Shown here: one piece after another, positions 1-47,204 of the stretch
Layout: the number at the start of each line of letters is the position of its first letter
Numbering within the stretch: the stretch's first letter is position 1
Assembly (NCBI GenBank): GCA_947627895.1
Contig: CANQXV010000002.1
Location: 1-47,204, forward strand
Direction of reading: 5' to 3'
Length of the DNA: 47,204 nucleotides
Source of the DNA: an uncultured Bacilli bacterium
Lineage (GTDB): Bacteria; Bacillota_I; Bacilli_A; RF39; UBA660
Program-made: the position numbers and the translations under genes
Notes under the pieces: model-generated
What the model was told of the DNA's origin: nothing
What the model saw: only the letters and a program-made list of their open reading frames with translations
Database searches by the model: none

Positions 1-56
1 CACTTCCTGAGCAGGATTTCCACCTGCTAAATTATAAGACCTTAACCTGGTCGCAC

Positions 57-77
57 TATATATATATATATATATAT
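57..77. repeat. (TA)10 dinucleotide microsatellite
   Basis: Uninterrupted tatata run read directly. On the minus strand it starts right after a TTGCAT hexamer (76-81). Confidence 0.9.
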
Positions 78-167
78 GCAAGGGGTAAATTCAATTTTTT
101 TAAAAAATTTTTTCAATAAATTGTTGTCATTAGGAGAATTTTTAAGTTAATGAAAAAAAGAAAAAAT

Positions 168-199
168 TACCAAAAGAAAAAACATCAATTTGATGTTTC
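168..199 (-). terminator. Rho-independent terminator of the activase operon
   Basis: Minus-strand hairpin AAACATC-aaatt-GATGTTT followed by TTTTCTTTTGG, a few nt after the stop codon at 203-205. Confidence 0.75.
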
Positions 200-202
200 A
201 CT

Positions 203-1162
203 TTAAATTTTAGCTTTTACTTTAATAGCACCTTTATCGCATTTATTTCCCCAGGCATCAATTAAGACACCATCTTTATAAATGCAAATTCGCTCACAGT
301 TATTGGCACAACCTTTGCATTCAATTCCTTTCGTTTCAAAAACAACATCTTCAATATTAAAATTAAAATCGACTTCTTTTTCTTTTTGGGAAAGAATAGC
401 AACACCTAGGGCACCCATCAAATGAGAATTAGGGTCAACAATTATTTTTTCACCCGTGGCATCTTCAAAAGCTTTAATAACTCCGACATTTTTAGAAACG
501 CCACCTTGGAATACAATTGGAGGACATATTTTTTTACCCTTTCCAACATTATTTAGATAGTTATTAACAACCGCCTTACAAAGACCAGCGACAATATCTT
601 CTTTTTTATAACCTATTTGAGCTTTATGAACTAAATCACTTTCAGCAAAAACCGTACACCGGGCGGCAATATTCGTAGGATTCTTACTTTTTAAAGCCAG
701 TTCGCCAAATTCTTCAACTTCCATTCCCAGCCTTTTGGATTGACTAGATAAGAAAGACCCTGTTCCCGCGGCACATAAAGTATTCATAGCATAATCTACC
801 ACTATTCCTTTATCTAAAATGATTATTTTGGAGTCTTGGCCTCCAATTTCAAAAATAGTTTTAACATCAGGATATAAAGAAAGCGTTCCGATGGCATGCG
901 CCGTAATTTCGTTTTTAACAACATTGGCACCTAGAATAACCCCAATAAGTTTTCGGGCCGAACCAGTTGTGCCTACCCCTACTACTTTATATTTATGATG
1001 ATCTAATTGTTTCTTTAAAATAGCAATTAATCTTTTAACAGCCCCGATTGGGTCGCCTTCCGTCCATATATATTCACTCGCTAAAACATTTTTATCGGCA
1101 TCAATAATAATTCCTTTCGTGGAAATGGAACCAATATCAACTCCCATATAAGCTTTTTTCAT
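203..1162 (-). CDS. BadF/BadG/BcrA/BcrD-type ATPase, 2-hydroxyacyl-CoA dehydratase activator-like (HgdC family) with C-terminal Cys-rich tail
   Basis: Actin-like ATPase N-terminus MGVDIGSISTKG. Cys contexts NTLCAAGTGSF and ARCTVFAESD are typical of the bridging Fe-S cluster. Extra tail CKGCANNCERIC...C. ATGA overlap with the upstream gene. Confidence 0.85.
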   Translation of the reverse strand: MKKAYMGVDIGSISTKGIIIDADKNVLASEYIWTEGDPIGAVKRLIAILKKQLDHHKYKVVGVGTTGSARKLIGVILGANVVKNEITAHAIGTLSLYPDVKTIFEIGGQDSKIIILDKGIVVDYAMNTLCAAGTGSFLSSQSKRLGMEVEEFGELALKSKNPTNIAARCTVFAESDLVHKAQIGYKKEDIVAGLCKAVVNNYLNNVGKGKKICPPIVFQGGVSKNVGVIKAFEDATGEKIIVDPNSHLMGALGVAILSQKEKEVDFNFNIEDVVFETKGIECKGCANNCERICIYKDGVLIDAWGNKCDKGAIKVKAKI

Positions 1163-2229
1163 TTTTCCTTTTCTTCCTTTCGCATCATAATCATATCATA
1201 AAAAGCCTCTATTCTCGTATTAATACCTACATCTGAAGTTTGAGTATCAAAACTAAAATAAATAATTGGAATTTTATAATCTTCACTTATTTTTTGTAAA
1301 ACCGGCATTGTATCAATCTCCGGTGTGCAACCAAAACTTTTAACATGAATTATCCCATCGCAACCTTCTTTAGCGTAGTCGATGGCTTTTTTAATAGTAT
1401 ACATTGCCGTTGCTCCCATATCAAAACGGGCATATTTTTTAATACTTTGTTTTACTTCTTTCGCATAATTATGGAAAATAGTATTAGAAATATTCATCCA
1501 TCTTTCGATAATTATACCTTTTTTAGCCAATTCTTTTTCCATATAGTGATTAGAATATTCATCCATAATCGTATAATATTCGCCAATAATTCCTACTTTT
1601 AAAGGATTCTTTACTTTTTTAACCTCTAATTTTTTAAATTTGCGCATATACAATTTATATATAATGGCTAGTTCTTTTTTATCGGAAACATCTTTTAAAT
1701 CATCTAAAAAGTCTTCATGTAATTTTTGAAAAGAACCTTCAACAACTTCGAAACCCACATTTTCGCGAATAAAATCTTCTACTTTATCAATCACCTCAAC
1801 CATCTTAATGGCGAGTAGAGTTGCTTGAGCCACCTTTTTCACATTCATATTGGGATTTATTTTTTTAAATTCTTCATAAAAAGTTAAAGGCTTATTAAAA
1901 TTAGCATTGGCCATATTAACAAATTTAACATGATAACCTAAATCTTTTAGAATTTGTTCATGCAATTCCCCATAGTAACCAAGTCTACAAGCACCACCTA
2001 CTTGAATTAAGGTATCGGCTCCAGCTTCAATAGCTTCAATATAACCACCTAATTGATATTTAAAAGGGGTACAAACAAAATCCGGTGAATATTTAGCTCC
2101 CAGTTCAATCGTCTTTTTGGTAATCGGTGGAGCATCAACATATTCACAATCTAGGCCTTTCGTTATAATATGAGCAACTGCCACATTATAAGAACCGAGA
2201 CGAGGAAAATTAACTTTAGATACTGCCAT
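1159..2229 (-). CDS. Activase-associated / 2-hydroxyacyl-CoA dehydratase-like subunit (uncharacterised family)
   Basis: Translationally coupled between a DUF2229-like protein and the activase. GIIGEYYT and HVKSFGCTPE segments resemble the C-terminal halves of large 'CoA-substrate-specific enzyme activase' proteins. Confidence 0.55.
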   Translation of the reverse strand: MAVSKVNFPRLGSYNVAVAHIITKGLDCEYVDAPPITKKTIELGAKYSPDFVCTPFKYQLGGYIEAIEAGADTLIQVGGACRLGYYGELHEQILKDLGYHVKFVNMANANFNKPLTFYEEFKKINPNMNVKKVAQATLLAIKMVEVIDKVEDFIRENVGFEVVEGSFQKLHEDFLDDLKDVSDKKELAIIYKLYMRKFKKLEVKKVKNPLKVGIIGEYYTIMDEYSNHYMEKELAKKGIIIERWMNISNTIFHNYAKEVKQSIKKYARFDMGATAMYTIKKAIDYAKEGCDGIIHVKSFGCTPEIDTMPVLQKISEDYKIPIIYFSFDTQTSDVGINTRIEAFYDMIMMRKEEKEK

Positions 2230-3157
2230 TTGTAACTTCCTCCTTTTCTTCTTTTTGAATTTTAATTATATCTACAAAACTTTCTAGTCTCGTTTCTAAC
2301 CCGGCAGTTCCTTCTTGACCATCTAAAACTAAACTAATAATCGGTTTTTCTTTAAATCGTCTAATAACCATTTCATTAACTAAGGAATCTGGTCCACAAG
2401 GAAATGAAGAAACCAAAATAATTCCATCAACTTGATCCTTATAAATATCAATAGCCCCGACCAGTTCTTTATTAAAAGTCCAAGGCAAAGTACGACTAAT
2501 ATTTTTAGCTCTTTCCCGAGCTTTCTTTTCATCGACAATAGAAGCTAAAATCACTTCACAATCAAGTTCATGCAATATATCTTGCAAAGGTTTACCAATA
2601 AATTCATCATTAATATTATAAGGATGCGCTACTACAAGTATTTTTAAATTGGAACTAGCTAGTAATAATTTTTGATTATTTAAATCAATCATCTTCGCGG
2701 TTTTTTCCGCTTGTTTGGCAATATAATACGCTTTTAGGATTTGGGCCTTATTTTTGCCTAAAAATTTACCCATCTTTAAAAAGGCTTTTAATTCCGTATC
2801 TTTATTTTCGACATCGATACTATAATATAAAATCTTTAAATTTTTATCGCGATAAGTATTATTTACCACATCATAAATCGCTTGAAACTTAGAACAAACA
2901 ATATCTTTATTAGTCCCTAAAGATGCAATTCGGGGGATAAATAAATAATCACATTTAGGTATTAAGTAATCAACATGCCCCATGAAAATCTTACTAGGTA
3001 AACAAGCTTCATCAATGGCTTGCATTGTTCCTTTTCTAATTATGTCTTTATTAGTTTTAGGACTAACAATATAATCAATTCCTAATTCTTCAAAAAAAGT
3101 TTCCCATAAAACATGATATTTATAATATAAAAATCCCCGCGGTATTCCTATCTTCAT
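2216..3157 (-). CDS. Activase-associated DUF2229-like protein
   Basis: N-terminus MKIGIPRGFLYYKYHVLWETFFEELG matches the pattern I recall for DUF2229 (kiGiPraL.yy..yplW..FF.eLG). First gene of the three-gene operon, with SD AAAGGTGG. Confidence 0.55.
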   Translation of the reverse strand: MKIGIPRGFLYYKYHVLWETFFEELGIDYIVSPKTNKDIIRKGTMQAIDEACLPSKIFMGHVDYLIPKCDYLFIPRIASLGTNKDIVCSKFQAIYDVVNNTYRDKNLKILYYSIDVENKDTELKAFLKMGKFLGKNKAQILKAYYIAKQAEKTAKMIDLNNQKLLLASSNLKILVVAHPYNINDEFIGKPLQDILHELDCEVILASIVDEKKARERAKNISRTLPWTFNKELVGAIDIYKDQVDGIILVSSFPCGPDSLVNEMVIRRFKEKPIISLVLDGQEGTAGLETRLESFVDIIKIQKEEKEEVTNGSI

Positions 3158-3254
3158 CCTAAACCACCTTTCTTATTGTACCATATAATTAGTCTTTTTA
3201 AAAATTTTTATCTTTTTAAAAATTAAAAAGAGACTAATAATTAGCCCCTTTGAA

Positions 3255-5579
3255 CTATTCCATTATTTCTAAATTATGGTCTTTAACATGAGCCATAAAA
3301 CGATCTTTAAATGTTTGTAAATCTTTAGGTTCCAAAGTTTTATTATTGCTGCCTAAAGTATAACGAATTGTATATTTATTTTCATAAGTTCCGACAAGTT
3401 CTCTTTTTTTAATTAAATTAGATTTAAAATCAGCAAGAACAGTTTCAATATCTGCATATTTTCCCCTTTTCACAATAATTGTATAATCAAGACTTACAAC
3501 AGGATATTTACTTACTTCTTCGACTAAAACTGGATTTTTAGCTAAAGCTACGTATTTATCAAAGTCTACTTCTATTGTAACAATTGTTTTCTTTTTGGCA
3601 ATTTTAGTCGCATACTTTTGGGAAAGAACATTAATTGTTCCAATGGTATCATCGGCAACTAAAACTTTTTTGGCTAATGAGCCATCATAGTAACTAGCAA
3701 CATCTTTATTTGGCATAATTTTAACATTCACATTTTTTAAGGAAGCAAAAATATATTTTGTAATTTGTTTTGCTCCATTATAAAGTTTTTCTAAAGCACT
3801 TTCATCGGAAACTAAGATAATACTTAAACGACGATAAGATTCTTTTTTCTTAAATACTGATCCAATTTCAAAGATACCAAAACTAGCATAATTTTTATAA
3901 TTAAAATTAACAATATTCATTAAAGATAAACTTAAATCATCCCGTAAAATATTATTTTCATTTTTACCTAATAACTTAATACCTTCTTTAGTTAAATCAA
4001 GTTCTTTTAATAAAGAAGTATCATACCAAATATAACTATGCACTTCATGCATATTATATTTCGTTGCAAGCAAGCGTTTAACTTCATATTCTTGAGTAAA
4101 TACATTTTCATGTTCTTTAGGTGATAACTCTAATTTTAAAGGTTTAGGTTCAAAGTTTTCAAAACCATATAACCTAGCAATTTCTTCAATTAAGTCTTGT
4201 TCAATAAAAACATCTTTAGTATGTCTATATGTTGGTACTGTTACCTCATAACTGTTTTTAGCAACCTCTACTTTAAAACCTAATTTTTCTAAATACATTT
4301 TAACATCAGCATCTGGTAAAACACGACCCATATAAGTTGCTAAAGTTTTCTTTTGTAAACTAATATGGCCTTCTGTTAAAACAAAAGGATAAACATCTGT
4401 CAAATTAGAAGCAATTACTAAATCGGGATTTTCTTGTCGTAATAAATATAGCAACCGTTTTAGGGCCATATCAGTCATATTAGGATCAAGTGATTTTTCG
4501 TATCTGGCTGATGCTTCTGTTCTAAGTCCCAAAGCAACTGCCGTTTTCCTAATTGAACCGGCATTAAAGGTTGCACTTTCTAAGAATACAGAAGTCGTAT
4601 CAGGTAAAATTTCACTATCTAAACCACCCATAACTCCAGCGATACCAAAGTATTTTGAACCATTTTTAATCATTAACATATCGTGAGTTAGTTTTCTTTC
4701 CACTCCATCTAAGGTTGTATAAACATCGCCATCTTTGGCCGTATCTACTTCAATACTTTTAACAACTCGGGCATCAAAAGCATGCATTGGTTGACCAAGT
4801 TCTAACATTAAATAGTTAGTTAAATCAACTAAAAGGGAAATAGACCGCATACCAACATAGTATAAAAATATTTGCATATCTAAAGGCGTTTGATTATTGG
4901 TAATATTTTCTAATTTTAAACCACAGTAACGATAACATAAATCTTTATTTTTAATGGTAATATCTAAATCTTGTTTATCATTTTTAACTTCTTCAACATC
5001 TAAAGGTAAAAGTTCATGATTAGTTATCGCCGCAATTTCCCGAGCAATACCATAATGGCCCCATAAATCTGGGCGGTTAGTTAATGATTTATTATCAATT
5101 TCGACAATAATATCATCAATTGGCAAATAAGATTTAATATCGCGACCATTTTCCCATTCAGTTGGAAGTTCTAATATACCATCATGGTTATCAGAAATTG
5201 AAAGTTCTCTACCACTACAGCACATTCCATTAGATACAACACCTCTTAAAGGTCTTGCTGTAATTTTAACATCATCAATCCGGCCTCCCACTTTAACTAA
5301 AGCAGTTTTTAAACCAACTCGCACATTAGGGGCCCCACAGACAACTTGAATTAAATCTTTTTCCCCCGCATCAACTTGTAAAATATGCATATGGTCACTA
5401 TCAGGGTGTGCCACACATTCTTTAATTTCGGCAACAACTACGCCTTCAAAAGAATTACCAACAACTCGAACATCTTCAACCTCGGCAGTTCTAATGGTAA
5501 AAGTATCCCATATTTGAAGCCAATTAATATCATCACTATTTTTAATATGCGTTTTTAATTTATTACAAGATATTAACAT
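3255..5579 (-). CDS. pheT: Phenylalanine--tRNA ligase beta subunit
   Basis: 774 aa. tRNA-binding N-terminal domain, B3/4 and B5 regions and a C-terminal FDX-ACB-like domain are recognisable. It lies directly downstream of pheS. Confidence 0.97.
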   Translation of the reverse strand: MLISCNKLKTHIKNSDDINWLQIWDTFTIRTAEVEDVRVVGNSFEGVVVAEIKECVAHPDSDHMHILQVDAGEKDLIQVVCGAPNVRVGLKTALVKVGGRIDDVKITARPLRGVVSNGMCCSGRELSISDNHDGILELPTEWENGRDIKSYLPIDDIIVEIDNKSLTNRPDLWGHYGIAREIAAITNHELLPLDVEEVKNDKQDLDITIKNKDLCYRYCGLKLENITNNQTPLDMQIFLYYVGMRSISLLVDLTNYLMLELGQPMHAFDARVVKSIEVDTAKDGDVYTTLDGVERKLTHDMLMIKNGSKYFGIAGVMGGLDSEILPDTTSVFLESATFNAGSIRKTAVALGLRTEASARYEKSLDPNMTDMALKRLLYLLRQENPDLVIASNLTDVYPFVLTEGHISLQKKTLATYMGRVLPDADVKMYLEKLGFKVEVAKNSYEVTVPTYRHTKDVFIEQDLIEEIARLYGFENFEPKPLKLELSPKEHENVFTQEYEVKRLLATKYNMHEVHSYIWYDTSLLKELDLTKEGIKLLGKNENNILRDDLSLSLMNIVNFNYKNYASFGIFEIGSVFKKKESYRRLSIILVSDESALEKLYNGAKQITKYIFASLKNVNVKIMPNKDVASYYDGSLAKKVLVADDTIGTINVLSQKYATKIAKKKTIVTIEVDFDKYVALAKNPVLVEEVSKYPVVSLDYTIIVKRGKYADIETVLADFKSNLIKKRELVGTYENKYTIRYTLGSNNKTLEPKDLQTFKDRFMAHVKDHNLEIME

Positions 5580-5590
5580 TTTAACTCTCC

Positions 5591-6598
5591 TTAATCTATT
5601 TTAAAGTTTTCTAAGTATCTAATATCACCGGCATTAAATACCCGAATATCTTTAATTTTATATTTCATCATAGCAAGCCTAGTTAGGCCTAAACCAAAAG
5701 CAAAACCATTATATACTTCCGGGTCAATACCACCTGCTCTTAAAACATTTGGATGCACCATTCCACCCGGCACTAATTCAATCCAACCACTATTTTTGCA
5801 TGTAGGACAACCCTTGCCACCACAGATTAGGCAACTACAATCAAGTTCATAACTAGGTTCGGTGAAAGGAAAGAACCCAGGCCGTAAACGTACCTTCACA
5901 TCAGTATGAAAAACTTCCCGAAGTAATTCTTGCATAACTCCAACTAAATTTTCAATTGAGATATTTTTATCAATAACCATACCCTCTAATTGAAAGAAAG
6001 TATTTTCATGAGATGCATCTAGATCCTCGTTTCGAAAAACCCGACCAGGAACACATATTCTTAGAGGTGCACCATATTTTTCCATGGCTTTAACTTGAAC
6101 CCCACTGGTATGGGTCCGAAGCAACATTTCATTATCTAAATAATAAGTATCTTGCATATCCCGCGCCGGATGGTCTTTCGGAATATTTAAAGCTTCAAAA
6201 TTATAAAATTCACTATCCATTTCAGGACCAGCCACAATCGTAAATCCCATCTTCTTTAAACAATCTGTTACTTCTTTAGCTACAATCGTAACGGGATGCA
6301 AAGACCCCATTTTAACATCATAATCTAAGGTATCATCAAAATTAACATCTAAAGTATTCCCTAAATTTTCTAAATATTCATTAGCAATTCTTTCTAAATC
6401 TTTTTTCGTGTTATTAATAAGACTTCCATATTTTCTCTTATCATCAACATTCATATCTTTTAAAGATGCCATTATTTCCATTATTCGACTTTTCTTACCC
6501 ACATATTTTGACTTAACATTTAAAACATCGGCTTCCTTAGTACAGCTACTTAATTCTTTTTGTAAATCTGTAACTAACGTTTTTAATTCTTCTTCCAT
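5591..6598 (-). CDS. pheS: Phenylalanine--tRNA ligase alpha subunit
   Basis: Class II aaRS motifs (HPARDMQDTYY, FRNE, GFAFGLGLTRLAM). SD AAAGGAGGAAAA before the ATG. Confidence 0.97.
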   Translation of the reverse strand: MEEELKTLVTDLQKELSSCTKEADVLNVKSKYVGKKSRIMEIMASLKDMNVDDKRKYGSLINNTKKDLERIANEYLENLGNTLDVNFDDTLDYDVKMGSLHPVTIVAKEVTDCLKKMGFTIVAGPEMDSEFYNFEALNIPKDHPARDMQDTYYLDNEMLLRTHTSGVQVKAMEKYGAPLRICVPGRVFRNEDLDASHENTFFQLEGMVIDKNISIENLVGVMQELLREVFHTDVKVRLRPGFFPFTEPSYELDCSCLICGGKGCPTCKNSGWIELVPGGMVHPNVLRAGGIDPEVYNGFAFGLGLTRLAMMKYKIKDIRVFNAGDIRYLENFKID

Positions 6599-6601
6599 TT
6601 T

Positions 6602-6835
6602 TCCTCCTTTAAATAAAAAAATTCATAAACTTTTAGTTAAGGACGAACTTTCTAATCCGCGGTACCACCTTAGTTTATGAATTAATCATACACTTTAAAT
6701 TATAAGGGATTTATCCCGATTTTACTCCCCAAGTGAAATTCATTTTATTAATATTTAAAACACTCTCACCACTTATGTTTTTCTCTTTATAAAGGGATTA
6801 ATAAAACTACTAAATCCTGGTTCTTGGTAATTTCG
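6602..6835 (-). promoter_or_regulatory. T-box leader (Phe-specific) with terminator/antiterminator
   Basis: The minus strand carries the T-box core AGGTGGTACCGCGG (6657-6670). Terminator arms TTCATAAACT/AGTTTATGAA (about 6672-6682 and 6621-6632) are followed by TTTTTTT. Candidate specifier UUC-A is at about 6734-6737. GGTGAGAG and AGAGA-like stem I elements are present. Confidence 0.85.
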
Positions 6836-6841
6836 TTATTT

Positions 6842-6870
6842 ATTCTATCAATTATTTAATAAATTTGCAA
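6842..6870 (-). promoter_or_regulatory. Sigma-A-type promoter of the pheST leader
   Basis: TTGCAA (6865-6870), 17 nt spacer, TAGAAT (6842-6847) on the minus strand. Confidence 0.6.
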
Positions 6871-6872
6871 CC

Positions 6873-7334
6873 TTAATCGCAAATTCCTTCTAAACGTTCT
6901 TGTTCATCTTTAAATTCTGAATATAATAATGTTTGATCATCGCCTTCAAAGTCTTTAGTTGCATCAATTTCATCACCAATAGCATATAATAACATTAATT
7001 CATCTTCATCTTTTTCCAAAATTTTACTTACATTGGTATTAAGCATGTCATTATAAGCCTCTCTACTTGTGAATTTATATTGACTTACATTTTGCATTGT
7101 TACAATTCTGTCATCTTCAACTTTCATATAAGTAATCATATTTAATGAATAACTAGCATCTGGTAAATCCATTTGCATTTCACATTTTTTATCATATTCT
7201 GAAAAACTATAATGTTCTTTCTTTTCTCCAGATTTACCCTTAATTACTAAAAAGTAAACTGCCAAAACAATAATTAAAATAACAACTATAATAATTAAAA
7301 TTATAGGTAACATTTTATTTTTAGTTTTTTCCAT
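6873..7334 (-). CDS. Single-pass membrane protein, last gene of the Tad-like operon
   Basis: N-terminal TM LPIILIIIVVILIIVLAVYFLVI followed by an acidic extracytoplasmic domain. SD AAAAGGAAGAG. No recognisable family. Confidence 0.6.
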   Translation of the reverse strand: MEKTKNKMLPIILIIIVVILIIVLAVYFLVIKGKSGEKKEHYSFSEYDKKCEMQMDLPDASYSLNMITYMKVEDDRIVTMQNVSQYKFTSREAYNDMLNTNVSKILEKDEDELMLLYAIGDEIDATKDFEGDDQTLLYSEFKDEQERLEGICD

Positions 7335-7389
7335 ATCAACTCTTCCTTTTCTTAATTCGATTATAACATAACCATTTTCTAAAGTAAAT

Positions 7390-8376
7390 TTATTTTAAAT
7401 CAGGTAAATCTATCTCAAAATCATCAGTATCTTCTTCAAGCCTAATTATCTTTTCAACTTGACTTACTTCTTTTGGGTCTTCTATATTTTCTTTTTTTAT
7501 TTCTGGCAAATCGTTATTTGAGGTTTCCTCTATTATTTCTGAAGCCAAAGCTGGATTTATTACTAATTCAGATACATTATGTGGTTCTTCAATTACCCCA
7601 TTTTCTTTTGCCAGATTAGGTAAACTATCATTTGTTAAAGCATCCGGTATAGGCATCACTGGCCCTATTACTTTTCTTTTCGTATATGGCAAATATAATT
7701 GCTTATGTAATATTTTTCCTAAAGGACTATTAACATCAATTGCTGAAGTTTGTTCTCTTAATTTTCGAATTAAAGATTTTAAAAGAATAAATAAAGCAAT
7801 ACATAAAATTATTAGAAGCAATCCCGTTGAACTGGCAACCATTGCTTGTAATCTTCCTAAACCAGGTATTTTTAAAGCAACTTTACCAATAATACTATTA
7901 AAATTTACCCAGCCGGTGTCTTCGATTGGATTATAATCACCCTTAGTTTGATAACTATAGGTTCCATCTTCATTTTTAATAATCGAAACAATCCGGTGCG
8001 TAATAGTCATTCCTTTAGTTTCTGGACTATTTGAAATAAAGGTAATAACATCACCTATTTTTAAGTCCTCGGGATCATCTATACGTACATCAACAATTAC
8101 ATCATATACTTTAATATTCGGTGTCATACTTCCGCTCATAATGGAATATAGAGAATATTTAGGTTCAAAATTTCGACCAAAAGCGGAGAATAATTTAGTC
8201 GCTACAAAGTAATAAATAAGGAATGAAGCACATAATAAAAGCAACACAAATAAAGTCCAACTAATAATAGTTGAAATTAAATGAAGGATTTCTTTAGGAT
8301 TTGTTGCTGATTTTATGCTTTTTTCCACATTCCTACACTTCCCTATTGTATATTTATTATATCCAATAAAACCCAA
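7390..8376 (-). CDS. sipW: SipW/archaeal-ER-type signal peptidase I (S26B) with second TM and about 130 aa acidic C-terminal tail
   Basis: Motifs SGSMTP (catalytic Ser box), GDVITF, THRIV (His box) and TKGDYNP..D. TM before the catalytic domain and TM LLLIILCIALFILL after it. The ORF start is a TTG without SD. An in-frame GTG at about 8328 preceded by GGGAAG may be the real start. Confidence 0.8.
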   Translation of the reverse strand: MGFIGYNKYTIGKCRNVEKSIKSATNPKEILHLISTIISWTLFVLLLLCASFLIYYFVATKLFSAFGRNFEPKYSLYSIMSGSMTPNIKVYDVIVDVRIDDPEDLKIGDVITFISNSPETKGMTITHRIVSIIKNEDGTYSYQTKGDYNPIEDTGWVNFNSIIGKVALKIPGLGRLQAMVASSTGLLLIILCIALFILLKSLIRKLREQTSAIDVNSPLGKILHKQLYLPYTKRKVIGPVMPIPDALTNDSLPNLAKENGVIEEPHNVSELVINPALASEIIEETSNNDLPEIKKENIEDPKEVSQVEKIIRLEEDTDDFEIDLPDLK

Positions 8377-8421
8377 AATAGCAATTAGCTACATGAAAAA
8401 AAAGTCCATTTTTGAACTTTT

Positions 8422-9210
8422 TTAGAGACCCATTAGTTTTAAGACGGCGAAGATTAATAAAATCATTAATCCTAAACCAGTGGTGATTAACATACTCATA
8501 GTTTTACCTTCCATCTTTTCTAACCGGTTTTTATATTTAGTTTCCCGTGCTTTTTGTTGTAAAGATGATATAGTTCTTGAAAAAGCAAGAATTTGTTCTT
8601 GTTTTCTTTCTTGACGACCTAAACTTAACCGATATAGGAGCCGCATCATCCGCATAGAATCTCGAACTGGATATTTTCTGGCAAATTCCATATATGGCTC
8701 AATGGTATCATCCCCAGAATTAATAGCATCAATCATTTCTCTTAATCCATCTCTAAATATTTCGGGAGCATCGGCCATACTTTTACCAATTGCAACAGGT
8801 ACTGTATAATGTTGAATTAAAATTTCCAAATTTTTTAAATAATACGGTAACATAGCATCAATAGTATTAATATGTCTAGCATAGTATTTTTTTATATCAT
8901 TATAAGGCATCTTAAAAACAAAGAACCCCGCGACAAAAACTAATAATAATTTAACACTATTAAAATCTTTTAATAAAAGGAATAATACCAATACCATAAC
9001 AATTAAAGCATTTTTAATTCTTTTATTAAATAAGATGTCGGGATTTGTCCCATTACCATACTTAGCCCGCACATAAAAATCCCAGTCACTTTCTTTCATT
9101 TTCATGAAAATCATTTGGTTATCAATAATTAATTGATTAATATTAATTTGACCAGTATACGCCATAATGAAGAAAATGATAAAGGCTAAAATAATAATCT
9201 CTGGTTGCAT
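8422..9210 (-). CDS. TadC-like inner-membrane platform protein (T2SSF-like topology)
   Basis: N-terminal TMs, a central helical soluble domain of about 130 aa, and a C-terminal TM. TAATG coupling to the upstream paralogous-looking gene. Located directly after the CpaF-like ATPase. Confidence 0.55.
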   Translation of the reverse strand: MQPEIIILAFIIFFIMAYTGQININQLIIDNQMIFMKMKESDWDFYVRAKYGNGTNPDILFNKRIKNALIVMVLVLFLLLKDFNSVKLLLVFVAGFFVFKMPYNDIKKYYARHINTIDAMLPYYLKNLEILIQHYTVPVAIGKSMADAPEIFRDGLREMIDAINSGDDTIEPYMEFARKYPVRDSMRMMRLLYRLSLGRQERKQEQILAFSRTISSLQQKARETKYKNRLEKMEGKTMSMLITTGLGLMILLIFAVLKLMGL

Positions 9211-10115
9211 TATTCTACCCCCACATCTGCATTATAGTATTTTTCTCCCGATAGAAGAAACAATGCGTTTATAATTACAATGGCATGCAAAATGATTTGA
9301 ACATACCATATATCTAGCAAGGATATATAATTTTCTTCACCTAGTAAGAATCTTAAAACAACTACTAATAAAAATAACATTAAACCAAATTTAATAAACC
9401 GACCATGGAAGTTTTTTCGATCCATTTGATCGCGATAGACACCTTCAACTAAGGCATCAATATCCATAGACATATTTTCTAGAGATTCCCCTGAATCCTT
9501 GGCTCCTTCTTGAGTAATTTGTAAAAACAATTGATGCATATTTTTAACCATGTAATAAGGATATTTTTCATTAAAGTATTCTAGCGATGCATTAATCGTC
9601 CCATTTTGATAAGACATATCAATCATCTTTTTAACATCATCTAAAACAGGGTTTTCTAAAATTCCAGAATCTCGAACTCCTTCCAAAGATTTAACAAAAC
9701 TTTGAGTGGTATTAAATTCCATAATAACATTGGTCGTATAAGTTTGAATTTGTTCAAAAACATATTCACTATAAATTCTTTGACATCTTAAGAAAGCCAA
9801 ATATGGAATAAAGGAAATAGTAATTGCCGCATAAATAATGGCTATAATAATACTATAAAAGTAAAAATAACCAATTAAACCTGCAAAGCCCCCCATTAAG
9901 ATAGCTTGAACTAAATATTGCCGAGCATTATATTCTTGCCCTAATTCCACAGCTTTTTCCCGAACTGTTTTAAATGAATAAGGAGCATAACTATCATATA
10001 TTTTTCCAACACTTGAAATAATAAATTGATAAACATTTTCACCCGGATTTTTGCGATATAAAAAGACAAAAAGGGCTATAAATATTAAAATTATAAGTTC
10101 TGTGAATGTTTGCAT
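9210..10115 (-). CDS. TadB-like inner-membrane platform protein (T2SSF-like topology)
   Basis: Same architecture as 8422-9210 (N-terminal TMs, central helical domain, two C-terminal TMs). SD AGGAGGGA. 11 nt after the ATPase gene. Confidence 0.55.
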   Translation of the reverse strand: MQTFTELIILIFIALFVFLYRKNPGENVYQFIISSVGKIYDSYAPYSFKTVREKAVELGQEYNARQYLVQAILMGGFAGLIGYFYFYSIIIAIIYAAITISFIPYLAFLRCQRIYSEYVFEQIQTYTTNVIMEFNTTQSFVKSLEGVRDSGILENPVLDDVKKMIDMSYQNGTINASLEYFNEKYPYYMVKNMHQLFLQITQEGAKDSGESLENMSMDIDALVEGVYRDQMDRKNFHGRFIKFGLMLFLLVVVLRFLLGEENYISLLDIWYVQIILHAIVIINALFLLSGEKYYNADVGVE

Positions 10116-10126
10116 ATTAATCCCTC

Positions 10127-11242
10127 CTATAAACTTTCTATAGTCATATTTCCAGCTGGTATTTCTTCATCAGTTCCAATATCATCACTTGCTACAAAAT
10201 AATGTGGGTCTAATTCTACACCCTGAACACCTAAATACTCAATTAAATACTTACTTGGATTATGAAAATCAAAAGTACCATCTAATCTTTTTTTAAATAT
10301 AATATTAGAGCAAGCATGGTTTTTATCATCAACATAAAATTCTACAACTTCAATAATTTCTCTTTGAAACCGGCCTAATTCCTTACTCATATAACCTTTA
10401 ACATGCACCCCAATTTGAACATATCTATGAATGGATGTTAAAAATTGTTCAATATCAATGTTATTTTCTAGCAAACTATATAACCGCATAGGAATATTTA
10501 AGGCCCTATCAGAGTGAATAGTTGAAATAATATTGTGCCCAGATGAAATAGAGTTACGAACTGCCATAACAGCTTCAGCACTACGAACTTCGGATAGTAA
10601 AATCCATTTTGGGTTTTGCCGCATGCAAGTTACTAAAACATCCGTATAGGAAGCAATATTATTCGTTTTTACCGCAACGATATCACGATGGGGAAATATT
10701 TTATCTAAGTGTAATTCCAAAGTATCTTCAACTGTTATTATTTTTTCATTTTCTTTCGTATGACTCGCTAAATATTTTACCAGTTCCGTTTTCCCAGAAC
10801 CAGTTTCCCCACTGACAATAATATTGCAGTGCCCTTCTACACATGTCATTAAAAAATCATGAAGATTTTCGGTAACGTATTGTTCATTTAATAATTTTTC
10901 TTTATTTAACCGGATTTTGGCAGGGGTTTTTCTGATAGTACAAGAAATTCCATTCGTAGCAATGGAATCATGGATAAAGTTAAGCCGTAATTCAGCAGAC
11001 TCAGCATCCAAAAAAGGATGAGCCATATTAAATGACTTACCCATTACGTTAGAACATTGAAAAGCCAGCTTTTCCATCAAAGCATTATTTATTTCTGGCC
11101 TTTCAACCCGATACACACCTTTATCAAGAGTTTTTAGATGAACTTGACCATTATTCGAATAAGAAATATCGGTTACATTATCATCTTCCAAAAACTCTTT
11201 TAAAGGCCCAAAATCAATTTGTGAAAATATGGTATCATTCAC
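10127..11242 (-). CDS. cpaF: CpaF/TadA/VirB11-family secretion ATPase (T2SSE superfamily)
   Basis: Walker A VSGETGSGKTE, Asp box ITVEDTLEL, Walker B WILLSEVR and His box TIHS in the canonical order and spacing. GTG start with SD AGAGGTGA. Confidence 0.85.
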   Translation of the reverse strand: MNDTIFSQIDFGPLKEFLEDDNVTDISYSNNGQVHLKTLDKGVYRVERPEINNALMEKLAFQCSNVMGKSFNMAHPFLDAESAELRLNFIHDSIATNGISCTIRKTPAKIRLNKEKLLNEQYVTENLHDFLMTCVEGHCNIIVSGETGSGKTELVKYLASHTKENEKIITVEDTLELHLDKIFPHRDIVAVKTNNIASYTDVLVTCMRQNPKWILLSEVRSAEAVMAVRNSISSGHNIISTIHSDRALNIPMRLYSLLENNIDIEQFLTSIHRYVQIGVHVKGYMSKELGRFQREIIEVVEFYVDDKNHACSNIIFKKRLDGTFDFHNPSKYLIEYLGVQGVELDPHYFVASDDIGTDEEIPAGNMTIESL

Positions 11243-11264
11243 AAATAGTCACCTCTTTTTTATT

Positions 11265-12032
11265 TTAATATGATACTTGTTCTGAACGAGATTGAATAAA
11301 TTCAACTAACCGCATACTACCAACGGATGTTTCCCCAGCAGCATCAGTATAATTCCGTCCTCTTGGAACTGGGAATAATTCAACTCCGCTAATATTTTTA
11401 GCACTTGTTAGCAATAAGTGTTGTTCATCAATTAAACCAAATATTAATAAAGCCGGAGTTCTAGTTGTGTTAGAATCAAACACATTTTGATTTTGACTAT
11501 CTTTAACCGCTAAAACCTTAGCGCTTTCAAGTAACTTACCTACTAATATTGTTCCATTATCATTTGCTCGCATATAGATATCAACATAACTTCCTGGATA
11601 AATAGAGTTACCAAAAGTAGTCTTATTATTAACATCTAATTGGAAAGGAGCATATCCCTCTGGTAAATCATCATAATCAGATCCTGGTAGATCTTCAAGT
11701 TTAACAACTTGGCTAGAATAAAATAATCCACCTTCAGGAATAGATGTACCAACATTAACATAGTAACCAATTAATTTGTTAGCATCAGTAATAATACTAA
11801 TATTATTTAAAAATTCACTACTAATTTCAATATACTTAATATCTTCTTTCGTTATTTGCGTTCTGGCTGTAATAGCGTGTTCCGCATAGGGTACTTTAAT
11901 TGGGCTAACCGCTTTATTAACTCTGTAATTATAAAATACCCATAGCACTATAACACCAGCCAATATACCAAGAATAGTTACCGTATTTTTATTAGCGATA
12001 AATTTTTTTATTGTATTGATTAAATTTCCCAT
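11265..12032 (-). CDS. cpaB: CpaB/RcpC-like pilus assembly protein (N-terminal TM plus SAF-like domain)
   Basis: TM VTILGILAGVIVLWVFY. SAF-like segment AITARTQITKEDI. C-terminal beta-rich region with AKVLAV...ALLIF, as in CpaB. Immediately upstream of the ATPase. Confidence 0.7.
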   Translation of the reverse strand: MGNLINTIKKFIANKNTVTILGILAGVIVLWVFYNYRVNKAVSPIKVPYAEHAITARTQITKEDIKYIEISSEFLNNISIITDANKLIGYYVNVGTSIPEGGLFYSSQVVKLEDLPGSDYDDLPEGYAPFQLDVNNKTTFGNSIYPGSYVDIYMRANDNGTILVGKLLESAKVLAVKDSQNQNVFDSNTTRTPALLIFGLIDEQHLLLTSAKNISGVELFPVPRGRNYTDAAGETSVGSMRLVEFIQSRSEQVSY

Positions 12033-12047
12033 TTTATTCTTCTCCTT

Positions 12048-13778
12048 CTATACAGCACTCCAGAAGTAATCACCAGCATTGCTAGTTACACATTTAATTC
12101 GTTGATGACATGAAGTAGGGTGATCACATGATTTATTAGTATCATTATCTTCGAAATGCCACCATTCACTTGAAATTGTTTTTAAACCAGCATTAACCAT
12201 ATAACTAGCAAGCTTTTTTGCAAAATCATTATTATTTTTCTTTGAAGCAGCAGCACTTAATTCATGCATATCGGTTGGCATTGTTGCACCTTTTATTGAT
12301 ATATCAACAGCACAACCCGTATTATGAGCAGAAGGACCAGTCGATAAGTACCACCCTAATGCATACGGATTCATCGCTGCTTGTACTTTGGTATTACCAT
12401 AATATAAACTATTATAAGCTTCATATAATTTTTGAGTTACACCCCTAGGCCGATATGCATCATATACAACTAAAGTATAACCATCATTTCGAGCACTTTG
12501 AGCGGCTTGTTTTAATTGTTTAGCAAATGAATACACTCCTATTGGCCGATAGTCATTTGAATATAATTTTTTATTTTTTATACTTGAAGGTGAGAAAGTT
12601 TCTCCTTTATAAGTCGTTTTATATTGACTACTATAAGTATTATATATATCAAACTCTACTAAACCTTTTAAATACTCTGACATATCAATAGCCGCATAAG
12701 TGTCGGTCCGCATCCAACCGCATTTTTCTTGACCATTACTAGTATATTTAACTGCCCACCATTCAATATTATTAGCGCCATTACGTGAGCCTAAAATTTC
12801 ATAAATATTTCCAGCTTTTATAGTATCAGTTGGGTTTTGAGTTGACCAGTCTTTATAAATTCCAACTCCTGCCATAACTGTACCATGAACACCTTCTAAG
12901 GTTCGAGATTGGATATTTTCTTCATCAGGAAGACATGATTGAGGAACATTTCCAGCTTTATTTGTTTTGAAACTTCCTGTTATTACAGGAGATACATTAC
13001 CAGCTTCATCCTTAACATAAGCCTTAAAATTATAACTAGTATCAGGACTTAAACCATTAAATGTAAATGTATTATTACTACTACTTTCATAATTAGAACC
13101 ATTGTCTTTACTAACAAAATATTCTGTAATTTTACTACTACCAGCCGTTTCAACAACATGAACGGTTATAGAACTATCTGTTACTTCTGTGCTTTCTATT
13201 TTATTAGCAGTTGGTCCTTCGGTACTAGGGTTAGTAACAGAAGGGTTTTCTGTCGTTGTCCCTTCGGTACCTGAACCAGGTGTCGTTGTACCTGGTTGAG
13301 TATTTTCTTCTGTTCCTGGAGTTGTTGTTCCACTACTACCAGAAGAAGGATTTTCATCCGTGATATTAGGATCTAAAACATTACCTTCTAAAATTGTATC
13401 GATTCTATTTACAATATCAAATGAGGTTGAATCACCTACAACAGTGAAACTTCCCGATTTTCCTTTTACCTCCACACTAGCCTTTGGTGGTGCTTCATAC
13501 ACATCATAGAAATTAATTGTATATGTCGTTGTTAAAGATGCATTTTCTGCGAATCTTCTAATGAAACTTTCAAAGAATTTTTCCTTATTTATTTTTATTT
13601 CGCCATATTGACGATAATAGGCGAAGTCTACGGCATCTACCATAGCTGCTTCGGTTAATTCTTTTACCAAGAAATAATCTTGTTGGTTATTAGTTGTAAC
13701 ACTTTGTACTAATAACATTATTACAACAATGAAAACACCTAATAATATTAACCAATAAGTCCAAAAAGCATTTTTCAC
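12048..13778 (-). CDS. Membrane-anchored multidomain protein: pilin-like N-terminus, Thr/Gly/Pro linker, FN3, SH3b-like, VanX-type M15 D-Ala-D-Ala peptidase
   Basis: TM WLILLGVFIVVIMLLV. Linker SSGSSGTTTPGTEENTQPGTTTPGSGTEGTTT. FN3 signature (ITVHV...LSPDTSYNFKAYVKDEAGNVS). SH3b-like segment (GNIYEILG...WWAVKY...GWM). M15 motifs YRP, SAHNTGCAVD and EWWHFE. Confidence 0.8.
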   Translation of the reverse strand: MKNAFWTYWLILLGVFIVVIMLLVQSVTTNNQQDYFLVKELTEAAMVDAVDFAYYRQYGEIKINKEKFFESFIRRFAENASLTTTYTINFYDVYEAPPKASVEVKGKSGSFTVVGDSTSFDIVNRIDTILEGNVLDPNITDENPSSGSSGTTTPGTEENTQPGTTTPGSGTEGTTTENPSVTNPSTEGPTANKIESTEVTDSSITVHVVETAGSSKITEYFVSKDNGSNYESSSNNTFTFNGLSPDTSYNFKAYVKDEAGNVSPVITGSFKTNKAGNVPQSCLPDEENIQSRTLEGVHGTVMAGVGIYKDWSTQNPTDTIKAGNIYEILGSRNGANNIEWWAVKYTSNGQEKCGWMRTDTYAAIDMSEYLKGLVEFDIYNTYSSQYKTTYKGETFSPSSIKNKKLYSNDYRPIGVYSFAKQLKQAAQSARNDGYTLVVYDAYRPRGVTQKLYEAYNSLYYGNTKVQAAMNPYALGWYLSTGPSAHNTGCAVDISIKGATMPTDMHELSAAASKKNNNDFAKKLASYMVNAGLKTISSEWWHFEDNDTNKSCDHPTSCHQRIKCVTSNAGDYFWSAV

Positions 13779-13796
13779 CTAAATGTCACTCCCTTT

Positions 13797-16700
13797 CTAT
13801 TTATATGATGGACCACCAATTACATTTTCATCATATCTATATTCTGTCCAAGGTTCCCAATAAGTACTACTTTGAACATTTTCATTTGATCTTTTTCCAG
13901 CTGGTACCCGACCGGATTTAATATGTTTAACAGCATCTGTTTTATCTATTAATTCATCAATAAATGTACTAAAACAGAACACATTTTCATGAACCCGATG
14001 TTCACTATCTTCATAATCATAACATTCAGTTGTAATGTTATTATATCCACCAACTTTTTGACTTTCTACTTCTTTATTGTAATCTAAGATAAAGTTTGTT
14101 GTATTAGGATCTAATTTAACCCTTAACTCTAAATGTGGATTATCCACTGAATCATCATAAATTGTTGTATTTGCCTCTTCAATATTAGTAATTGTTTCTT
14201 CAGCCTTTTCTCTAATTAATGAAAGTGAAGCAAGAGTTGAATTAATATTCCAGTTATAGCCATATTCTCGATCAACGGATTCGAAATTAGTTGGTGATAC
14301 CGGTTTAACATTAAATTGTAAATCACCTAAGTTATAAATACAGTTTACACATTCAATACCACAATCTGGGCATTCTTTCCAATAACAATACTCTCCTTCA
14401 CATTCGAAGTCACATGTTGGGCAATCTGAAGGGTTACATGTTGTGTAATAATGACATACATAATTACCATCCCATGATCCTTCACTAACACCTAGGGCAT
14501 TTGCCACACTAGAACTGACGTGATCACCATCGAAATCAACTAATCTACCTAAAGCAGCAGTATCATAAAATTCTCCTAAATCTTCAATATGCATTTTGAA
14601 AACTCCACCACCATAGGCATCAATTGAAAGTGGAAGACCACCATAAGTTGGATAATCTCCTACTGGTGAAAGTTGAACACCAGGACCAGTATAATCCTTA
14701 TTAGTTGTTATACCTCCACTGGCAGGACCACTTGATGAAACTTGATAAAATACTGTTGGTGTAATATATTCTTGTTCTACATCAAAATGTTGTTTTATAA
14801 ATTTAGCTTTTGATACTTGTTGCGTATCAGTTGTACATCCACTAGTTGTACATGTCGTATATTTGAAATCAGCGAACATTGTATCTATACTTGTCCAGCC
14901 TGTTGAACAATCATTATCACCAAATTGATTATTAACATTGCCTTCACAAGCTTGGATTTTTTGATCAATTGTTATATCATCCACTGGTACTAAATATTTA
15001 TCTTCATCTGATACCATATCATAATATTGTTGATCATATTCCCAATAAATTTTTGGATCAAAATTGAAATCGTTAGTCCAATCTTTTGTACATGAATTGT
15101 AATTTTTAATAATGTTTTCATATTTAGTTTTAGCAGAATCTAAATCAGATTTAGCAGATTCAATATCAGAATCAATTTCATCAGCCAAATCTTCTTTGCT
15201 ATCGGCTGGACCATAGCTAAAACTACCGGCAGCTGGTTCGGTTGAAACATAACCAGTTGTTCTATTAGAATCAGCAGTTTGGATTCCTGAATAAGTTCCT
15301 GATGTTGAATATTCCCATTTTAGGCATGAGCCTGTGGTATCTTCAACCTCTTTTTCTACACCATTTTCATCTTTTATTTTTATCGTAGGATATTCCGCAC
15401 AAGACTCATCAACTTCTCCATTGCTAGCAGCTGTAGCTTCTAAATAATCATTATAAGCATCAATAAATGCTTTTTGGGCATCAATTATATCGTTAATATA
15501 TTTTTCTTGATCTATTGATTTATCGGCTGTATTTGCAGAACCACGATAACAATCCATGCTTCCTTTAATCGTGGATTTTAATTTAAAATATCCACCACAA
15601 TTAATTTTATCTAATGCTTTATTTAATGAAATTTCCCGATAATCTTCTTTACAGAAGGTACCACAATATTCATTATTTACCCCACCAAGGTTTTCTTCTA
15701 ATTTATAAGAGTTACCAGCGTCATCTTTATTATTGATAACACATTTTTTAATATCTGTAGGAGCTGTTATAGAAGCCTTACCATCTTCTTCTTCAGAACA
15801 TACAGGAGTTTCTAAAGTAGTTTCGCAACTTAATCCTAAACATGCAATACCATTAATAGTGTATTGTAATTGCTTATCATTATTATCATTATTGCCCGCA
15901 ACGTAGTTATTAGGAACAACACCCAAATATCTTTGTGTACCTGATGATATATTATCATCTAATAAAGCGATTGAAACATCTGCAGTTTCTGGAACATAGT
16001 AATTTAAAACAATATTTGCATCACAATTTTCAGATTCTGTTTCATTTTTACTAAGAGTAATTTTTAATTTAACATTACCATTTTCATCCATGAATTTAGA
16101 AATATCTATTCTAGAAGTTAATTCTTTCCATTCACCATTTTCACTATATTCAACTTTTTCAATGGCTACACCATTTTTTTCACAATTATTGCACACAATA
16201 TCTGAACGGCCAATTTTTACATAGCCATCTTCATCTTTAGTTATTTTGAAATTAACAATCTTTTCTTCATGATTTCTATCAGCAGCTTGCCCATTAGTAA
16301 CATTAATACCAACTTCTGTATTATTACTTATACCACCATTATTTTTAAATTCATAAGCAGCATCAATACCCATTCTAATTAGATTTTTAGCTTGATCAAG
16401 CACGCTTCCGCCTGAAAAAGATGTCCCTTTTGATGGCTTTTTAACATTAACACCTATAGCAGATAATTTATCAGCATTTTCTTGGGCCATTTCATATCCT
16501 AAGTTCATAACAGCATACTTAGCAGCAACCATGTTTGCATCGCCACTATAATCGTTATCTTCAAGACCCATAATAGCATTATAATATGCTCTTACTGCAA
16601 TGTCTGTGGATACAATTAAAGTTTTACTATCACGTCTAGTTTTACCACCATTGGCTAAAATTGTATATAAACCATAATATTGAGCACGAAAATTAATATC

Positions 16701-17006
16701 TTTCGTAGTATCATTAAAGTTATATACTTGTGTAACCTTAACAGTTGTGCCTGGTTTATTATTACTATCAGCTGGGTCTACGCAGTACATTTTAATTTCT
16801 TTGTTGCCTGAGGTACCGTAATAGTTCCAAACATTATAATCTTGGCTACCAGCTTTTACACCTAAACCACTAGCTAAATTATTATGCGATTCCCAATGAA
16901 ACGTGTACTTATCGCCAACAGTATATGCAGCTTTTACACTATTAATTCCTACTCCTAAAGTAAGTGATGTTAAAATTAATAAGAATAAGATTTTTAATTT
17001 TCTCAT
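13797..17006 (-). CDS. Large secreted Cys-rich protein, unknown family
   Basis: Sec signal MRKLKILFLLILTSLTLGVGINSVKA/AY. No LPXTG and no C-terminal TM. Many Cys, including a dense CxxC module at about nt 14340-14465. ATGA overlap with the upstream gene. Confidence 0.75.
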   Translation of the reverse strand: MRKLKILFLLILTSLTLGVGINSVKAAYTVGDKYTFHWESHNNLASGLGVKAGSQDYNVWNYYGTSGNKEIKMYCVDPADSNNKPGTTVKVTQVYNFNDTTKDINFRAQYYGLYTILANGGKTRRDSKTLIVSTDIAVRAYYNAIMGLEDNDYSGDANMVAAKYAVMNLGYEMAQENADKLSAIGVNVKKPSKGTSFSGGSVLDQAKNLIRMGIDAAYEFKNNGGISNNTEVGINVTNGQAADRNHEEKIVNFKITKDEDGYVKIGRSDIVCNNCEKNGVAIEKVEYSENGEWKELTSRIDISKFMDENGNVKLKITLSKNETESENCDANIVLNYYVPETADVSIALLDDNISSGTQRYLGVVPNNYVAGNNDNNDKQLQYTINGIACLGLSCETTLETPVCSEEEDGKASITAPTDIKKCVINNKDDAGNSYKLEENLGGVNNEYCGTFCKEDYREISLNKALDKINCGGYFKLKSTIKGSMDCYRGSANTADKSIDQEKYINDIIDAQKAFIDAYNDYLEATAASNGEVDESCAEYPTIKIKDENGVEKEVEDTTGSCLKWEYSTSGTYSGIQTADSNRTTGYVSTEPAAGSFSYGPADSKEDLADEIDSDIESAKSDLDSAKTKYENIIKNYNSCTKDWTNDFNFDPKIYWEYDQQYYDMVSDEDKYLVPVDDITIDQKIQACEGNVNNQFGDNDCSTGWTSIDTMFADFKYTTCTTSGCTTDTQQVSKAKFIKQHFDVEQEYITPTVFYQVSSSGPASGGITTNKDYTGPGVQLSPVGDYPTYGGLPLSIDAYGGGVFKMHIEDLGEFYDTAALGRLVDFDGDHVSSSVANALGVSEGSWDGNYVCHYYTTCNPSDCPTCDFECEGEYCYWKECPDCGIECVNCIYNLGDLQFNVKPVSPTNFESVDREYGYNWNINSTLASLSLIREKAEETITNIEEANTTIYDDSVDNPHLELRVKLDPNTTNFILDYNKEVESQKVGGYNNITTECYDYEDSEHRVHENVFCFSTFIDELIDKTDAVKHIKSGRVPAGKRSNENVQSSTYWEPWTEYRYDENVIGGPSYK

Positions 17007-17764
17007 AAATCAAGACTCCTTTTTCTTTTAACTATCACAACTACTGCAACCCCCGCTACAATAACTAGAGCAGCTCCACCGCCAATAAAATAATATTTGT
17101 TATCAGCAATAAAGTCCATTATTCTTTTCCATAAACTATTGTCATATTCATTCGCATTGATGCCTTGATTCCTTTTGTTGGTTAAATATTCGGTTATTTG
17201 TTCTAAAAAATTTATTTGTTCAACATAATCGAACGTTACATATTTTTGACATAAATTAAATTCTGGAGCATCCGTACATAATGCATAATCATAATATTCA
17301 TTAAATCTTGGTAACTTCAGCGTTATCGTTCGCATTAATTCATTTGGACAACCGGTATTTTCACTAGTATAAACTTTAATTGTAAAGTTTGTTACTTGCT
17401 CCAAATTTCGCCAAGGAAACGTAATAATATCATCCGTACTATTACTATTATTATACCGAACCCTTTCCTTATCATAATCATTTGTTACTTCAATATAAAA
17501 TTTGTCCGTAATATTTGAAACCGAAATGTCAAAATAATTGACTTTAGGAGGATCTATCTCTGTTGTCTCATCACCTGCATCTGGAAATCCATATATACTT
17601 GGATCCAAATCTTCTTCCATTTCTTGATTCATTGCTCTTATATTGCCTGCTGCAGTTCTAAGTTCTGCTTGTTCCGAAGTTGAACATACACTTGCAGCCC
17701 CAACATTACTAACAAAAATCACACTAATCAAGAAAGCAAATATTACTTTTAGAAATCTTTGCAT
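17003..17764 (-). CDS. Type I membrane protein (signal peptide plus C-terminal TM anchor), first gene of the Tad-like operon
   Basis: Signal FLISVIFVSNVGA/AS. C-terminal TM GGGAALVIVAGVAVVVIV followed by KRKRS. SD AGGTGG. Confidence 0.7.
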   Translation of the reverse strand: MQRFLKVIFAFLISVIFVSNVGAASVCSTSEQAELRTAAGNIRAMNQEMEEDLDPSIYGFPDAGDETTEIDPPKVNYFDISVSNITDKFYIEVTNDYDKERVRYNNSNSTDDIITFPWRNLEQVTNFTIKVYTSENTGCPNELMRTITLKLPRFNEYYDYALCTDAPEFNLCQKYVTFDYVEQINFLEQITEYLTNKRNQGINANEYDNSLWKRIMDFIADNKYYFIGGGAALVIVAGVAVVVIVKRKRSLDL

Positions 17765-17783
17765 TTCGCCACCTACCTATAAT

Positions 17784-17805
17784 CTAGTGTAACATAGTTA
17801 ACTAG
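17784..17805. promoter_or_regulatory. Imperfect inverted repeat in the Tad-like operon leader (candidate operator)
   Basis: CTAGTGTAAC-ata-GTTAACTAG lies between a plausible TTGAAA-17-TACACT promoter (minus strand) and the SD of 17003-17764. Confidence 0.3.
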
Positions 17806-17872
17806 CATTTTCAATTAAAAAATTGAACTTCTAAATAAATTATGATATATTTAGAAAGAATGGAGTTAGATT

Positions 17873-18532
17873 ATGAAAATTAGCAAATATCTTAACTGTT
17901 TTAAGGGTTTATTAATTTACTTAATCTTAAGCCCTTTTTTAGAAATTATCATTAGTCGCATTATCCATCCGCATGGCTTTTGGTTCTCAAATATCGCTAA
18001 TCTCATTGCCCCCGTCATTACAACATTAGTTCTAGTCATTGTCTTTCAAGATTTTTTTAAGGAGAAGTTCAAAGATTTTCAAAAAAATTGTAGCCAATAT
18101 CTTTCCTTAATTATAAAGTATTGGTTAGTAGGTTACATTTTCATGACTATAACTAATCTTTTAATAAGCTCTATCACTGGAAATATTGCCATAAATGAAG
18201 AAAATAATAGAACTTTGCTTAATAGTTTACCACTTTATTCCATAATTTCAACTATTTTTTTAGCCCCCATCTGCGAAGAACTGGCTTTTAGGGCATCTTT
18301 TAAGGGAATTTCCAAGAATAAAAATGTGGCTTGTTTAATTAGTGCCATTGCTTTTGGCTTAATGCATGTAATTTTTAATGGTGACTTTTTACATTGCATT
18401 CCTTATGCATTCATGGGTTTCTTTTTAGCCAAATCTTATTTTGAAACTGACAACATCCTTTGTTCCATTTTGATGCATTCGTGGCATAACTTATTTTGTA
18501 TAATATTATTATTTTTAGGAGATACGATATGA
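17873..18532 (+). CDS. CPBP (CAAX-like) intramembrane glutamic protease family protein
   Basis: Polytopic protein with motifs EELAFR, FGLMHV and HSWHN in the canonical order. Confidence 0.85.
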   Translation: MKISKYLNCFKGLLIYLILSPFLEIIISRIIHPHGFWFSNIANLIAPVITTLVLVIVFQDFFKEKFKDFQKNCSQYLSLIIKYWLVGYIFMTITNLLISSITGNIAINEENNRTLLNSLPLYSIISTIFLAPICEELAFRASFKGISKNKNVACLISAIAFGLMHVIFNGDFLHCIPYAFMGFFLAKSYFETDNILCSILMHSWHNLFCIILLFLGDTI

Positions 18533-19350
18533 AAAAAATATTTTTCTTAATTTTAGTTTTAATAGCTTTAGTTATTTTATATGGGGCATTTATTGAACCT
18601 TATTCTTTAAAAGTAAATGAAATACCTATTTCTAGTTCTAGTATTTCAACTTCTTTTGATGGTTTTAAAATATTACATTTTTCAGATCTTTTATATGATG
18701 AAAACACTAAAGAAAGCACTTTAGAAAATATTGTTGCTAAAATAAATGAACAAAAACCCGATATTATTATATTTACGGGTGATTTAATAAGTCGTAATTA
18801 TACTTTAAATAACGATGAACAAGAAAAACTAACTACTATTTTAGAAAAGTTAGAAGCAACATTATATAAATATGCCATAATTGGTGATAACGATAATTCT
18901 AAATTAGATATGTATAAAGAAATAATGGATAATGCTAATTTTAAAATTCTTAATGATAATAAAGAATATGTTTTCTATCATGATACAAATCCCATAAAAC
19001 TCGTTGGCATAACTGATACTGATAATATAAGTGATGCGTTAACTGATGAAGAAGAAATAACCCCCGTTTATACAATTGGGCTTACACATTATCCCGATAA
19101 TATTGATAAAATGCTAGATTATCCCTTTGATTTAATTCTATCAGGTCACTACACGGGGGGAATTGTTCGTATTCCTTTCTATGGACCAATATTTAATAAA
19201 GAACATGTCGGTAATTATAAAGAACCATATTATAAAGTAAACGATACTAATATTTATATTTCTAATGGTTTAGGTAATGAAGACTTTACCTTTAGGTTAT
19301 TTAATACCCCATCCATCAATTTATATCGTTTAGAAAAAGCAGAAGACTAG
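18529..19350 (+). CDS. Membrane-anchored calcineurin-like metallophosphoesterase homolog (YkuE/COG1408-like) with substituted metal ligands
   Basis: Start moved to the ATG at 18529 (SD AGGAG, ATGA overlap with the CPBP stop). Motifs read as HFSDLL, FTGDL, IGDNDN, LTHYP and SGHYTGG, versus the canonical DxH, GDxxD, GNHD, H and GHTHGG. Confidence 0.7.
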   Translation: MKKIFFLILVLIALVILYGAFIEPYSLKVNEIPISSSSISTSFDGFKILHFSDLLYDENTKESTLENIVAKINEQKPDIIIFTGDLISRNYTLNNDEQEKLTTILEKLEATLYKYAIIGDNDNSKLDMYKEIMDNANFKILNDNKEYVFYHDTNPIKLVGITDTDNISDALTDEEEITPVYTIGLTHYPDNIDKMLDYPFDLILSGHYTGGIVRIPFYGPIFNKEHVGNYKEPYYKVNDTNIYISNGLGNEDFTFRLFNTPSINLYRLEKAED

Positions 19351-19352
19351 CC

Positions 19353-20219
19353 TTATTTCTTTAAAGCTAGTCTTTTAATATAAAAATCGGTATTAGGAAC
19401 TTGAAAAGCATACATGCGATACTTTTTGGCTAGTTTATATAACTCATCTTGCATATAAAAACCTTCATCAGTAGGACTAAGAGTAGATGCTACTTTATTT
19501 TTAAATTCTTCGTCCTCTATTCCTAAGATATTAAATATTTCTGTTAAAGTAATTGTTCCTTGTGGCGTTTGGACTCCAATCGAATTTAAATCAATATTAA
19601 AAATAAATAAGAAGATTAAATAAACTAAACTGACCTTATCAAGTTCTGGTGAAAAATGATTTTCCCAGGGCATAAATTTTGGATTTTGCATAAAGTAATT
19701 AATATCACCAAGGGATGTTGAAGTCATAATAGTACGGTCTTCTATTCCTACTTGCATTCCATCATAATCAACAAAGCAGATCTCACCACCCGGTTTAACC
19801 ATAATATTATCGAGTGTTAATAAATCCGGGATGACTATTCCCACCCTATTAGCCTTTATTACGATATTTTCAATTTGGGAATATAAAAAATAATAAAAAT
19901 TTAAATCACTTCTTTGTATTAAACTAAAGGTCTGTTCATATTGATTTAAATTACAACCTGGTACATATTCCATGGTATAACCACAACAAAAACTCTTATC
20001 ATAAACTATACTTTGAGGCCCCACGATATCTTTTAAACCTAAAGTGCTTTTTCTATATAACCTACTTTCATAATCACATCCCGCGACCCGATTAACATGA
20101 TGCAAAAATGGTTTAATTTGTTTAAAAATACGACCGTCAGCAAGAGTATATAAAATAGCATTATCACCCTGATACATTATTTGTTGTTTTTTTAAATCGC
20201 TGATATTTTCTCTTAACAT
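19353..20219 (-). CDS. Atypical protein-kinase-like fold protein
   Basis: Start moved to the ATG at 20219 (SD AGAGGGA). Kinase-like elements are RIFKQIK (beta3 Lys), GYTMEYVPG (hinge), IPDLLTLDNIMV (catalytic-loop D..N), FVDYDG (DFG-like) and DKVSLVYL. Confidence 0.5.
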   Translation of the reverse strand: MLRENISDLKKQQIMYQGDNAILYTLADGRIFKQIKPFLHHVNRVAGCDYESRLYRKSTLGLKDIVGPQSIVYDKSFCCGYTMEYVPGCNLNQYEQTFSLIQRSDLNFYYFLYSQIENIVIKANRVGIVIPDLLTLDNIMVKPGGEICFVDYDGMQVGIEDRTIMTSTSLGDINYFMQNPKFMPWENHFSPELDKVSLVYLIFLFIFNIDLNSIGVQTPQGTITLTEIFNILGIEDEEFKNKVASTLSPTDEGFYMQDELYKLAKKYRMYAFQVPNTDFYIKRLALKK

Positions 20220-20274
20220 AATTTTCCCTCTTTTTAGCAAAGTTATTTTATTAAAAAGTATTTCAAAAGTCAAA

Positions 20275-22116
20275 TTATATTTTTAAGCCCCCTAAATTAT
20301 TTTCTTCTTCAAAATCCATACCTGATAGTACATACTCCGTCATATTATTTAAAAATTGACCTTTTTTAAGTTTATAATCTTTCTTATGAATAACTACGAT
20401 TGGTAAGCCGCTTCTTTTAGCTTCTTCTAAACTAGCCTCATCAATAATATCAAAACAGATAATATAATCCGGCTTAACTTGTAAAAATTTATTAGTTTTC
20501 GCATCATACTCATTCTTAATTTGAATTTCATTCATAACCCCAGATGCAAGTATTTCCTCTGGTCTTTGAATCCTATTAATATAAGGTGTTACTCCTCCAT
20601 TTAGGGAATCTCCGCTTCCCGCATCTCTTTCTAAAACATGAGCAACATTTGCAATATTAAAGTTCTTAAAACCATATATTAAACTTCGTTCATTAAAAAC
20701 ACTAAGGTTAGTTGAACCAATTAAACTATAGCATTTCCGATACCGATGAGCAAAATCATTTTTTAAAGGTCTTTGACAACTAACAAGGGCCATAAAATCT
20801 TCTCCTTTTAATTCGTAAACATCCATGCCTAAAGATTTAGACAAATTGCTATTTTTCAATTCAGCATGATGATCTAAATCTAAACAACTTTCTTTTATTT
20901 GTTGGTAAGAAGCATTTTTGCTTTTGCGCATGGCATCATAAAACATTGCCATAAGACCCACAGTTTTATATTGTTCATAAAAAATCATAATTTCTTTACT
21001 ATCGCTATTTAATAAATCTAAAACTTGGCTAAATAATTCTACCTCTTCCGTTGTTAATATTTCATCTTTAGAGGCTTCATTATAATTTAACATTTCGTTA
21101 ATATTTAGAAACACATTTTTTAAAGTATCGCCAAAAAGGCGGTTCATAACTAAATTAAGAATCAACTTCTTTGTCGCTTGTTCTGGAGTTATTCTAGAAT
21201 AATAACTATAGAAGCCTTTAAGATAGTTACTTAAAAGGGAATTATCATCCCGAGGAGCTTTAATGGTATTTGTTACTTCATCAAAAGATGTAAGTAAGGA
21301 GTCCATTAAATTTTCTTTTTGCATCTTTAAATAACTAACATTATTATGTTCCCCTAAAGAGGCAATTGTCTCATCCATTTTACTAAAAGTTAAAGCCATA
21401 ACATACCGTTTAAAAAAATTAGAATTTTCGAAATACTCTTTAGGAACCGAAAAACGATGCATTAAATTAAAAACATTACCATCAGTTAAACCCAGTGAAT
21501 TATTTTTGACATAATCTTCGCCTATTTGAGGATCCAAAAAATCTAATAAACGCACTTTAGTATCGTTATTTTCTATTCCATCTAAAAATCTTTTTTGATC
21601 TTCTTTACTTATGTTTGTTGCCAAAAAATTTAAAACAATTAATTCTAAATAAATATTATTGGCATTCGCATAATTAATCAATTTTAAACAAAAATCAAAA
21701 TTAAAAATAAGTTCACTATAAATATATTGAGCTTGACTTAAAAAGAAATTTAAAAATTCTTCATTTGCAAATATTTCTTTTTGAAAAGATTCAACATCAC
21801 TTCTTATAAAAGCCAAAATATAAACATAAGATTTTTTATCTTGTCTTTGTTTTAGCCGTTCTAAAAATTCACCATGCATATATGGTAATAAATCTTGAAA
21901 AGAAAAAACACGTGTCACTTGCTCAAATTTCCAAATACTTGTATAAGCATCATCAAGTAAAAATAATTTATCTAAAAATTTAGGATCTTTTAAATAACTT
22001 AATTTAGTATTATTATCTATCTCACCTAATTTCATTATAAACTCATCATAAGGATATTCAAGTAAAGTTGTAGACGAAGGTACATTTAAAGGTTCTAAAA
22101 ATTCAATATCATCCAT
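20275..22116 (-). CDS. Hypothetical 613 aa protein (helical N-terminal two-thirds, alpha/beta C-terminal domain)
   Basis: Long ORF with SD AAGGAG, no TM or signal peptide, and no family recognised by eye. The kinase-like gene follows 55 nt downstream. Confidence 0.6.
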   Translation of the reverse strand: MDDIEFLEPLNVPSSTTLLEYPYDEFIMKLGEIDNNTKLSYLKDPKFLDKLFLLDDAYTSIWKFEQVTRVFSFQDLLPYMHGEFLERLKQRQDKKSYVYILAFIRSDVESFQKEIFANEEFLNFFLSQAQYIYSELIFNFDFCLKLINYANANNIYLELIVLNFLATNISKEDQKRFLDGIENNDTKVRLLDFLDPQIGEDYVKNNSLGLTDGNVFNLMHRFSVPKEYFENSNFFKRYVMALTFSKMDETIASLGEHNNVSYLKMQKENLMDSLLTSFDEVTNTIKAPRDDNSLLSNYLKGFYSYYSRITPEQATKKLILNLVMNRLFGDTLKNVFLNINEMLNYNEASKDEILTTEEVELFSQVLDLLNSDSKEIMIFYEQYKTVGLMAMFYDAMRKSKNASYQQIKESCLDLDHHAELKNSNLSKSLGMDVYELKGEDFMALVSCQRPLKNDFAHRYRKCYSLIGSTNLSVFNERSLIYGFKNFNIANVAHVLERDAGSGDSLNGGVTPYINRIQRPEEILASGVMNEIQIKNEYDAKTNKFLQVKPDYIICFDIIDEASLEEAKRSGLPIVVIHKKDYKLKKGQFLNNMTEYVLSGMDFEEENNLGGLKI

Positions 22117-22155
22117 TTACCATCTACTCCTTTAGATTATCATAACAAATATTTA

Positions 22156-22185
22156 GCATAAAGAAAAGGTAAAAATTCCATACTA
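22156..22185 (+). promoter_or_regulatory. Sigma-G-type forespore promoter upstream of ku
   Basis: GCATA (22156-22160), 18 nt spacer, CATACTA (22179-22185). This fits the GHATR-N17/18-CATXHTA consensus. It lies 16 nt upstream of the ku start. Confidence 0.55.
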
Positions 22186-22201
22186 ATTATGGTGATAACA
22201 A

Positions 22202-22957
22202 GTGAATTATCAAAGTGCTATTTCCTTTGGTTTAGTAAATATTCCCGTTATTTTAAACTCCGCGATTAAAGATAATAATGTAACCTTTAATCTTTTACAT
22301 AAAAAATGTGATACGAGATTAGAATTTATTAGATATTGTCCCCATTGTAATAAAAAAGTAACTAATGATGAAATAGTTAAAGGTTACGAATACACGGATA
22401 ATTCTTATATAACTTTTAGTAATGATGAATTTGCTAAATTAAAAGACCAAAATGATAAAACGATTGAAATAATTGCCTTTGTTGATTTAAAAGAAATTGA
22501 TCCCGTTTATTATGATAAAAGTTATTGTCTTACGCCTAATAAAAGTGAAAAAGCTTTTGAATTATTAAAAGAAGCTTTACGCCAAAGTGGTAAAGTTGCT
22601 ATTGCAAAAACTTATCTTCATAACCGACTTTACTATGTTGCCATTCGTTTTGGTTATAAAAATATTATTATGAATACTTTATATTATGAAGAAGAGGTAA
22701 AACTCCAAAAAGAAAAAAATAAGCAAACTTTTAGTGACCAAGAATTAAAAATGGCGATGAAATTAATTGATAACTTAACTACGAAATTTAAACCGGAAAA
22801 TTATAAAGATGAATATCAAAATAGGATTAAGGAAGCAATTAATAAAAAAGCAAAGGGGCAAAAAGTAAAAACAGTGAAACATAAGAAAACTAAATCCATT
22901 GATGATTTATATAAAGCTTTAGAAGCCTCTTTAAAAGGAAAAAATGAAAAAAAGTGA
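22202..22957 (+). CDS. ku: Ku protein (non-homologous end joining)
   Basis: N-terminus AISFGLVNIPV, the KGYEY segment and a Lys-rich C-terminal tail are typical of bacterial Ku. GTG start with SD GGTGA. Confidence 0.9.
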   Translation: MNYQSAISFGLVNIPVILNSAIKDNNVTFNLLHKKCDTRLEFIRYCPHCNKKVTNDEIVKGYEYTDNSYITFSNDEFAKLKDQNDKTIEIIAFVDLKEIDPVYYDKSYCLTPNKSEKAFELLKEALRQSGKVAIAKTYLHNRLYYVAIRFGYKNIIMNTLYYEEEVKLQKEKNKQTFSDQELKMAMKLIDNLTTKFKPENYKDEYQNRIKEAINKKAKGQKVKTVKHKKTKSIDDLYKALEASLKGKNEKK

Positions 22958-23825
22958 TTTTTTAAATCTACGACCTATGCTTTTAGAAGAAATTCCTAAA
23001 CCTTTTAATAGTAAAGATTATCTTTTTGAAATAAAATTTGATGGTTTTAGATCCTTAATTTATTTAGATAAGAAAACTATAATTGTTTTAAGTCGTAATG
23101 GATTAATCTTAAATGATATATTTCCTGAACTTTTAAGTCTTAAAAGTTTAATTAAAGAACCATGTATTTTAGATGGTGAAATCATCTATTGGGATAACGC
23201 TAAACCTAACTTTAAAGTTTTACAAGAACGCTTATCTTTAAAAAATAAAAATAAAATAGCTTTATTAAGTGAAAATATGCCTGTTACCTTTATGGCTTTT
23301 GATATTTTAGAATACCAAAATAAAGATTTAACAAATATGCCGCTTATTGAACGCAAAAAAATATTGGATACTTTCCCGGAAAATAATTTATTTAAAATAT
23401 CTAAGTATTTTTTAGAGAAAGGCTGTGAACTATTCAAAGTAATTAAAAAAATGGATTTAGAAGGAATAGTTGCGAAAAAAATTATGAGTTCCTATACTTA
23501 TGAAAAAAGAAGTAACAACTGGATTAAAATTAAAAATTGGCAGGCTGATTATTTTTATATTGGAGGTTTTTCGTTAAATAAAAATAATACCTTAAGTCTT
23601 TATTTAGGTAAAAAAGAAAATAAAAATTTATTCTTTGTAGGTAAAATTTCCATAAGTTCAAGACATGAACTTTATCAAAAAATATTAAAAAAGAAAGTGA
23701 TAAAAAAATCACCATTTATAAATTATAGTGATTCTAATTGTTATTATTTAAAACCTGCTGAAGAAATTTATGTTTATTATACCGCCATAACTAAAAATAA
23801 AAAATTAAGGCATCCCAAACTTTAA
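22944..23825 (+). CDS. ligD: ATP-dependent DNA ligase, ligase domain only (LigD-type without polymerase or phosphoesterase domains)
   Basis: Motif I EIKFDGFR (KxDG), motif FMAFDIL, EGIVAKK and WIKIK (motif V-like). Overlaps the ku stop by 14 nt. Confidence 0.85.
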   Translation: MKKSDFLNLRPMLLEEIPKPFNSKDYLFEIKFDGFRSLIYLDKKTIIVLSRNGLILNDIFPELLSLKSLIKEPCILDGEIIYWDNAKPNFKVLQERLSLKNKNKIALLSENMPVTFMAFDILEYQNKDLTNMPLIERKKILDTFPENNLFKISKYFLEKGCELFKVIKKMDLEGIVAKKIMSSYTYEKRSNNWIKIKNWQADYFYIGGFSLNKNNTLSLYLGKKENKNLFFVGKISISSRHELYQKILKKKVIKKSPFINYSDSNCYYLKPAEEIYVYYTAITKNKKLRHPKL

Positions 23826-24229
23826 CGGCCTCCAAAATTGTTTTCTCGTCTTTGGTCTATATAACTAAGTTTTTGACCTTCACTTAATCTTAAAAATTCA
23901 CATATTTCTAATAATTTTGTTTTAACATCGCTATCATTTAATTTTTGAGCCGCCACATAATTTAAAATAAAATTAGTATCAAAATAAGGACCAAATTGTT
24001 TGGACCGACTAATACTCATACATACTGACATTAAATAATCGCGCACTTTGGCTTCGTCAGGTGTTACATCTAAACTTAATAAAGTACTAATTAAATCATG
24101 AATATAAAGTCCAATTGATAAGTTATCAAGATCTTCACTGAAAGAAGAGATGAAAGGACCTTCCTTTATTCCCTCAGGATCATCTCCTAGTTCCATGCCT
24201 CTTTTACTAAATCCTTCTAAATTACTCAT
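23822..24229 (-). CDS. Hypothetical cytoplasmic protein (135 aa)
   Basis: SD AAAAGGAG, 11 nt downstream of rluB on the same strand. Its stop overlaps the ligase stop convergently. No family recognised. Confidence 0.55.
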   Translation of the reverse strand: MSNLEGFSKRGMELGDDPEGIKEGPFISSFSEDLDNLSIGLYIHDLISTLLSLDVTPDEAKVRDYLMSVCMSISRSKQFGPYFDTNFILNYVAAQKLNDSDVKTKLLEICEFLRLSEGQKLSYIDQRRENNFGGR

Positions 24230-24240
24230 CGTTACTCCTT

Positions 24241-24951
24241 TTATAAACTATAAAATTTCTTTACTTCTTTAATTGATAAAGAACGATATTCGCCTGATTT
24301 TAAATTATCAAGTGTTAGAAAACCATAACCAATTCGACTAAGTTTTATAACCGGTAGCTTTAATTCACCAAATAACTTTTTAATAATATGATTACGACCT
24401 TCCACAATGGTTACTTCTACTAAAGAAGTATTTTTTTCATAGTCTTTTCTCTTAACTTTTATTCTCTTAATCTCAACTTTTCTATTTTCAATAACTATTC
24501 CCTGTTTTAATTTAGTTAAATGTTCCGGAATAATAATACCTTCAACTTTAGCCACATAAGTTTTAGGTATTTCAAACGAAGGATGCATTAAATGATTAGC
24601 AAAATCACCATCATTAGTTAAGATAATTAAACCGGTCGTATTGTAATCAAGTCTTCCAATCGGATAAATTCTGGCTTCCGTTTTAATTAAATCAACAACT
24701 GTTCTTCGTCCTTCTTCATCATGAGCACTACTAATAACACCACGAGGTTTATTTAAAAGATAATATTCATAATTAACATTTTTATTTATTAAAACATCAT
24801 CAATGGCAATTAAAGCATCACCATCAACTTTCGTTCCAAGTTCAGTTACAACTTCGCCATTAACTTTAACCCGACCAGCAGTAATTAAATCTTCTGCTTT
24901 GCGTCTTGAAGTATAACCTAAATTGGCAATTACTTTTTGTAATCGTTCCAT
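24241..24951 (-). CDS. rluB: Pseudouridine synthase, RsuA/RluB family
   Basis: S4 domain N-terminus (RLQKVIANLGYTSRRKAEDLI..GRVKVNG) and catalytic motif IGRLDYNTTGLIILTNDG. Confidence 0.9.
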   Translation of the reverse strand: MERLQKVIANLGYTSRRKAEDLITAGRVKVNGEVVTELGTKVDGDALIAIDDVLINKNVNYEYYLLNKPRGVISSAHDEEGRRTVVDLIKTEARIYPIGRLDYNTTGLIILTNDGDFANHLMHPSFEIPKTYVAKVEGIIIPEHLTKLKQGIVIENRKVEIKRIKVKRKDYEKNTSLVEVTIVEGRNHIIKKLFGELKLPVIKLSRIGYGFLTLDNLKSGEYRSLSIKEVKKFYSL

Positions 24952-24979
24952 ATAACCACCAATTAAAGTTTATCATAAA

Positions 24980-26197
24980 TTAATAAGAAATTAAAGTTAT
25001 ACGCGCATAGCCATCACCTTTTTTAGCGTATTGGCTTACTGGGTCTTCACTAACATTATCAGTTGTATAGGTTCGAGTATCTTCTTCCGTACTTTCAGTA
25101 CATTGATAACAATACATAGCTTTATTTGTTAATAACCAATTACCTATGTATCCAGAACCTCCGCCACCACCACCATGGCCTCGGGTACTTCCGCCTCCTC
25201 CATATAAGCCGCCTCCTCCGCCAGCTCCACCAAGGCCACCTGAATGATAATTACCACCCTGTCCAAATGAACCTAATGCCGTATCGTTTTTAAATACTAT
25301 ATCATCGCCAGGACTTTCTTGTGTTCCACCAGTACCAACATATGTATTTCCTAGTGGATTCGCTCCATAATTTCCTTGTATTCCTCCTCCTGAACCCCCT
25401 AGATTACCATTTTGTAAATATACATTTCCATAATTATCGAAAGCACCTCCATTGCCACCGCCGCCCCCAGCAACAATCAAAATTTTATCTCTTTCATTTT
25501 CTAAATCCTTAAGAAGACTATTTATAGTTGATATATGTGTAGCTCCTCCCCCACCAAAAGCATATAGACCATTATTACCTATTCCATCACCGCCACCATT
25601 ATATCCTCCTTTATATGTTTTAAATTGTCCTCCTTCTGTTTTACCTGTTCCATCATATCCTTCTCCTTGGCCGCCAACATATACATATAGTGTTTCACCT
25701 TTTTTTAATGTTATTTCTCCAGATGAATATCCACCAAAACCTCCTGTCTCGGTTATTTCTGGAACATCATCTATTCCTCCTTGGGCACCCCACACCTCTA
25801 GTTTATAAGTTCCGTCAAATGGCACATTAAATTCTTGTGGTGTCTCCGTAAAACCAAAATTGTATGTTTTAGGTTTATCAAAATAAACATAACATTTATC
25901 ACTGGTAGTTGTATTCACTATTATTTTGTTATCTTTCCATGATAAGGTACTGCCATTTTCACACTTACTTAAATAAGGATTAAACATATAATCTTGTTTA
26001 GGCCAAGTATTACTTAAAGATTTCTCATATTCATCACTGTTTTCATCTTTTTGAAGCATAATACTTAACATATCATTGGTATTATCATATTCACTATCAA
26101 AAACTATCCTTTTATGGTGCATGCTATACATTGTTACACCTACGATTGATAAAGTAAATAACATTCCTAATATAAATGAAACCATTATTTTTTTCAT
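24980..26197 (-). CDS. Membrane-anchored glycine-rich protein (Gly_rich / ALK-LTK GRD-like domain)
   Basis: Start moved to the ATG at 26197 (SD AAGGTGA). TM IMVSFILGMLFTLSIVGV. Motifs FNVPFDGTYKLEVWGAQGG, LYVYVGGQG, GGGGATHI and ILIVAGGGGGNGG, followed by long poly-Gly runs. Confidence 0.75.
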   Translation of the reverse strand: MKKIMVSFILGMLFTLSIVGVTMYSMHHKRIVFDSEYDNTNDMLSIMLQKDENSDEYEKSLSNTWPKQDYMFNPYLSKCENGSTLSWKDNKIIVNTTTSDKCYVYFDKPKTYNFGFTETPQEFNVPFDGTYKLEVWGAQGGIDDVPEITETGGFGGYSSGEITLKKGETLYVYVGGQGEGYDGTGKTEGGQFKTYKGGYNGGGDGIGNNGLYAFGGGGATHISTINSLLKDLENERDKILIVAGGGGGNGGAFDNYGNVYLQNGNLGGSGGGIQGNYGANPLGNTYVGTGGTQESPGDDIVFKNDTALGSFGQGGNYHSGGLGGAGGGGGLYGGGGSTRGHGGGGGGSGYIGNWLLTNKAMYCYQCTESTEEDTRTYTTDNVSEDPVSQYAKKGDGYARITLISY

Positions 26198-26231
26198 ATG
26201 TATCACCTTACTATTTTAAAAGCATTATATC

Positions 26232-26262
26232 ACAAAAGTACGACTATTAGTAGTACTTTTGT
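26232..26262. promoter_or_regulatory. Perfect 10-bp inverted repeat in the divergent XRE / glycine-rich gene promoter region
   Basis: ACAAAAGTAC-N11-GTACTTTTGT read directly. Confidence 0.5.
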
Positions 26263-26304
26263 TACAATTTTATATGAAATAATATAATCGGAGTGTAAGA
26301 CAAA

Positions 26305-26544
26305 ATGATGGTTTCAAAAGAAGATAATAATTATATCTATTTCTGGGTTGGGAAAAATATTAAAAAATATCGCAAGTTAAAAGGCTTAACTCAAAATGAA
26401 TTAGCCCAAAAATGTAATTTAAGTAAAGGCTATATCAGTGATATTGAAAATAATACCTTTAAAACTTTTTCTTTAAATACCCTTTATTTAATTGCCAAAA
26501 ATTTAGATGTCCATATTAGACAATTATTTGATGATTTACCTTAA
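26305..26544 (+). CDS. XRE-family helix-turn-helix transcriptional regulator
   Basis: HTH_3 pattern GKNIKKYRKLKGLTQNELAQKCNLSKGYISDIEN. Confidence 0.85.
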   Translation: MMVSKEDNNYIYFWVGKNIKKYRKLKGLTQNELAQKCNLSKGYISDIENNTFKTFSLNTLYLIAKNLDVHIRQLFDDLP

Positions 26545-27063
26545 TTAAAATAATAACATTGTTAAAATAAATGCTGTAATAATACCGACTAAATCCGCGA
26601 AAAGGCCAACGCCTAGAGAATATCGCGTTTTTTTAATGCCAATTGAACTATAATAAAGAGCTAAAACATAAATAGTGGTATCTGTGCAACCTTGCAAGAT
26701 AGAGGCCAGCCTTCCTAAATAAGAGTCCGACCCATATTGAATAAAAATCTCATTCATAATAGCCAAGGTAGCGGTTCCGGATACGGGTCTAAGTAAAGCC
26801 ATGGGCATTATTTCTAAAGGAATATTTAAGATATCTAAGAAACCCCTTAAATGATTAAGTAAAAAATAGATAAAGTTACTATCTAAAAAAATATTAATTG
26901 CAAAAACCATCGCCATAATCGCAGGAAAAATACTTAAAGTAATATTTAAGCCTTCTTTGGCTCCCGCGAGAAAAGAATCATAAACATTTATTTTTTTCTT
27001 AAAACCATAAAAAATAACTATTACGACAAAAAGAGGAATAACTATTTTAGATAACAAACTCAT
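26545..27063 (-). CDS. spmB: Spore maturation protein B
   Basis: Nucleoside-recognition (Gate)-type polytopic protein, ATGA-coupled downstream of spmA and dacB as in the Bacillus subtilis dacB-spmA-spmB operon. Confidence 0.8.
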   Translation of the reverse strand: MSLLSKIVIPLFVVIVIFYGFKKKINVYDSFLAGAKEGLNITLSIFPAIMAMVFAINIFLDSNFIYFLLNHLRGFLDILNIPLEIMPMALLRPVSGTATLAIMNEIFIQYGSDSYLGRLASILQGCTDTTIYVLALYYSSIGIKKTRYSLGVGLFADLVGIITAFILTMLLF

Positions 27064-27638
27064 TTATTTTTCCTCCTGATAAAATAATCTAAAAGAAGAC
27101 CGGCGAGACTTGAACAAAAGGTTGCAATAACTCCGGGAATTATTATTTCACTGGGGTTTATAGAATTATGGGCAATTCTTAAAGCTAAAACAGTGGTTGG
27201 AATAATAGTAACTCCTGCGGTATTTAAAACTAAAAAGGTAATCATAGGTGTACTTGCCGTATCTTTTTCAGGATTTATTTTTTGTAATTCTTTCATAGCT
27301 TTTAAACCAAAAGGTGTTGCCGCACTACCAAGGCCTAACATATTTGCCGCAATATTAGAGGCAATATAACCTAAAGCGGGATTGTTTTTGGGTACACTTG
27401 GAAAAAGGCGTGAAAGTAAAGGCTCAACTAGAGAAGCAAACTTTTTTAATAGTCCTGAGTCTTCAGCAATCTTCATAATTCCCGTCCATAAAACAATAAT
27501 TGGCAAAATTGATAAAATTAAATCAAAGCCTTCCTTACCATTAGTTAAAATACTATTATTGATAGTTTCTAAATTACCCGTTAAAAGAGAAAAAAAGATT
27601 CCTACTAAAATTAAAAATATCCAAATATAATTTACCAT
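27060..27638 (-). CDS. spmA: Spore maturation protein A
   Basis: Gate-domain membrane protein that overlaps both the dacB stop and the spmB start. Confidence 0.8.
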   Translation of the reverse strand: MVNYIWIFLILVGIFFSLLTGNLETINNSILTNGKEGFDLILSILPIIVLWTGIMKIAEDSGLLKKFASLVEPLLSRLFPSVPKNNPALGYIASNIAANMLGLGSAATPFGLKAMKELQKINPEKDTASTPMITFLVLNTAGVTIIPTTVLALRIAHNSINPSEIIIPGVIATFCSSLAGLLLDYFIRRKNK

Positions 27639-28714
27639 GATTTAAACCACCTAATTATTTTTTGAAACCAATTTAGTTTTTGATGCTTTTCCTCAATTTC
27701 AATATAAATATTGTCTTTCCGAATTAATTTATCTTTTAAATAAATTTCTACCTCACCTACTTTGTCCCCATTTAAAGGTTTCTTTACTTTAGTTAACCGA
27801 TAATTTATCTTTAAATAGTCTTTTTCGCCTGTTTTTATTGGAATAAAAATATCATTAGTTATATATAATTTATATTTTTCATAATAGGTATCTTCTTTAA
27901 TTTTAAAATTATTTTTAGAAAGAACTAAAAAAGGCGTATACTCTTCAAATACTTTATTATATAAAGTAATATGATCTTGAAAATCATTAGGATCATTTAA
28001 AGTAACAACTACAACATCTAAATTATTTTTCGAAGCTGTAGTCACTAAAGTTCTTCTTGCTTTTTCCGTAAATCCCGTTTTCCCACCGGTAACAAAATCA
28101 TAACGATGAATTAATTTATTTTTACTCGTCCAAGAATAAGTTTTGGTACTACTTTTTATTTTGATGTTCTTAGTACCAAATATTTCTCTAAAGGTAGCAT
28201 TTTGATAAGCATACTTAGTTAAAAGAGCCATATCATAAGCAGTTGATGTATTACCTTTTCCACTTTGTTCTTCCAAGCCATGGGCATTATAAAAGTATGT
28301 GTTATTCATACCTATTTTTTTGGCAAGTTCATTCATCAAGGTAGCAAATTTTTCCATACTTCCAGCCACGTTTTTGGCAATTACCACGGCCGCATCATTA
28401 CCGCTTCGAAGCATAAGACCATAAAGTAAATCTTTTAAAGTTAATTCTTCACCAACTTCGATATAGATAGCACTCCCATAGGCTTTTAAAACCTCATCCC
28501 CCACGGTTACTTTTTGATTTATATTCGCATTTTCAATCGTTACAATACAAGTCATTATTTTGGTAATAGAGGCAATTAATCTTTCATCGTGAATGTTAGC
28601 CTCATAAAAAATACGATTACTATTTAAATCCATGGCAATAGCACTGGATGCACTTATAGCTTTAACTTCAAATGGTAAAAAAACTAAGTAAAATAAAAAG
28701 ACTACTTTTTTCAT
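27632..28714 (-). CDS. dacB: D-alanyl-D-alanine carboxypeptidase (S11, sporulation-type PBP5*-like)
   Basis: SxxK (ASITKIM), SGN (RSGND) and KTG (GGKTGFT). Signal peptide. Start set to the in-frame ATG 12 nt inside the ORF (MKKVVF), preceded by GAGGG. Confidence 0.88.
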   Translation of the reverse strand: MKKVVFLFYLVFLPFEVKAISASSAIAMDLNSNRIFYEANIHDERLIASITKIMTCIVTIENANINQKVTVGDEVLKAYGSAIYIEVGEELTLKDLLYGLMLRSGNDAAVVIAKNVAGSMEKFATLMNELAKKIGMNNTYFYNAHGLEEQSGKGNTSTAYDMALLTKYAYQNATFREIFGTKNIKIKSSTKTYSWTSKNKLIHRYDFVTGGKTGFTEKARRTLVTTASKNNLDVVVVTLNDPNDFQDHITLYNKVFEEYTPFLVLSKNNFKIKEDTYYEKYKLYITNDIFIPIKTGEKDYLKINYRLTKVKKPLNGDKVGEVEIYLKDKLIRKDNIYIEIEEKHQKLNWFQKIIRWFKSW

Positions 28715-28769
28715 ATTAACCCTCAATTAAGATTATGAAAAAAATAGCCAAGCCATACCAAGAAAAAAT

Positions 28770-29966
28770 TTACTTATGTTGTTTTTTCTTATTTATAATT
28801 TCTAAATATAGATTATAAACCTCTTCAATGCAATCATCCCAATTGCGATATAAATCAAAGTAAGCATTATTGGCAACTTTTTTATATAATGTTTTATTGC
28901 TCATAACTTCAATTATCCTATCAGAATAAGCCCCGACCGAAAAGTCTGATAAAAAGCCATTAACATTGTCGGTTATAGTTGATGCGGTAACCGTATTTTT
29001 AAGTAAAAGAGCCGGTGTTCTTTGACTAGCTGCCTCAATTTGAACAATGGATGAGGCATCATAAACCGAAGGAAATAAAAATAAATCGGCCCGCGCATAA
29101 TATTTTTTTAAAAGTTCCCGGTCAGTAATTTTACCACATAAAATTACTTCTTTTTCTAATCCCAAATCACTAATTCTTTTGCGTAATTTTCCTTCATCAA
29201 AACCGGAACCCACGAATAACATTTTAAATTTTAATCGACTCTTTTTCTTTTTCACCGCATTTAAGGCATCAACAATAAATAAAATATTTTTTAAAGTATT
29301 AAGCCGGCCAACAAATAAAAATACTTTTTCATGTGTTTTAATTTTATGTTTTTTATTAATTTCCCTACAGGCTTTTTTCGCATCTTCAATAGGTGTCATT
29401 TCAGTCGCATTATTCATAACTCGTGGTAAACATTTATATTTATAATCTTCAAAATATAGTTTAGCAACCCCTTCATTAACCGCCCAACATTCATCACATT
29501 GATTAAATATTTTAATTAGGCCTTTATTTAATCTGGTCGCAAGTCTATCGGATTTCACGGCTTTTAAAAAATCTTGTTTAAATTGACTATGCATGGTTGC
29601 AATACAAGGTATATGATGTTTTTTCGCATATTTTAAACCAGCTGCACCCAAAGTAAAAGGGGAATGAATATGCACAATATCTAATTTATATTTATTTAGG
29701 ATTTTGCGAAACTTATGATCTAATTTTGGAATCGGCAAGGAATAATCTAGGAAAGGCACCTTTAAGGAATTGCATCTTACTACTTGATAATTAAAAACCG
29801 TATCATCAAAAGGTTTATTCATATAACTTGGGACAAAAACAATAACATTCGCATATTTTACTAGTCTTTTAGCATAATTATCAATTACCGAAATAACCCC
29901 ATCTGTCATCGGATAAAATGAATCATTAAAAATACCAATCGTAATTTTTTTATCTGTTTTTTCCAT
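28770..29966 (-). CDS. GT4 (GT-B fold) glycosyltransferase, possibly a diacylglycerol glycolipid synthase type
   Basis: N-terminus ITIGIFNDSFYPMTDGV resembles alMGS/CpoA-like enzymes. The C-terminal half carries the GT4 E-x7-E-like region (PSVYDASSIVQIEA). Confidence 0.7.
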   Translation of the reverse strand: MEKTDKKITIGIFNDSFYPMTDGVISVIDNYAKRLVKYANVIVFVPSYMNKPFDDTVFNYQVVRCNSLKVPFLDYSLPIPKLDHKFRKILNKYKLDIVHIHSPFTLGAAGLKYAKKHHIPCIATMHSQFKQDFLKAVKSDRLATRLNKGLIKIFNQCDECWAVNEGVAKLYFEDYKYKCLPRVMNNATEMTPIEDAKKACREINKKHKIKTHEKVFLFVGRLNTLKNILFIVDALNAVKKKKSRLKFKMLFVGSGFDEGKLRKRISDLGLEKEVILCGKITDRELLKKYYARADLFLFPSVYDASSIVQIEAASQRTPALLLKNTVTASTITDNVNGFLSDFSVGAYSDRIIEVMSNKTLYKKVANNAYFDLYRNWDDCIEEVYNLYLEIINKKKQHK

Positions 29967-30025
29967 AAGTTAATTATAAACTTTTTGTTATTTTACCACA
30001 AGTAAAAAGTAAAGAAATTGCTCCT

Positions 30026-30589
30026 TTACTTTTCTTGTTCATAGTTATAAACCCCATGAATTTTTTCTAAATCAGTCTCACTTAATTCTTTAACTTGCCA
30101 TTTCTTATCTTCATCTTTGATAACTTCAAATGTTACGGTATATTCAACCCTATCACTCATCTTTTTCATTTGTTCTAATTTATAATCTAAAAATTTACTA
30201 TCATCAAATGTCCCATTTTCATCTAAAAATTCATTTTGATGATCACTTAAGTAACTTGCTGCATTACTTTGGGCTTTATATAAATCATAAACACTTACCT
30301 TGGCTTCAACCGTTGCGGTATCCCCATTATAACTTTCATCAGTTATTTCATATTTAATATCACTATATTGTTTTTTTAAAATATCCCGATATACTTCTTC
30401 TTGTTTATCCGTGAAATCTTCATTAGATATTACATCCTCTAAATCAGATAAAACGGAAGAAGATAAATTCTTATATTGATCTAAAAACAATTTAACCGCA
30501 TCTCCTGCCGTACTTCTTGTTAAAGAACAACCTGTTAAAACTAAAACACTTAGTAATAATACTCCTAAACTAACAAATAATTTTTTCAC
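30026..30589 (-). CDS. Lipoprotein of unknown function
   Basis: Lipobox LVLTGC after a signal peptide. Confidence 0.7.
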   Translation of the reverse strand: MKKLFVSLGVLLLSVLVLTGCSLTRSTAGDAVKLFLDQYKNLSSSVLSDLEDVISNEDFTDKQEEVYRDILKKQYSDIKYEITDESYNGDTATVEAKVSVYDLYKAQSNAASYLSDHQNEFLDENGTFDDSKFLDYKLEQMKKMSDRVEYTVTFEVIKDEDKKWQVKELSETDLEKIHGVYNYEQEK

Positions 30590-30638
30590 TTTTGCATCCC
30601 CATTTCTTATATTTTTAGCATAAACAAATTTTTAAAAT

Positions 30639-31268
30639 TTATACATTGTTATAACTTATTTCAATTATATGAAAAATATTCTCTTCTTTATTACCTAATT
30701 GTTCTTGAATTTGTTTTTTCATCTTTTGATATATTTTAGTAACATCCTCTTCATAATTATTAAACCATTCTAAATACAAAAATTGTAATTTACTTTTATT
30801 TTTCTCTTGATATAATTTATCTATTTCTTGATTAATAATACTACGCATATTCACTTCTTTTCTTAAATCATTATTTGCTTTTTTCTTTTCTATTACCTCA
30901 TATTCTAAATCAATATTTTTAATCGTATAGATTACTTCAAGTAAATTAAGTTCATCATTTAAAGATAAAGCACTATAATTAACACTAACTCCTTCATCAT
31001 CAAAAATAAAGGCTAGAGCATTATTTTTATCAGCCAGAATACAAGCATATTTAATTATTCCTTTTTCCGTAGGGGTTTTATTTTCAATTATTTTTAAAAA
31101 ATCACTACTTACCTTAACTTTATTTAAGACTAATTCTTTTAATACTTTACTTGTTATTTGAAATAAAGGTATTTTCTTTATATTACTAAAACAATCATTT
31201 TCACAAACCTCATAAAAGGGATAATTATTTTCTAAAAAGTCTAAAGTGATGTCGTAATAAAAATTCAT
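30639..31268 (-). CDS. Hypothetical cytoplasmic protein (209 aa)
   Basis: ORF with SD AAAGGA. No motif recognised. Confidence 0.5.
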   Translation of the reverse strand: MNFYYDITLDFLENNYPFYEVCENDCFSNIKKIPLFQITSKVLKELVLNKVKVSSDFLKIIENKTPTEKGIIKYACILADKNNALAFIFDDEGVSVNYSALSLNDELNLLEVIYTIKNIDLEYEVIEKKKANNDLRKEVNMRSIINQEIDKLYQEKNKSKLQFLYLEWFNNYEEDVTKIYQKMKKQIQEQLGNKEENIFHIIEISYNNV

Positions 31269-31467
31269 TTATCTTTTTCCTTTCTAAGCCAATGCTTATA
31301 AGAATAATTCCTAGGGGTAATAAATACATATAAGGGTTTCTAATAATAAATTGACCAAATTCTAAAAAACTATACCCTATTGTTAATAAATTTAAGTAAA
31401 TAATTAAAAAAAATAATCCCACACTACATAATATTATGCCTAAGATAATTAAAATTATATCTATCAC
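31225..31467 (-). CDS. Small two-TM membrane protein (80 aa)
   Basis: Two clear hydrophobic helices. The 3' end overlaps the next gene by 44 nt, so the true stop or extent is uncertain. Confidence 0.4.
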   Translation of the reverse strand: MIDIILIILGIILCSVGLFFLIIYLNLLTIGYSFLEFGQFIIRNPYMYLLPLGIILISIGLERKKINEFLLRHHFRLFRK

Positions 31468-31517
31468 CTATATTAATATTATGTAAAATATGAAATTATT
31501 TTAACTTGTTTTAATTA

Positions 31518-33596
31518 CTACCAAGATAATCGATAAGGATTTCCAAGTGTACCATCACCTGATGCAATCTCAGTGCTAGACTTTAGATAGAAGGTAGGAC
31601 GTACACAATGGTCAATGCTGTACACTGTCCAGTTATCAACTCGACCACCACTGTCAACGCGGAATGCATCGTACCAATTGTCAGTCCGCCGTGTAATTGT
31701 CCATTCATACAATCCCATATACATCCAATTGCTTGTCGATATATTATCTTGATTATAATTATATATTTCCGTTTGCCAATTCTCTGAACTTGTTGCATAT
31801 CCATAGTCACTTACATACATTAGTCCTATCTTAGCTGTTGTTTTATCGTCTACTTCTGTTGCACTTGCATTTGTAATTCCTCTATCTGGATTAACTATTT
31901 CATTTTTGTAAGAATCTACTGCTATTATATGATAATATACTTTATAATAATTATTACCGGCTGTTATCCATTCATGTTTTGTTATTTGATCTACTATTTT
32001 TTCTTTTTTACCGTCTGTAGTTCTTAAATACTCTAAAAATTTTGTATTTAAGTTGTATGTATTTAGTGTACTACCTTTCCATAAATTTGAATCATTATCA
32101 CTACTTGCCCAGTAGTATTTTGGAACTTGTTCTAGCTCTCCTTTATATGTTGATTCTGATGATTTAATATAGTTACTTTCAGGATTTCTTGCTCCGTCGA
32201 CTCCAAGTTGTCCTTCTGTCGCATAATCTGCTTTGATTAATTTCATTTCATAGTCATTAAATTTATTTTTAAATAATCCTATAATTCTATATAAATCATC
32301 ATTTGAACATTCGTCTTCACCTGTTTTATTATCTAAACATACATAATTATGTACATTTTCACTTGAACCGCTATATCTATATGACTCATCGTTTGCATCA
32401 ATTATTGATGATTCAGCATAGCCATCAGTTAATGCTTTTTGAAGAGCTTGTTTAAATGTATAAGGTGTTTGAGAGGTATCATAGGCTAATGTATAATGTT
32501 GTGGATTTGATGGATCGCAATAATGGCCTATAAAATATTCGTCATTATTACAATAAAATTTTATCAATCTGTTTTCACTTAATTCTGAAGAATCACTTGC
32601 ATATAATATTCCATATTCACTTTGATGATTAGGAGTTATTTGATAACCACCTATTATTTCAGTATCTTCGGTATTATCTAGTTGAGATGGTGCCTTTATT
32701 GTCCCATTATGGTGTATTAATGTATCTTCTTCGGAATCTACTAATAATTTAGTTATATTTTTTTCATATGCTGGTACATATTCTTCTTTTTGGATTATTA
32801 CTTTTCCACTTACACTCTTTCCTGTATTTATTTCTTGGTCAGTTGGTAAGTTTATAAATGTTAGTGTTATTTCCCATTCATCTTCTTTTGGATTTGGTTG
32901 ACTTCCATCTTCTGGAGCCGTTACTGCTATAGTACCTGTTTCATCGGTGCTTATCTTTATAATTCCACCTTTTTCGGTTATATCATATCCATTTAAAGTT
33001 CTAGTTTGTTCTCCTGATTCATCATTATATTTTATTTCTATTCCTTCTTTATAGTATGATTCTAAACTTGTTATATTTTTAATTTCTGTACCATTCTTTT
33101 TGACTGTTAGTATTAATTCGGGTATTCCTTCTGTATATGCTTCCTTTTCTTCAGAACTCAATGGTGCAAGTTTTACATTTCCATCTGTATCCTTATAACT
33201 TGAATACTCTAATTCATTTGTATCTATATGTAAGTATACATTATAAGTTTCGTTGGCTTCCCTCGTTGTACTATTTGCTTTTAATACTACTTTACCTGTT
33301 ACTCCATCTGCTATACTTTCAGCATTTTCTTTAAAGTTTGTCATTGTTGCATTTATGGTTATTGCTGATTCTGAATCATTATCAGTTATATGATTAGATG
33401 CATCAGTTACATTTTTATCTTCCATGCTAAATGTTAAGGAATCTGTTGTTCCGGTTTGAGCACTTACATCAATATGTTGTCCATCTCCAGTTTGAGCTTG
33501 AAAGTAAGCATAGGTGGCACCTGCTACTACTATTAATAATGTAAGTACTCCTATTATTAGTAATATTGTACTTTTTCTTTTATTTTGTTCTTTCAT
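31518..33596 (-). CDS. Large exported protein with SipW-cognate (TasA/CalY-type) signal peptide and conserved C-terminal VRP-motif domain
   Basis: N-terminus KRKSTILLIIGVLTLLIVVAGATYAYFQAQ resembles TasA GGGTWAAFND and CalY GGTFAYFSD. The C-terminus ...WTITRR...FRVDSGGRV...VRPTFYLKS...GDGTLGNPYRL resembles DUF6273-like modules. Confidence 0.7.
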   Translation of the reverse strand: MKEQNKRKSTILLIIGVLTLLIVVAGATYAYFQAQTGDGQHIDVSAQTGTTDSLTFSMEDKNVTDASNHITDNDSESAITINATMTNFKENAESIADGVTGKVVLKANSTTREANETYNVYLHIDTNELEYSSYKDTDGNVKLAPLSSEEKEAYTEGIPELILTVKKNGTEIKNITSLESYYKEGIEIKYNDESGEQTRTLNGYDITEKGGIIKISTDETGTIAVTAPEDGSQPNPKEDEWEITLTFINLPTDQEINTGKSVSGKVIIQKEEYVPAYEKNITKLLVDSEEDTLIHHNGTIKAPSQLDNTEDTEIIGGYQITPNHQSEYGILYASDSSELSENRLIKFYCNNDEYFIGHYCDPSNPQHYTLAYDTSQTPYTFKQALQKALTDGYAESSIIDANDESYRYSGSSENVHNYVCLDNKTGEDECSNDDLYRIIGLFKNKFNDYEMKLIKADYATEGQLGVDGARNPESNYIKSSESTYKGELEQVPKYYWASSDNDSNLWKGSTLNTYNLNTKFLEYLRTTDGKKEKIVDQITKHEWITAGNNYYKVYYHIIAVDSYKNEIVNPDRGITNASATEVDDKTTAKIGLMYVSDYGYATSSENWQTEIYNYNQDNISTSNWMYMGLYEWTITRRTDNWYDAFRVDSGGRVDNWTVYSIDHCVRPTFYLKSSTEIASGDGTLGNPYRLSW

Positions 33597-33666
33597 TTCA
33601 CTACCTCATAATTATATTTTCCTACTTTAGGATTATCTATACCTATCATATTAAAATAAGAATACC

Positions 33667-33700
33667 ACAAATTGTCGTAAAACTCAATATGACAATTTGT
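33667..33700. promoter_or_regulatory. Perfect 10-bp inverted repeat in the divergent XRE / 692-aa gene promoter region
   Basis: ACAAATTGTC-N14-GACAATTTGT read directly. Confidence 0.5.
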
Positions 33701-33729
33701 TTTAAAATAAACTAAAATTGGTGATAAAA

Positions 33730-33987
33730 ATGCGATTAAGAGATATTAGAGAAGATCATGATTTAACACAAGCCGAAGTAGGAAAAATATTAAATGTTAC
33801 TCAAACAGCTTATAGTGCCTATGAATTAGGCAAAAGACAAATACCAATTGAAGCTTTAATAAAGCTTGCTAAATTTTATCATACATCAGTTGACTATTTA
33901 CTAGAGTTAACTGATGAAAGAAAACCTTATCCAAAATCTTATATTCAAAAAGAAGAATTAGAAAAATTACTTAAAATTGGTGTGTAA
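33730..33987 (+). CDS. XRE-family HTH regulator with conserved C-terminal TDERxPYPKS tail
   Basis: Start moved to the ATG at 33730 (SD GGTGA). HTH RLRDIREDHDLTQAEVGKILNVTQTAYSAYELG. Paralog of 42593-42850. Confidence 0.85.
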   Translation: MRLRDIREDHDLTQAEVGKILNVTQTAYSAYELGKRQIPIEALIKLAKFYHTSVDYLLELTDERKPYPKSYIQKEELEKLLKIGV

Positions 33988-33988
33988 T

Positions 33989-34017
33989 TTGACTATACCC
34001 CTGGAGGGTGTTATAAT
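33989..34017 (+). promoter_or_regulatory. Sigma-A promoter with CsoR-type operator in the spacer
   Basis: TTGACT (33989-33994), 17 nt spacer, TATAAT (34012-34017). The spacer holds the GC-rich pseudo-palindrome ATACCC-ctgga-GGGTGT. Confidence 0.65.
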
Positions 34018-34034
34018 GTAACTGGTGATATAAA

Positions 34035-34331
34035 ATGAAAGAAAGTTGTGTTAAGTGTAGTCGTAAAAAACATCGGAGTGAAGAAGAAAAGAAAAATCTT
34101 AAAAGAAGATTAAATATTATCGAAGGACAAGTAAGAGGCATTACCGCAATGATTGATGATGATCGTTATTGTGATGAAATATTAATTCAAATATCAGCCA
34201 TTAATAAATCTTTAAAAAGTATCTGTAATGAAATTTTTAAAAATCATCTATCTACTTGTGTAGTTGATGATATTAAAAATGGTCGGATGGAAATCATTGA
34301 TGAAATAATGGATATAATCGGCCATTTTTAA
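34035..34331 (+). CDS. csoR: CsoR-family copper-sensing repressor
   Basis: DUF156 pattern LKRRLNIIEGQVRGITAMI..DRYCDEIL.QISA......H...C with the C-H-C ligand set. Upstream of copA. Confidence 0.88.
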   Translation: MKESCVKCSRKKHRSEEEKKNLKRRLNIIEGQVRGITAMIDDDRYCDEILIQISAINKSLKSICNEIFKNHLSTCVVDDIKNGRMEIIDEIMDIIGHF

Positions 34332-34344
34332 ATAGGATTTTATT

Positions 34345-36537
34345 ATGCAAAAAGTTATTTTAAAAGTTGAAGGGATGAGTTGTTCTGCTTGTTCTAATCA
34401 TGTGGAAAAATACTTAAATAAACAAAAAGGCGTTATTGATGCCGCCGTAAATTTAGTTATGGGCCAGGCTTTAATTCATTATGAAGATGATTTAACCATT
34501 GATGACTTAGGTCGTTTTATTGAAGAATCAGGTTACAAATATGGGGGCATTTATGATGAGACTTTAGAAAATAAAAAAGATTATACCAAAAGTTATTTGA
34601 TTATTCTAGGTTTATTAATGGTACTTATAATGTATATTTCGATGGGGCATATGCTGCATTTACCAAGTATTCCCTTTTTAGATATGATGATGCATCCTGT
34701 TAATTATGCTATTACTTTAGGCCTACTTACCATTCCTTATTTAATATTTGGTTTTGATATTATTATTAAGGGAATTAAAAATTTAATTCATAAAGCACCC
34801 AATATGGATACATTAGTTACCTTAGGTGTTTTAGTAAGTTTTATCTACAGTTTTACTAATTTGATTTTAATAATTTTAGGGCACACTAATTTAGTAGAAA
34901 ACTTATATTTTGAATCGGTTTGTATGATTATTTTATTTATTAAATTAGGTCGCTTTATTGATAAAAATAGTCGTGAAAAAACAAAAGAAGCAGTTCAAGA
35001 ATTAGTTAAAGTTACACCGGAGTCCGCTTTAATAAAAACTAAAAATGGCCCTAAGGAAGTAACGATTGATGAAGTAAAAGTTCGTGATATCTTAATTGTT
35101 AAACCGGGTATGAAAGTGGCGGTTGATGGCACTATTATTAAAGGTGAAGCCCATTTTGATGAATCTTTTATAACCGGGGAATCTTTACCTAGTAAAAAGA
35201 GCAAGGGTGAAAAGATAGTTGCTGGCTCTATTAATTACGATGGCATTGTTGAATACCAAGCCGAAAAAATTGGACCGCATTCCACAATATCGGAAATGGT
35301 GCATTTAGTTTTAGAGGCTGCCAACTCCAAAATGCCAATTTCCCGGGTCGCCGACAAAGTAAGTTCTTACTTTGTTCCGATTATTATTTTAATTGCCCTT
35401 GTTAGTTTTATTATTTATTTAATTTTAGGTTTTCCATTTAATACGGCTTTAATTCATTTAGTAACTATATTAGTTGTTGCTTGTCCTTGTGCTTTGGGCC
35501 TTGCTACTCCTCTTGCTATAGTTATTGCGATTGGTGAAGAAGCAAAGAGAGGCATTTTAATTAAAACAAGCGAAACTTTAGAAATTGCATCCCACATCGA
35601 TACTATTATATTTGATAAAACAGGAACTCTAACTTATGGCACATTAGAGTTAAGCGAAGTATTTAACCATTCAGCTTATACCAAAGCCGAGCTTTTAAAT
35701 ATTGTTGCCAATATTGAAGAGGCTTCTTCGCACCCAATAGCCAGAGCCTTTGAAAAATATAAAACTAGTGATCTAAAAATTACCAATTATGAAGAAATGC
35801 CAGGGATAGGAATTAAAGCAAGCATAAATAAGAGAAATTATTTATTAGGCAATCGGAAAATTATTCCTGGTGCTAATGATTTTGAAAACGAAGAAAAAAG
35901 TCTAACTGAAAAAGGAAATAGTATCATCTATGTTTTGGAAAATAACAAAATAATTTCTCTTATGGGAGTTAAAGATATTTTGAAAAAAGATGCCATTAAA
36001 ACAATTAAAAAATTAAAAGAAATGGGATTAAAAACAATAATGCTAACGGGGGATAATAAGAATACTGCTCATAATGTCGGTAAAGAATTAGATATTGATG
36101 AAATTATTGCTGAAGCCATTCCAAAAGATAAAACTAAATATATTAAAGATTTAAAAGAAACTGATCATAAAGTAATCATGGTGGGTGATGGTATTAATGA
36201 TGCTCCATCTCTTACATCCGCGGATATTGGAATTAGTTTTAGTAATAGTACTAATATTGCAACAAATTCTGCAAGTGTTATAATTACTAATGAAAGACTT
36301 GAAAGCATTGTATCTTTTCTCGATATGGGAAAAAGAACTATTCGAAATATTAAACAAAATTTATTTTGGGCCTTCTTCTATAATACTTTAATGATTCCTA
36401 TTGCCATTGGTATTTTTGAAAAATGGGGTCTTAAAACAAATCCTATGTTTGCCAGTGGAGCTATGATGTTATCAAGTTTATGCGTTGTATTTAATGCTTT
36501 AAGATTAAAGAAAGGGAATGATGATAAAAATGTTTAA
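34345..36537 (+). CDS. copA: Copper-translocating P1B-type ATPase
   Basis: HMA domain GMSCSACSNHVEK, TGES, CPC, DKTGTLT and GDGINDAP. Confidence 0.95.
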   Translation: MQKVILKVEGMSCSACSNHVEKYLNKQKGVIDAAVNLVMGQALIHYEDDLTIDDLGRFIEESGYKYGGIYDETLENKKDYTKSYLIILGLLMVLIMYISMGHMLHLPSIPFLDMMMHPVNYAITLGLLTIPYLIFGFDIIIKGIKNLIHKAPNMDTLVTLGVLVSFIYSFTNLILIILGHTNLVENLYFESVCMIILFIKLGRFIDKNSREKTKEAVQELVKVTPESALIKTKNGPKEVTIDEVKVRDILIVKPGMKVAVDGTIIKGEAHFDESFITGESLPSKKSKGEKIVAGSINYDGIVEYQAEKIGPHSTISEMVHLVLEAANSKMPISRVADKVSSYFVPIIILIALVSFIIYLILGFPFNTALIHLVTILVVACPCALGLATPLAIVIAIGEEAKRGILIKTSETLEIASHIDTIIFDKTGTLTYGTLELSEVFNHSAYTKAELLNIVANIEEASSHPIARAFEKYKTSDLKITNYEEMPGIGIKASINKRNYLLGNRKIIPGANDFENEEKSLTEKGNSIIYVLENNKIISLMGVKDILKKDAIKTIKKLKEMGLKTIMLTGDNKNTAHNVGKELDIDEIIAEAIPKDKTKYIKDLKETDHKVIMVGDGINDAPSLTSADIGISFSNSTNIATNSASVIITNERLESIVSFLDMGKRTIRNIKQNLFWAFFYNTLMIPIAIGIFEKWGLKTNPMFASGAMMLSSLCVVFNALRLKKGNDDKNV

Positions 36538-36745
36538 AAAGAAAATAAATACTATATTAACTGTTGAGGGAATGCACTGTAATAACTGTGCTAACAAAAT
36601 AAAGAACACTCTTCTTGCTATAGAAGGAGTTAAAAATGTTAAGGTTAATTTAGAAAAAAGAGAAGTTGAAATTACTTCAACCGAAGAAATTAATCAAACT
36701 TTAGTAAAAGAAAAAATAGAATCTTTAGGCTATGAAGTATTATAA
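36530..36745 (+). CDS. copZ: Copper chaperone (HMA domain)
   Basis: GMHCNNCANKIKN. The ATG at 36530 overlaps the copA stop (ATGTTTAA). Confidence 0.85.
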   Translation: MFKKKINTILTVEGMHCNNCANKIKNTLLAIEGVKNVKVNLEKREVEITSTEEINQTLVKEKIESLGYEVL

Positions 36746-36757
36746 AAGGAGAAATAT

Positions 36758-37357
36758 ATGAAAAAGATTATTTTATTATTAACAATGCTCGTATTTTTAA
36801 CGGGATGTGGCAACCAAAACCCAATTGTAACTATGGATATTGAAAACTATGGAACCATTGAGTTAGAGTTATATCCTAATATAGCTCCAAATACGGTTGC
36901 CAATTTCGTTAATTTAATTGAAGAAGGGTTTTATGAAAATACCACTTTCCATCGTTTAGTACCAAGTTTTGTTCTTCAAGGTGGTGACCCCAATGGAGAT
37001 GGAACTGGAGGGCCAGGTTATACCATTAAAGGCGAATTTGCCCAAAATAATTTTATTAATAATTTATCCCACACTGAAGGAATAATTTCCATGGCCCGCA
37101 ATCCTTATTCTTATGATTCCGCGGGTAGCCAATTTTTTATTGTTTTAAATAGCAATGCAAGCACTTCCCTTGATGGTATGTATGCCGCCTTTGGTAAAGT
37201 AAAAAAAGGAATGGATGTTCTAAAGAAAATTGAAAGTACCGCCGAAGTTGCAAATGAAGAAACAGGCAAACTAAAAGAAAATATATTAATTAAAAACATA
37301 ACTGTTGATACTTTTGGTAAAACTTATAAAGTAGAAAAAATTACTCAAGCCAAGTAA
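36758..37357 (+). CDS. Cyclophilin-type peptidyl-prolyl isomerase lipoprotein
   Basis: Lipobox FLTGC. Cyclophilin motifs FHRLVPSFVLQGGDP, GGPGYTI and SQFFIV. Confidence 0.9.
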   Translation: MKKIILLLTMLVFLTGCGNQNPIVTMDIENYGTIELELYPNIAPNTVANFVNLIEEGFYENTTFHRLVPSFVLQGGDPNGDGTGGPGYTIKGEFAQNNFINNLSHTEGIISMARNPYSYDSAGSQFFIVLNSNASTSLDGMYAAFGKVKKGMDVLKKIESTAEVANEETGKLKENILIKNITVDTFGKTYKVEKITQAK

Positions 37358-38123
37358 TTTTTTTATTTATCTCATATATTCTTCTTGATACATCAGTAAC
37401 TATACTAAATTTATTTTTTGCTTCCTTAGTTAAAACTACAACTATATAAGGATGATTAGCAAAAACTATTCCAACATCATGAAAAAATTTATCATAATAA
37501 CCGTATTTATGCATAATAATAGGACTATTATTAAATTTTAAATAGTTATAATAATTGTTAATAAAATAATTTTTTAATTCTTCCCTTTTTGTATTATCAA
37601 TATTTATATCATTAATATAATAATATAATTTCCTCCACATTATTAATTGATCTAAAATATTAGTATAACCATATAATTCATTACCATTTGTTAATACTTT
37701 ATTCATACCTAAAGATAAACCATAATTTTTTAAATTATTAAAACCAATTGTTTTAACTAATAATTGATGAGCTTTATTATCGCTTTTTTCAATAGCTAGT
37801 TTAACATTATTTTTTAAATCGTCAGTTATATCCATTTTTTCATAAACATATAAAGCATCTAAAGTTTTTATTAAACTAGCTCCATAATATAATTTATCAG
37901 CATTATAGGTATAAGTATAATTATCCTTAATATCATAATAACCAATACTTAAATTATAATTATTTTCTTTTAAATACTTTTCTAATTCATAAAATAAAAT
38001 ATCTTTTTCTATATTACTTGTTTTTAAAATATTTATAACTGGTACTTTAATATTGTTAAAATCAGAACAACTTGCTAATAAAAAAATACAAGTTAGAAAA
38101 ATAATTAGTTTTAAAAACTTCAT
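37341..38123 (-). CDS. Class A beta-lactamase-fold serine hydrolase-like lipoprotein
   Basis: Lipobox LLASCS. SxxK (ASLIKT), SDN (EKSDNKA) and a degenerate KTG position (HKYG). Confidence 0.5.
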   Translation of the reverse strand: MKFLKLIIFLTCIFLLASCSDFNNIKVPVINILKTSNIEKDILFYELEKYLKENNYNLSIGYYDIKDNYTYTYNADKLYYGASLIKTLDALYVYEKMDITDDLKNNVKLAIEKSDNKAHQLLVKTIGFNNLKNYGLSLGMNKVLTNGNELYGYTNILDQLIMWRKLYYYINDINIDNTKREELKNYFINNYYNYLKFNNSPIIMHKYGYYDKFFHDVGIVFANHPYIVVVLTKEAKNKFSIVTDVSRRIYEINKKITWLE

Positions 38124-38158
38124 TTTTCATCACATTGTATTTTATTAATTATTTATTT

Positions 38159-38875
38159 TTATTTTCCTTTTTTATCTAAAATTCTAAGAAAAGTTTCGGC
38201 TTGATATAAAGCTTCATTATATAATTTAATAAATTCATCCATTTCCACATCTAATTCTTTACTATTGTAATTAAATGATAAGAATCTAAGTTTCTTTTTA
38301 CTTATTAAGGAATACATTATTTTTTTTATACCTAATTTATCAAATCGATAAAGTCTTAAAAAAGGGTAAACATTATTAATTGATCTTGTTATTCTTTTAC
38401 CATATTTATCACTTTTAAAATAGGTTTTAAAAATACTAATTATTTTTCTTTTAAATTGTTTAGTTATTTTTAAATGCTTAGGTATCTTTTTCTTAATCGT
38501 ATTCATATCATTTAATTTAACATCAATAATACTTTCTAATAAAGCATGTTTATCATGATTATCATTAGATTTGTAATTTATATAAGGATGAACTTTTCTA
38601 TCTAATATTTCATGAGCTAAATAACCATATAAAAAACTTCTAGTCTCATTACTTGTACCTTTAACTAAATTTTTAAATTTATTAATATCTACTTGTTGTA
38701 AATCTTTAGTAAGTTTAAATATTTTCTTCTTTAAGGGATATTCCCAAAGATGAATGAAGAAATTTAAATCATGTCCTTGATTACCAATGACAAAAAAGTC
38801 TTTATCAATATTTTTTAAATTAAGACGATTATATAAATCATGACCAAATTTAATATGTGTTAATGTTCCTGCCAT
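38159..38875 (-). CDS. Hypothetical protein, possibly of the zinc-dependent phospholipase C-like family
   Basis: N-terminus AGTLTHIKFGHDL and later His-rich positions (GHDLNF, LAHEILDRKVHP). Weak by-eye resemblance only. Confidence 0.35.
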   Translation of the reverse strand: MAGTLTHIKFGHDLYNRLNLKNIDKDFFVIGNQGHDLNFFIHLWEYPLKKKIFKLTKDLQQVDINKFKNLVKGTSNETRSFLYGYLAHEILDRKVHPYINYKSNDNHDKHALLESIIDVKLNDMNTIKKKIPKHLKITKQFKRKIISIFKTYFKSDKYGKRITRSINNVYPFLRLYRFDKLGIKKIMYSLISKKKLRFLSFNYNSKELDVEMDEFIKLYNEALYQAETFLRILDKKGK

Positions 38876-38978
38876 AATTACCTCAAGAAATATTTTACCA
38901 TTAATTTTTTTCTTGTCAAATTAGAAAAATTAGTGAAAAATATATTAAAGTAATATATAATTATAATGGTGATGCTAA

Positions 38979-39788
38979 ATGCAAATATTAAAATATATTT
39001 TATTAGGAATTATTCAAGGTATAACTGAACCCTTACCCATTTCTAGTAGTGGGCATATATTTCTTTTTAAAACAATTTTTAATACTAACTTATTTAATTC
39101 CCTAAATTTTGAAATTATTGCTAACTTTGGTTCTTTTATTGCAATCTTAATTATTTTTTGGAAAGATATAGTTGAATTAATAAAATCTTTCTTTACTTAT
39201 ATCTTTAATAAAGAAAAAAGAAAAAAGAATTTAGTTAATTTTAAATATTGTTGGTATATTGTAATAAGTACAATTCCGGTAGGAATTACCGGTATCATTT
39301 TTAAAGAAAAGTTAGAAAATTTATATTCGGTTAAAGGACTTGCTTTTGCTTTTCTAATAACGGCTTTAATGCTTTTCTTAGTTCGAAATTTAAAAGGAGA
39401 AAAAGAAGATAAAGATTTAACAATTAAAGATGCTTTAATTATTGGTTTATTTCAAGCAGTAACTATTATTCCGGGCATATCTCGAAGTGGTACCGTTTTA
39501 GTTGCTTGCCTATTATGTAAATTAAAAAGAGAAACGGCTTTAAAATATACTTTTATCTTATATTTTCCTGTTAGTATAGCAACAATGCTTCTAGGAGTAT
39601 CAGACCTACTGGCAACCCCCGATTTAACAAGTATGCTTCTTCCTTATGCCGCAGGGTTAATTGCCTCAGGCATTGTAACTTATTTTTCATATAAGTGGTT
39701 AAGTAATTTAGTTAAAAAAGGTTCCCTTTGGAAATTTTCAATCTATTGTCTATTGTTAGCTATATTCATTTTTATATATTTTAGATAA
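38979..39788 (+). CDS. uppP: Undecaprenyl-diphosphate phosphatase
   Basis: BacA motifs GIIQGITEPLPISSSGH and PGISRSG. Confidence 0.92.
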   Translation: MQILKYILLGIIQGITEPLPISSSGHIFLFKTIFNTNLFNSLNFEIIANFGSFIAILIIFWKDIVELIKSFFTYIFNKEKRKKNLVNFKYCWYIVISTIPVGITGIIFKEKLENLYSVKGLAFAFLITALMLFLVRNLKGEKEDKDLTIKDALIIGLFQAVTIIPGISRSGTVLVACLLCKLKRETALKYTFILYFPVSIATMLLGVSDLLATPDLTSMLLPYAAGLIASGIVTYFSYKWLSNLVKKGSLWKFSIYCLLLAIFIFIYFR

Positions 39789-39790
39789 GA

Positions 39791-39826
39791 AAAAATGGGA
39801 TATTATAAATCGTCCCATTTTTTTAT
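39791..39826 (+). terminator. Bidirectional rho-independent terminator after uppP
   Basis: AAATGGGA-12 nt loop-TCCCATTT, flanked by an A-run upstream and a T-run downstream. Confidence 0.75.
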
Positions 39827-39944
39827 GTTGTGAGTTTCGAGTAAATATTTTTTTAATAGTTAGTCTTTAAATGTTACTTTATCACCTTCTTTCATTGTTA
39901 TCATATCTAAGATATGTGAAAAATAGGTGGATTTTTGATGAAAT

Positions 39945-41342
39945 CTATTTGCCCTTGACAATAAAGTAAAAAGTTGTACCTTTATTTAACACACTATTAA
40001 CGCCATAATTAAATTCATGTTGTTCTAATATTTGTTTGACAATAGCAAGACCTAGGCCGGTCGATACTACATTTCGTTGATGCTTTTTAGAGTTTTTATA
40101 ATACTTATCCCATATATGGGGTAATTCACTTTTTTTAATTCCCTTGCCCGTATCAATAATTTCTACTTTATAATTCTTCTTTTCTTTTACGACTTTAATA
40201 GTTACTTTTTTATCTTCACCGGTATAATTAATGGCGTTATTAATTAAATTATAAATAACTTGATTAAGTTTATTTCGATCGGCTTTAACAATGGCTGCTT
40301 CAGGCATTTCAACCTCAAAATTATATTGTTCGGTTTCTTTAATAATTTCATATTTTTTCAAAATACTATTAATTTCTTTAACTAAATCAAATTCTTCAAT
40401 TTTTAAATTTTGATTTTCTCCTGATTGGAGTTTAGATAAATCTAAAATATCATTTACCAGTAAAGTTAAACGATCTGTTTCATCAATAATAATATCTAAG
40501 TGTTCATTCATTTTGGCTTTATCTTTATAAGAAATATCTTTAATCATTTCCGCATAGGCTTTAATCATAGTTAAAGGTGTCTTTAAATCATGGGAAACAT
40601 TGGCCATTAAATCGCGTCTTAATTCATCAGTTTTACCTAACTCTTCTTTAGCTTGCGTTAAAGTAGTGGCTAAATCATCAATCTCTTTAATATCACTTTC
40701 ATCAAAAGTAACATCATAGTTACCTTTACCAAGTAACTTAGCTTTTTTAGTTATCTTGGTAATTGGATCTGTTATTTTATTAGCTAAATAAACCGAAATA
40801 ATAATAGCAATAATTAAAGCAACAATAGATAAATATAATAGTTGTCTTTTAACAACAGTCGTTACCATCGATATATCTTCTAAGTTAGAATACATAAATA
40901 TGTAATTATTATTGTATTTTAAACCATACATCATCGCGGCAATATGGCGGTCTTCATTAATAAATTTAAAAGTCTTTTTATTATCACCCGAAGAAATAAA
41001 TGATTGCATCATTTCTTGAACTTTAAGATTATTATTTTTAAATACACAGCCATCCATATTAGCATTAATAGTGGTAACATAGCTATTATCACTGGTTATA
41101 GCAATACAAACACCATTATAATAAGCCGCTTCTTCTAGCTTTGTATATATGGCATCGGATGAGGTATTATTTATATCATCAACCATGGTATTTAAAATCT
41201 TTATTTGGTATTTTTCATAGTATCTATCAAAAATTGTAATTTGAAAGAACCATAAAAGAATAACTATTATAGCATTAAAAGTAATTAAATAGAAAAGGGT
41301 TTTACTTTGGATACTCCGTTTATTTTTCTTCTTTGGCAACAA
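39945..41342 (-). CDS. Sensor histidine kinase (two TM, extracytoplasmic loop, HAMP, HisKA, HATPase)
   Basis: H-box SHDLKTPL, N box NLINNAINYT and G boxes DTGKGI and GLGLAI. Confidence 0.9.
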   Translation of the reverse strand: MLPKKKNKRSIQSKTLFYLITFNAIIVILLWFFQITIFDRYYEKYQIKILNTMVDDINNTSSDAIYTKLEEAAYYNGVCIAITSDNSYVTTINANMDGCVFKNNNLKVQEMMQSFISSGDNKKTFKFINEDRHIAAMMYGLKYNNNYIFMYSNLEDISMVTTVVKRQLLYLSIVALIIAIIISVYLANKITDPITKITKKAKLLGKGNYDVTFDESDIKEIDDLATTLTQAKEELGKTDELRRDLMANVSHDLKTPLTMIKAYAEMIKDISYKDKAKMNEHLDIIIDETDRLTLLVNDILDLSKLQSGENQNLKIEEFDLVKEINSILKKYEIIKETEQYNFEVEMPEAAIVKADRNKLNQVIYNLINNAINYTGEDKKVTIKVVKEKKNYKVEIIDTGKGIKKSELPHIWDKYYKNSKKHQRNVVSTGLGLAIVKQILEQHEFNYGVNSVLNKGTTFYFIVKGK

Positions 41343-41985
41343 ACTTATACCCCCTTCCCCGAACTGTTATAAGCAAATTTTTATATTTTCCTAAATGCTT
41401 TCTTAAAGTTTTAATATGCGTATCAATAGTTCTATCATCCCCATAAAAATCATAACCCCAAATGTTGTTTAGAATATTTTCCCGAGATAAAGCAATATTT
41501 TTATTTTCCATGAAATACTTTAACAGTTCATATTCTTTAGGAGTTAAATAAATAGGCTTTTCATCAATGTAAACTTCATGAGCCGCATCATCTATTTTGA
41601 TTCCAGCAACGACATATGTCGGATTAGATTTGCCTCTTTTGGTAATAGCTTTAAGACGGGCCACTAATTCTTTAGGGCTAAAGGGTTTGGTAACATAGTC
41701 ATCAATACCTAAATCAAAACCTAATAATTTATCATATTCTTCGCCTCTGGCCGATAACATTAAAAAAGGAATATCTTTTATTTTTTTAATTTCCCGGCAA
41801 GCTGTAAACCCGTCCATTTTTGGCATCATGATATCCATAATGATAATATCAAAATCTTCTCTTTTTACCTCTTCAACTGCTTTTTCACCATTGGAGGCTT
41901 CTTTTACCTCATATTTTTCTTGAACTAAATATTCTTTAATGACATTTCTAATTAACTCTTCATCATCAACAATCAAAACCCGCAT
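41320..41985 (-). CDS. OmpR-family response regulator
   Basis: Receiver residues DD..., DIIIMDIMMP and K (TKP). Winged-helix C-terminus (TIDTHIKTLRKHL...TVRGRGYKF). Confidence 0.92.
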   Translation of the reverse strand: MRVLIVDDEELIRNVIKEYLVQEKYEVKEASNGEKAVEEVKREDFDIIIMDIMMPKMDGFTACREIKKIKDIPFLMLSARGEEYDKLLGFDLGIDDYVTKPFSPKELVARLKAITKRGKSNPTYVVAGIKIDDAAHEVYIDEKPIYLTPKEYELLKYFMENKNIALSRENILNNIWGYDFYGDDRTIDTHIKTLRKHLGKYKNLLITVRGRGYKFVAKEEK

Positions 41986-42037
41986 TTAACATCACCTAAA
42001 TTCATTTTACTATATAAATGTGAAAAAAAGATGATAT

Positions 42038-42463
42038 TCACATCTTTCTTTCACTATCAAAAGGAGCAATATATCTTGTTTGATATTCTTTAAAACTAGG
42101 ATTGGCACACACTACCCGTATTTCATCTGGTTCAAAATAAAAAGTATCAATTGATTGCCAATTTTCTCCGTGTCCATCTTTTAGATCATCCAATGTTTCA
42201 CCGGCATACATTTTAGATAAAAATTGCACTACATTATCTTCATGGGTAACCCTACTACTAAAAGCAATAAAACCTCGGTCTTTGGCTACTCCATGAATAT
42301 TTAAATTACCATTACTATTATTTAAAATTATTTCTTTAATTTCACTATCCACTAAACTATAACAATTTTGGGTTAAATAAATTAAGCCCTCCGCTTCTTC
42401 AGAAGTTAAACCTATATAATTTACTTTGGGAGTAGATACTGTTTGATGAACTGTTGTATTCAT
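42038..42463 (-). CDS. Hypothetical protein (141 aa)
   Basis: ORF divergent from an XRE regulator. No motif recognised. Confidence 0.5.
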   Translation of the reverse strand: MNTTVHQTVSTPKVNYIGLTSEEAEGLIYLTQNCYSLVDSEIKEIILNNSNGNLNIHGVAKDRGFIAFSSRVTHEDNVVQFLSKMYAGETLDDLKDGHGENWQSIDTFYFEPDEIRVVCANPSFKEYQTRYIAPFDSERKM

Positions 42464-42521
42464 TAATTATCACCTAATATAATTATAAATCTAGGTTTAA
42501 AGTTTATGCAAGTCATAATTA

Positions 42522-42541
42522 ATACACCGTATAGGGTGTAT
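42522..42541 (+). promoter_or_regulatory. Hairpin or inverted repeat upstream of the XRE gene
   Basis: ATACACC-gtatag-GGTGTAT followed by TTTTT, located in the divergent promoter region. Confidence 0.4.
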
Positions 42542-42592
42542 TTTTGGCAAATTTTACCAATTTTATATGAAAATAAAACTAGGTGATGATTT

Positions 42593-42850
42593 TTGAGCAT
42601 TGGCAGATTAAAAGAAGTACGAATGGATAGAGGAATATCCCAAAAAGAAATAGCAAAATTACTCCATACCACGCAACAACAATATTCCAAATATGAAATA
42701 GGAATTCAAATGTTACCAGTGGAAAAATTAGTAATTTTGGCCGACTTTTATAATACATCTATTGATTATTTATTAGGTCGAACTGATGAGAGAGCCCCTT
42801 ATCCTAAATCCATTTTAATTGAAAATAGCAAAATCTTAATTCAACAATAA
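42593..42850 (+). CDS. XRE-family HTH regulator with C-terminal TDERxPYPKS tail (paralog of 33730-33987)
   Basis: TTG start with SD AGGTGA. HTH RLKEVRMDRGISQKEIAKLLHTTQQQYSKYEIG. The tail ADFYNTSIDYLLGRTDERAPYPKS aligns with the other copy. Confidence 0.8.
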   Translation: MSIGRLKEVRMDRGISQKEIAKLLHTTQQQYSKYEIGIQMLPVEKLVILADFYNTSIDYLLGRTDERAPYPKSILIENSKILIQQ

Positions 42851-42884
42851 AGGAAAAGGACTAAAAAGTTCTTTTTTTAATCCC

Positions 42885-45800
42885 TTATTTTAAATTTTGA
42901 TAATATTTATATCTAGCTATTGCCGCTTCTTTTTGACTAGCTAAGATTTTTTCCGCTTCTTTGGGATTTTTAATCTTTAAAGCATTAAATCTTACTTCGT
43001 TATTTAAGAAATTTTCATATAAATCAAAGTTTGGTTCTTTGCTATCGATATTTAAGTTAGTTCCATCATAACGCATTAATATTTGATAACCACAATCAAC
43101 GGCTAGTTTTTGTTCAGCCATACTGCAATTCATGCCGGTCTTTATTCCGTGTTCGACACAAGTCGCATAAGCAATAATTATAGCCGGTCCGCCATGTTTA
43201 TCTGCTTCTTCCATCGCTTTTATTGTTTGCATCATATTAGAGCCTAAAGAGACACTGGCCACATAACAATTAGGAATGGCAGTTGCTATTCTAAACAAAT
43301 CTTTTTTATTAGTTTTCTTACCAAAGTTGGCAAATTCAGCGACCGCACCTAATTTAGTTGCTTTACTAGCTTGACCACCTGTATTCGAATAAACCTCCGT
43401 ATCTAAAACTAAAACTTTAATGTTTTCATTTGTATGTAACACATGATCTAGACCACCAAAGCCTATATCATAAGCCCAGCCATCGCCACCGATAGCCCAA
43501 ACTGTTCTGGCTGAAATGTACTCTAATAAATCTTTTAATTCTTGAGGTATAGTTTTATCTTTTAATTCTTTTTGAACTTTAGTAGTAATTGTAACATCTT
43601 CCCTATTTTCTAGCCATTCGGTAAATAACTTTTTAACTGGTTCATCAACAGCATCCATAGCGTGTTCCATAATTTTAGCAATTCGTTCCCGTTTTTGTTT
43701 ATAAGATAAGTGAATTCCTAAAGCAAATTCGGCATTATCTTCAAATAAAGAGTTAGCCCAAGGAATACTATAAGGAGTTGATGGGGTACTACCACCATAT
43801 ATACTTGAACAACCTGTGGCATTGGCAATAACTAATTTTTCGCCAAATAATTGGGTTAATAATTTAATATACGGTGTTTCCCCACAACCCGCACAAGCTC
43901 CACTAAATTCAAATAAAGGCTTTTCCAATTGACTACCTTTAATCGTAAATTTATTTAAAGGATTATCAAGATGGGGCATACTTGCAAAATCAACATCGGC
44001 TTTTTCTTTCTTTTCAATCATCTCTAAGGCTTTGTTACCTGCTTTACCTGGACAAATATTAGCACAAACACCACAACCGGTACAATCTTTTTCACTAACT
44101 ACGATTTCGTATTTTAAAGTATCATTGCCCACAAGTGGTAAACCATCTTTTTCATTTAACCCCGGTCTTATAACCGCATGAGGACAAGCTAAAGAACACA
44201 TGCCGCATTGAATACAATTTTCTTTAATCCACTTAGGAATTACATTTGAAATATTTCTTTTTTCAAACCGGGATAATGCATTAGGAAAAGCCCCAAAAGA
44301 TAAAGGTAATAATTTACTAACCGGAATATTATTTCCTTCTCTAGCATTAATCATATCAATTACACTTTTTTCTTTTTCTTCATATTCATCAAAAGTAGTG
44401 GTAACTTCTAATTCTTGTAGATTATCTAAAGCATCTTCGACCGCTTTAATATTACTATTTATTACATCTTCTCCTTTAGTTACAAATTCTTTAGCAATCC
44501 AACTTTTAACTAAATCTAAAGCCTTATCAACTCCTAAAAGTGAAAGAATAATTGTTTCCATTATTTTATTAATTTTGCCTCTTATTCCCGCTTTTAAAGC
44601 AATATTTTCAGCATCAATATATAATACTTTAATATTTCTTTCCTTGATTATTTTCTTTACTTTATTAGGTAATAAATCATTTAATTCTTTATCATTTTTA
44701 ATAGTTGATATTAAAACGGTACCATTTTCTTTAATATTACTTAGCATATCAAAGTTTTTAAAATAAACATCTTTAGTTACAACTACTAATTCGGGATTAG
44801 TTACATAAAAAGGCATATTTATTTTTTCATCACTGATTCTTAAATTAGATGCCGTAACCCCACCACTTTTCTTAGAATCATATTCAAAATATCCTTGAAC
44901 ATATTTTTGTAAATTTTCATGAACAATTTTTAATATTTCTTTACTAGCACTAACCATCCCATCAGAACCAAAACCATAAATTTTAATTTCTTGGTGATTA
45001 TGTTCTACTAAAAATTCTTCCTTGGGTAAGCTTAAATTAGTTACATCATCAGTAATACCAATGGTAAAGTTATTTTTAAGTTCGCCGTCTAACATTTTAT
45101 AAACGCTATAGATATCAGCAGGAGTCGTATTTTTACTAGATAAGCCGAAACGACCCCCAACAATGTTAATATTTTTATTTTGTAAGGCGGCACAGACATC
45201 TAAGTATAATGGTTCACCCATACTTCCAGCTTCTTTAGTTCGATCAAGAACCGCGATATTTTGTACACTTTTAGGTAAAACATCTAATAAATATTTCGAA
45301 CTAAATGGGCGATATAAATGGACTTCAATTAATCCCACATTTTTTAGTTTTTGAACAACTAATTTAATCGTATCTGTTACACTTCCCATGGCAACAATTA
45401 CATTTTTAGCATTAGCATCACCATAATAATTAAACGGTTTGTAATCTCTACCTGTTAATGTATTTATTTCTTGCATATATTCATTAACAATATCACTCAT
45501 CTTATTATAAGCATTATTTCTAGCTTCCATTGTGGCAAAATAAATATCCTCATTTTGGGCCATACCATATTGAACTCCACAGCCAACATTTAAACATCTA
45601 TTTTTAAAACTAGCTAGGGCCTCCTTATCAACAAGTTTTAAAAGGTCCGTATCTTTTAACTCATCAACAGTATTTAACTCATGACTAGTTCTAAAGCCAT
45701 CAAAAAAATGCAAGAAAGGTAGGCTCCCTTTTATCGCTGAAAGGTGAGCAACAGCGGCTAGATTTTGAGCATCTTCCACCGAAGAAGATGCCAACATACA

Positions 45801-46205
45801 AAAACCGGTTGCTCTTGTTGCATAAATATCTTGATGGTCACCAAAAATTGATAAAGCATGCGTTGCTAAGCTTCTACTCGCAACATGAATAACTCCTGGT
45901 AACATTTCTCCCGCGATTTTATACATATTAGGTATCATTAATAAAAGACCTTGTGATGCTGTGAATGTTGAGGCAAGACTGCCACTTAAAAGAGCACCAT
46001 GAAAAGCCCCTGCTGCCCCAGCTTCGGATTCCATTTCAACAACTCTTGGAACATCATTATATAAATTTAATAAACCGGTACTTGTAAGTAAATCAATATT
46101 AGAAGCCATTGGACTAGAAGGTGTAATTGGATAAATACTACAAACCTCACTAAACAAATAAGCTATTCTACTACAAGCACCATTACCATCAACAATTTTA
46201 CTCAT
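42885..46205 (-). CDS. nifJ: Pyruvate:ferredoxin (flavodoxin) oxidoreductase, single-polypeptide type
   Basis: Two ferredoxin-type CxxCxxCxxxCP motifs (CIQCGMCSLACP and CTGCGVCANICP), a TPP-binding GGDG..D region and the overall domain order. Confidence 0.93.
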   Translation of the reverse strand: MSKIVDGNGACSRIAYLFSEVCSIYPITPSSPMASNIDLLTSTGLLNLYNDVPRVVEMESEAGAAGAFHGALLSGSLASTFTASQGLLLMIPNMYKIAGEMLPGVIHVASRSLATHALSIFGDHQDIYATRATGFCMLASSSVEDAQNLAAVAHLSAIKGSLPFLHFFDGFRTSHELNTVDELKDTDLLKLVDKEALASFKNRCLNVGCGVQYGMAQNEDIYFATMEARNNAYNKMSDIVNEYMQEINTLTGRDYKPFNYYGDANAKNVIVAMGSVTDTIKLVVQKLKNVGLIEVHLYRPFSSKYLLDVLPKSVQNIAVLDRTKEAGSMGEPLYLDVCAALQNKNINIVGGRFGLSSKNTTPADIYSVYKMLDGELKNNFTIGITDDVTNLSLPKEEFLVEHNHQEIKIYGFGSDGMVSASKEILKIVHENLQKYVQGYFEYDSKKSGGVTASNLRISDEKINMPFYVTNPELVVVTKDVYFKNFDMLSNIKENGTVLISTIKNDKELNDLLPNKVKKIIKERNIKVLYIDAENIALKAGIRGKINKIMETIILSLLGVDKALDLVKSWIAKEFVTKGEDVINSNIKAVEDALDNLQELEVTTTFDEYEEKEKSVIDMINAREGNNIPVSKLLPLSFGAFPNALSRFEKRNISNVIPKWIKENCIQCGMCSLACPHAVIRPGLNEKDGLPLVGNDTLKYEIVVSEKDCTGCGVCANICPGKAGNKALEMIEKKEKADVDFASMPHLDNPLNKFTIKGSQLEKPLFEFSGACAGCGETPYIKLLTQLFGEKLVIANATGCSSIYGGSTPSTPYSIPWANSLFEDNAEFALGIHLSYKQKRERIAKIMEHAMDAVDEPVKKLFTEWLENREDVTITTKVQKELKDKTIPQELKDLLEYISARTVWAIGGDGWAYDIGFGGLDHVLHTNENIKVLVLDTEVYSNTGGQASKATKLGAVAEFANFGKKTNKKDLFRIATAIPNCYVASVSLGSNMMQTIKAMEEADKHGGPAIIIAYATCVEHGIKTGMNCSMAEQKLAVDCGYQILMRYDGTNLNIDSKEPNFDLYENFLNNEVRFNALKIKNPKEAEKILASQKEAAIARYKYYQNLK

Positions 46206-46308
46206 TTTATATCACTCCTTGTATATCATTCCTATGTATAAATTATAACAAGAAAAAAAGAAAATACCAACTATTTGGTAAATTCTAAAATATTACGATT
46301 AATAAATC

Positions 46309-47204
46309 TCAATCAACGCATCTGCACGGAGAATTACCATAATCAAGATTAACACCTTGAACATCATAAATGTATTCGCTTTTTTTATTATCTGTTACTT
46401 TTACTTTAAATGAATATGGATTTCTACAATTATCCAAATTATTTATTGTTATTTTATTGCCAGTATAAGTTATTTCTATTTTTTTATCATATATATTACA
46501 ACTGCCACACGAGGTATCACATGAATTTTCAATTACAGAATATGTATACGGCTCTGTACCACCTTTTACTGAAACTGTAAGTACAGCATTACTCTCATCA
46601 GTGACAACTTGAATATCGGTTATTTCTAATGGCGCAGTCGTTGTAGTTAAACTTAATGTACTAACTTGGGAATATAATCCTTTACTATCTTTTATTCTTA
46701 TTTCTATTTTATATTGCGTTTGTTCACTTAAGTCCGTGAAGGTATGTGTTGGCGATGTTGTTTCTTCTTTTGTATCTATTTGTCCTTCGGCTACTCCTCC
46801 TGTTATGTGATATTCATATCCTGCTATTTCATTACTTCCCTTAATTGGACCTGTCAATGTTACTGTTATACTGTCTGGGCCCTCACTATGACTTACTTCT
46901 CCTACCTCTGGTAATTTATCTGTTGCTATGTTTGCCTCTGTTTCATATTCATTTGATTTAAATCCATATTCATCTACAGCATAGGCATATATTTTATAAT
47001 TTGTATTTTCATGTAATCCTGTAAATGTATATGTATTTTCATCCCATGGTTTCATTTCAACATCTTCTATTGATGCTGCCATAACAGGTCCAATTTCTTT
47101 TATTCCAAAATAGTATTTATCTATTTCCCTATTTCCTTTATCTTTTTCTAAGGTTATCGTTATACTATCATTTGTTACTTCACTTGTGGCTGTTTTAATA
47201 TGTG
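46309..47204 (-). CDS. FN3-repeat surface protein with Cys-rich C-terminal domain, 5' end outside the window
   Basis: The reading frame stays open from 47082 to the window edge (HIKTATSEVTNDSITITLEKDKGNREIDKYYFGIKEIGPV before the listed Met). Repeated FN3 signatures (YTFTGLHENTNYKIYAYAVDEYG and HTFTDLSEQTQYKIEIRIKD). Confidence 0.75.
   Translation of the reverse strand, partial: HIKTATSEVTNDSITITLEKDKGNREIDKYYFGIKEIGPVMAASIEDVEMKPWDENTYTFTGLHENTNYKIYAYAVDEYGFKSNEYETEANIATDKLPEVGEVSHSEGPDSITVTLTGPIKGSNEIAGYEYHITGGVAEGQIDTKEETTSPTHTFTDLSEQTQYKIEIRIKDSKGLYSQVSTLSLTTTTAPLEITDIQVVTDESNAVLTVSVKGGTEPYTYSVIENSCDTSCGSCNIYDKKIEITYTGNKITINNLDNCRNPYSFKVKVTDNKKSEYIYDVQGVNLDYGNSPCRCVD

Follow-up and report, generated by a model that had tools for sequence, protein, structure and literature searches.

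The question raised by this locus is what kind of machine is encoded by a compact group of envelope genes in which, apart from the ATPase, all core components are unannotated "hypothetical proteins" in public data. Nine co-directional ORFs occupy positions 6873-17764 on the minus strand of the window, by which we mean the whole 47,204-nucleotide stretch of DNA that was analysed. The original prediction took them for one operon encoding a Tad-derived machine adapted to a monoderm cell, which would breach the wall with its own hydrolase and export a giant Cys-rich protein or SipW-processed subunits rather than pili. All nine genes were located as predicted by an ORF check (Table 1).

Table 1. 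Genes and other features of the locus and its flanks, listed from the first core gene onwards, with the two flanking features last.
Feature	Position	Strand	Remarks
A253	17003..17764	-	Sec signal peptide, four invariant Cys, C-terminal TM anchor and basic tail; first core gene
Giant secreted Cys-rich protein, 1069 aa, 31 Cys	13797..17006	-	start overlaps A253 stop
DUF5411 (aa 1-132) + fn3 + VanX/VanY-type M15 peptidase, membrane-anchored, 576 aa	12048..13778	-	Pfam
CpaB/RcpC-like single-pass protein	11265..12032	-	RcpC and TIGR03177 below curated cut-offs
CpaF/TadA/FlaI-clade secretion ATPase (motor)	10127..11242	-	T2SSE; CpaF and FlaI in PDB
TadB-like platform protein, 301 aa, polytopic	9210..10115	-	remote homology to TadC-like
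TadC-like platform protein, 262 aa	8422..9210	-	GspF/SpoIIIAB-like fold (predicted)
SipW-type signal peptidase I	7390..8376	-	TIGR02228; likely true start GTG 8328
153-aa single-pass orphan ORF	6873..7334	-	no counterpart in relatives
Rce1-like CPBP intramembrane protease	17873..18532	+	PF02517 1.4e-16
T-box leader of pheS	6636..6834	-	RF00230

The packing of the genes points to one unit for seven of them and not for the remaining two. The predicted overlaps of start and stop codons were both found, 4 nt at 17003-17006 between A253 and the giant gene and 1 nt at 9210 between the TadB-like and TadC-like genes, and spacing among the first seven genes is 11-22 nt. The apparent 45-nt gap before sipW is an artefact of extending the ORF to its first possible start; sipW orthologues begin near the in-frame GTG, which places the gene roughly 93 nt from the TadC-like gene, and a promoter-like TTGCTA-17-TATAAT lies inside this gap at 8384-8356. 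An extended -10 promoter-like site also precedes the 153-aa gene at 7388-7360. Because of the 93-nt gap and the promoter-like sites before both genes, a single nine-gene operon is not implied; what is implied is a seven-gene unit, 8422-17764, and only these seven genes form the conserved unit. Beyond the 153-aa gene, the T-box leader of pheS (E 7e-20; at 88.1 bits it narrowly misses the gathering score of 93) marks the start of a separate pheST unit.

The identification of the motor as a CpaF/TadA-type ATPase was confirmed. Pfam gave the expected T2SSE match (PF00437, E 1.3e-29), and the protein has this domain with no Zn-finger insertion, the combination that characterises the TadA/CpaF family. 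Its best solved relatives in the PDB are CpaF (2.3e-18) and FlaI (1e-17), aligned over residues 3-256 and over both domains. Among its 24 NCBIfam matches none passes an equivalog cut-off, the TadA-family score being 102 bits. Within the clade of the window the ATPase is 93-94% identical, with dN/dS of 0.05-0.07. The CpaB-like protein returned sub-threshold matches of the anticipated kind, to RcpC PF16976 (E 7.9e-6; 26.2 bits, curated cut-off 28.8) and to TIGR03177 (E 2.1e-10; 40.3 bits, cut-off 71), and its gene is present in one or two copies per locus in relatives.

For the two platform proteins, the anticipated T2SSF matches (PF00482) were obtained for neither with Pfam or NCBIfam models at E<0.01, and the profiles of the two families found no sequence match in the PDB, so that their assignment is one of fold and remote homology. 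The AF2 model of the TadC-like protein (pLDDT 91) has a cytoplasmic helical domain that was matched by Foldseek to SpoIIIAB (6bs9, probability 1.0) and to EpsF/GspF (2vmb, 3c1q and 2vma, probability 0.80-0.95), with TM scores of 0.58-0.68 on the target but weak E values of 0.1-2.4. The corresponding model of the TadB-like protein was too poor to be used (pLDDT 52). In other lineages there are fusion proteins that match the TadB-like profile in their N-terminal half and are TadC-like in their C-terminal half; a weak T2SSF match (E 0.0018) was seen in one such fusion, and direct comparison of the two families with hhalign gave P 1e-4 and a probability of 58% over 145 collinear columns. A GspF/SpoIIIAB-like fold is therefore modelled for the TadC-like protein, and the TadB-like protein appears to be its distant paralogue.

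The predicted FN3-SH3b-VanX arrangement of the wall hydrolase was recovered in part. The fn3 (3.9e-6) and Peptidase_M15/VanY (5.7e-14) domains were detected by Pfam, the latter with readable zinc-site motifs SAHNTGCAVD and EWWH; SH3b was not detected by the same search, and the N-terminal DUF5411 (9.1e-55) had been missed by the original prediction. DUF5411 occurs as a stand-alone protein of about 135 aa in most relatives and is elsewhere fused to M23 or C39_2, while in three loci (L017, L020 and L044) it is a minor pilin that carries the M15 domain. The N-terminus of DUF5411, MKE(A/S)(Y/F)WGYW followed by a hydrophobic stretch, parallels those of the pilins and minor pilins of relatives, a pattern that suggests a pilin-like protein; the hhalign probability against minor pilins was 12%. 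As the window also encodes a PBP5-type carboxypeptidase and BacA, the host organism has peptidoglycan.

A253 showed no Pfam match and heads 63 related loci as first gene, with C27, C139, C163 and C172 invariant or nearly so (98-100%). Little weight is probably due to its NCBIfam match to NF041738 (22.8 bits), since conservation of the GGG motif does not extend beyond close relatives. The giant protein matched nothing in Pfam or the PDB; its homologues, which stand at the same position in 66 loci, are 1000-1840 aa long, contain 29-86 Cys and share a C-terminal ...VIGGP(A/S)WK, and its evolution is fast (dN/dS 0.39-0.61). Classical AXA signal peptides, cleavable in principle by a SipW-type enzyme, are present in both proteins.

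Relatives were collected by scanning a one-genome-per-species collection with the TadB-like alignment, which yielded at least 410 confirmed species-level genomes, MAGs of uncultured gut "Bacilli/Mollicutes"; the TadB-like protein falls into more than 8000 clusters at 90% identity. The same seven genes were kept in the same order in the loci inspected. A total of 87 loci were classified by gene content, 73 of them informative for what lies downstream. In 64 of these 73, the core is followed by two pilins (MKEATGEL…), minor pilins, a 330-aa protein and small 2-TM proteins, and the ancestral system was therefore a pilus machine. The pilins, of 68-98 aa (MKEATGELNMTVV…), have the leader MKEATG/ELNMTVV…, which is not the Flp motif, and no Pfam match; the minor pilins, one or two per locus and 145-180 aa long (MRE..G.TW…), have no TadE match. 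The 330-aa protein stands at the TadZ position and, because it has no Pfam or PDB sequence match, is designated a putative TadZ by position. The small 2-TM proteins weakly resemble T4SS_pilin PF18895 (E 0.003).

The clade of the window is without this pilin block at the locus. No pilin, minor pilin or TadZ-like protein is encoded anywhere in the 47-kb contig, and no Peptidase_A24 (TadV) was found in Pfam scans of the window's ORFs of at least 90 aa other than pheST and a few ORFs that overlap on the opposite strand; for this reason the presence of filament subunits in this genome is a point that we infer. Core-only loci occur in several lineages, and three loci (L135-L137) have the pilin block without the core, which indicates that core and block are separable and that the two modules simply become unlinked; in one locus (L064) the pilin genes are found a further 8 kb downstream. 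In L135-L137 the pilin block directly follows the Rce1-like gene, which in the window is divergent from the core and has the same position in 32 related loci; judged by gene position, it is a frequent neighbour of the system.

The SipW/archaeal-type S26 signal peptidase was correctly named: it scores 89.6 bits against TIGR02228 (cut-off 51.85) and 82 bits against NF046067 SipW (below the cut-off of 190), with SxSMxP, THR and GD motifs intact. Its proposed partnership with the machine was not supported by comparison. It follows TadC in only 4 of the 73 informative loci, and in relatives that have no Tad genes within 10 kb its orthologues, recognisable by the same acidic C-terminal tail, precede (SDF)-pheS-pheT. 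The TadC-sipW adjacency, found in four species, has two downstream contexts, pheST (the window and L011) and uvrA (L008), and could reflect selection rather than chance. Since the orthologues are syntenic with pheST away from Tad genes, since a gap and promoter-like site of its own precede the gene, and since two loci of the same clade (L009 and L010) lack sipW after TadC, sipW is probably a housekeeping neighbour and not a dedicated component; as the likely general signal peptidase I of the cell, it may process A253 and the giant protein incidentally. The 153-aa protein, also proposed as a partner, is unique to the window, none of the 87 classified loci encoding a homologue; its Pfam and NCBIfam matches are sub-threshold and driven by the TM segment, and it is probably a neighbour, not part of the conserved system.

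With moderate confidence, we read the seven genes at 8422-17764 as the assembly core of a Tad-like (type IVc/archaeal-type) filament machine that is highly diverged and specific to one lineage, uncultured low-GC gut Bacilli probably of GTDB order RF39, with its subunits elsewhere and with sipW and the 153-aa ORF as neighbours, which rearrangement would have brought next to the core. The Tad-type, CpaF-driven monoderm machine with its own wall hydrolase and giant Cys-rich exoprotein is upheld in its main outline. By analogy with the family, the CpaF/FlaI-type ATPase would form a hexamer and drive the two putative GspF-fold platform proteins, which would lift short-leader, membrane-embedded pilins from the bilayer into a fibre, and the CpaB-like protein may stabilise or extend the apparatus outside the membrane. 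DUF5411 would act as a pilin-like membrane anchor holding the fn3 spacer and the intact M15 peptidase outside the cell, where the latter could cut peptidoglycan peptide stems locally so that the apparatus or fibre crosses the wall. A253 and the giant protein would be Sec-exported, fast-evolving surface components, speculatively a complex that serves, like PilY1, as tip or adhesin. A divergent, unannotated Tad-type machine would accordingly be widespread, across hundreds of uncultured gut Bacilli.

The missing pilins, minor pilins and TadZ-like protein could also be taken to mean that the clade lost these genes and that the remaining core is a non-functional remnant on its way out, which we regard as hardly credible. 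At least four species of the clade have all seven core ORFs intact, and at dS of about 1 the dN/dS values are 0.05 for the ATPase, 0.06 for the TadB-like and 0.04-0.09 for the TadC-like protein, against 0.095 for pheS; the idea of decay is largely refuted by these values. Strong purifying selection on the motor genes (dN/dS of about 0.05) implies a functional core and, being so strong, makes it most likely that the subunits are encoded elsewhere in the genome. The same conservation despite the lack of adjacent pilins would equally suit a motor that has become pilin-independent in this clade and serves to assemble or export the giant protein, A253 or further subunits processed by SipW through a wall opened by DUF5411-M15, a possibility to which we give a small but real chance. 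It would account for the block being missing from the whole contig, for the AXA signal peptides and for sipW standing in the place of the block in four species, L008 among them, which keeps the uvrA-lgt context of pilin-bearing loci. However, A253, the giant protein and DUF5411 accompany pilins, minor pilins and the putative TadZ in the 64 loci and are therefore not pilin substitutes, and on this point the predicted export "rather than pili" is at odds with the related loci. The distribution of sipW described above and the unlinking of the modules in other lineages also speak against it, as does the absence of a TasA/camelysin (Peptidase_M73) substrate among the nine proteins with Pfam and NCBIfam models. 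Moreover, known CpaF/TadBC motors act on N-terminally membrane-anchored pilins and not on Sec-released soluble proteins.

Very improbable, too, is the reading that a Gram-positive mobile element here encodes a conjugation or type IV secretion apparatus of VirB11 type with its own wall hydrolase. Gram-positive type IV secretion systems typically include such hydrolases, so the M15 protein would fit, as would the T4SS_pilin resemblance of the 2-TM proteins in relatives, and among NCBIfam models the ATPase scores highest with VirB11 (TIGR02788, 116.8 bits). That score is nevertheless far below the cut-off of 250 and covers the C-terminal domain only, unlike the two-domain matches to CpaF and FlaI; the SpoIIIAA model is not among the 24 NCBIfam matches of the ATPase. 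No VirB4, VirD4, relaxase or integrase was found in the window (Pfam, ORFs of at least 90 aa), a CpaB-like protein and platform proteins of predicted GspF fold are present, the chromosomal context is fixed across hundreds of species, and no plasmid match was obtained.

The preferred reading of a diverged Tad-like core can be set against known systems. The SipW-TasA/TapA system of B. subtilis shares a SipW-type (archaeal/ER-type) signal peptidase I with intact motifs; here there is no substrate of the TasA/camelysin family and sipW keeps synteny with pheST, and an ATPase and platform motor, as encoded at this locus, do not occur in SipW systems. The SpoIIIAA-AB pair of the sporulation feeding channel likewise combines a secretion-superfamily ATPase with a GspF-fold membrane protein, and SpoIIIAB, itself GspF-like, gave the best Foldseek probability for the TadC-like domain. 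No SpoIIIAC-AH genes lie near the core, however, which instead has a CpaB-like protein and, in relatives, pilins.

Two systems of gut Firmicutes can also be compared. In an uncharacterised "secretion-related" operon of 8-9 genes in Roseburia, Ruminococcus and Eubacterium (Miller et al. 2022, PMC9523054), CpaF is likewise encoded together with a PilC/GspF-like membrane protein, a large surface protein and a protein with DUF5411. This operon was predicted computationally in Clostridia, a different host lineage, is compared here by description, and may differ in pilin set and hydrolase fusions; its large protein is said to be InlB-like, a likeness not detectable in the giant protein of the window. 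In TANB77, an uncultured order of Clostridia, a divergent Tad-like pilus gene complex was reported from reduced-genome gut Firmicutes (PMC11680825); structure alone allows most of its parts to be recognised, among them CpaB, TadZ/CpaE, TadA, several pilin-like proteins and a fusion of TadB with TadC. Gene set and order differ in that lineage, with TadB and TadC fused and two ParA-like proteins, and DUF5411, a giant Cys-rich protein and A253 are not mentioned in the report.

The Tad/Flp systems (type IVc; Aggregatibacter tad, Caulobacter cpa, Bifidobacterium breve tad) differ from the present one in that its platform proteins, and the pilins, minor pilins and "TadZ" of its relatives, are undetectable with Pfam and NCBIfam models, in the pilin leader of relatives (MKEATG/ELN… against the Flp motif G/XXXXEY), and in that the locus has no TadV and the window no pilin gene. 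Shared with them are the CpaF/TadA-type ATPase, the CpaB/RcpC-like protein, two putative single-domain platform proteins in B-then-C order, the lack of a secretin seen in monoderm versions and, among relatives, short pilins alongside larger minor pilins, with a further gene at the TadZ position. To this common plan the present system adds conserved genes of its own, namely those for A253, for the giant Cys-rich exoprotein and for DUF5411, the last either alone or joined to a wall hydrolase.

Nine minus-strand ORFs were recovered by ORF listing exactly where the original prediction had placed them, with the stop/start overlaps present at 17003-17006 and at 9210 and with intergenic gaps of 11-22 nt among the first seven genes. 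In model searches, the 371-aa protein was identified as a secretion-superfamily ATPase (T2SSE, 1.3e-29), with CpaF and FlaI as its nearest solved relatives in an alignment spanning both domains, and the 328-aa protein cleared the archaeal/SipW-type signal peptidase I model, both as anticipated. The M15 peptidase proposed for the 576-aa protein was likewise found in Pfam (Peptidase_M15/VanY with fn3), along with a DUF5411 domain (9e-55), and its zinc-site motifs read as intact. CpaB/RcpC matches were obtained for the 255-aa protein predicted to be CpaB-like, but they were weak and sub-threshold; the T2SSF match expected for the two putative platform proteins did not appear, and the 1069-, 253- and 153-aa proteins matched no family in these searches. 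The giant 1069-aa Cys-rich exoprotein also lacked a match among PDB sequences. Its C-terminus (...VIGGP(A/S)WK-COOH) is conserved among homologues ranging from 1000 to 1840 aa in length, the remainder diverges fast, and CxxC motifs are densely packed near aa 860-905 of the window copy. A GG_III-CTERM sorting signal considered for A253, the 253-aa anchored exoprotein encoded by the first core gene, was rejected because the motif is kept in close relatives only. Overall, the initial observation was partly confirmed and its interpretation partly supported.

The DUF5411 protein served as the entry point to related contigs with identical gene order, and a one-genome-per-species scan with the TadB-like alignment as query yielded 410 confirmed relatives. 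Of the 80 loci kept and listed, nearly all come from gut MAGs of uncultured organisms that bear the labels Bacilli, Mollicutes, Tenericutes or "Mycoplasma sp. CAG:472"; a few are labelled Muribaculaceae, Agathobacter or Erysipelotrichaceae. At 90% identity the TadB-like family falls into more than 8000 clusters, none with a Pfam domain or with a name beyond "hypothetical protein", and the homologue search with its alignment was saturated by close relatives, returning no remote or annotated matches. Classification of all ORFs in 87 loci by jackhmmer revealed a canonical order in which a divergent Rce1-like protease gene is followed by A253, the giant exoprotein, DUF5411, one or two CpaB genes, the ATPase, TadB-like and TadC-like genes, and then by two pilins, one or two minor pilins, a 330-aa protein and small 2-TM proteins. 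The context of P0024, a spore-former contig end, was uninformative. Pilins lie directly 3' of TadC in 64 of the 73 loci with enough downstream sequence; therefore, the ancestral system is a pilus machine, regularly accompanied by A253, the giant protein and DUF5411, which do not replace the pilins.

The pilins of the relatives are 68-98 aa long with an almost invariant N-terminus, MKEATGELNMTVVTVVAIAA, which resembles neither the Flp motif (G/XXXXEY) nor the type IVa motif (G/FTLIE); a short Cys-rich tail comes after it. These pilins had no Pfam match, and the 330-aa protein, a putative TadZ, matched nothing in Pfam or PDB. The small 2-TM proteins weakly resemble T4SS_pilin PF18895 (E 0.003), with larger versions of 250-460 aa in some loci. 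No A24 peptidase was found in the pilin-bearing loci. The genes for the Rce1-like protease and a metallophosphoesterase sit together and are placed alike in 32 related loci; the protease might be the enzyme that processes the pilin-like proteins, the other candidate being an A24 enzyme encoded elsewhere. This gene pair stays beside the pilin block where the core is absent.

Features of the window and of related loci (L handles), with strand where assigned
Feature	Location	Strand	Remark
T-box leader of pheS	window 6636-6834	-	88.1 bits, just under the Rfam gathering score of 93, so a search at default threshold misses it
Conserved C-terminus of giant protein	window 13797-13830		
Rce1-like CPBP intramembrane protease	window 17873-18532	+	divergent from first core gene
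Metallophosphoesterase	window 18496-19350	+	divergent from first core gene
Three ORFs (306, 613, 692 aa)	window 19353-22116 and 31518-33596	-	no Pfam match at E<1e-5
Ku (PF02735) and ATP-dependent DNA ligase	window 22202-23825	+	adjacent genes, bacterial NHEJ pair
408-aa protein	window 24980-26206	-	ALK/LTK glycine-rich domain PF12810 (3e-36)
Pilin genes	L004:15434-15954; L006:9600-10106		about 140 further genes in L013-L171
Small 2-TM proteins (~115-145 aa)	L004:18039-18449; L006:11714-12571		3' of the 330-aa gene; 1-6 copies in most related loci
M15 fused to minor pilin	L017:12339-13913; L020:12317-13834; L044		514-aa ORF in L044
Pilin block without core	L135; L136:8423-10996; L137		pilin, pilin, minor, minor, 330-aa

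Profiles of the TadB-like and TadC-like proteins gave nothing meaningful against PDB sequences, the first hhalign runs between the two were not significant, and the AF2 model of the TadB-like protein, built from a low-diversity alignment of 32 sequences, was unusable (pLDDT 52). When diverse relatives of the TadC-like protein were gathered by whole-library HMMER search and used as the AF2 alignment, a model with pLDDT 91 was obtained, the cytoplasmic helical domain of which resembles SpoIIIAB and the EpsF/GspF cytoplasmic domains (Foldseek probability 0.8-1.0, target TM 0.58-0.68, with weak E-values). Fusions of about 500 aa among the relatives have N-terminal halves matching the TadB-like profile, one of them also showing a weak T2SSF match, and addition of the fusion sequences brought the two proteins into alignment over 145 collinear columns (P 1e-4). 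With moderate confidence, both can be regarded as GspF-fold platform proteins despite failing the sequence model of that family.

DUF5411 is usually a stand-alone protein of about 135 aa, sometimes fused to M15, M23 or C39_2, and constitutes an anchor for variable wall hydrolases. In three loci (L017, L020 and L044) M15 is carried by a minor pilin instead, suggesting that the two carriers are interchangeable. The DUF5411 N-terminus (M-K-E-A/S-Y/F-W-G-Y-W followed by a hydrophobic stretch) parallels those of pilins and minor pilins, and DUF5411 may act as a pilin-like carrier presenting the hydrolase at the machine. The hhalign comparison of DUF5411 with minor pilins gave a non-significant 12% probability, too low to name it a pilin; a search against plasmids gave no match.

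The window lacks the whole block from pilins to 2-TM proteins, as do the relatives closest to it (L011/L002, L008 and L012), and no pilin-like ORF was found anywhere in the 47-kb contig. A decaying remnant is largely ruled out by the dN/dS of the motor genes. At a dS of about 1 within the pilin-less clade, the values are 0.05 (ATPase), 0.06 (TadB-like) and 0.04-0.09 (TadC-like), all more constrained than pheS (0.095); the exposed proteins evolve faster (0.2-0.55). The original prediction was of a nine-gene, pilin-independent machine coupled to SipW, and in these four species the place of the pilin block is indeed taken by sipW, flanked in L008 by TadC on one side and on the other by uvrA-lgt, which in L006 comes after the pilin block. 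Elsewhere, sipW orthologues of 47-62% identity, which share the acidic C-terminal tail, precede (SDF)-pheS-pheT with no Tad genes within 10 kb, and L009 and L010, of the same clade as the window, have no sipW after TadC. The start codon of the window's sipW is most likely the GTG at 8328, leaving a 93-nt gap that holds a TTGCTA-17-TATAAT site, and the 153-aa gene, which lacks a counterpart in all 87 loci, comes with an extended -10 promoter-like site of its own. Promoter and terminator scans gave counts similar to those of shuffled sequence in such AT-rich DNA; only these two sites were used, as weak support. Both genes are therefore regarded as neighbours, leaving a conserved unit of seven genes rather than nine. 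Further downstream are pheS and pheT, recognised from their translations and from the Pfam domains that the L002 orthologues carry. The pilin-independent, SipW-coupled machine is considered unlikely.

Core-only loci also occur in other lineages, the pilins of L064 lie 8 kb further downstream of the core, and in three metagenomic loci (L135-L137) the pilin block immediately follows the Rce1-like gene without the core. In these three, which show the reverse of the window, the block stands directly after the divergent protease/metallophosphoesterase pair, and 8-10 kb around it contain no seven-gene core. Because the modules separate in this manner, the most economical reading is that the window's pilins would be encoded elsewhere in the genome, beyond the 47 kb covered. 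It is rather improbable that the Tad-type motor of this small clade was uncoupled from pilins to form a pilin-free envelope machine, with the peptidase-bearing DUF5411 anchor as sole "pilin-like" substrate, acting together with the giant exoprotein and with a SipW peptidase that took the place of the pilin/TadZ block; if true, a type IV filament motor would here have been put by nature to a new use in wall remodelling or protein display. The locus is best read as a Tad-like pilus system of monoderms, strongly diverged, with accessories specific to the lineage, and pilin-less and rearranged in the window. It is not a categorically new secretion system.

The remainder of the contig is ordinary chromosome, including peptidoglycan genes. 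The NHEJ pair occurs here in an apparently small-genome gut bacterium, and the PF12810 family strongly matched by the 408-aa protein is named after animal receptor kinases.

Human and animal guts commonly harbour uncultured low-GC Bacilli of this kind, none of which, to our knowledge, has been studied genetically. Relatives occur in at least 410 genomes at species level, with nearly all proteins labelled "hypothetical" in public data. Annotation as a Tad-type pilus opens a practical way into adhesion, DNA uptake or host interaction of the lineage, and gives DUF5411 a context as a hydrolase-carrying module of monoderm Tad-like machines. Besides a pilin leader that is unusual and nearly invariant, the system has the giant Cys-rich surface protein and wall hydrolases anchored by DUF5411; the window and L135-L137 together form a natural experiment on the modularity of such machines, and the locus is worth annotating and following up.

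A limited literature search found no description of the present system. An uncharacterised secretion-related operon of 8-9 genes, predicted by Miller et al. (2022) in Roseburia, Ruminococcus and Eubacterium (PMC9523054), has CpaF and DUF5411 together with a PilC/GspF-like and a large surface protein, and a 2024 paper reported a different Tad-like cluster, recognisable by structure only, in the uncultured order TANB77 (PMC11680825).

Follow-up and report, generated by a model that had tools for sequence, protein, structure and literature searches.

The gene at 7390 to 8328 on the minus strand of the 47,204-nucleotide stretch analysed here (the window) probably encodes a Ser-His-Asp signal peptidase that works beside a LepB-type enzyme and serves a large paralogous family of exported proteins. 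In this account, which we favour, the gene has its own promoter, its position next to a Tad-like secretion cluster is incidental, and the long cytoplasmic tail of its product is a linker. The gene and the parts of its product were placed as follows.

7390 to 8328, minus strand: SipW/Sec11-type signal peptidase I gene, assigned by TIGR02228; stop codon at 7390-7392.
8203 to 8277, minus strand: TM1, an N-in membrane anchor at approximately residues 34-58 in 328-aa numbering, from hydropathy.
7867 to 8157, minus strand: extracytoplasmic catalytic beta domain, from alignment with SEC11A/C and AF2 (pLDDT 90-98).
8128-8130, 7996-7998 and 7936-7938, minus strand: catalytic codons for Ser83, His127 and Asp147, respectively.
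7747 to 7830, minus strand: TM2, an out-to-in helix followed by basic residues, from hydropathy and an AF2 helix at 167-194 (312-aa numbering).
7393 to 7764, minus strand: cytoplasmic tail of approximately 124 residues, disordered by composition and AF2 (pLDDT 44-67).
7393 to 7425, minus strand: conserved C-terminal peptide DDFEIDLPDLK, in which [DE][LIM]PxL[KR]-COOH comes after an acidic run.

The longest open reading frame over 7390-8376 encodes 328 aa from a TTG at 8376. A first-pass annotation, made from the letters alone, had reported this frame correctly and left its strand (minus) unstated; the TTG is probably not the start. Translation probably begins at the GTG at 8328, giving a product of 312 aa. 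The GTG was preferred because the nearest relative (L004) has no TTG equivalent to 8376 on alignment and because homologue N-termini begin at the point equivalent to the GTG. The hexamers TTGCTA-17-TATAAT, the GGGAAG ribosome-binding site and this GTG are common to the window and L004.

The product matched TIGR02228 (sigpep_I_arch) at 89.6 bits (E 1.9e-25; cut-off 51.85), well above chance, and the sipW-type gene scored 91.3 bits against the same model in a whole-genome scan. The bacterial-type model TIGR02227 returned a mere 20.9 bits. The Bacillus SipW equivalog NF046067 was not passed (82 bits; cut-off 190), and the protein is best classed as SipW-like in kind, not as an orthologue of Bacillus SipW. 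A LepB-type signal peptidase was located at G000 C1:4105-4533 (125.6 bits; cut-off 47). On these profile scores the SipW/Sec11-type protein is taken to be a second signal peptidase besides the LepB-type enzyme, and not the organism's sole, general-purpose one, as the first-pass annotation had allowed it might be.

In the 328-aa form the motifs SGSMTP, THRIV and TKGDYNP begin at residues 81, 126 and 144, and their SGSM, HR and KGD align with human SEC11A/C. Ser83, His127 and Asp147 were invariant in alignments of 20 and 74 homologues. The passed TIGR02228 model and the intact catalytic residues bear out the ER/archaeal Ser-His class first proposed from the letters, and the loss of Ser or His conservation that would have counted against it was not seen in these alignments. 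The triad of B. subtilis SipW is S47/H87/D106 (PMC8767453). Two hydrophobic helices flank the catalytic domain, basic residues lie before TM1 and after TM2, and an AF2 helix at 11-50 (312-aa form; pLDDT above 90) covers TM1. The predicted arrangement is two membrane helices and an extracytoplasmic catalytic domain.

Members of the candidate client family in the window were as follows.

31518 to 33596, minus strand: 692 aa family member with a TIGR04088 match; signal peptide at 33507-33596, predicted to be cut at GATYA|YFQAQ.
46309 to 47202, minus strand: C-terminal part of a second family member, cut by the contig end (41-47% identity).

The N-termini of the family are almost identical. Each comprises a K/R-rich segment and a hydrophobic helix, followed by G-A-T-Y-A|F/Y-F-Q-A-Q with cleavage predicted at the bar. 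The motif, GATYA|FFQAQ, is TasA-like and almost invariant, and A27, T28, A30, F32, A34 and Q35 are invariant. In the window's genome 18 ORFs were collected by motif and 27 by profile; the family has at least 20 copies there, scattered round the genome and making up approximately 2.9% of the assembly, and related genomes contain up to approximately 31 family sites. Members combine a conserved N-domain with variable C-terminal modules (FN3, GLUG and others). TIGR04088, the SipW-cognate signal, is scarcely mentioned in the literature. It gave eight matches, of which one (19.1 bits) passed the cut-off of 19 and the rest did not. With its TIGR04088 match and family N-terminus, the 692 aa protein is a plausible substrate, as had been suggested; its AF2 model has a helix at 2-35 followed by a beta-sandwich. 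The product of 46309 to 47202 is 41-47% identical to approximately residues 250-440 of family members on contigs C56, C12 and C66. In the window's genome the nearest member lies 23 kb from the peptidase gene, and no operon is shared there.

The N-domain had no Pfam or NCBIfam match. A TasA/camelysin fold was considered and rejected: an AF2 model of residues 1-290 (pLDDT 85.6), searched with Foldseek against the PDB, gave weak beta-sandwich matches, none with E<1e-3 and none to TasA. Since a TasA-like N-domain was not detectable, the TasA analogy covers the signal peptide only.

In the mechanism proposed, a putatively active ER/archaeal-type signal peptidase I would work alongside the LepB-type peptidase, with the paralogous exported family, including the 692 aa protein, as its dedicated clients. 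After Sec insertion, the enzyme would cut after Ala30. The predicted site (P3 Thr, P2 aromatic, P1 Ala, P2' Phe) follows the TasA pattern. The P2 Trp and P2' Phe of TasA hinder LepB, yet the protein is cleaved by SipW (PMC10269814). The poor handling of this pattern in TasA by LepB-type enzymes would explain why a separate enzyme is needed. Cleavage would release the conserved beta-sandwich N-domain with its variable C-terminal modules.

The surroundings of the peptidase gene comprised the following features.

8422 to 17764, minus strand: Tad-like cluster, given as context outside the peptidase unit (Pfam, NCBIfam).
8398 to 8423, minus strand: terminator-like A-tract, hairpin and T-tract just 3' of the tadC-like stop (-8.4 kcal/mol, z -2.9).
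8356 to 8384, minus strand: sigma-70-like promoter TTGCTA-17-TATAAT for the peptidase gene, with 10/12 consensus matches.
8338-8343, minus strand: GGGAAG ribosome-binding site for the peptidase gene, conserved in L004.
6873 to 7334, minus strand: gene for a 153 aa protein with an N-terminal anchor, lying downstream of the peptidase gene; position not conserved.

The cluster encodes, in order, a 253 aa protein, a 1069 aa protein, a DUF5411-FN3-M15 protein, a CpaB-like protein, a T2SSE ATPase (10127-11242; 103.5 bits) and two polytopic membrane proteins. The CpaB/RcpC scores were under the cut-offs (26.2 vs 28.8 and 40.3 vs 71). Neither of the "TadB/TadC-like" membrane proteins matched Pfam T2SSF even at E<=10, so that label reflects gene position alone. 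The last cluster gene (tadC-like, 8422-9210) precedes the peptidase gene in the same direction. The order given by the first-pass annotation, with the peptidase following a TadC-like gene, was thus correct, and the TadC name is positional.

Both the terminator-like hairpin and the promoter-like site lie in the 93-nt gap between the two genes. The counterpart hairpin in L004 has another stem sequence and still folds (-8.0 kcal/mol, z -2.8); both promoter hexamers and the ribosome-binding site are kept there, and the surrounding bases have diverged. The peptidase gene would accordingly be read from its own promoter, and read-through from the Tad cluster into sipW is possible in this species. Of the earlier description of the gene as embedded in a secretion-ATPase operon, physical adjacency stands; the hairpin and the separate promoter-like site speak against operon membership. 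The gene for the 153 aa protein is missing between sipW and pheS in L004 and has paralogues on contigs C88, C3 and C6. No T-box or other RNA element was found round the gene in the window (Rfam, gathering thresholds).

The adjacency could be read as function: the peptidase would be a working component of the Tad machine that matures its cargo or its structural components (the 1069 aa protein, the 253 aa protein and perhaps the 692 aa protein), with processing coupled to ATP-driven export or assembly. We consider this improbable. The last cluster gene is co-directional with the peptidase gene and 45-93 nt away in three related species, and the 1069 aa protein has an aromatic P2' (VKA|AY). In C. 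perfringens the secretion of BsaC and BsaA, encoded with SipW in sipW-bsaA-bsaB-bsaC, relies in part on type IV pilus genes (Kivimaki 2025 preprint, PMC11580942), so a functional link is not absurd. Against this, the signal peptides of the 1069 aa and 253 aa proteins are of the ordinary AxA kind, vary between species and have no TIGR04088 match. The cluster proteins were rejected as SipW-type substrates on these grounds; they lack the SipW-cognate motif, contrary to the suggestion that substrate maturation is part of the machine. The hairpin and the conserved promoter separate the genes. Peptidase and ATPase are on separate contigs in 8/8 other species of the genus, and Tad genes lie within 6 kb of the peptidase in only 2/80 related loci, both from the nearest relatives; with the adjacency missing from the remaining 78/80, the proposed genetic coupling to a Tad-like ATPase and platform is not supported. 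The Tad-like cluster is conserved across the taxonomic family without sipW. Elsewhere in the genus TadE-like genes occupy the position after tadC, and in the window's genome they are on contig C1. A survey of 151 genomes, of the kind the first-pass annotation had recommended, also went against coupling: peptidase and ATPase were both present in 106, the peptidase only in 15, the highly conserved ATPase only in 21 and neither in 9 (odds ratio 3, p 0.026, uncorrected for phylogeny). The two appear from these patterns to have been gained and lost nearly independently. The association of the substrate family with the ATPase was weak (odds ratio 2.3, p 0.09), and no literature report linking SipW with Tad systems was found. 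In this genus sipW is ancestrally linked to pheS-pheT, and in other genera to small family members. Its adjacency to the Tad genes is attributed to a recent rearrangement, which in the small clade of this species would have split the Tad-like operon after tadC and brought the proximal half beside sipW; confined to that clade, such an event makes the adjacency incidental. Substitution of SipW for a missing prepilin peptidase was rejected because an A24 prepilin peptidase is present on contig C59 (43.7 bits, over the cut-off) and seven KGFTLVELL-type classical pilins are encoded elsewhere in the window's genome.

That the junction of the TadC-like gene with sipW is an assembly artefact, on a chimeric contig, is extremely unlikely. 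The assembly is fragmented (93 contigs), and the ancestral upstream neighbours of sipW (genes for a LysM protein and a 535 aa membrane protein) stop 81 nt short of a terminus of contig C33. The same junction is nevertheless present in two independently assembled relatives, L004/L047 (on a 73 kb contig) and L046, where the sequence has diverged and the hairpin is compensated; their peptidases show 67% and 74% identity. We also hold it quite unlikely that the peptidase is a general, redundant second enzyme. The N-terminus of the family could stay uncleaved as a membrane anchor, or would on this reading be cut by the LepB-type enzyme. Genome-reduced bacteria sometimes retain odd paralogues, most family members score under the curated TIGR04088 cut-off, and the peptidase gene is at least 23 kb from any family member in the window's genome. 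Redundancy is difficult to reconcile with the strong co-occurrence of peptidase and family, which were both present in 101 of the 151 genomes (peptidase only, 20; family only, 5; neither, 25; odds ratio 25, Fisher p 8e-12, uncorrected for phylogeny). In most of the 20 peptidase-only genomes the SipW-type match is weak and probably belongs to a second SipW clade. In other genera sipW is immediately preceded, on its own strand, by 1-4 small family members. A cognate signal was found within 6 kb in 27/80 related loci, upstream and on the same strand in 25/27, and operons of this family-then-sipW form occur repeatedly, in at least 8 other genera. The invariant P3 Thr, P2 aromatic residue, P1 Ala and P2' Phe, matching the TasA site that LepB handles poorly, likewise argue for a dedicated enzyme.

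The organisms concerned are uncultured gut Bacilli with genomes of approximately 1.2 Mb, in records labelled Bacilli, Tenericutes, 'Mycoplasma sp. CAG:776' and Ca. Ventrenecus.

The long acidic tail after the second TM, already remarked on from the letters, was confirmed: its 124 residues include 11 P, 26 D+E and 14 K+R (net charge -12). In the alignment of homologues a LYLPY motif stands next to the membrane, and three DLPxhK-like repeats are visible. Of the 96 homologues with a locatable TM2, 94 have tails of 40 aa or more. The exact terminus hPxh[KR] occurs in 55/96, and most others have the same motif 1-12 residues from the end. The conserved feature of the tail is its C-terminal peptide, DDLPxLK, and not its acidity. 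When the termini of the genome's other proteins were searched for the peptide, none had it; the peptidase alone ends in it. The FtsZ of this organism ends EYEIPPFLR, a layout that recalls the tail peptide. A motif shared with other proteins of the genome was accordingly rejected; the likeness to the FtsZ C-terminus is loose, the tail peptide being one residue shorter and having no aromatic residue.

A regulatory role has been reported for the cytoplasmic C-terminus of B. subtilis SipW, with no binding partner named (PMC8767453). By analogy, the tail may be a disordered linker offering its C-terminal DDLPxLK to a putative cytoplasmic partner. A bolder proposal is that the long tail makes this SipW clade bifunctional, with the C-terminal peptide docking the enzyme to a divisome protein, the Sec motor or the Tad-like ATPase and so confining maturation of the variable surface proteins to one site or machine. 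We regard it as a long shot. If true, these gut bacteria, which have a wall and a reduced genome, would use the conserved Tad-like apparatus to push their large SipW-cleaved proteins across that wall. The wall-export idea parallels a proposal for C. perfringens.

In the tapA-sipW-tasA operon of B. subtilis, SipW is an ER-type signal peptidase dedicated to TasA and TapA. The favoured account of a specialised peptidase resembles that system in the S26B ER/archaeal type with a Ser-His-Asp triad and two TM helices, in coexistence with a P-type peptidase, in client signals with P3 Thr, P2 aromatic, P1 Ala and P2' Phe, and in a cytoplasmic C-terminus with a possible second role. It differs in tail length (approximately 120 aa vs approximately 20 aa, with its own conserved terminal peptide), in its clients (at least 20, dispersed, mostly large and multidomain, with an N-domain that is not detectably TasA-like) and in the location of the gene outside a client operon in the window's genome. 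The C. perfringens system likewise combines a SipW-type peptidase for matrix or surface proteins with type IV filament machinery in a monoderm, and provides a precedent for a functional link. That link is functional and not genomic; in the present case the genomic adjacency arose recently, the two genes are distributed almost independently across genomes, and the substrates differ in fold. Obana 2020 is reportedly a further source for sipW-bsaA-bsaB-bsaC.

Among solved structures the best match was to eukaryotic SEC11A/C and archaeal Sec11, which have the same catalytic beta core. The peptidase here departs from these in the absence of partner subunits, in its second TM helix and in its long cytoplasmic tail. 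The neighbouring cluster is like Tad/Flp systems in having a CpaF/VirB11-like ATPase, a weakly CpaB-like protein and a pair of polytopic membrane proteins. Tad systems use a dedicated A24 aspartic prepilin peptidase (TadV/CpaA), and to our knowledge a type I signal peptidase is not a Tad component. Here the A24 enzyme sits elsewhere, and the signal peptidase is not conserved with the cluster. CoCoPALM loci connect signal-peptidase-family genes with McrBC-like GTPases (Bell et al. 2024, PMC11090510; a one-paragraph description). They are a further case reported from Bacillota in which 'pilus assembly' genes of the signal-peptidase family are associated with a cytoplasmic NTPase. Unlike in CoCoPALM, no McrB or McrC homologue was seen beside the peptidase gene or its orthologues in the loci inspected.

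The analysis removes a misleading lead, the idea that a Tad machine has a type I signal peptidase built into it, and puts a better-supported picture in its place. Approximately 3% of the window's assembly encodes one exported family, with a TasA-type motif in all copies, which would be served by a dedicated Sec11-like peptidase. The conserved C-terminal peptide of that enzyme offers a concrete handle for finding what the cytoplasmic tail of SipW binds. The family, whose members join a new beta-sandwich N-domain to swappable C-terminal modules, has the look of a variable surface repertoire, which bears on the host and phage interactions of a common, uncultured gut lineage.

The following features of the window concern the peptidase gene (sipW), its neighbour and its proposed substrates.

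7390-8376, minus strand: peptidase ORF, 328 aa
7393-7425: C-terminal peptide of the peptidase, DDFEIDLPDLK
6873-7334: N-anchored 153 aa protein, downstream of sipW
46309-47202: C-terminal part of a further substrate family member, a 5'-open ORF cut off at the right end of the window

The peptidase scored 89.6 bits against the NCBIfam model TIGR02228 (archaeal/ER-type signal peptidase I; cut-off 51.85) and contained SGSMTP at ORF residue 81, THRIV at 126 and TKGDYNP at 144, bearing out the SipW-type Ser-His core proposed in the first-pass annotation. Its score was just 20.9 bits with the bacterial P-type model and 82 bits with the Bacillus SipW equivalog NF046067, below the cut-off of 190 (both NCBIfam). 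Among solved structures its closest relatives were human SEC11A and SEC11C, with which the SGSM serine, HR histidine and KGD aspartate were aligned. The catalytic residues of B. subtilis SipW are Ser47, His87 and Asp106 (PMC8767453). Ser83, His127 and Asp147 of the window protein showed no variation across alignments of 20 and 74 homologues; the annotation had depended on conservation of the Ser and His. It had also depended on the organism having another signal peptidase. The 1.18 Mb genome (93% complete) was scanned and held a single TIGR02228 gene plus a P-type enzyme at C1:4105-4533 (contig C1; 125.6 bits, cut-off 47), so sipW is not its sole signal peptidase.

The TTG at 8376 was not kept in the nearest relative (locus L004). 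The GTG at 8328 was conserved, was the called start in L004 and gave an N-terminus agreeing in length with other homologues. The GGGAAG ribosome-binding site and a promoter-like site upstream of the gene (TTGCTA-17-TATAAT, 8384-8356) were also conserved in L004. In both loci a hairpin lay between an A-tract and a T-tract directly after the stop codon of the upstream gene, with folding energies of -8.4 and -8.0 kcal/mol (z about -2.8) and differing stem sequences. This hairpin, together with the promoter-like site, suggests that the peptidase probably has its own transcription start. In the AlphaFold2 model of the 312 aa form, TM1 spanned residues 11-50, the beta catalytic domain 58-154 (pLDDT >90) and TM2 167-194, followed by a tail at pLDDT 44-67.

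The long tail rich in Glu, Asp and Pro described on first pass was confirmed at 124 residues, with 26 Asp+Glu, 14 Lys+Arg and 11 Pro. TM2 was located in 96 homologues, and in 94 of them the tail was 40 aa or longer (median 94); many tails were net basic. Exactly at the C-terminus, 55 of the 96 had a run of acidic residues and then [DE][LIM]PxL[KR] (typically DDLPKLK or IDLPDLK); in the remainder the motif mostly lay a few residues short of the C-terminus. Three DLPxhK-like repeats occur in the window's peptidase, which shares a juxtamembrane LYLPY motif with its near relatives. Since the tails vary in length, sequence and net charge while the terminal motif recurs, what is conserved is a short linear motif, carried by a disordered cytoplasmic linker. 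We conclude that this is a genuine and specialised signal peptidase whose conserved tail is unusual. The tail-end motif was absent from the C-terminus of every other protein of the genome. FtsZ of the organism (C63:1147-2208) ends in EYEIPPFLRSDNNF; it and the peptidase tail each show an acidic run and a terminal [DE][IL]Px(h)L[KR], a loose likeness. A passage of PMC8767453, citing Terra 2012, describes the cytoplasmic C-terminal 20 residues of B. subtilis SipW as regulatory and separate from peptidase activity.

Candidate substrates were sought with TIGR04088 (SipW-cognate signal), which matched the 692 aa protein of the window along with several more. A motif scan of the genome returned 18 ORFs with a near-identical N-terminus (consensus MKExNKRKxLxLLIIGVLTLLIVVxGATYAFFQAQxG...TGTTDxLTF), and a profile built from these found 27 sites. 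Together the 20 readable family ORFs encode 11,350 aa and account for 2.9% of the assembly. Of the 21 listed sites, nine are at the end of a contig; the repeated N-termini thus interrupt the assembly, and the family count is a minimum. Ala27, Thr28, Ala30, Phe32, Ala34 and Gln35 showed little or no variation, whether among the copies in this genome or among 66 diverse homologues. A cut after Ala30 would make P3 Thr, P2 aromatic, P1 Ala and P2' Phe. In TasA, which SipW processes, P2 is Trp and P2' is Phe, both of which hinder LepB (PMC10269814); such residues would explain mechanistically why a dedicated enzyme is needed.

Three queries, namely the peptidase, the Tad-like ATPase and the N-terminus of the substrates, were run against 151 genomes of the same order, in practice one family with 86 genera. 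Peptidase and substrate family occurred together in 101 genomes, the peptidase alone in 20, the family alone in five and neither in 25 (odds ratio 25, p 8e-12, a statistic that ignores phylogeny). In at least eight other genera sipW was immediately preceded, on its own strand, by one to four small members (215-290 aa), and among the best 80 loci from species-representative genomes 25 of 27 cognate-signal genes were upstream and on the same strand. These three lines tie the peptidase to the family. Pfam and NCBIfam held no model for it. Its N-domain was confidently predicted as a beta-sandwich (pLDDT 85.6), and a PDB search with this model returned nothing at E<1e-3 and no TasA match. A 446-562 aa protein sometimes lay between the small members and sipW (L041 4588-5928, L042 3339-4949, L044 4022-5710), with an internal hydrophobic stretch at two of these three loci and a C-terminus resembling the substrate domain at all three (e.g. 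...GKSFNAKIEIE); such a protein may serve as a membrane-bound base or chaperone.

The first-pass annotation had described the peptidase as embedded in the adjoining Tad-like ATPase operon and had suggested that substrate maturation is part of the machine. The T2SSE ATPase (10127-11242) was found at 65-89% identity in 127 of the 151 genomes; the peptidase is far less conserved (40-56% within the genus). The ATPase machine is core and vertically inherited. Peptidase and ATPase co-occurred in 106 genomes, with 15 peptidase only, 21 ATPase only and nine neither, a pattern that does not support coupling. They were on separate contigs in all eight other species of the genus, and Tad genes lay within 6 kb of the peptidase at 2 of the best 80 loci, these being the two nearest relatives, rabbit-gut MAGs with 74% and 67% identity; pheST was found at 16 of the 80 and a cognate-signal gene at 27.

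Synteny across relatives was read by tblastn. The Tad-like cluster, at 8422-17764 in the window, had a conserved gene order: 253 aa, 1069 aa, a variable gene, one or two CpaB-like copies, the ATPase and a pair of membrane proteins. The peptidase usually stood one to two genes upstream of pheS-pheT in the inspected loci, and most loci of the genus had genes for a LysM protein and for a roughly 535 aa membrane protein upstream of it, either immediately or no more than a few kb away. In relatives, for example species G122 (locus L019, 5395-7360), tadC is followed directly by a pair of small TadE-like proteins and one of about 330 aa (329 aa in G122). The counterparts of these genes in the window's genome are at C1:53919-55889 with their own upstream region, and the LysM and 535 aa genes are at the end of contig C33; these positions imply that a rearrangement cut the Tad operon after tadC and set its proximal half beside sipW. 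The tadC-sipW junction is real, as it is common to three independent assemblies. Placement in the cluster is a lineage-specific rearrangement, and functional embedding is unsupported.

Signals of the 253 aa and 1069 aa cluster proteins were of the ordinary AxA type and variable. The 1069 aa protein (13797-17006) has an aromatic P2' (VKA|AY) in the window's species; in its orthologues the cleavage site is followed by AGF or FNV, and the aromatic P2' is therefore not conserved. The two polytopic TadB/TadC-like proteins (8422-10115) did not match Pfam T2SSF even at E<=10, and the CpaB-like protein fell under both curated cut-offs. Elsewhere in the genome were an A24 prepilin peptidase (C59:2177-4513) adjoining a probable PilC-like membrane protein (sequence ends only), seven dispersed classical type IV pilins (KGFTLVELL; contigs C15, C16, C26, C27, C47, C54 and C64) and a weak second T2SSE-like match on C17. 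Downstream of sipW, the 153 aa protein has paralogues on C88, C3 (two) and C6 and was missing at the corresponding place in the nearest relative. The 274-nt gap upstream of pheS (6599-6872) gave no Rfam T-box match at the gathering threshold.

As in the SipW-TasA system, an ER-type peptidase is here accompanied by a cognate signal. However, the peptidase is no orthologue of Bacillus SipW and its long tail bears a conserved peptide of its own, and the substrates are not TasA-like in fold and are expanded and dispersed in this genus. In C. perfringens a functional link of SipW substrates to type IV filament genes has been proposed (PMC11580942); our literature search found no paper joining SipW to Tad systems. 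By analogy, a physiological link between the peptidase and the Tad-like machine is conceivable, but the comparative data require none. What gives the finding weight is the multi-copy substrate family together with the tail motif, rather than the proposed Tad coupling.

Follow-up and report, generated by a model that had tools for sequence, protein, structure and literature searches.

Leaders of the SipW-cognate kind, such as those of TasA and CalY, end in the junction G-x-T-[WFY]-A|[AY]-F, and the TasA and CalY junctions agree with those quoted in a preliminary description of the locus reported here. The uncultured RF39/RFN20-like Bacilli are frequent inhabitants of the guts of humans and animals, and to our knowledge next to nothing is known of their contact with their surroundings. 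In C. perfringens, sipW-bsaA-bsaB-bsaC provides a SipW-linked exported set that includes the large non-fibre cargo BsaC, and a disordered N-terminal segment of the Bsa system has been proposed as a donor strand (bioRxiv 10.1101/2024.11.04.621531). Here we analyzed a gene for a 692-aa protein in a window of 47,204 nucleotides (the whole stretch of DNA under analysis); the literature searched for the TIGR04088/SipW-cognate class and for diversity-generating retroelements (DGRs) together with RF39 contained nothing on its protein family. We presume that the gene product is a binding protein that is exported to the cell surface or secreted, one of a large family without a name in uncultured gut Bacilli with small genomes, and we give this reading, jointly with cleavage by a SipW-type peptidase and ligand binding by the head, a probability of about 0.55.

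Paralog family, domain plan and lectin-like head

The gene (31518..33596, minus strand) encodes 692 aa of an unnamed, putatively exported family with a lectin-like head, and direct reading of the sequence shows the ribosome-binding site GAGGTAG (33601..33607, minus strand) 7 nt 5' of the ATG. Translation confirmed the reading frame given earlier, with the start MKEQNKRKSTILLIIGVLTLLIVVAGATYAYFQAQ and the C-terminal end ...WTITRR...VRPTFYLKS...GNPYRLSW. The mature part, previously called rich in Thr, Asn and Glu, was moderately rich in Thr (10.0% vs 6.0% in the genome) and only slightly enriched in Asn and Glu; Tyr and Trp were also enriched.

A scan of the genome's ORFs placed the gene in a family of about 19 paralogs (18-19), which takes up 2.4% of the DNA of the 1.18-Mb genome. 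More than 1,240 homologs from uncultured gut Bacilli, none of them named and none with a Pfam domain, have the N- and C-terminal motifs in common with the 692-aa protein, and in most of them a single BLAST segment spans only about 42% of the query. Two head-less paralogs (325 and 329 aa) are located on C29, just upstream of rplM-rpsI. The downstream partner of the 692-aa gene was not conserved, its 209-aa neighbour being unrelated to the gene 3' of a homolog in L001; the 120 nt upstream contained no G or C tract and so no homopolymer phase-variation signal, and promoter-like sites upstream showed no excess over the shuffled expectation. The preliminary description had overlooked both the paralog family (about 19 copies) and the DUF6273-like nature of what it called a W/Y-rich module.

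The protein is built from a leader, then a beta-sandwich peculiar to the family, and at the C-terminus a DUF6273-like C-type-lectin-like head, and the two AF2 models were confident (pLDDT 81 and 85). The family-defining N-domain (residues 53-270; 32787..33440, minus strand) was modelled as a beta-sandwich with pLDDT of about 90, followed by a linker with a paralog-specific insert (residues 271-399; 32400..32786, minus strand) in which AF2 predicted residues 309-373 to be disordered. Foldseek gave no significant PDB fold match for the N-domain (best E 2.8e-3, TM<=0.24), and no Pfam model, PF12389 (Peptidase_M73) included, matched the 692-aa protein at E<=1. The TasA-like fold that had earlier been put forward for testing finds no support: Foldseek searches against the PDB with the full model and with the N-domain alone matched no TasA, CalY or AbpA structure, Pfam and the PDB sequence profile gave no such match either, and on these searches TasA homology was rejected for the mature protein.

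The W/Y-rich module proves to be a C-type-lectin-like domain of the DUF6273 kind. The head (residues 400-692; 31521..32399, minus strand) was modelled with pLDDT of about 93 as an enlarged C-type-lectin-like domain related to DUF6273, and its only significant Foldseek match was 9qa6, the Thomasclavelia ramosa IgA peptidase (E 5.3e-6, probability 1.00, 316 columns). Residues 31-322 of 9qa6 form a DUF6273 / C-type-lectin-like N-terminal domain, which is dispensable for the catalysis of the T. ramosa enzyme (PMC12402451, PMC12237041). The DUF6273 model itself, PF19789, did not match the 692-aa protein at E<=1 and weakly matched 6 of 71 homologs (best E 0.0035). We know of no DUF6273 domain for which a ligand has been reported; the head may bind a ligand, for which a glycan or a structure on the surface of the host, of food or of other microbes is the probable candidate.

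One paralog in the same genome, on C71, has a head under active rewriting by a DGR. The variable region of this paralog is the same as the template at 61 of 61 non-A positions, while 16 of the 23 template adenines are substituted, and a reverse transcriptase lies alongside (74.5 bits). The 692-aa gene contains 28 codons homologous to the DGR variable region of its paralogs (residues 640-667, NWYDAFRVDSGGRVDNWTVYSIDHCVRP; 31596..31679, minus strand), with a scaffold common to the C71 variable region; these codons lie in a GC-rich patch (41-49% at 31525-31749 vs 29% in the genome). This patch matched only 27 of 61 (TR1) and 23 of 60 (TR2) non-A positions of the two template repeats and fits neither; therefore the 692-aa gene is not a current DGR target, and represents a copy that either is not diversified or was diversified formerly.

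The conserved leader junction

The leader (residues 1-30; 33507..33596, minus strand) is composed of the K/R-rich n-region MKEQNKRKS, the h-region TILLIIGVLTLLIVVAGA with a hydrophobic core of about 18 residues, and the c-region G-A-T-Y-A, after which Y-F-Q-A-Q follows. The -3/-1 rule is satisfied, and sequence together with position statistics over 118 homologs places the predicted cut at A30/Y31 (median position 30 among the homologs). Position -1 was Ala and position -3 a small residue in 118/118, position -5 was Gly in 110/118 and position +2 was Phe in 117/118; moreover, +1 to +5 and +20 to +22 were nearly invariant in the same set despite predicted disorder. The N-terminal segment of the predicted mature protein (residues 31-52, YFQAQTGDGQHIDVSAQTGTTD; 33441..33506, minus strand) is thus conserved but disordered (AF2 pLDDT <50 in both models), and could possibly act as a donor strand or as a segment recognized by the peptidase.

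Among the 2,354 ORFs of the genome, a T-[FWY]-A-x-F junction within the first 120 residues was present only in this paralog family. The leader DNA is only 66% identical between paralogs, which rules out gene conversion as the source of the leader identity, and because the leader protein is nearly identical at this DNA identity, selection acts on the peptide; the amino-acid sequence of the leader junction is strongly selected. The sequence supports a leader built like a cleavable type-I signal with a TasA/CalY-like junction.

When the leader was compared with TIGR04088, the model of the SipW-cognate signal (curated cut-off 19 bits), the 692-aa protein scored 12.9 bits by hmmscan and 16.4 bits in the genome scan, with residues 15-35 aligned below threshold onto model positions 2-22; TIGR04088 was also its only NCBIfam match. 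The five best matches in the genome were all family members, one of them a C29 paralog above the cut-off (19.1 bits). Across the homologs, TIGR04088 matched 16 of 71 at E<=1 (best 0.0056), and generic membrane-anchor models such as FliL matched about as many. Of the SipW-cognate signal claimed earlier, the junction therefore stands (AGATYA|YF, of the G-x-T-[FWY]-A|[AY]-F type, with the cut at 30/31) while the score falls short, and the genome scan proposed at that time singled out the family while leaving the 692-aa protein itself below the cut-off.

The matches to N-terminal-anchor models also fit an uncleaved signal-anchor, whose helix would stay in the membrane and hold stalk and lectin head at the surface, with GATYAYFQAQ as an interfacial, helix-capping or oligomerisation motif. 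AF2 drew one continuous helix through residues 2-36, which crosses the proposed cut and counts against cleavage. In addition, LPXTG or another anchor is absent from the protein, so that cleavage would lead to shedding of the product unless it assembled on something, and an adhesin with a retroelement-varied head needs attachment to the cell. The best, insignificant PDB sequence matches were N-terminal helices of archaeal pilins, which are kept in the mature protein, and in a model for C. perfringens BsaA the oligomers are held in the membrane by an uncut leader (bioRxiv 10.1101/2024.11.04.621531). However, the invariant Ala at -1, the small residue at -3 and the Gly at -5, all near residue 30, make up a type-I cleavage signature that a plain anchor does not need, the hydrophobic core is short for an anchor at only about 18 residues, and the same junction type is found in small proteins beside sipW genes. 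We consider the uncleaved anchor a serious though unlikely alternative.

The SipW-type peptidase and its surroundings

The candidate processing enzyme is a SipW/archaeal-type signal peptidase I of 328 aa with a long acidic tail (7390..8376, minus strand), which scored 89.6 bits with TIGR02228 (cut-off 51.85) and has intact catalytic motifs (SGSM at 81, THR at 126, GDYN at 146). It is 23 kb from the 692-aa gene. The preliminary description had noted it as the only SipW-type peptidase of the window, and this holds for the whole assembly (93% complete). Other sipW paralogs beside similar substrates had been raised as a point against the link; extra short ones occur in relatives and none in this genome.

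The peptidase had also been described as a member of a Tad-like operon. It is located 45 bp downstream of a TadC-like gene on the same strand; however, its place next to the Tad ATPase is limited to this genome (G000) and to the closest relative (G012). In the other genomes of the genus, the SipW ortholog and the Tad genes are separated, either on distinct contigs or by 85 kb (in G011 the ortholog stands alone, 85 kb from the Tad genes, among unrelated neighbours), and 23 other genomes of the genus carry the Tad ATPase elsewhere, as a core gene. Such non-conserved synteny rules out a functional SipW-Tad operon, and the place of the peptidase beside the Tad-like genes is incidental. If the 692-aa protein were instead a pilin- or pseudopilin-like subunit of this neighbouring machine, its leader would be processed there and its N-terminal helix would drive filament assembly. 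The top PDB sequence matches of the family profile were the archaeal type IV pilins 8fjs and 8tib, and T4P-assisted export of SipW-dependent proteins has a precedent in C. perfringens (bioRxiv 10.1101/2024.11.04.621531). However, these matches are insignificant (E 0.65 and 0.99), there is neither a conserved G/A/S at the prepilin cut site nor a Glu+5, the position just before the hydrophobic core is occupied by S, N, V, P, E, T or L in different paralogs and homologs, and the gene adjacency is limited to the two genomes named above. The insignificant profile matches and the absent prepilin motif rule out a type IV pilin or class III signal, and a Tad subunit is very improbable.

Genomic context elsewhere points to a link between SipW and the family. 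In the related MAG L088, sipW is followed by a 206-aa protein (STFAWF) and then by a family member less than 1 kb from sipW, whose leader (GATYAYFQAQTGEG) is identical and around which small proteins with STFAWF/STYAWF junctions occur. Lectin-headed proteins recur in the sipW islands of G004, G011 and G015, and hhalign placed the family junction onto the STFAWF/STYAWF junctions of the small sipW-island proteins; the signal junction alone was aligned (probability 3-22%), and homology of the mature domains was rejected. In the genus, long SipW was present in 22/24 genomes and the family in 24/24, and a SipW-type peptidase was found in 31/34 family-positive genomes vs 3/14 family-negative relatives of the class (raw counts, phylogeny ignored). 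Against the link, two or three family-positive MAGs (completeness not given) were without SipW, and sipW adjoined a family gene in only 1 of the 80 family loci fetched.

A LepB-type peptidase is also encoded in the genome (C1:4105-4533; TIGR02227, 125.6 bits) and could cut the T-Y-A| site, which obeys the general -3/-1 rule. The leader would then be an ordinary Sec signal peptide processed by this housekeeping enzyme, and the SipW-type enzyme would serve other substrates, consistent with the sub-threshold TIGR04088 score and with the distance of sipW from most family genes. However, unlike in ordinary signal peptides, +1 to +5 and the h-region are conserved in over 100 homologs whose overall identity is about 40%; SipW would be left without an evident substrate, because no other ORF of the genome has a SipW-like junction; and in L088 a family member lies beside sipW. 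We regard processing by LepB as improbable.

The proposal that the 692-aa protein is a substrate of an operon-encoded peptidase is thus retained in part: the single SipW, the TasA/CalY-like junction and the L088 neighbour favor it, whereas the term operon-encoded has to be dropped and the TIGR04088 cut-off was not reached. From the sequence evidence, processing of the 692-aa protein by the SipW-type peptidase at 7390-8376 is plausible, and we lean towards it. We predict that the K/R-rich hydrophobic leader would direct Sec insertion, that the invariant G-A-T-[YF]-A|[YF]-F would be cut at A30/Y31 by the single SipW-type peptidase of the genome, and that the cut would expose the conserved flexible N-terminus YFQAQ...TTD; the paralog repertoire, with retroelement rewriting of some heads, may then yield variable binding specificity. 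It is further conceivable, though doubtful, that the family builds a modular surface fibre of an undescribed kind, in which the post-SipW N-terminus YFQAQ...TTDxLTF would enter the beta-sandwich of the next subunit as a donor strand, the head-less C29 paralogs would form the shaft, about 17 lectin-headed paralogs (some retroelement-rewritten) would serve as interchangeable heads, and the last subunit, with its leader uncut, would anchor the fibre.

Significance and comparison with known systems

The family combines a strictly conserved, probably dedicated export leader with a lectin-like head, which in at least one copy is rewritten by a DGR; one would expect a repertoire of variable adhesins or receptors to be designed in this way. 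Should the SipW link be true, SipW-dependent export would reach beyond matrix fibres (TasA, CalY, BsaA) and take in a large class of binding proteins, and GATYA|YFQAQ would be a simple sequence tag for such proteins in metagenomes. The annotation should be corrected to leader, stalk and DUF6273-like head, with the peptidase as the likely partner and the Tad-like genes not involved.

In common with B. subtilis tapA-sipW-tasA and B. cereus sipW-calY, the 692-aa protein has a G-x-T-[WFY]-A|[AY]-F leader end and a SipW/archaeal-type peptidase in the genome, and the conserved flexible segment after its predicted cut may be likened to the TasA donor strand. Unlike tasA and calY, the 692-aa gene is 23 kb from sipW and its product scores below the TIGR04088 cut-off; unlike TasA and CalY, this product has no PF12389 or TasA Foldseek match, bears a lectin head and is one of about 19 paralogs. 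The C. perfringens Bsa system resembles it in having a large exported protein linked to SipW, a disordered N-terminal segment and possible anchoring by an uncut leader. In contrast to that system, the 692-aa gene is not in an operon with sipW and its link to pilus genes is coincidental, no homology to BsaA, BsaB or BsaC was detected, and no isopeptide residues were identified in the 692-aa protein.

The N-terminal domain of the T. ramosa IgA peptidase is alike in fold to the C-terminal 290 residues of the 692-aa protein, and both come from low-GC gut Bacillota, although sequence identity is only 17% and the DUF6273 domain of the IgA peptidase is N-terminal to the protease in a sortase-anchored protein, whereas the head of the 692-aa protein is C-terminal. 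DGR variable proteins (Bordetella phage Mtd, Treponema TvpA and the DUF6273 tentaclins; PMC10743442) have a head of the same fold class, and as in these proteins the variable patch of the 692-aa gene lies just before the C-terminal VRPxFYL motif; unlike in them, the patch of this gene fits neither template, and the C71 paralog is the active target.

The 692-aa gene and its paralogs

The gene at 31518-33596 (minus strand) starts with ATG, is preceded at a distance of 7 nt by a GAGG ribosome-binding site, and encodes a 692-aa protein whose N-terminus (MKEQNKRKS-TILLIIGVLTLLIVVAGA-TYA-YFQAQ) and C-terminal stretch (...WTITRR...VRPTFYLKS...GNPYRLSW) were read in the sequence as the preliminary description had them. 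The mature part had been called rich in Thr, Asn and Glu, which held for Thr (10.0% vs 6.0% in the genome), while Asn and Glu were only slightly enriched; Tyr and Trp were enriched too. A divergent XRE-type HTH regulator (33718-33987, plus strand) lies 121 bp upstream. Overall, the earlier observation on this gene was confirmed in part, and its interpretation found partial support.

Among all 2,354 ORFs of the source genome, a motif scan confined the junction T-[FWY]-A-x-F to 18-19 genes, which are nearly identical over their first ~55 residues and belong to a family that occupies 2.4% of the genome. Contigs C31, C42, C81 and C84 end inside family genes, and because several members lie at contig ends, the family probably breaks the assembly. 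Short frameshifted leader fragments were present at C41:4293-4451 and C31:8666-8800, and the family probably includes pseudogenes. A protein search returned more than 1,240 homologs, none of them named and with only an occasional FN3 as Pfam domain, and the leader and a C-terminal VRPxFYL...SGxGTxxxP were common to all but one of the 120 homologs listed. Their sources were MAGs of uncultured gut Bacilli ("Firmicutes bacterium CAG:460", Candidatus Onthocola, "Tenericutes" UMGS bins) in rabbit, Hadza and Brazilian samples, and the family profile had 15-48 matches per genome in 24/24 sampled genomes of the same genus.

The SipW-cognate signal model TIGR04088 aligned residues 15-35 of the 692-aa leader to model positions 2-22, with scores of 12.9 bits (hmmscan) and 16.4 bits (whole-genome scan), under the curated cut-off of 19 bits, so that the leader did not pass the HMM check named in the preliminary description. 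The best five matches in the genome scan were all paralogs of the 692-aa gene, one of which, on C29, scored 19.1 bits. The model matched 16/71 homologs at E<=1, generic N-terminal-anchor models did as well, and small proteins adjoining sipW in relatives were also without a score; the model is a short one and clearly insensitive in this lineage. The C29 paralog above the cut-off, the sole such protein of the genome, belongs to a tandem pair of 329 and 325 aa (C29:12448-14570) that consists of leader and N-domain without the C-terminal head, directly precedes rplM-rpsI in the same orientation, and is a candidate for abundant 'shaft' subunits.

Around the predicted cut (median position 30), the 118 homologs carried Gly at -5 (110), Ala at -4 (115), Thr, Ala or Ser at -3 (104, 12 and 2), Tyr or Phe at -2 (98 and 20), Ala at -1 (118/118), Tyr or Phe at +1 (90 and 28), Phe at +2 (117) and Gln at +5 (112). 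This junction, with its helix-breaking Gly and small residues at -3 and -1, has the shape of a canonical type-I signal peptidase site. The proposed SipW-type leader class and its candidate peptidase were reasonable. The paralogs shared just 66% DNA identity over 141 nt around the junction, yet their proteins were almost identical there, which points to selection on the peptide; recent gene conversion as the source of the leader identity was ruled out by the same value. Conservation on both sides of the junction would not be expected of an ordinary signal peptide, which makes cleavage by LepB rather improbable, nor of a plain membrane anchor. An uncleaved signal-anchor would neatly account for retention on the cell of a protein with no other anchor, and we regard it as the main rival, possible but distinctly less likely than processing by SipW.

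The SipW-type peptidase and its probable link to the family

The candidate processor (7390-8376) belongs to the SipW/archaeal type of signal peptidase I, with 89.6 bits against TIGR02228 (cut-off 51.85) and the SGSM, His and GDYN motifs all in place. It had been taken for the only one of its type in the window, and indeed it is single-copy in the whole assembly (1.18 Mb, 29% GC, 93% complete), which also encodes one LepB-type peptidase (C1:4105-4533) and one A24 prepilin peptidase (C59). Its acidic, Pro-rich C-terminal tail of ~130 residues also occurs in the ortholog of the related genome G011.

The description of this peptidase as encoded in the operon of the Tad-like genes (8422-17764) was not supported by gene order in relatives. 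All 24 genus genomes carry the Tad-like ATPase, a core gene of high conservation (83-93% identity), and the peptidase ortholog adjoins it in just two of them, the source genome and its closest relative G012. In G011 one contig carries both, but 85 kb separates them and the genes around the peptidase are unrelated. That the 692-aa protein might be a Tad-system subunit is very unlikely, since the family leader has no prepilin-type cut site and the resemblance of the family profile to archaeal pilin helices was not significant (E 0.65). One protein of the Tad-like cluster (12048-13778, minus strand) combines DUF5411 (184.7 bits), FN3 and a VanY/M15 D-Ala-D-Ala peptidase domain.

No sipW paralog stood beside any family member in the source genome. 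In L088, a locus of a related Hadza MAG, sipW (190 aa; TIGR02228 75.8 bits) is followed by a 206-aa protein (...SSTFAWF) and a 643-aa family member with the N-terminus MEKNKTKIISIASIIALTILIIGATYAYFQAQTGEG, then by small proteins with ...TYAKY and ...SSTYAWF, a 2,469-aa protein and, just past it, a second sipW. The region (L088:8678-21809, CAKOLL010000001.1) is a large sipW island in which two short sipW genes flank small TasA-leader-type proteins; its 2,469-aa protein is a repeat protein, and a homologous giant protein, of which 1,811 aa precede the end of the locus, lies in the island of G004 (locus L011). Short-sipW islands of G011, G015 and G004 encode proteins with the same lectin-type C-terminus and different leaders, and in hhalign the family GATYAyF fell on the STFAWF/STYAWF junctions of the island proteins and nothing else aligned. 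The long-form SipW ortholog was present in 22/24 genus genomes (completeness of the two that lack it, 64% and 83%), and a SipW-type peptidase above cut-off in 31/34 family-positive genomes reached through loci and 3/14 family-negative relatives in the class (Fisher p = 5e-6, a naive value that ignores shared ancestry). Taken together, the L088 order, the sipW islands and the co-occurrence suggest that SipW-type processing is the best reading of the family leader, with a probability of about 0.55.

The lectin-like head and its variation

AlphaFold2 with a 71-sequence alignment (pLDDT 81, pTM 0.76) predicted a leader helix (residues 2-36), a disordered segment to ~residue 47, a beta-rich N-domain (53-270, pLDDT ~90), a linker carrying a disordered insert specific to this paralog (309-373) and a C-terminal head (400-692, pLDDT ~93). 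With the full model, the sole significant Foldseek match in the PDB was the IgA peptidase of Thomasclavelia ramosa (9qa6; 316 columns, E 5.3e-6, probability 1.00). Two papers of 2025 assign residues 31-322 of that enzyme to a DUF6273 domain, the C-type-lectin-like core of which is enlarged; the domain is dispensable for catalysis (PMC12402451, PMC12237041). Because of this fold match and weak PF19789 matches in 6/71 homologs, the "W/Y-rich module" is a DUF6273-like lectin-type head; the preliminary description overlooked this lectin-type identity and the family.

A TasA-like fibre fold, which the preliminary description had suggested testing, was not supported: the N-domain modelled alone (pLDDT 85) had no significant Foldseek match in the PDB (best E 2.8e-3, TM<=0.24), its weak matches were assorted jelly-roll sandwiches, and TasA, CalY and AbpA were absent from the list. 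The predicted mature protein begins with a conserved disordered N-terminus of 22 residues, which would be compatible with a putative donor strand.

A complete diversity-generating retroelement (DGR) lies outside the window on C71:1-2793, with a variable region (225-309) in the 3'-terminal part of a family paralog, a template repeat (TR1, 759-842) 3' of it, a reverse transcriptase (1693-2793; PF00078, 74.5 bits) and an accessory Avd-like ORF between the latter two. Variable region and template agreed at 61/61 non-adenine positions and differed at 16/23 template adenines. A second, Asn-codon-rich template repeat (TR2, C10:~1650-1750) follows another family paralog, and a degenerate reverse-transcriptase gene with an in-frame stop (C22:16231-17729) is 76% identical in DNA with the cassette on C71. 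The C48 paralog matched TR2 at 49/60 non-A positions. The DGR at the family head supports the head as the putative ligand-binding, fast-evolving end of the family.

In the 692-aa gene, the 28 codons homologous to the variable region (residues 640-667) keep the scaffold xAFxVxxxGxV...VRP, and with only 27/61 (TR1) and 23/60 (TR2) non-adenine matches the gene was ruled out as a current DGR target. Its 3' end has a GC spike (41-49% at 31525-31749 vs 29% in the genome) that coincides with these codons and recurs at the 3' ends of many paralogs (C1, C10, C14, C55, C63). Another GC-rich patch (25111-25290), reaching 57% in 120-nt windows, falls within a 408-aa ORF (24980-26206, minus strand), opposite which a 118-aa ORF is nested on the other strand.

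Proposed processing and comparison with known systems

Further, we predict that the 692-aa protein would be inserted in a Sec-dependent manner through its leader and would, on balance, be cut by the one SipW-type peptidase of the genome at A30↓Y31; the stalk and lectin-like head, the fold of which is modelled, would then be displayed or released and may bind a ligand. Diversity would come from the ~19 paralogs and, in some, also from DGR rewriting, as was shown for C71.

We found no description of the family in the literature. Leaders of the SipW-type class, lectin-like heads of the DUF6273 kind and DGR targets are, taken singly, already known. The junctions of TasA and CalY are GGGTWA↓AFND and GGTFA↓YFSD, and the family junction is in the same register as both.
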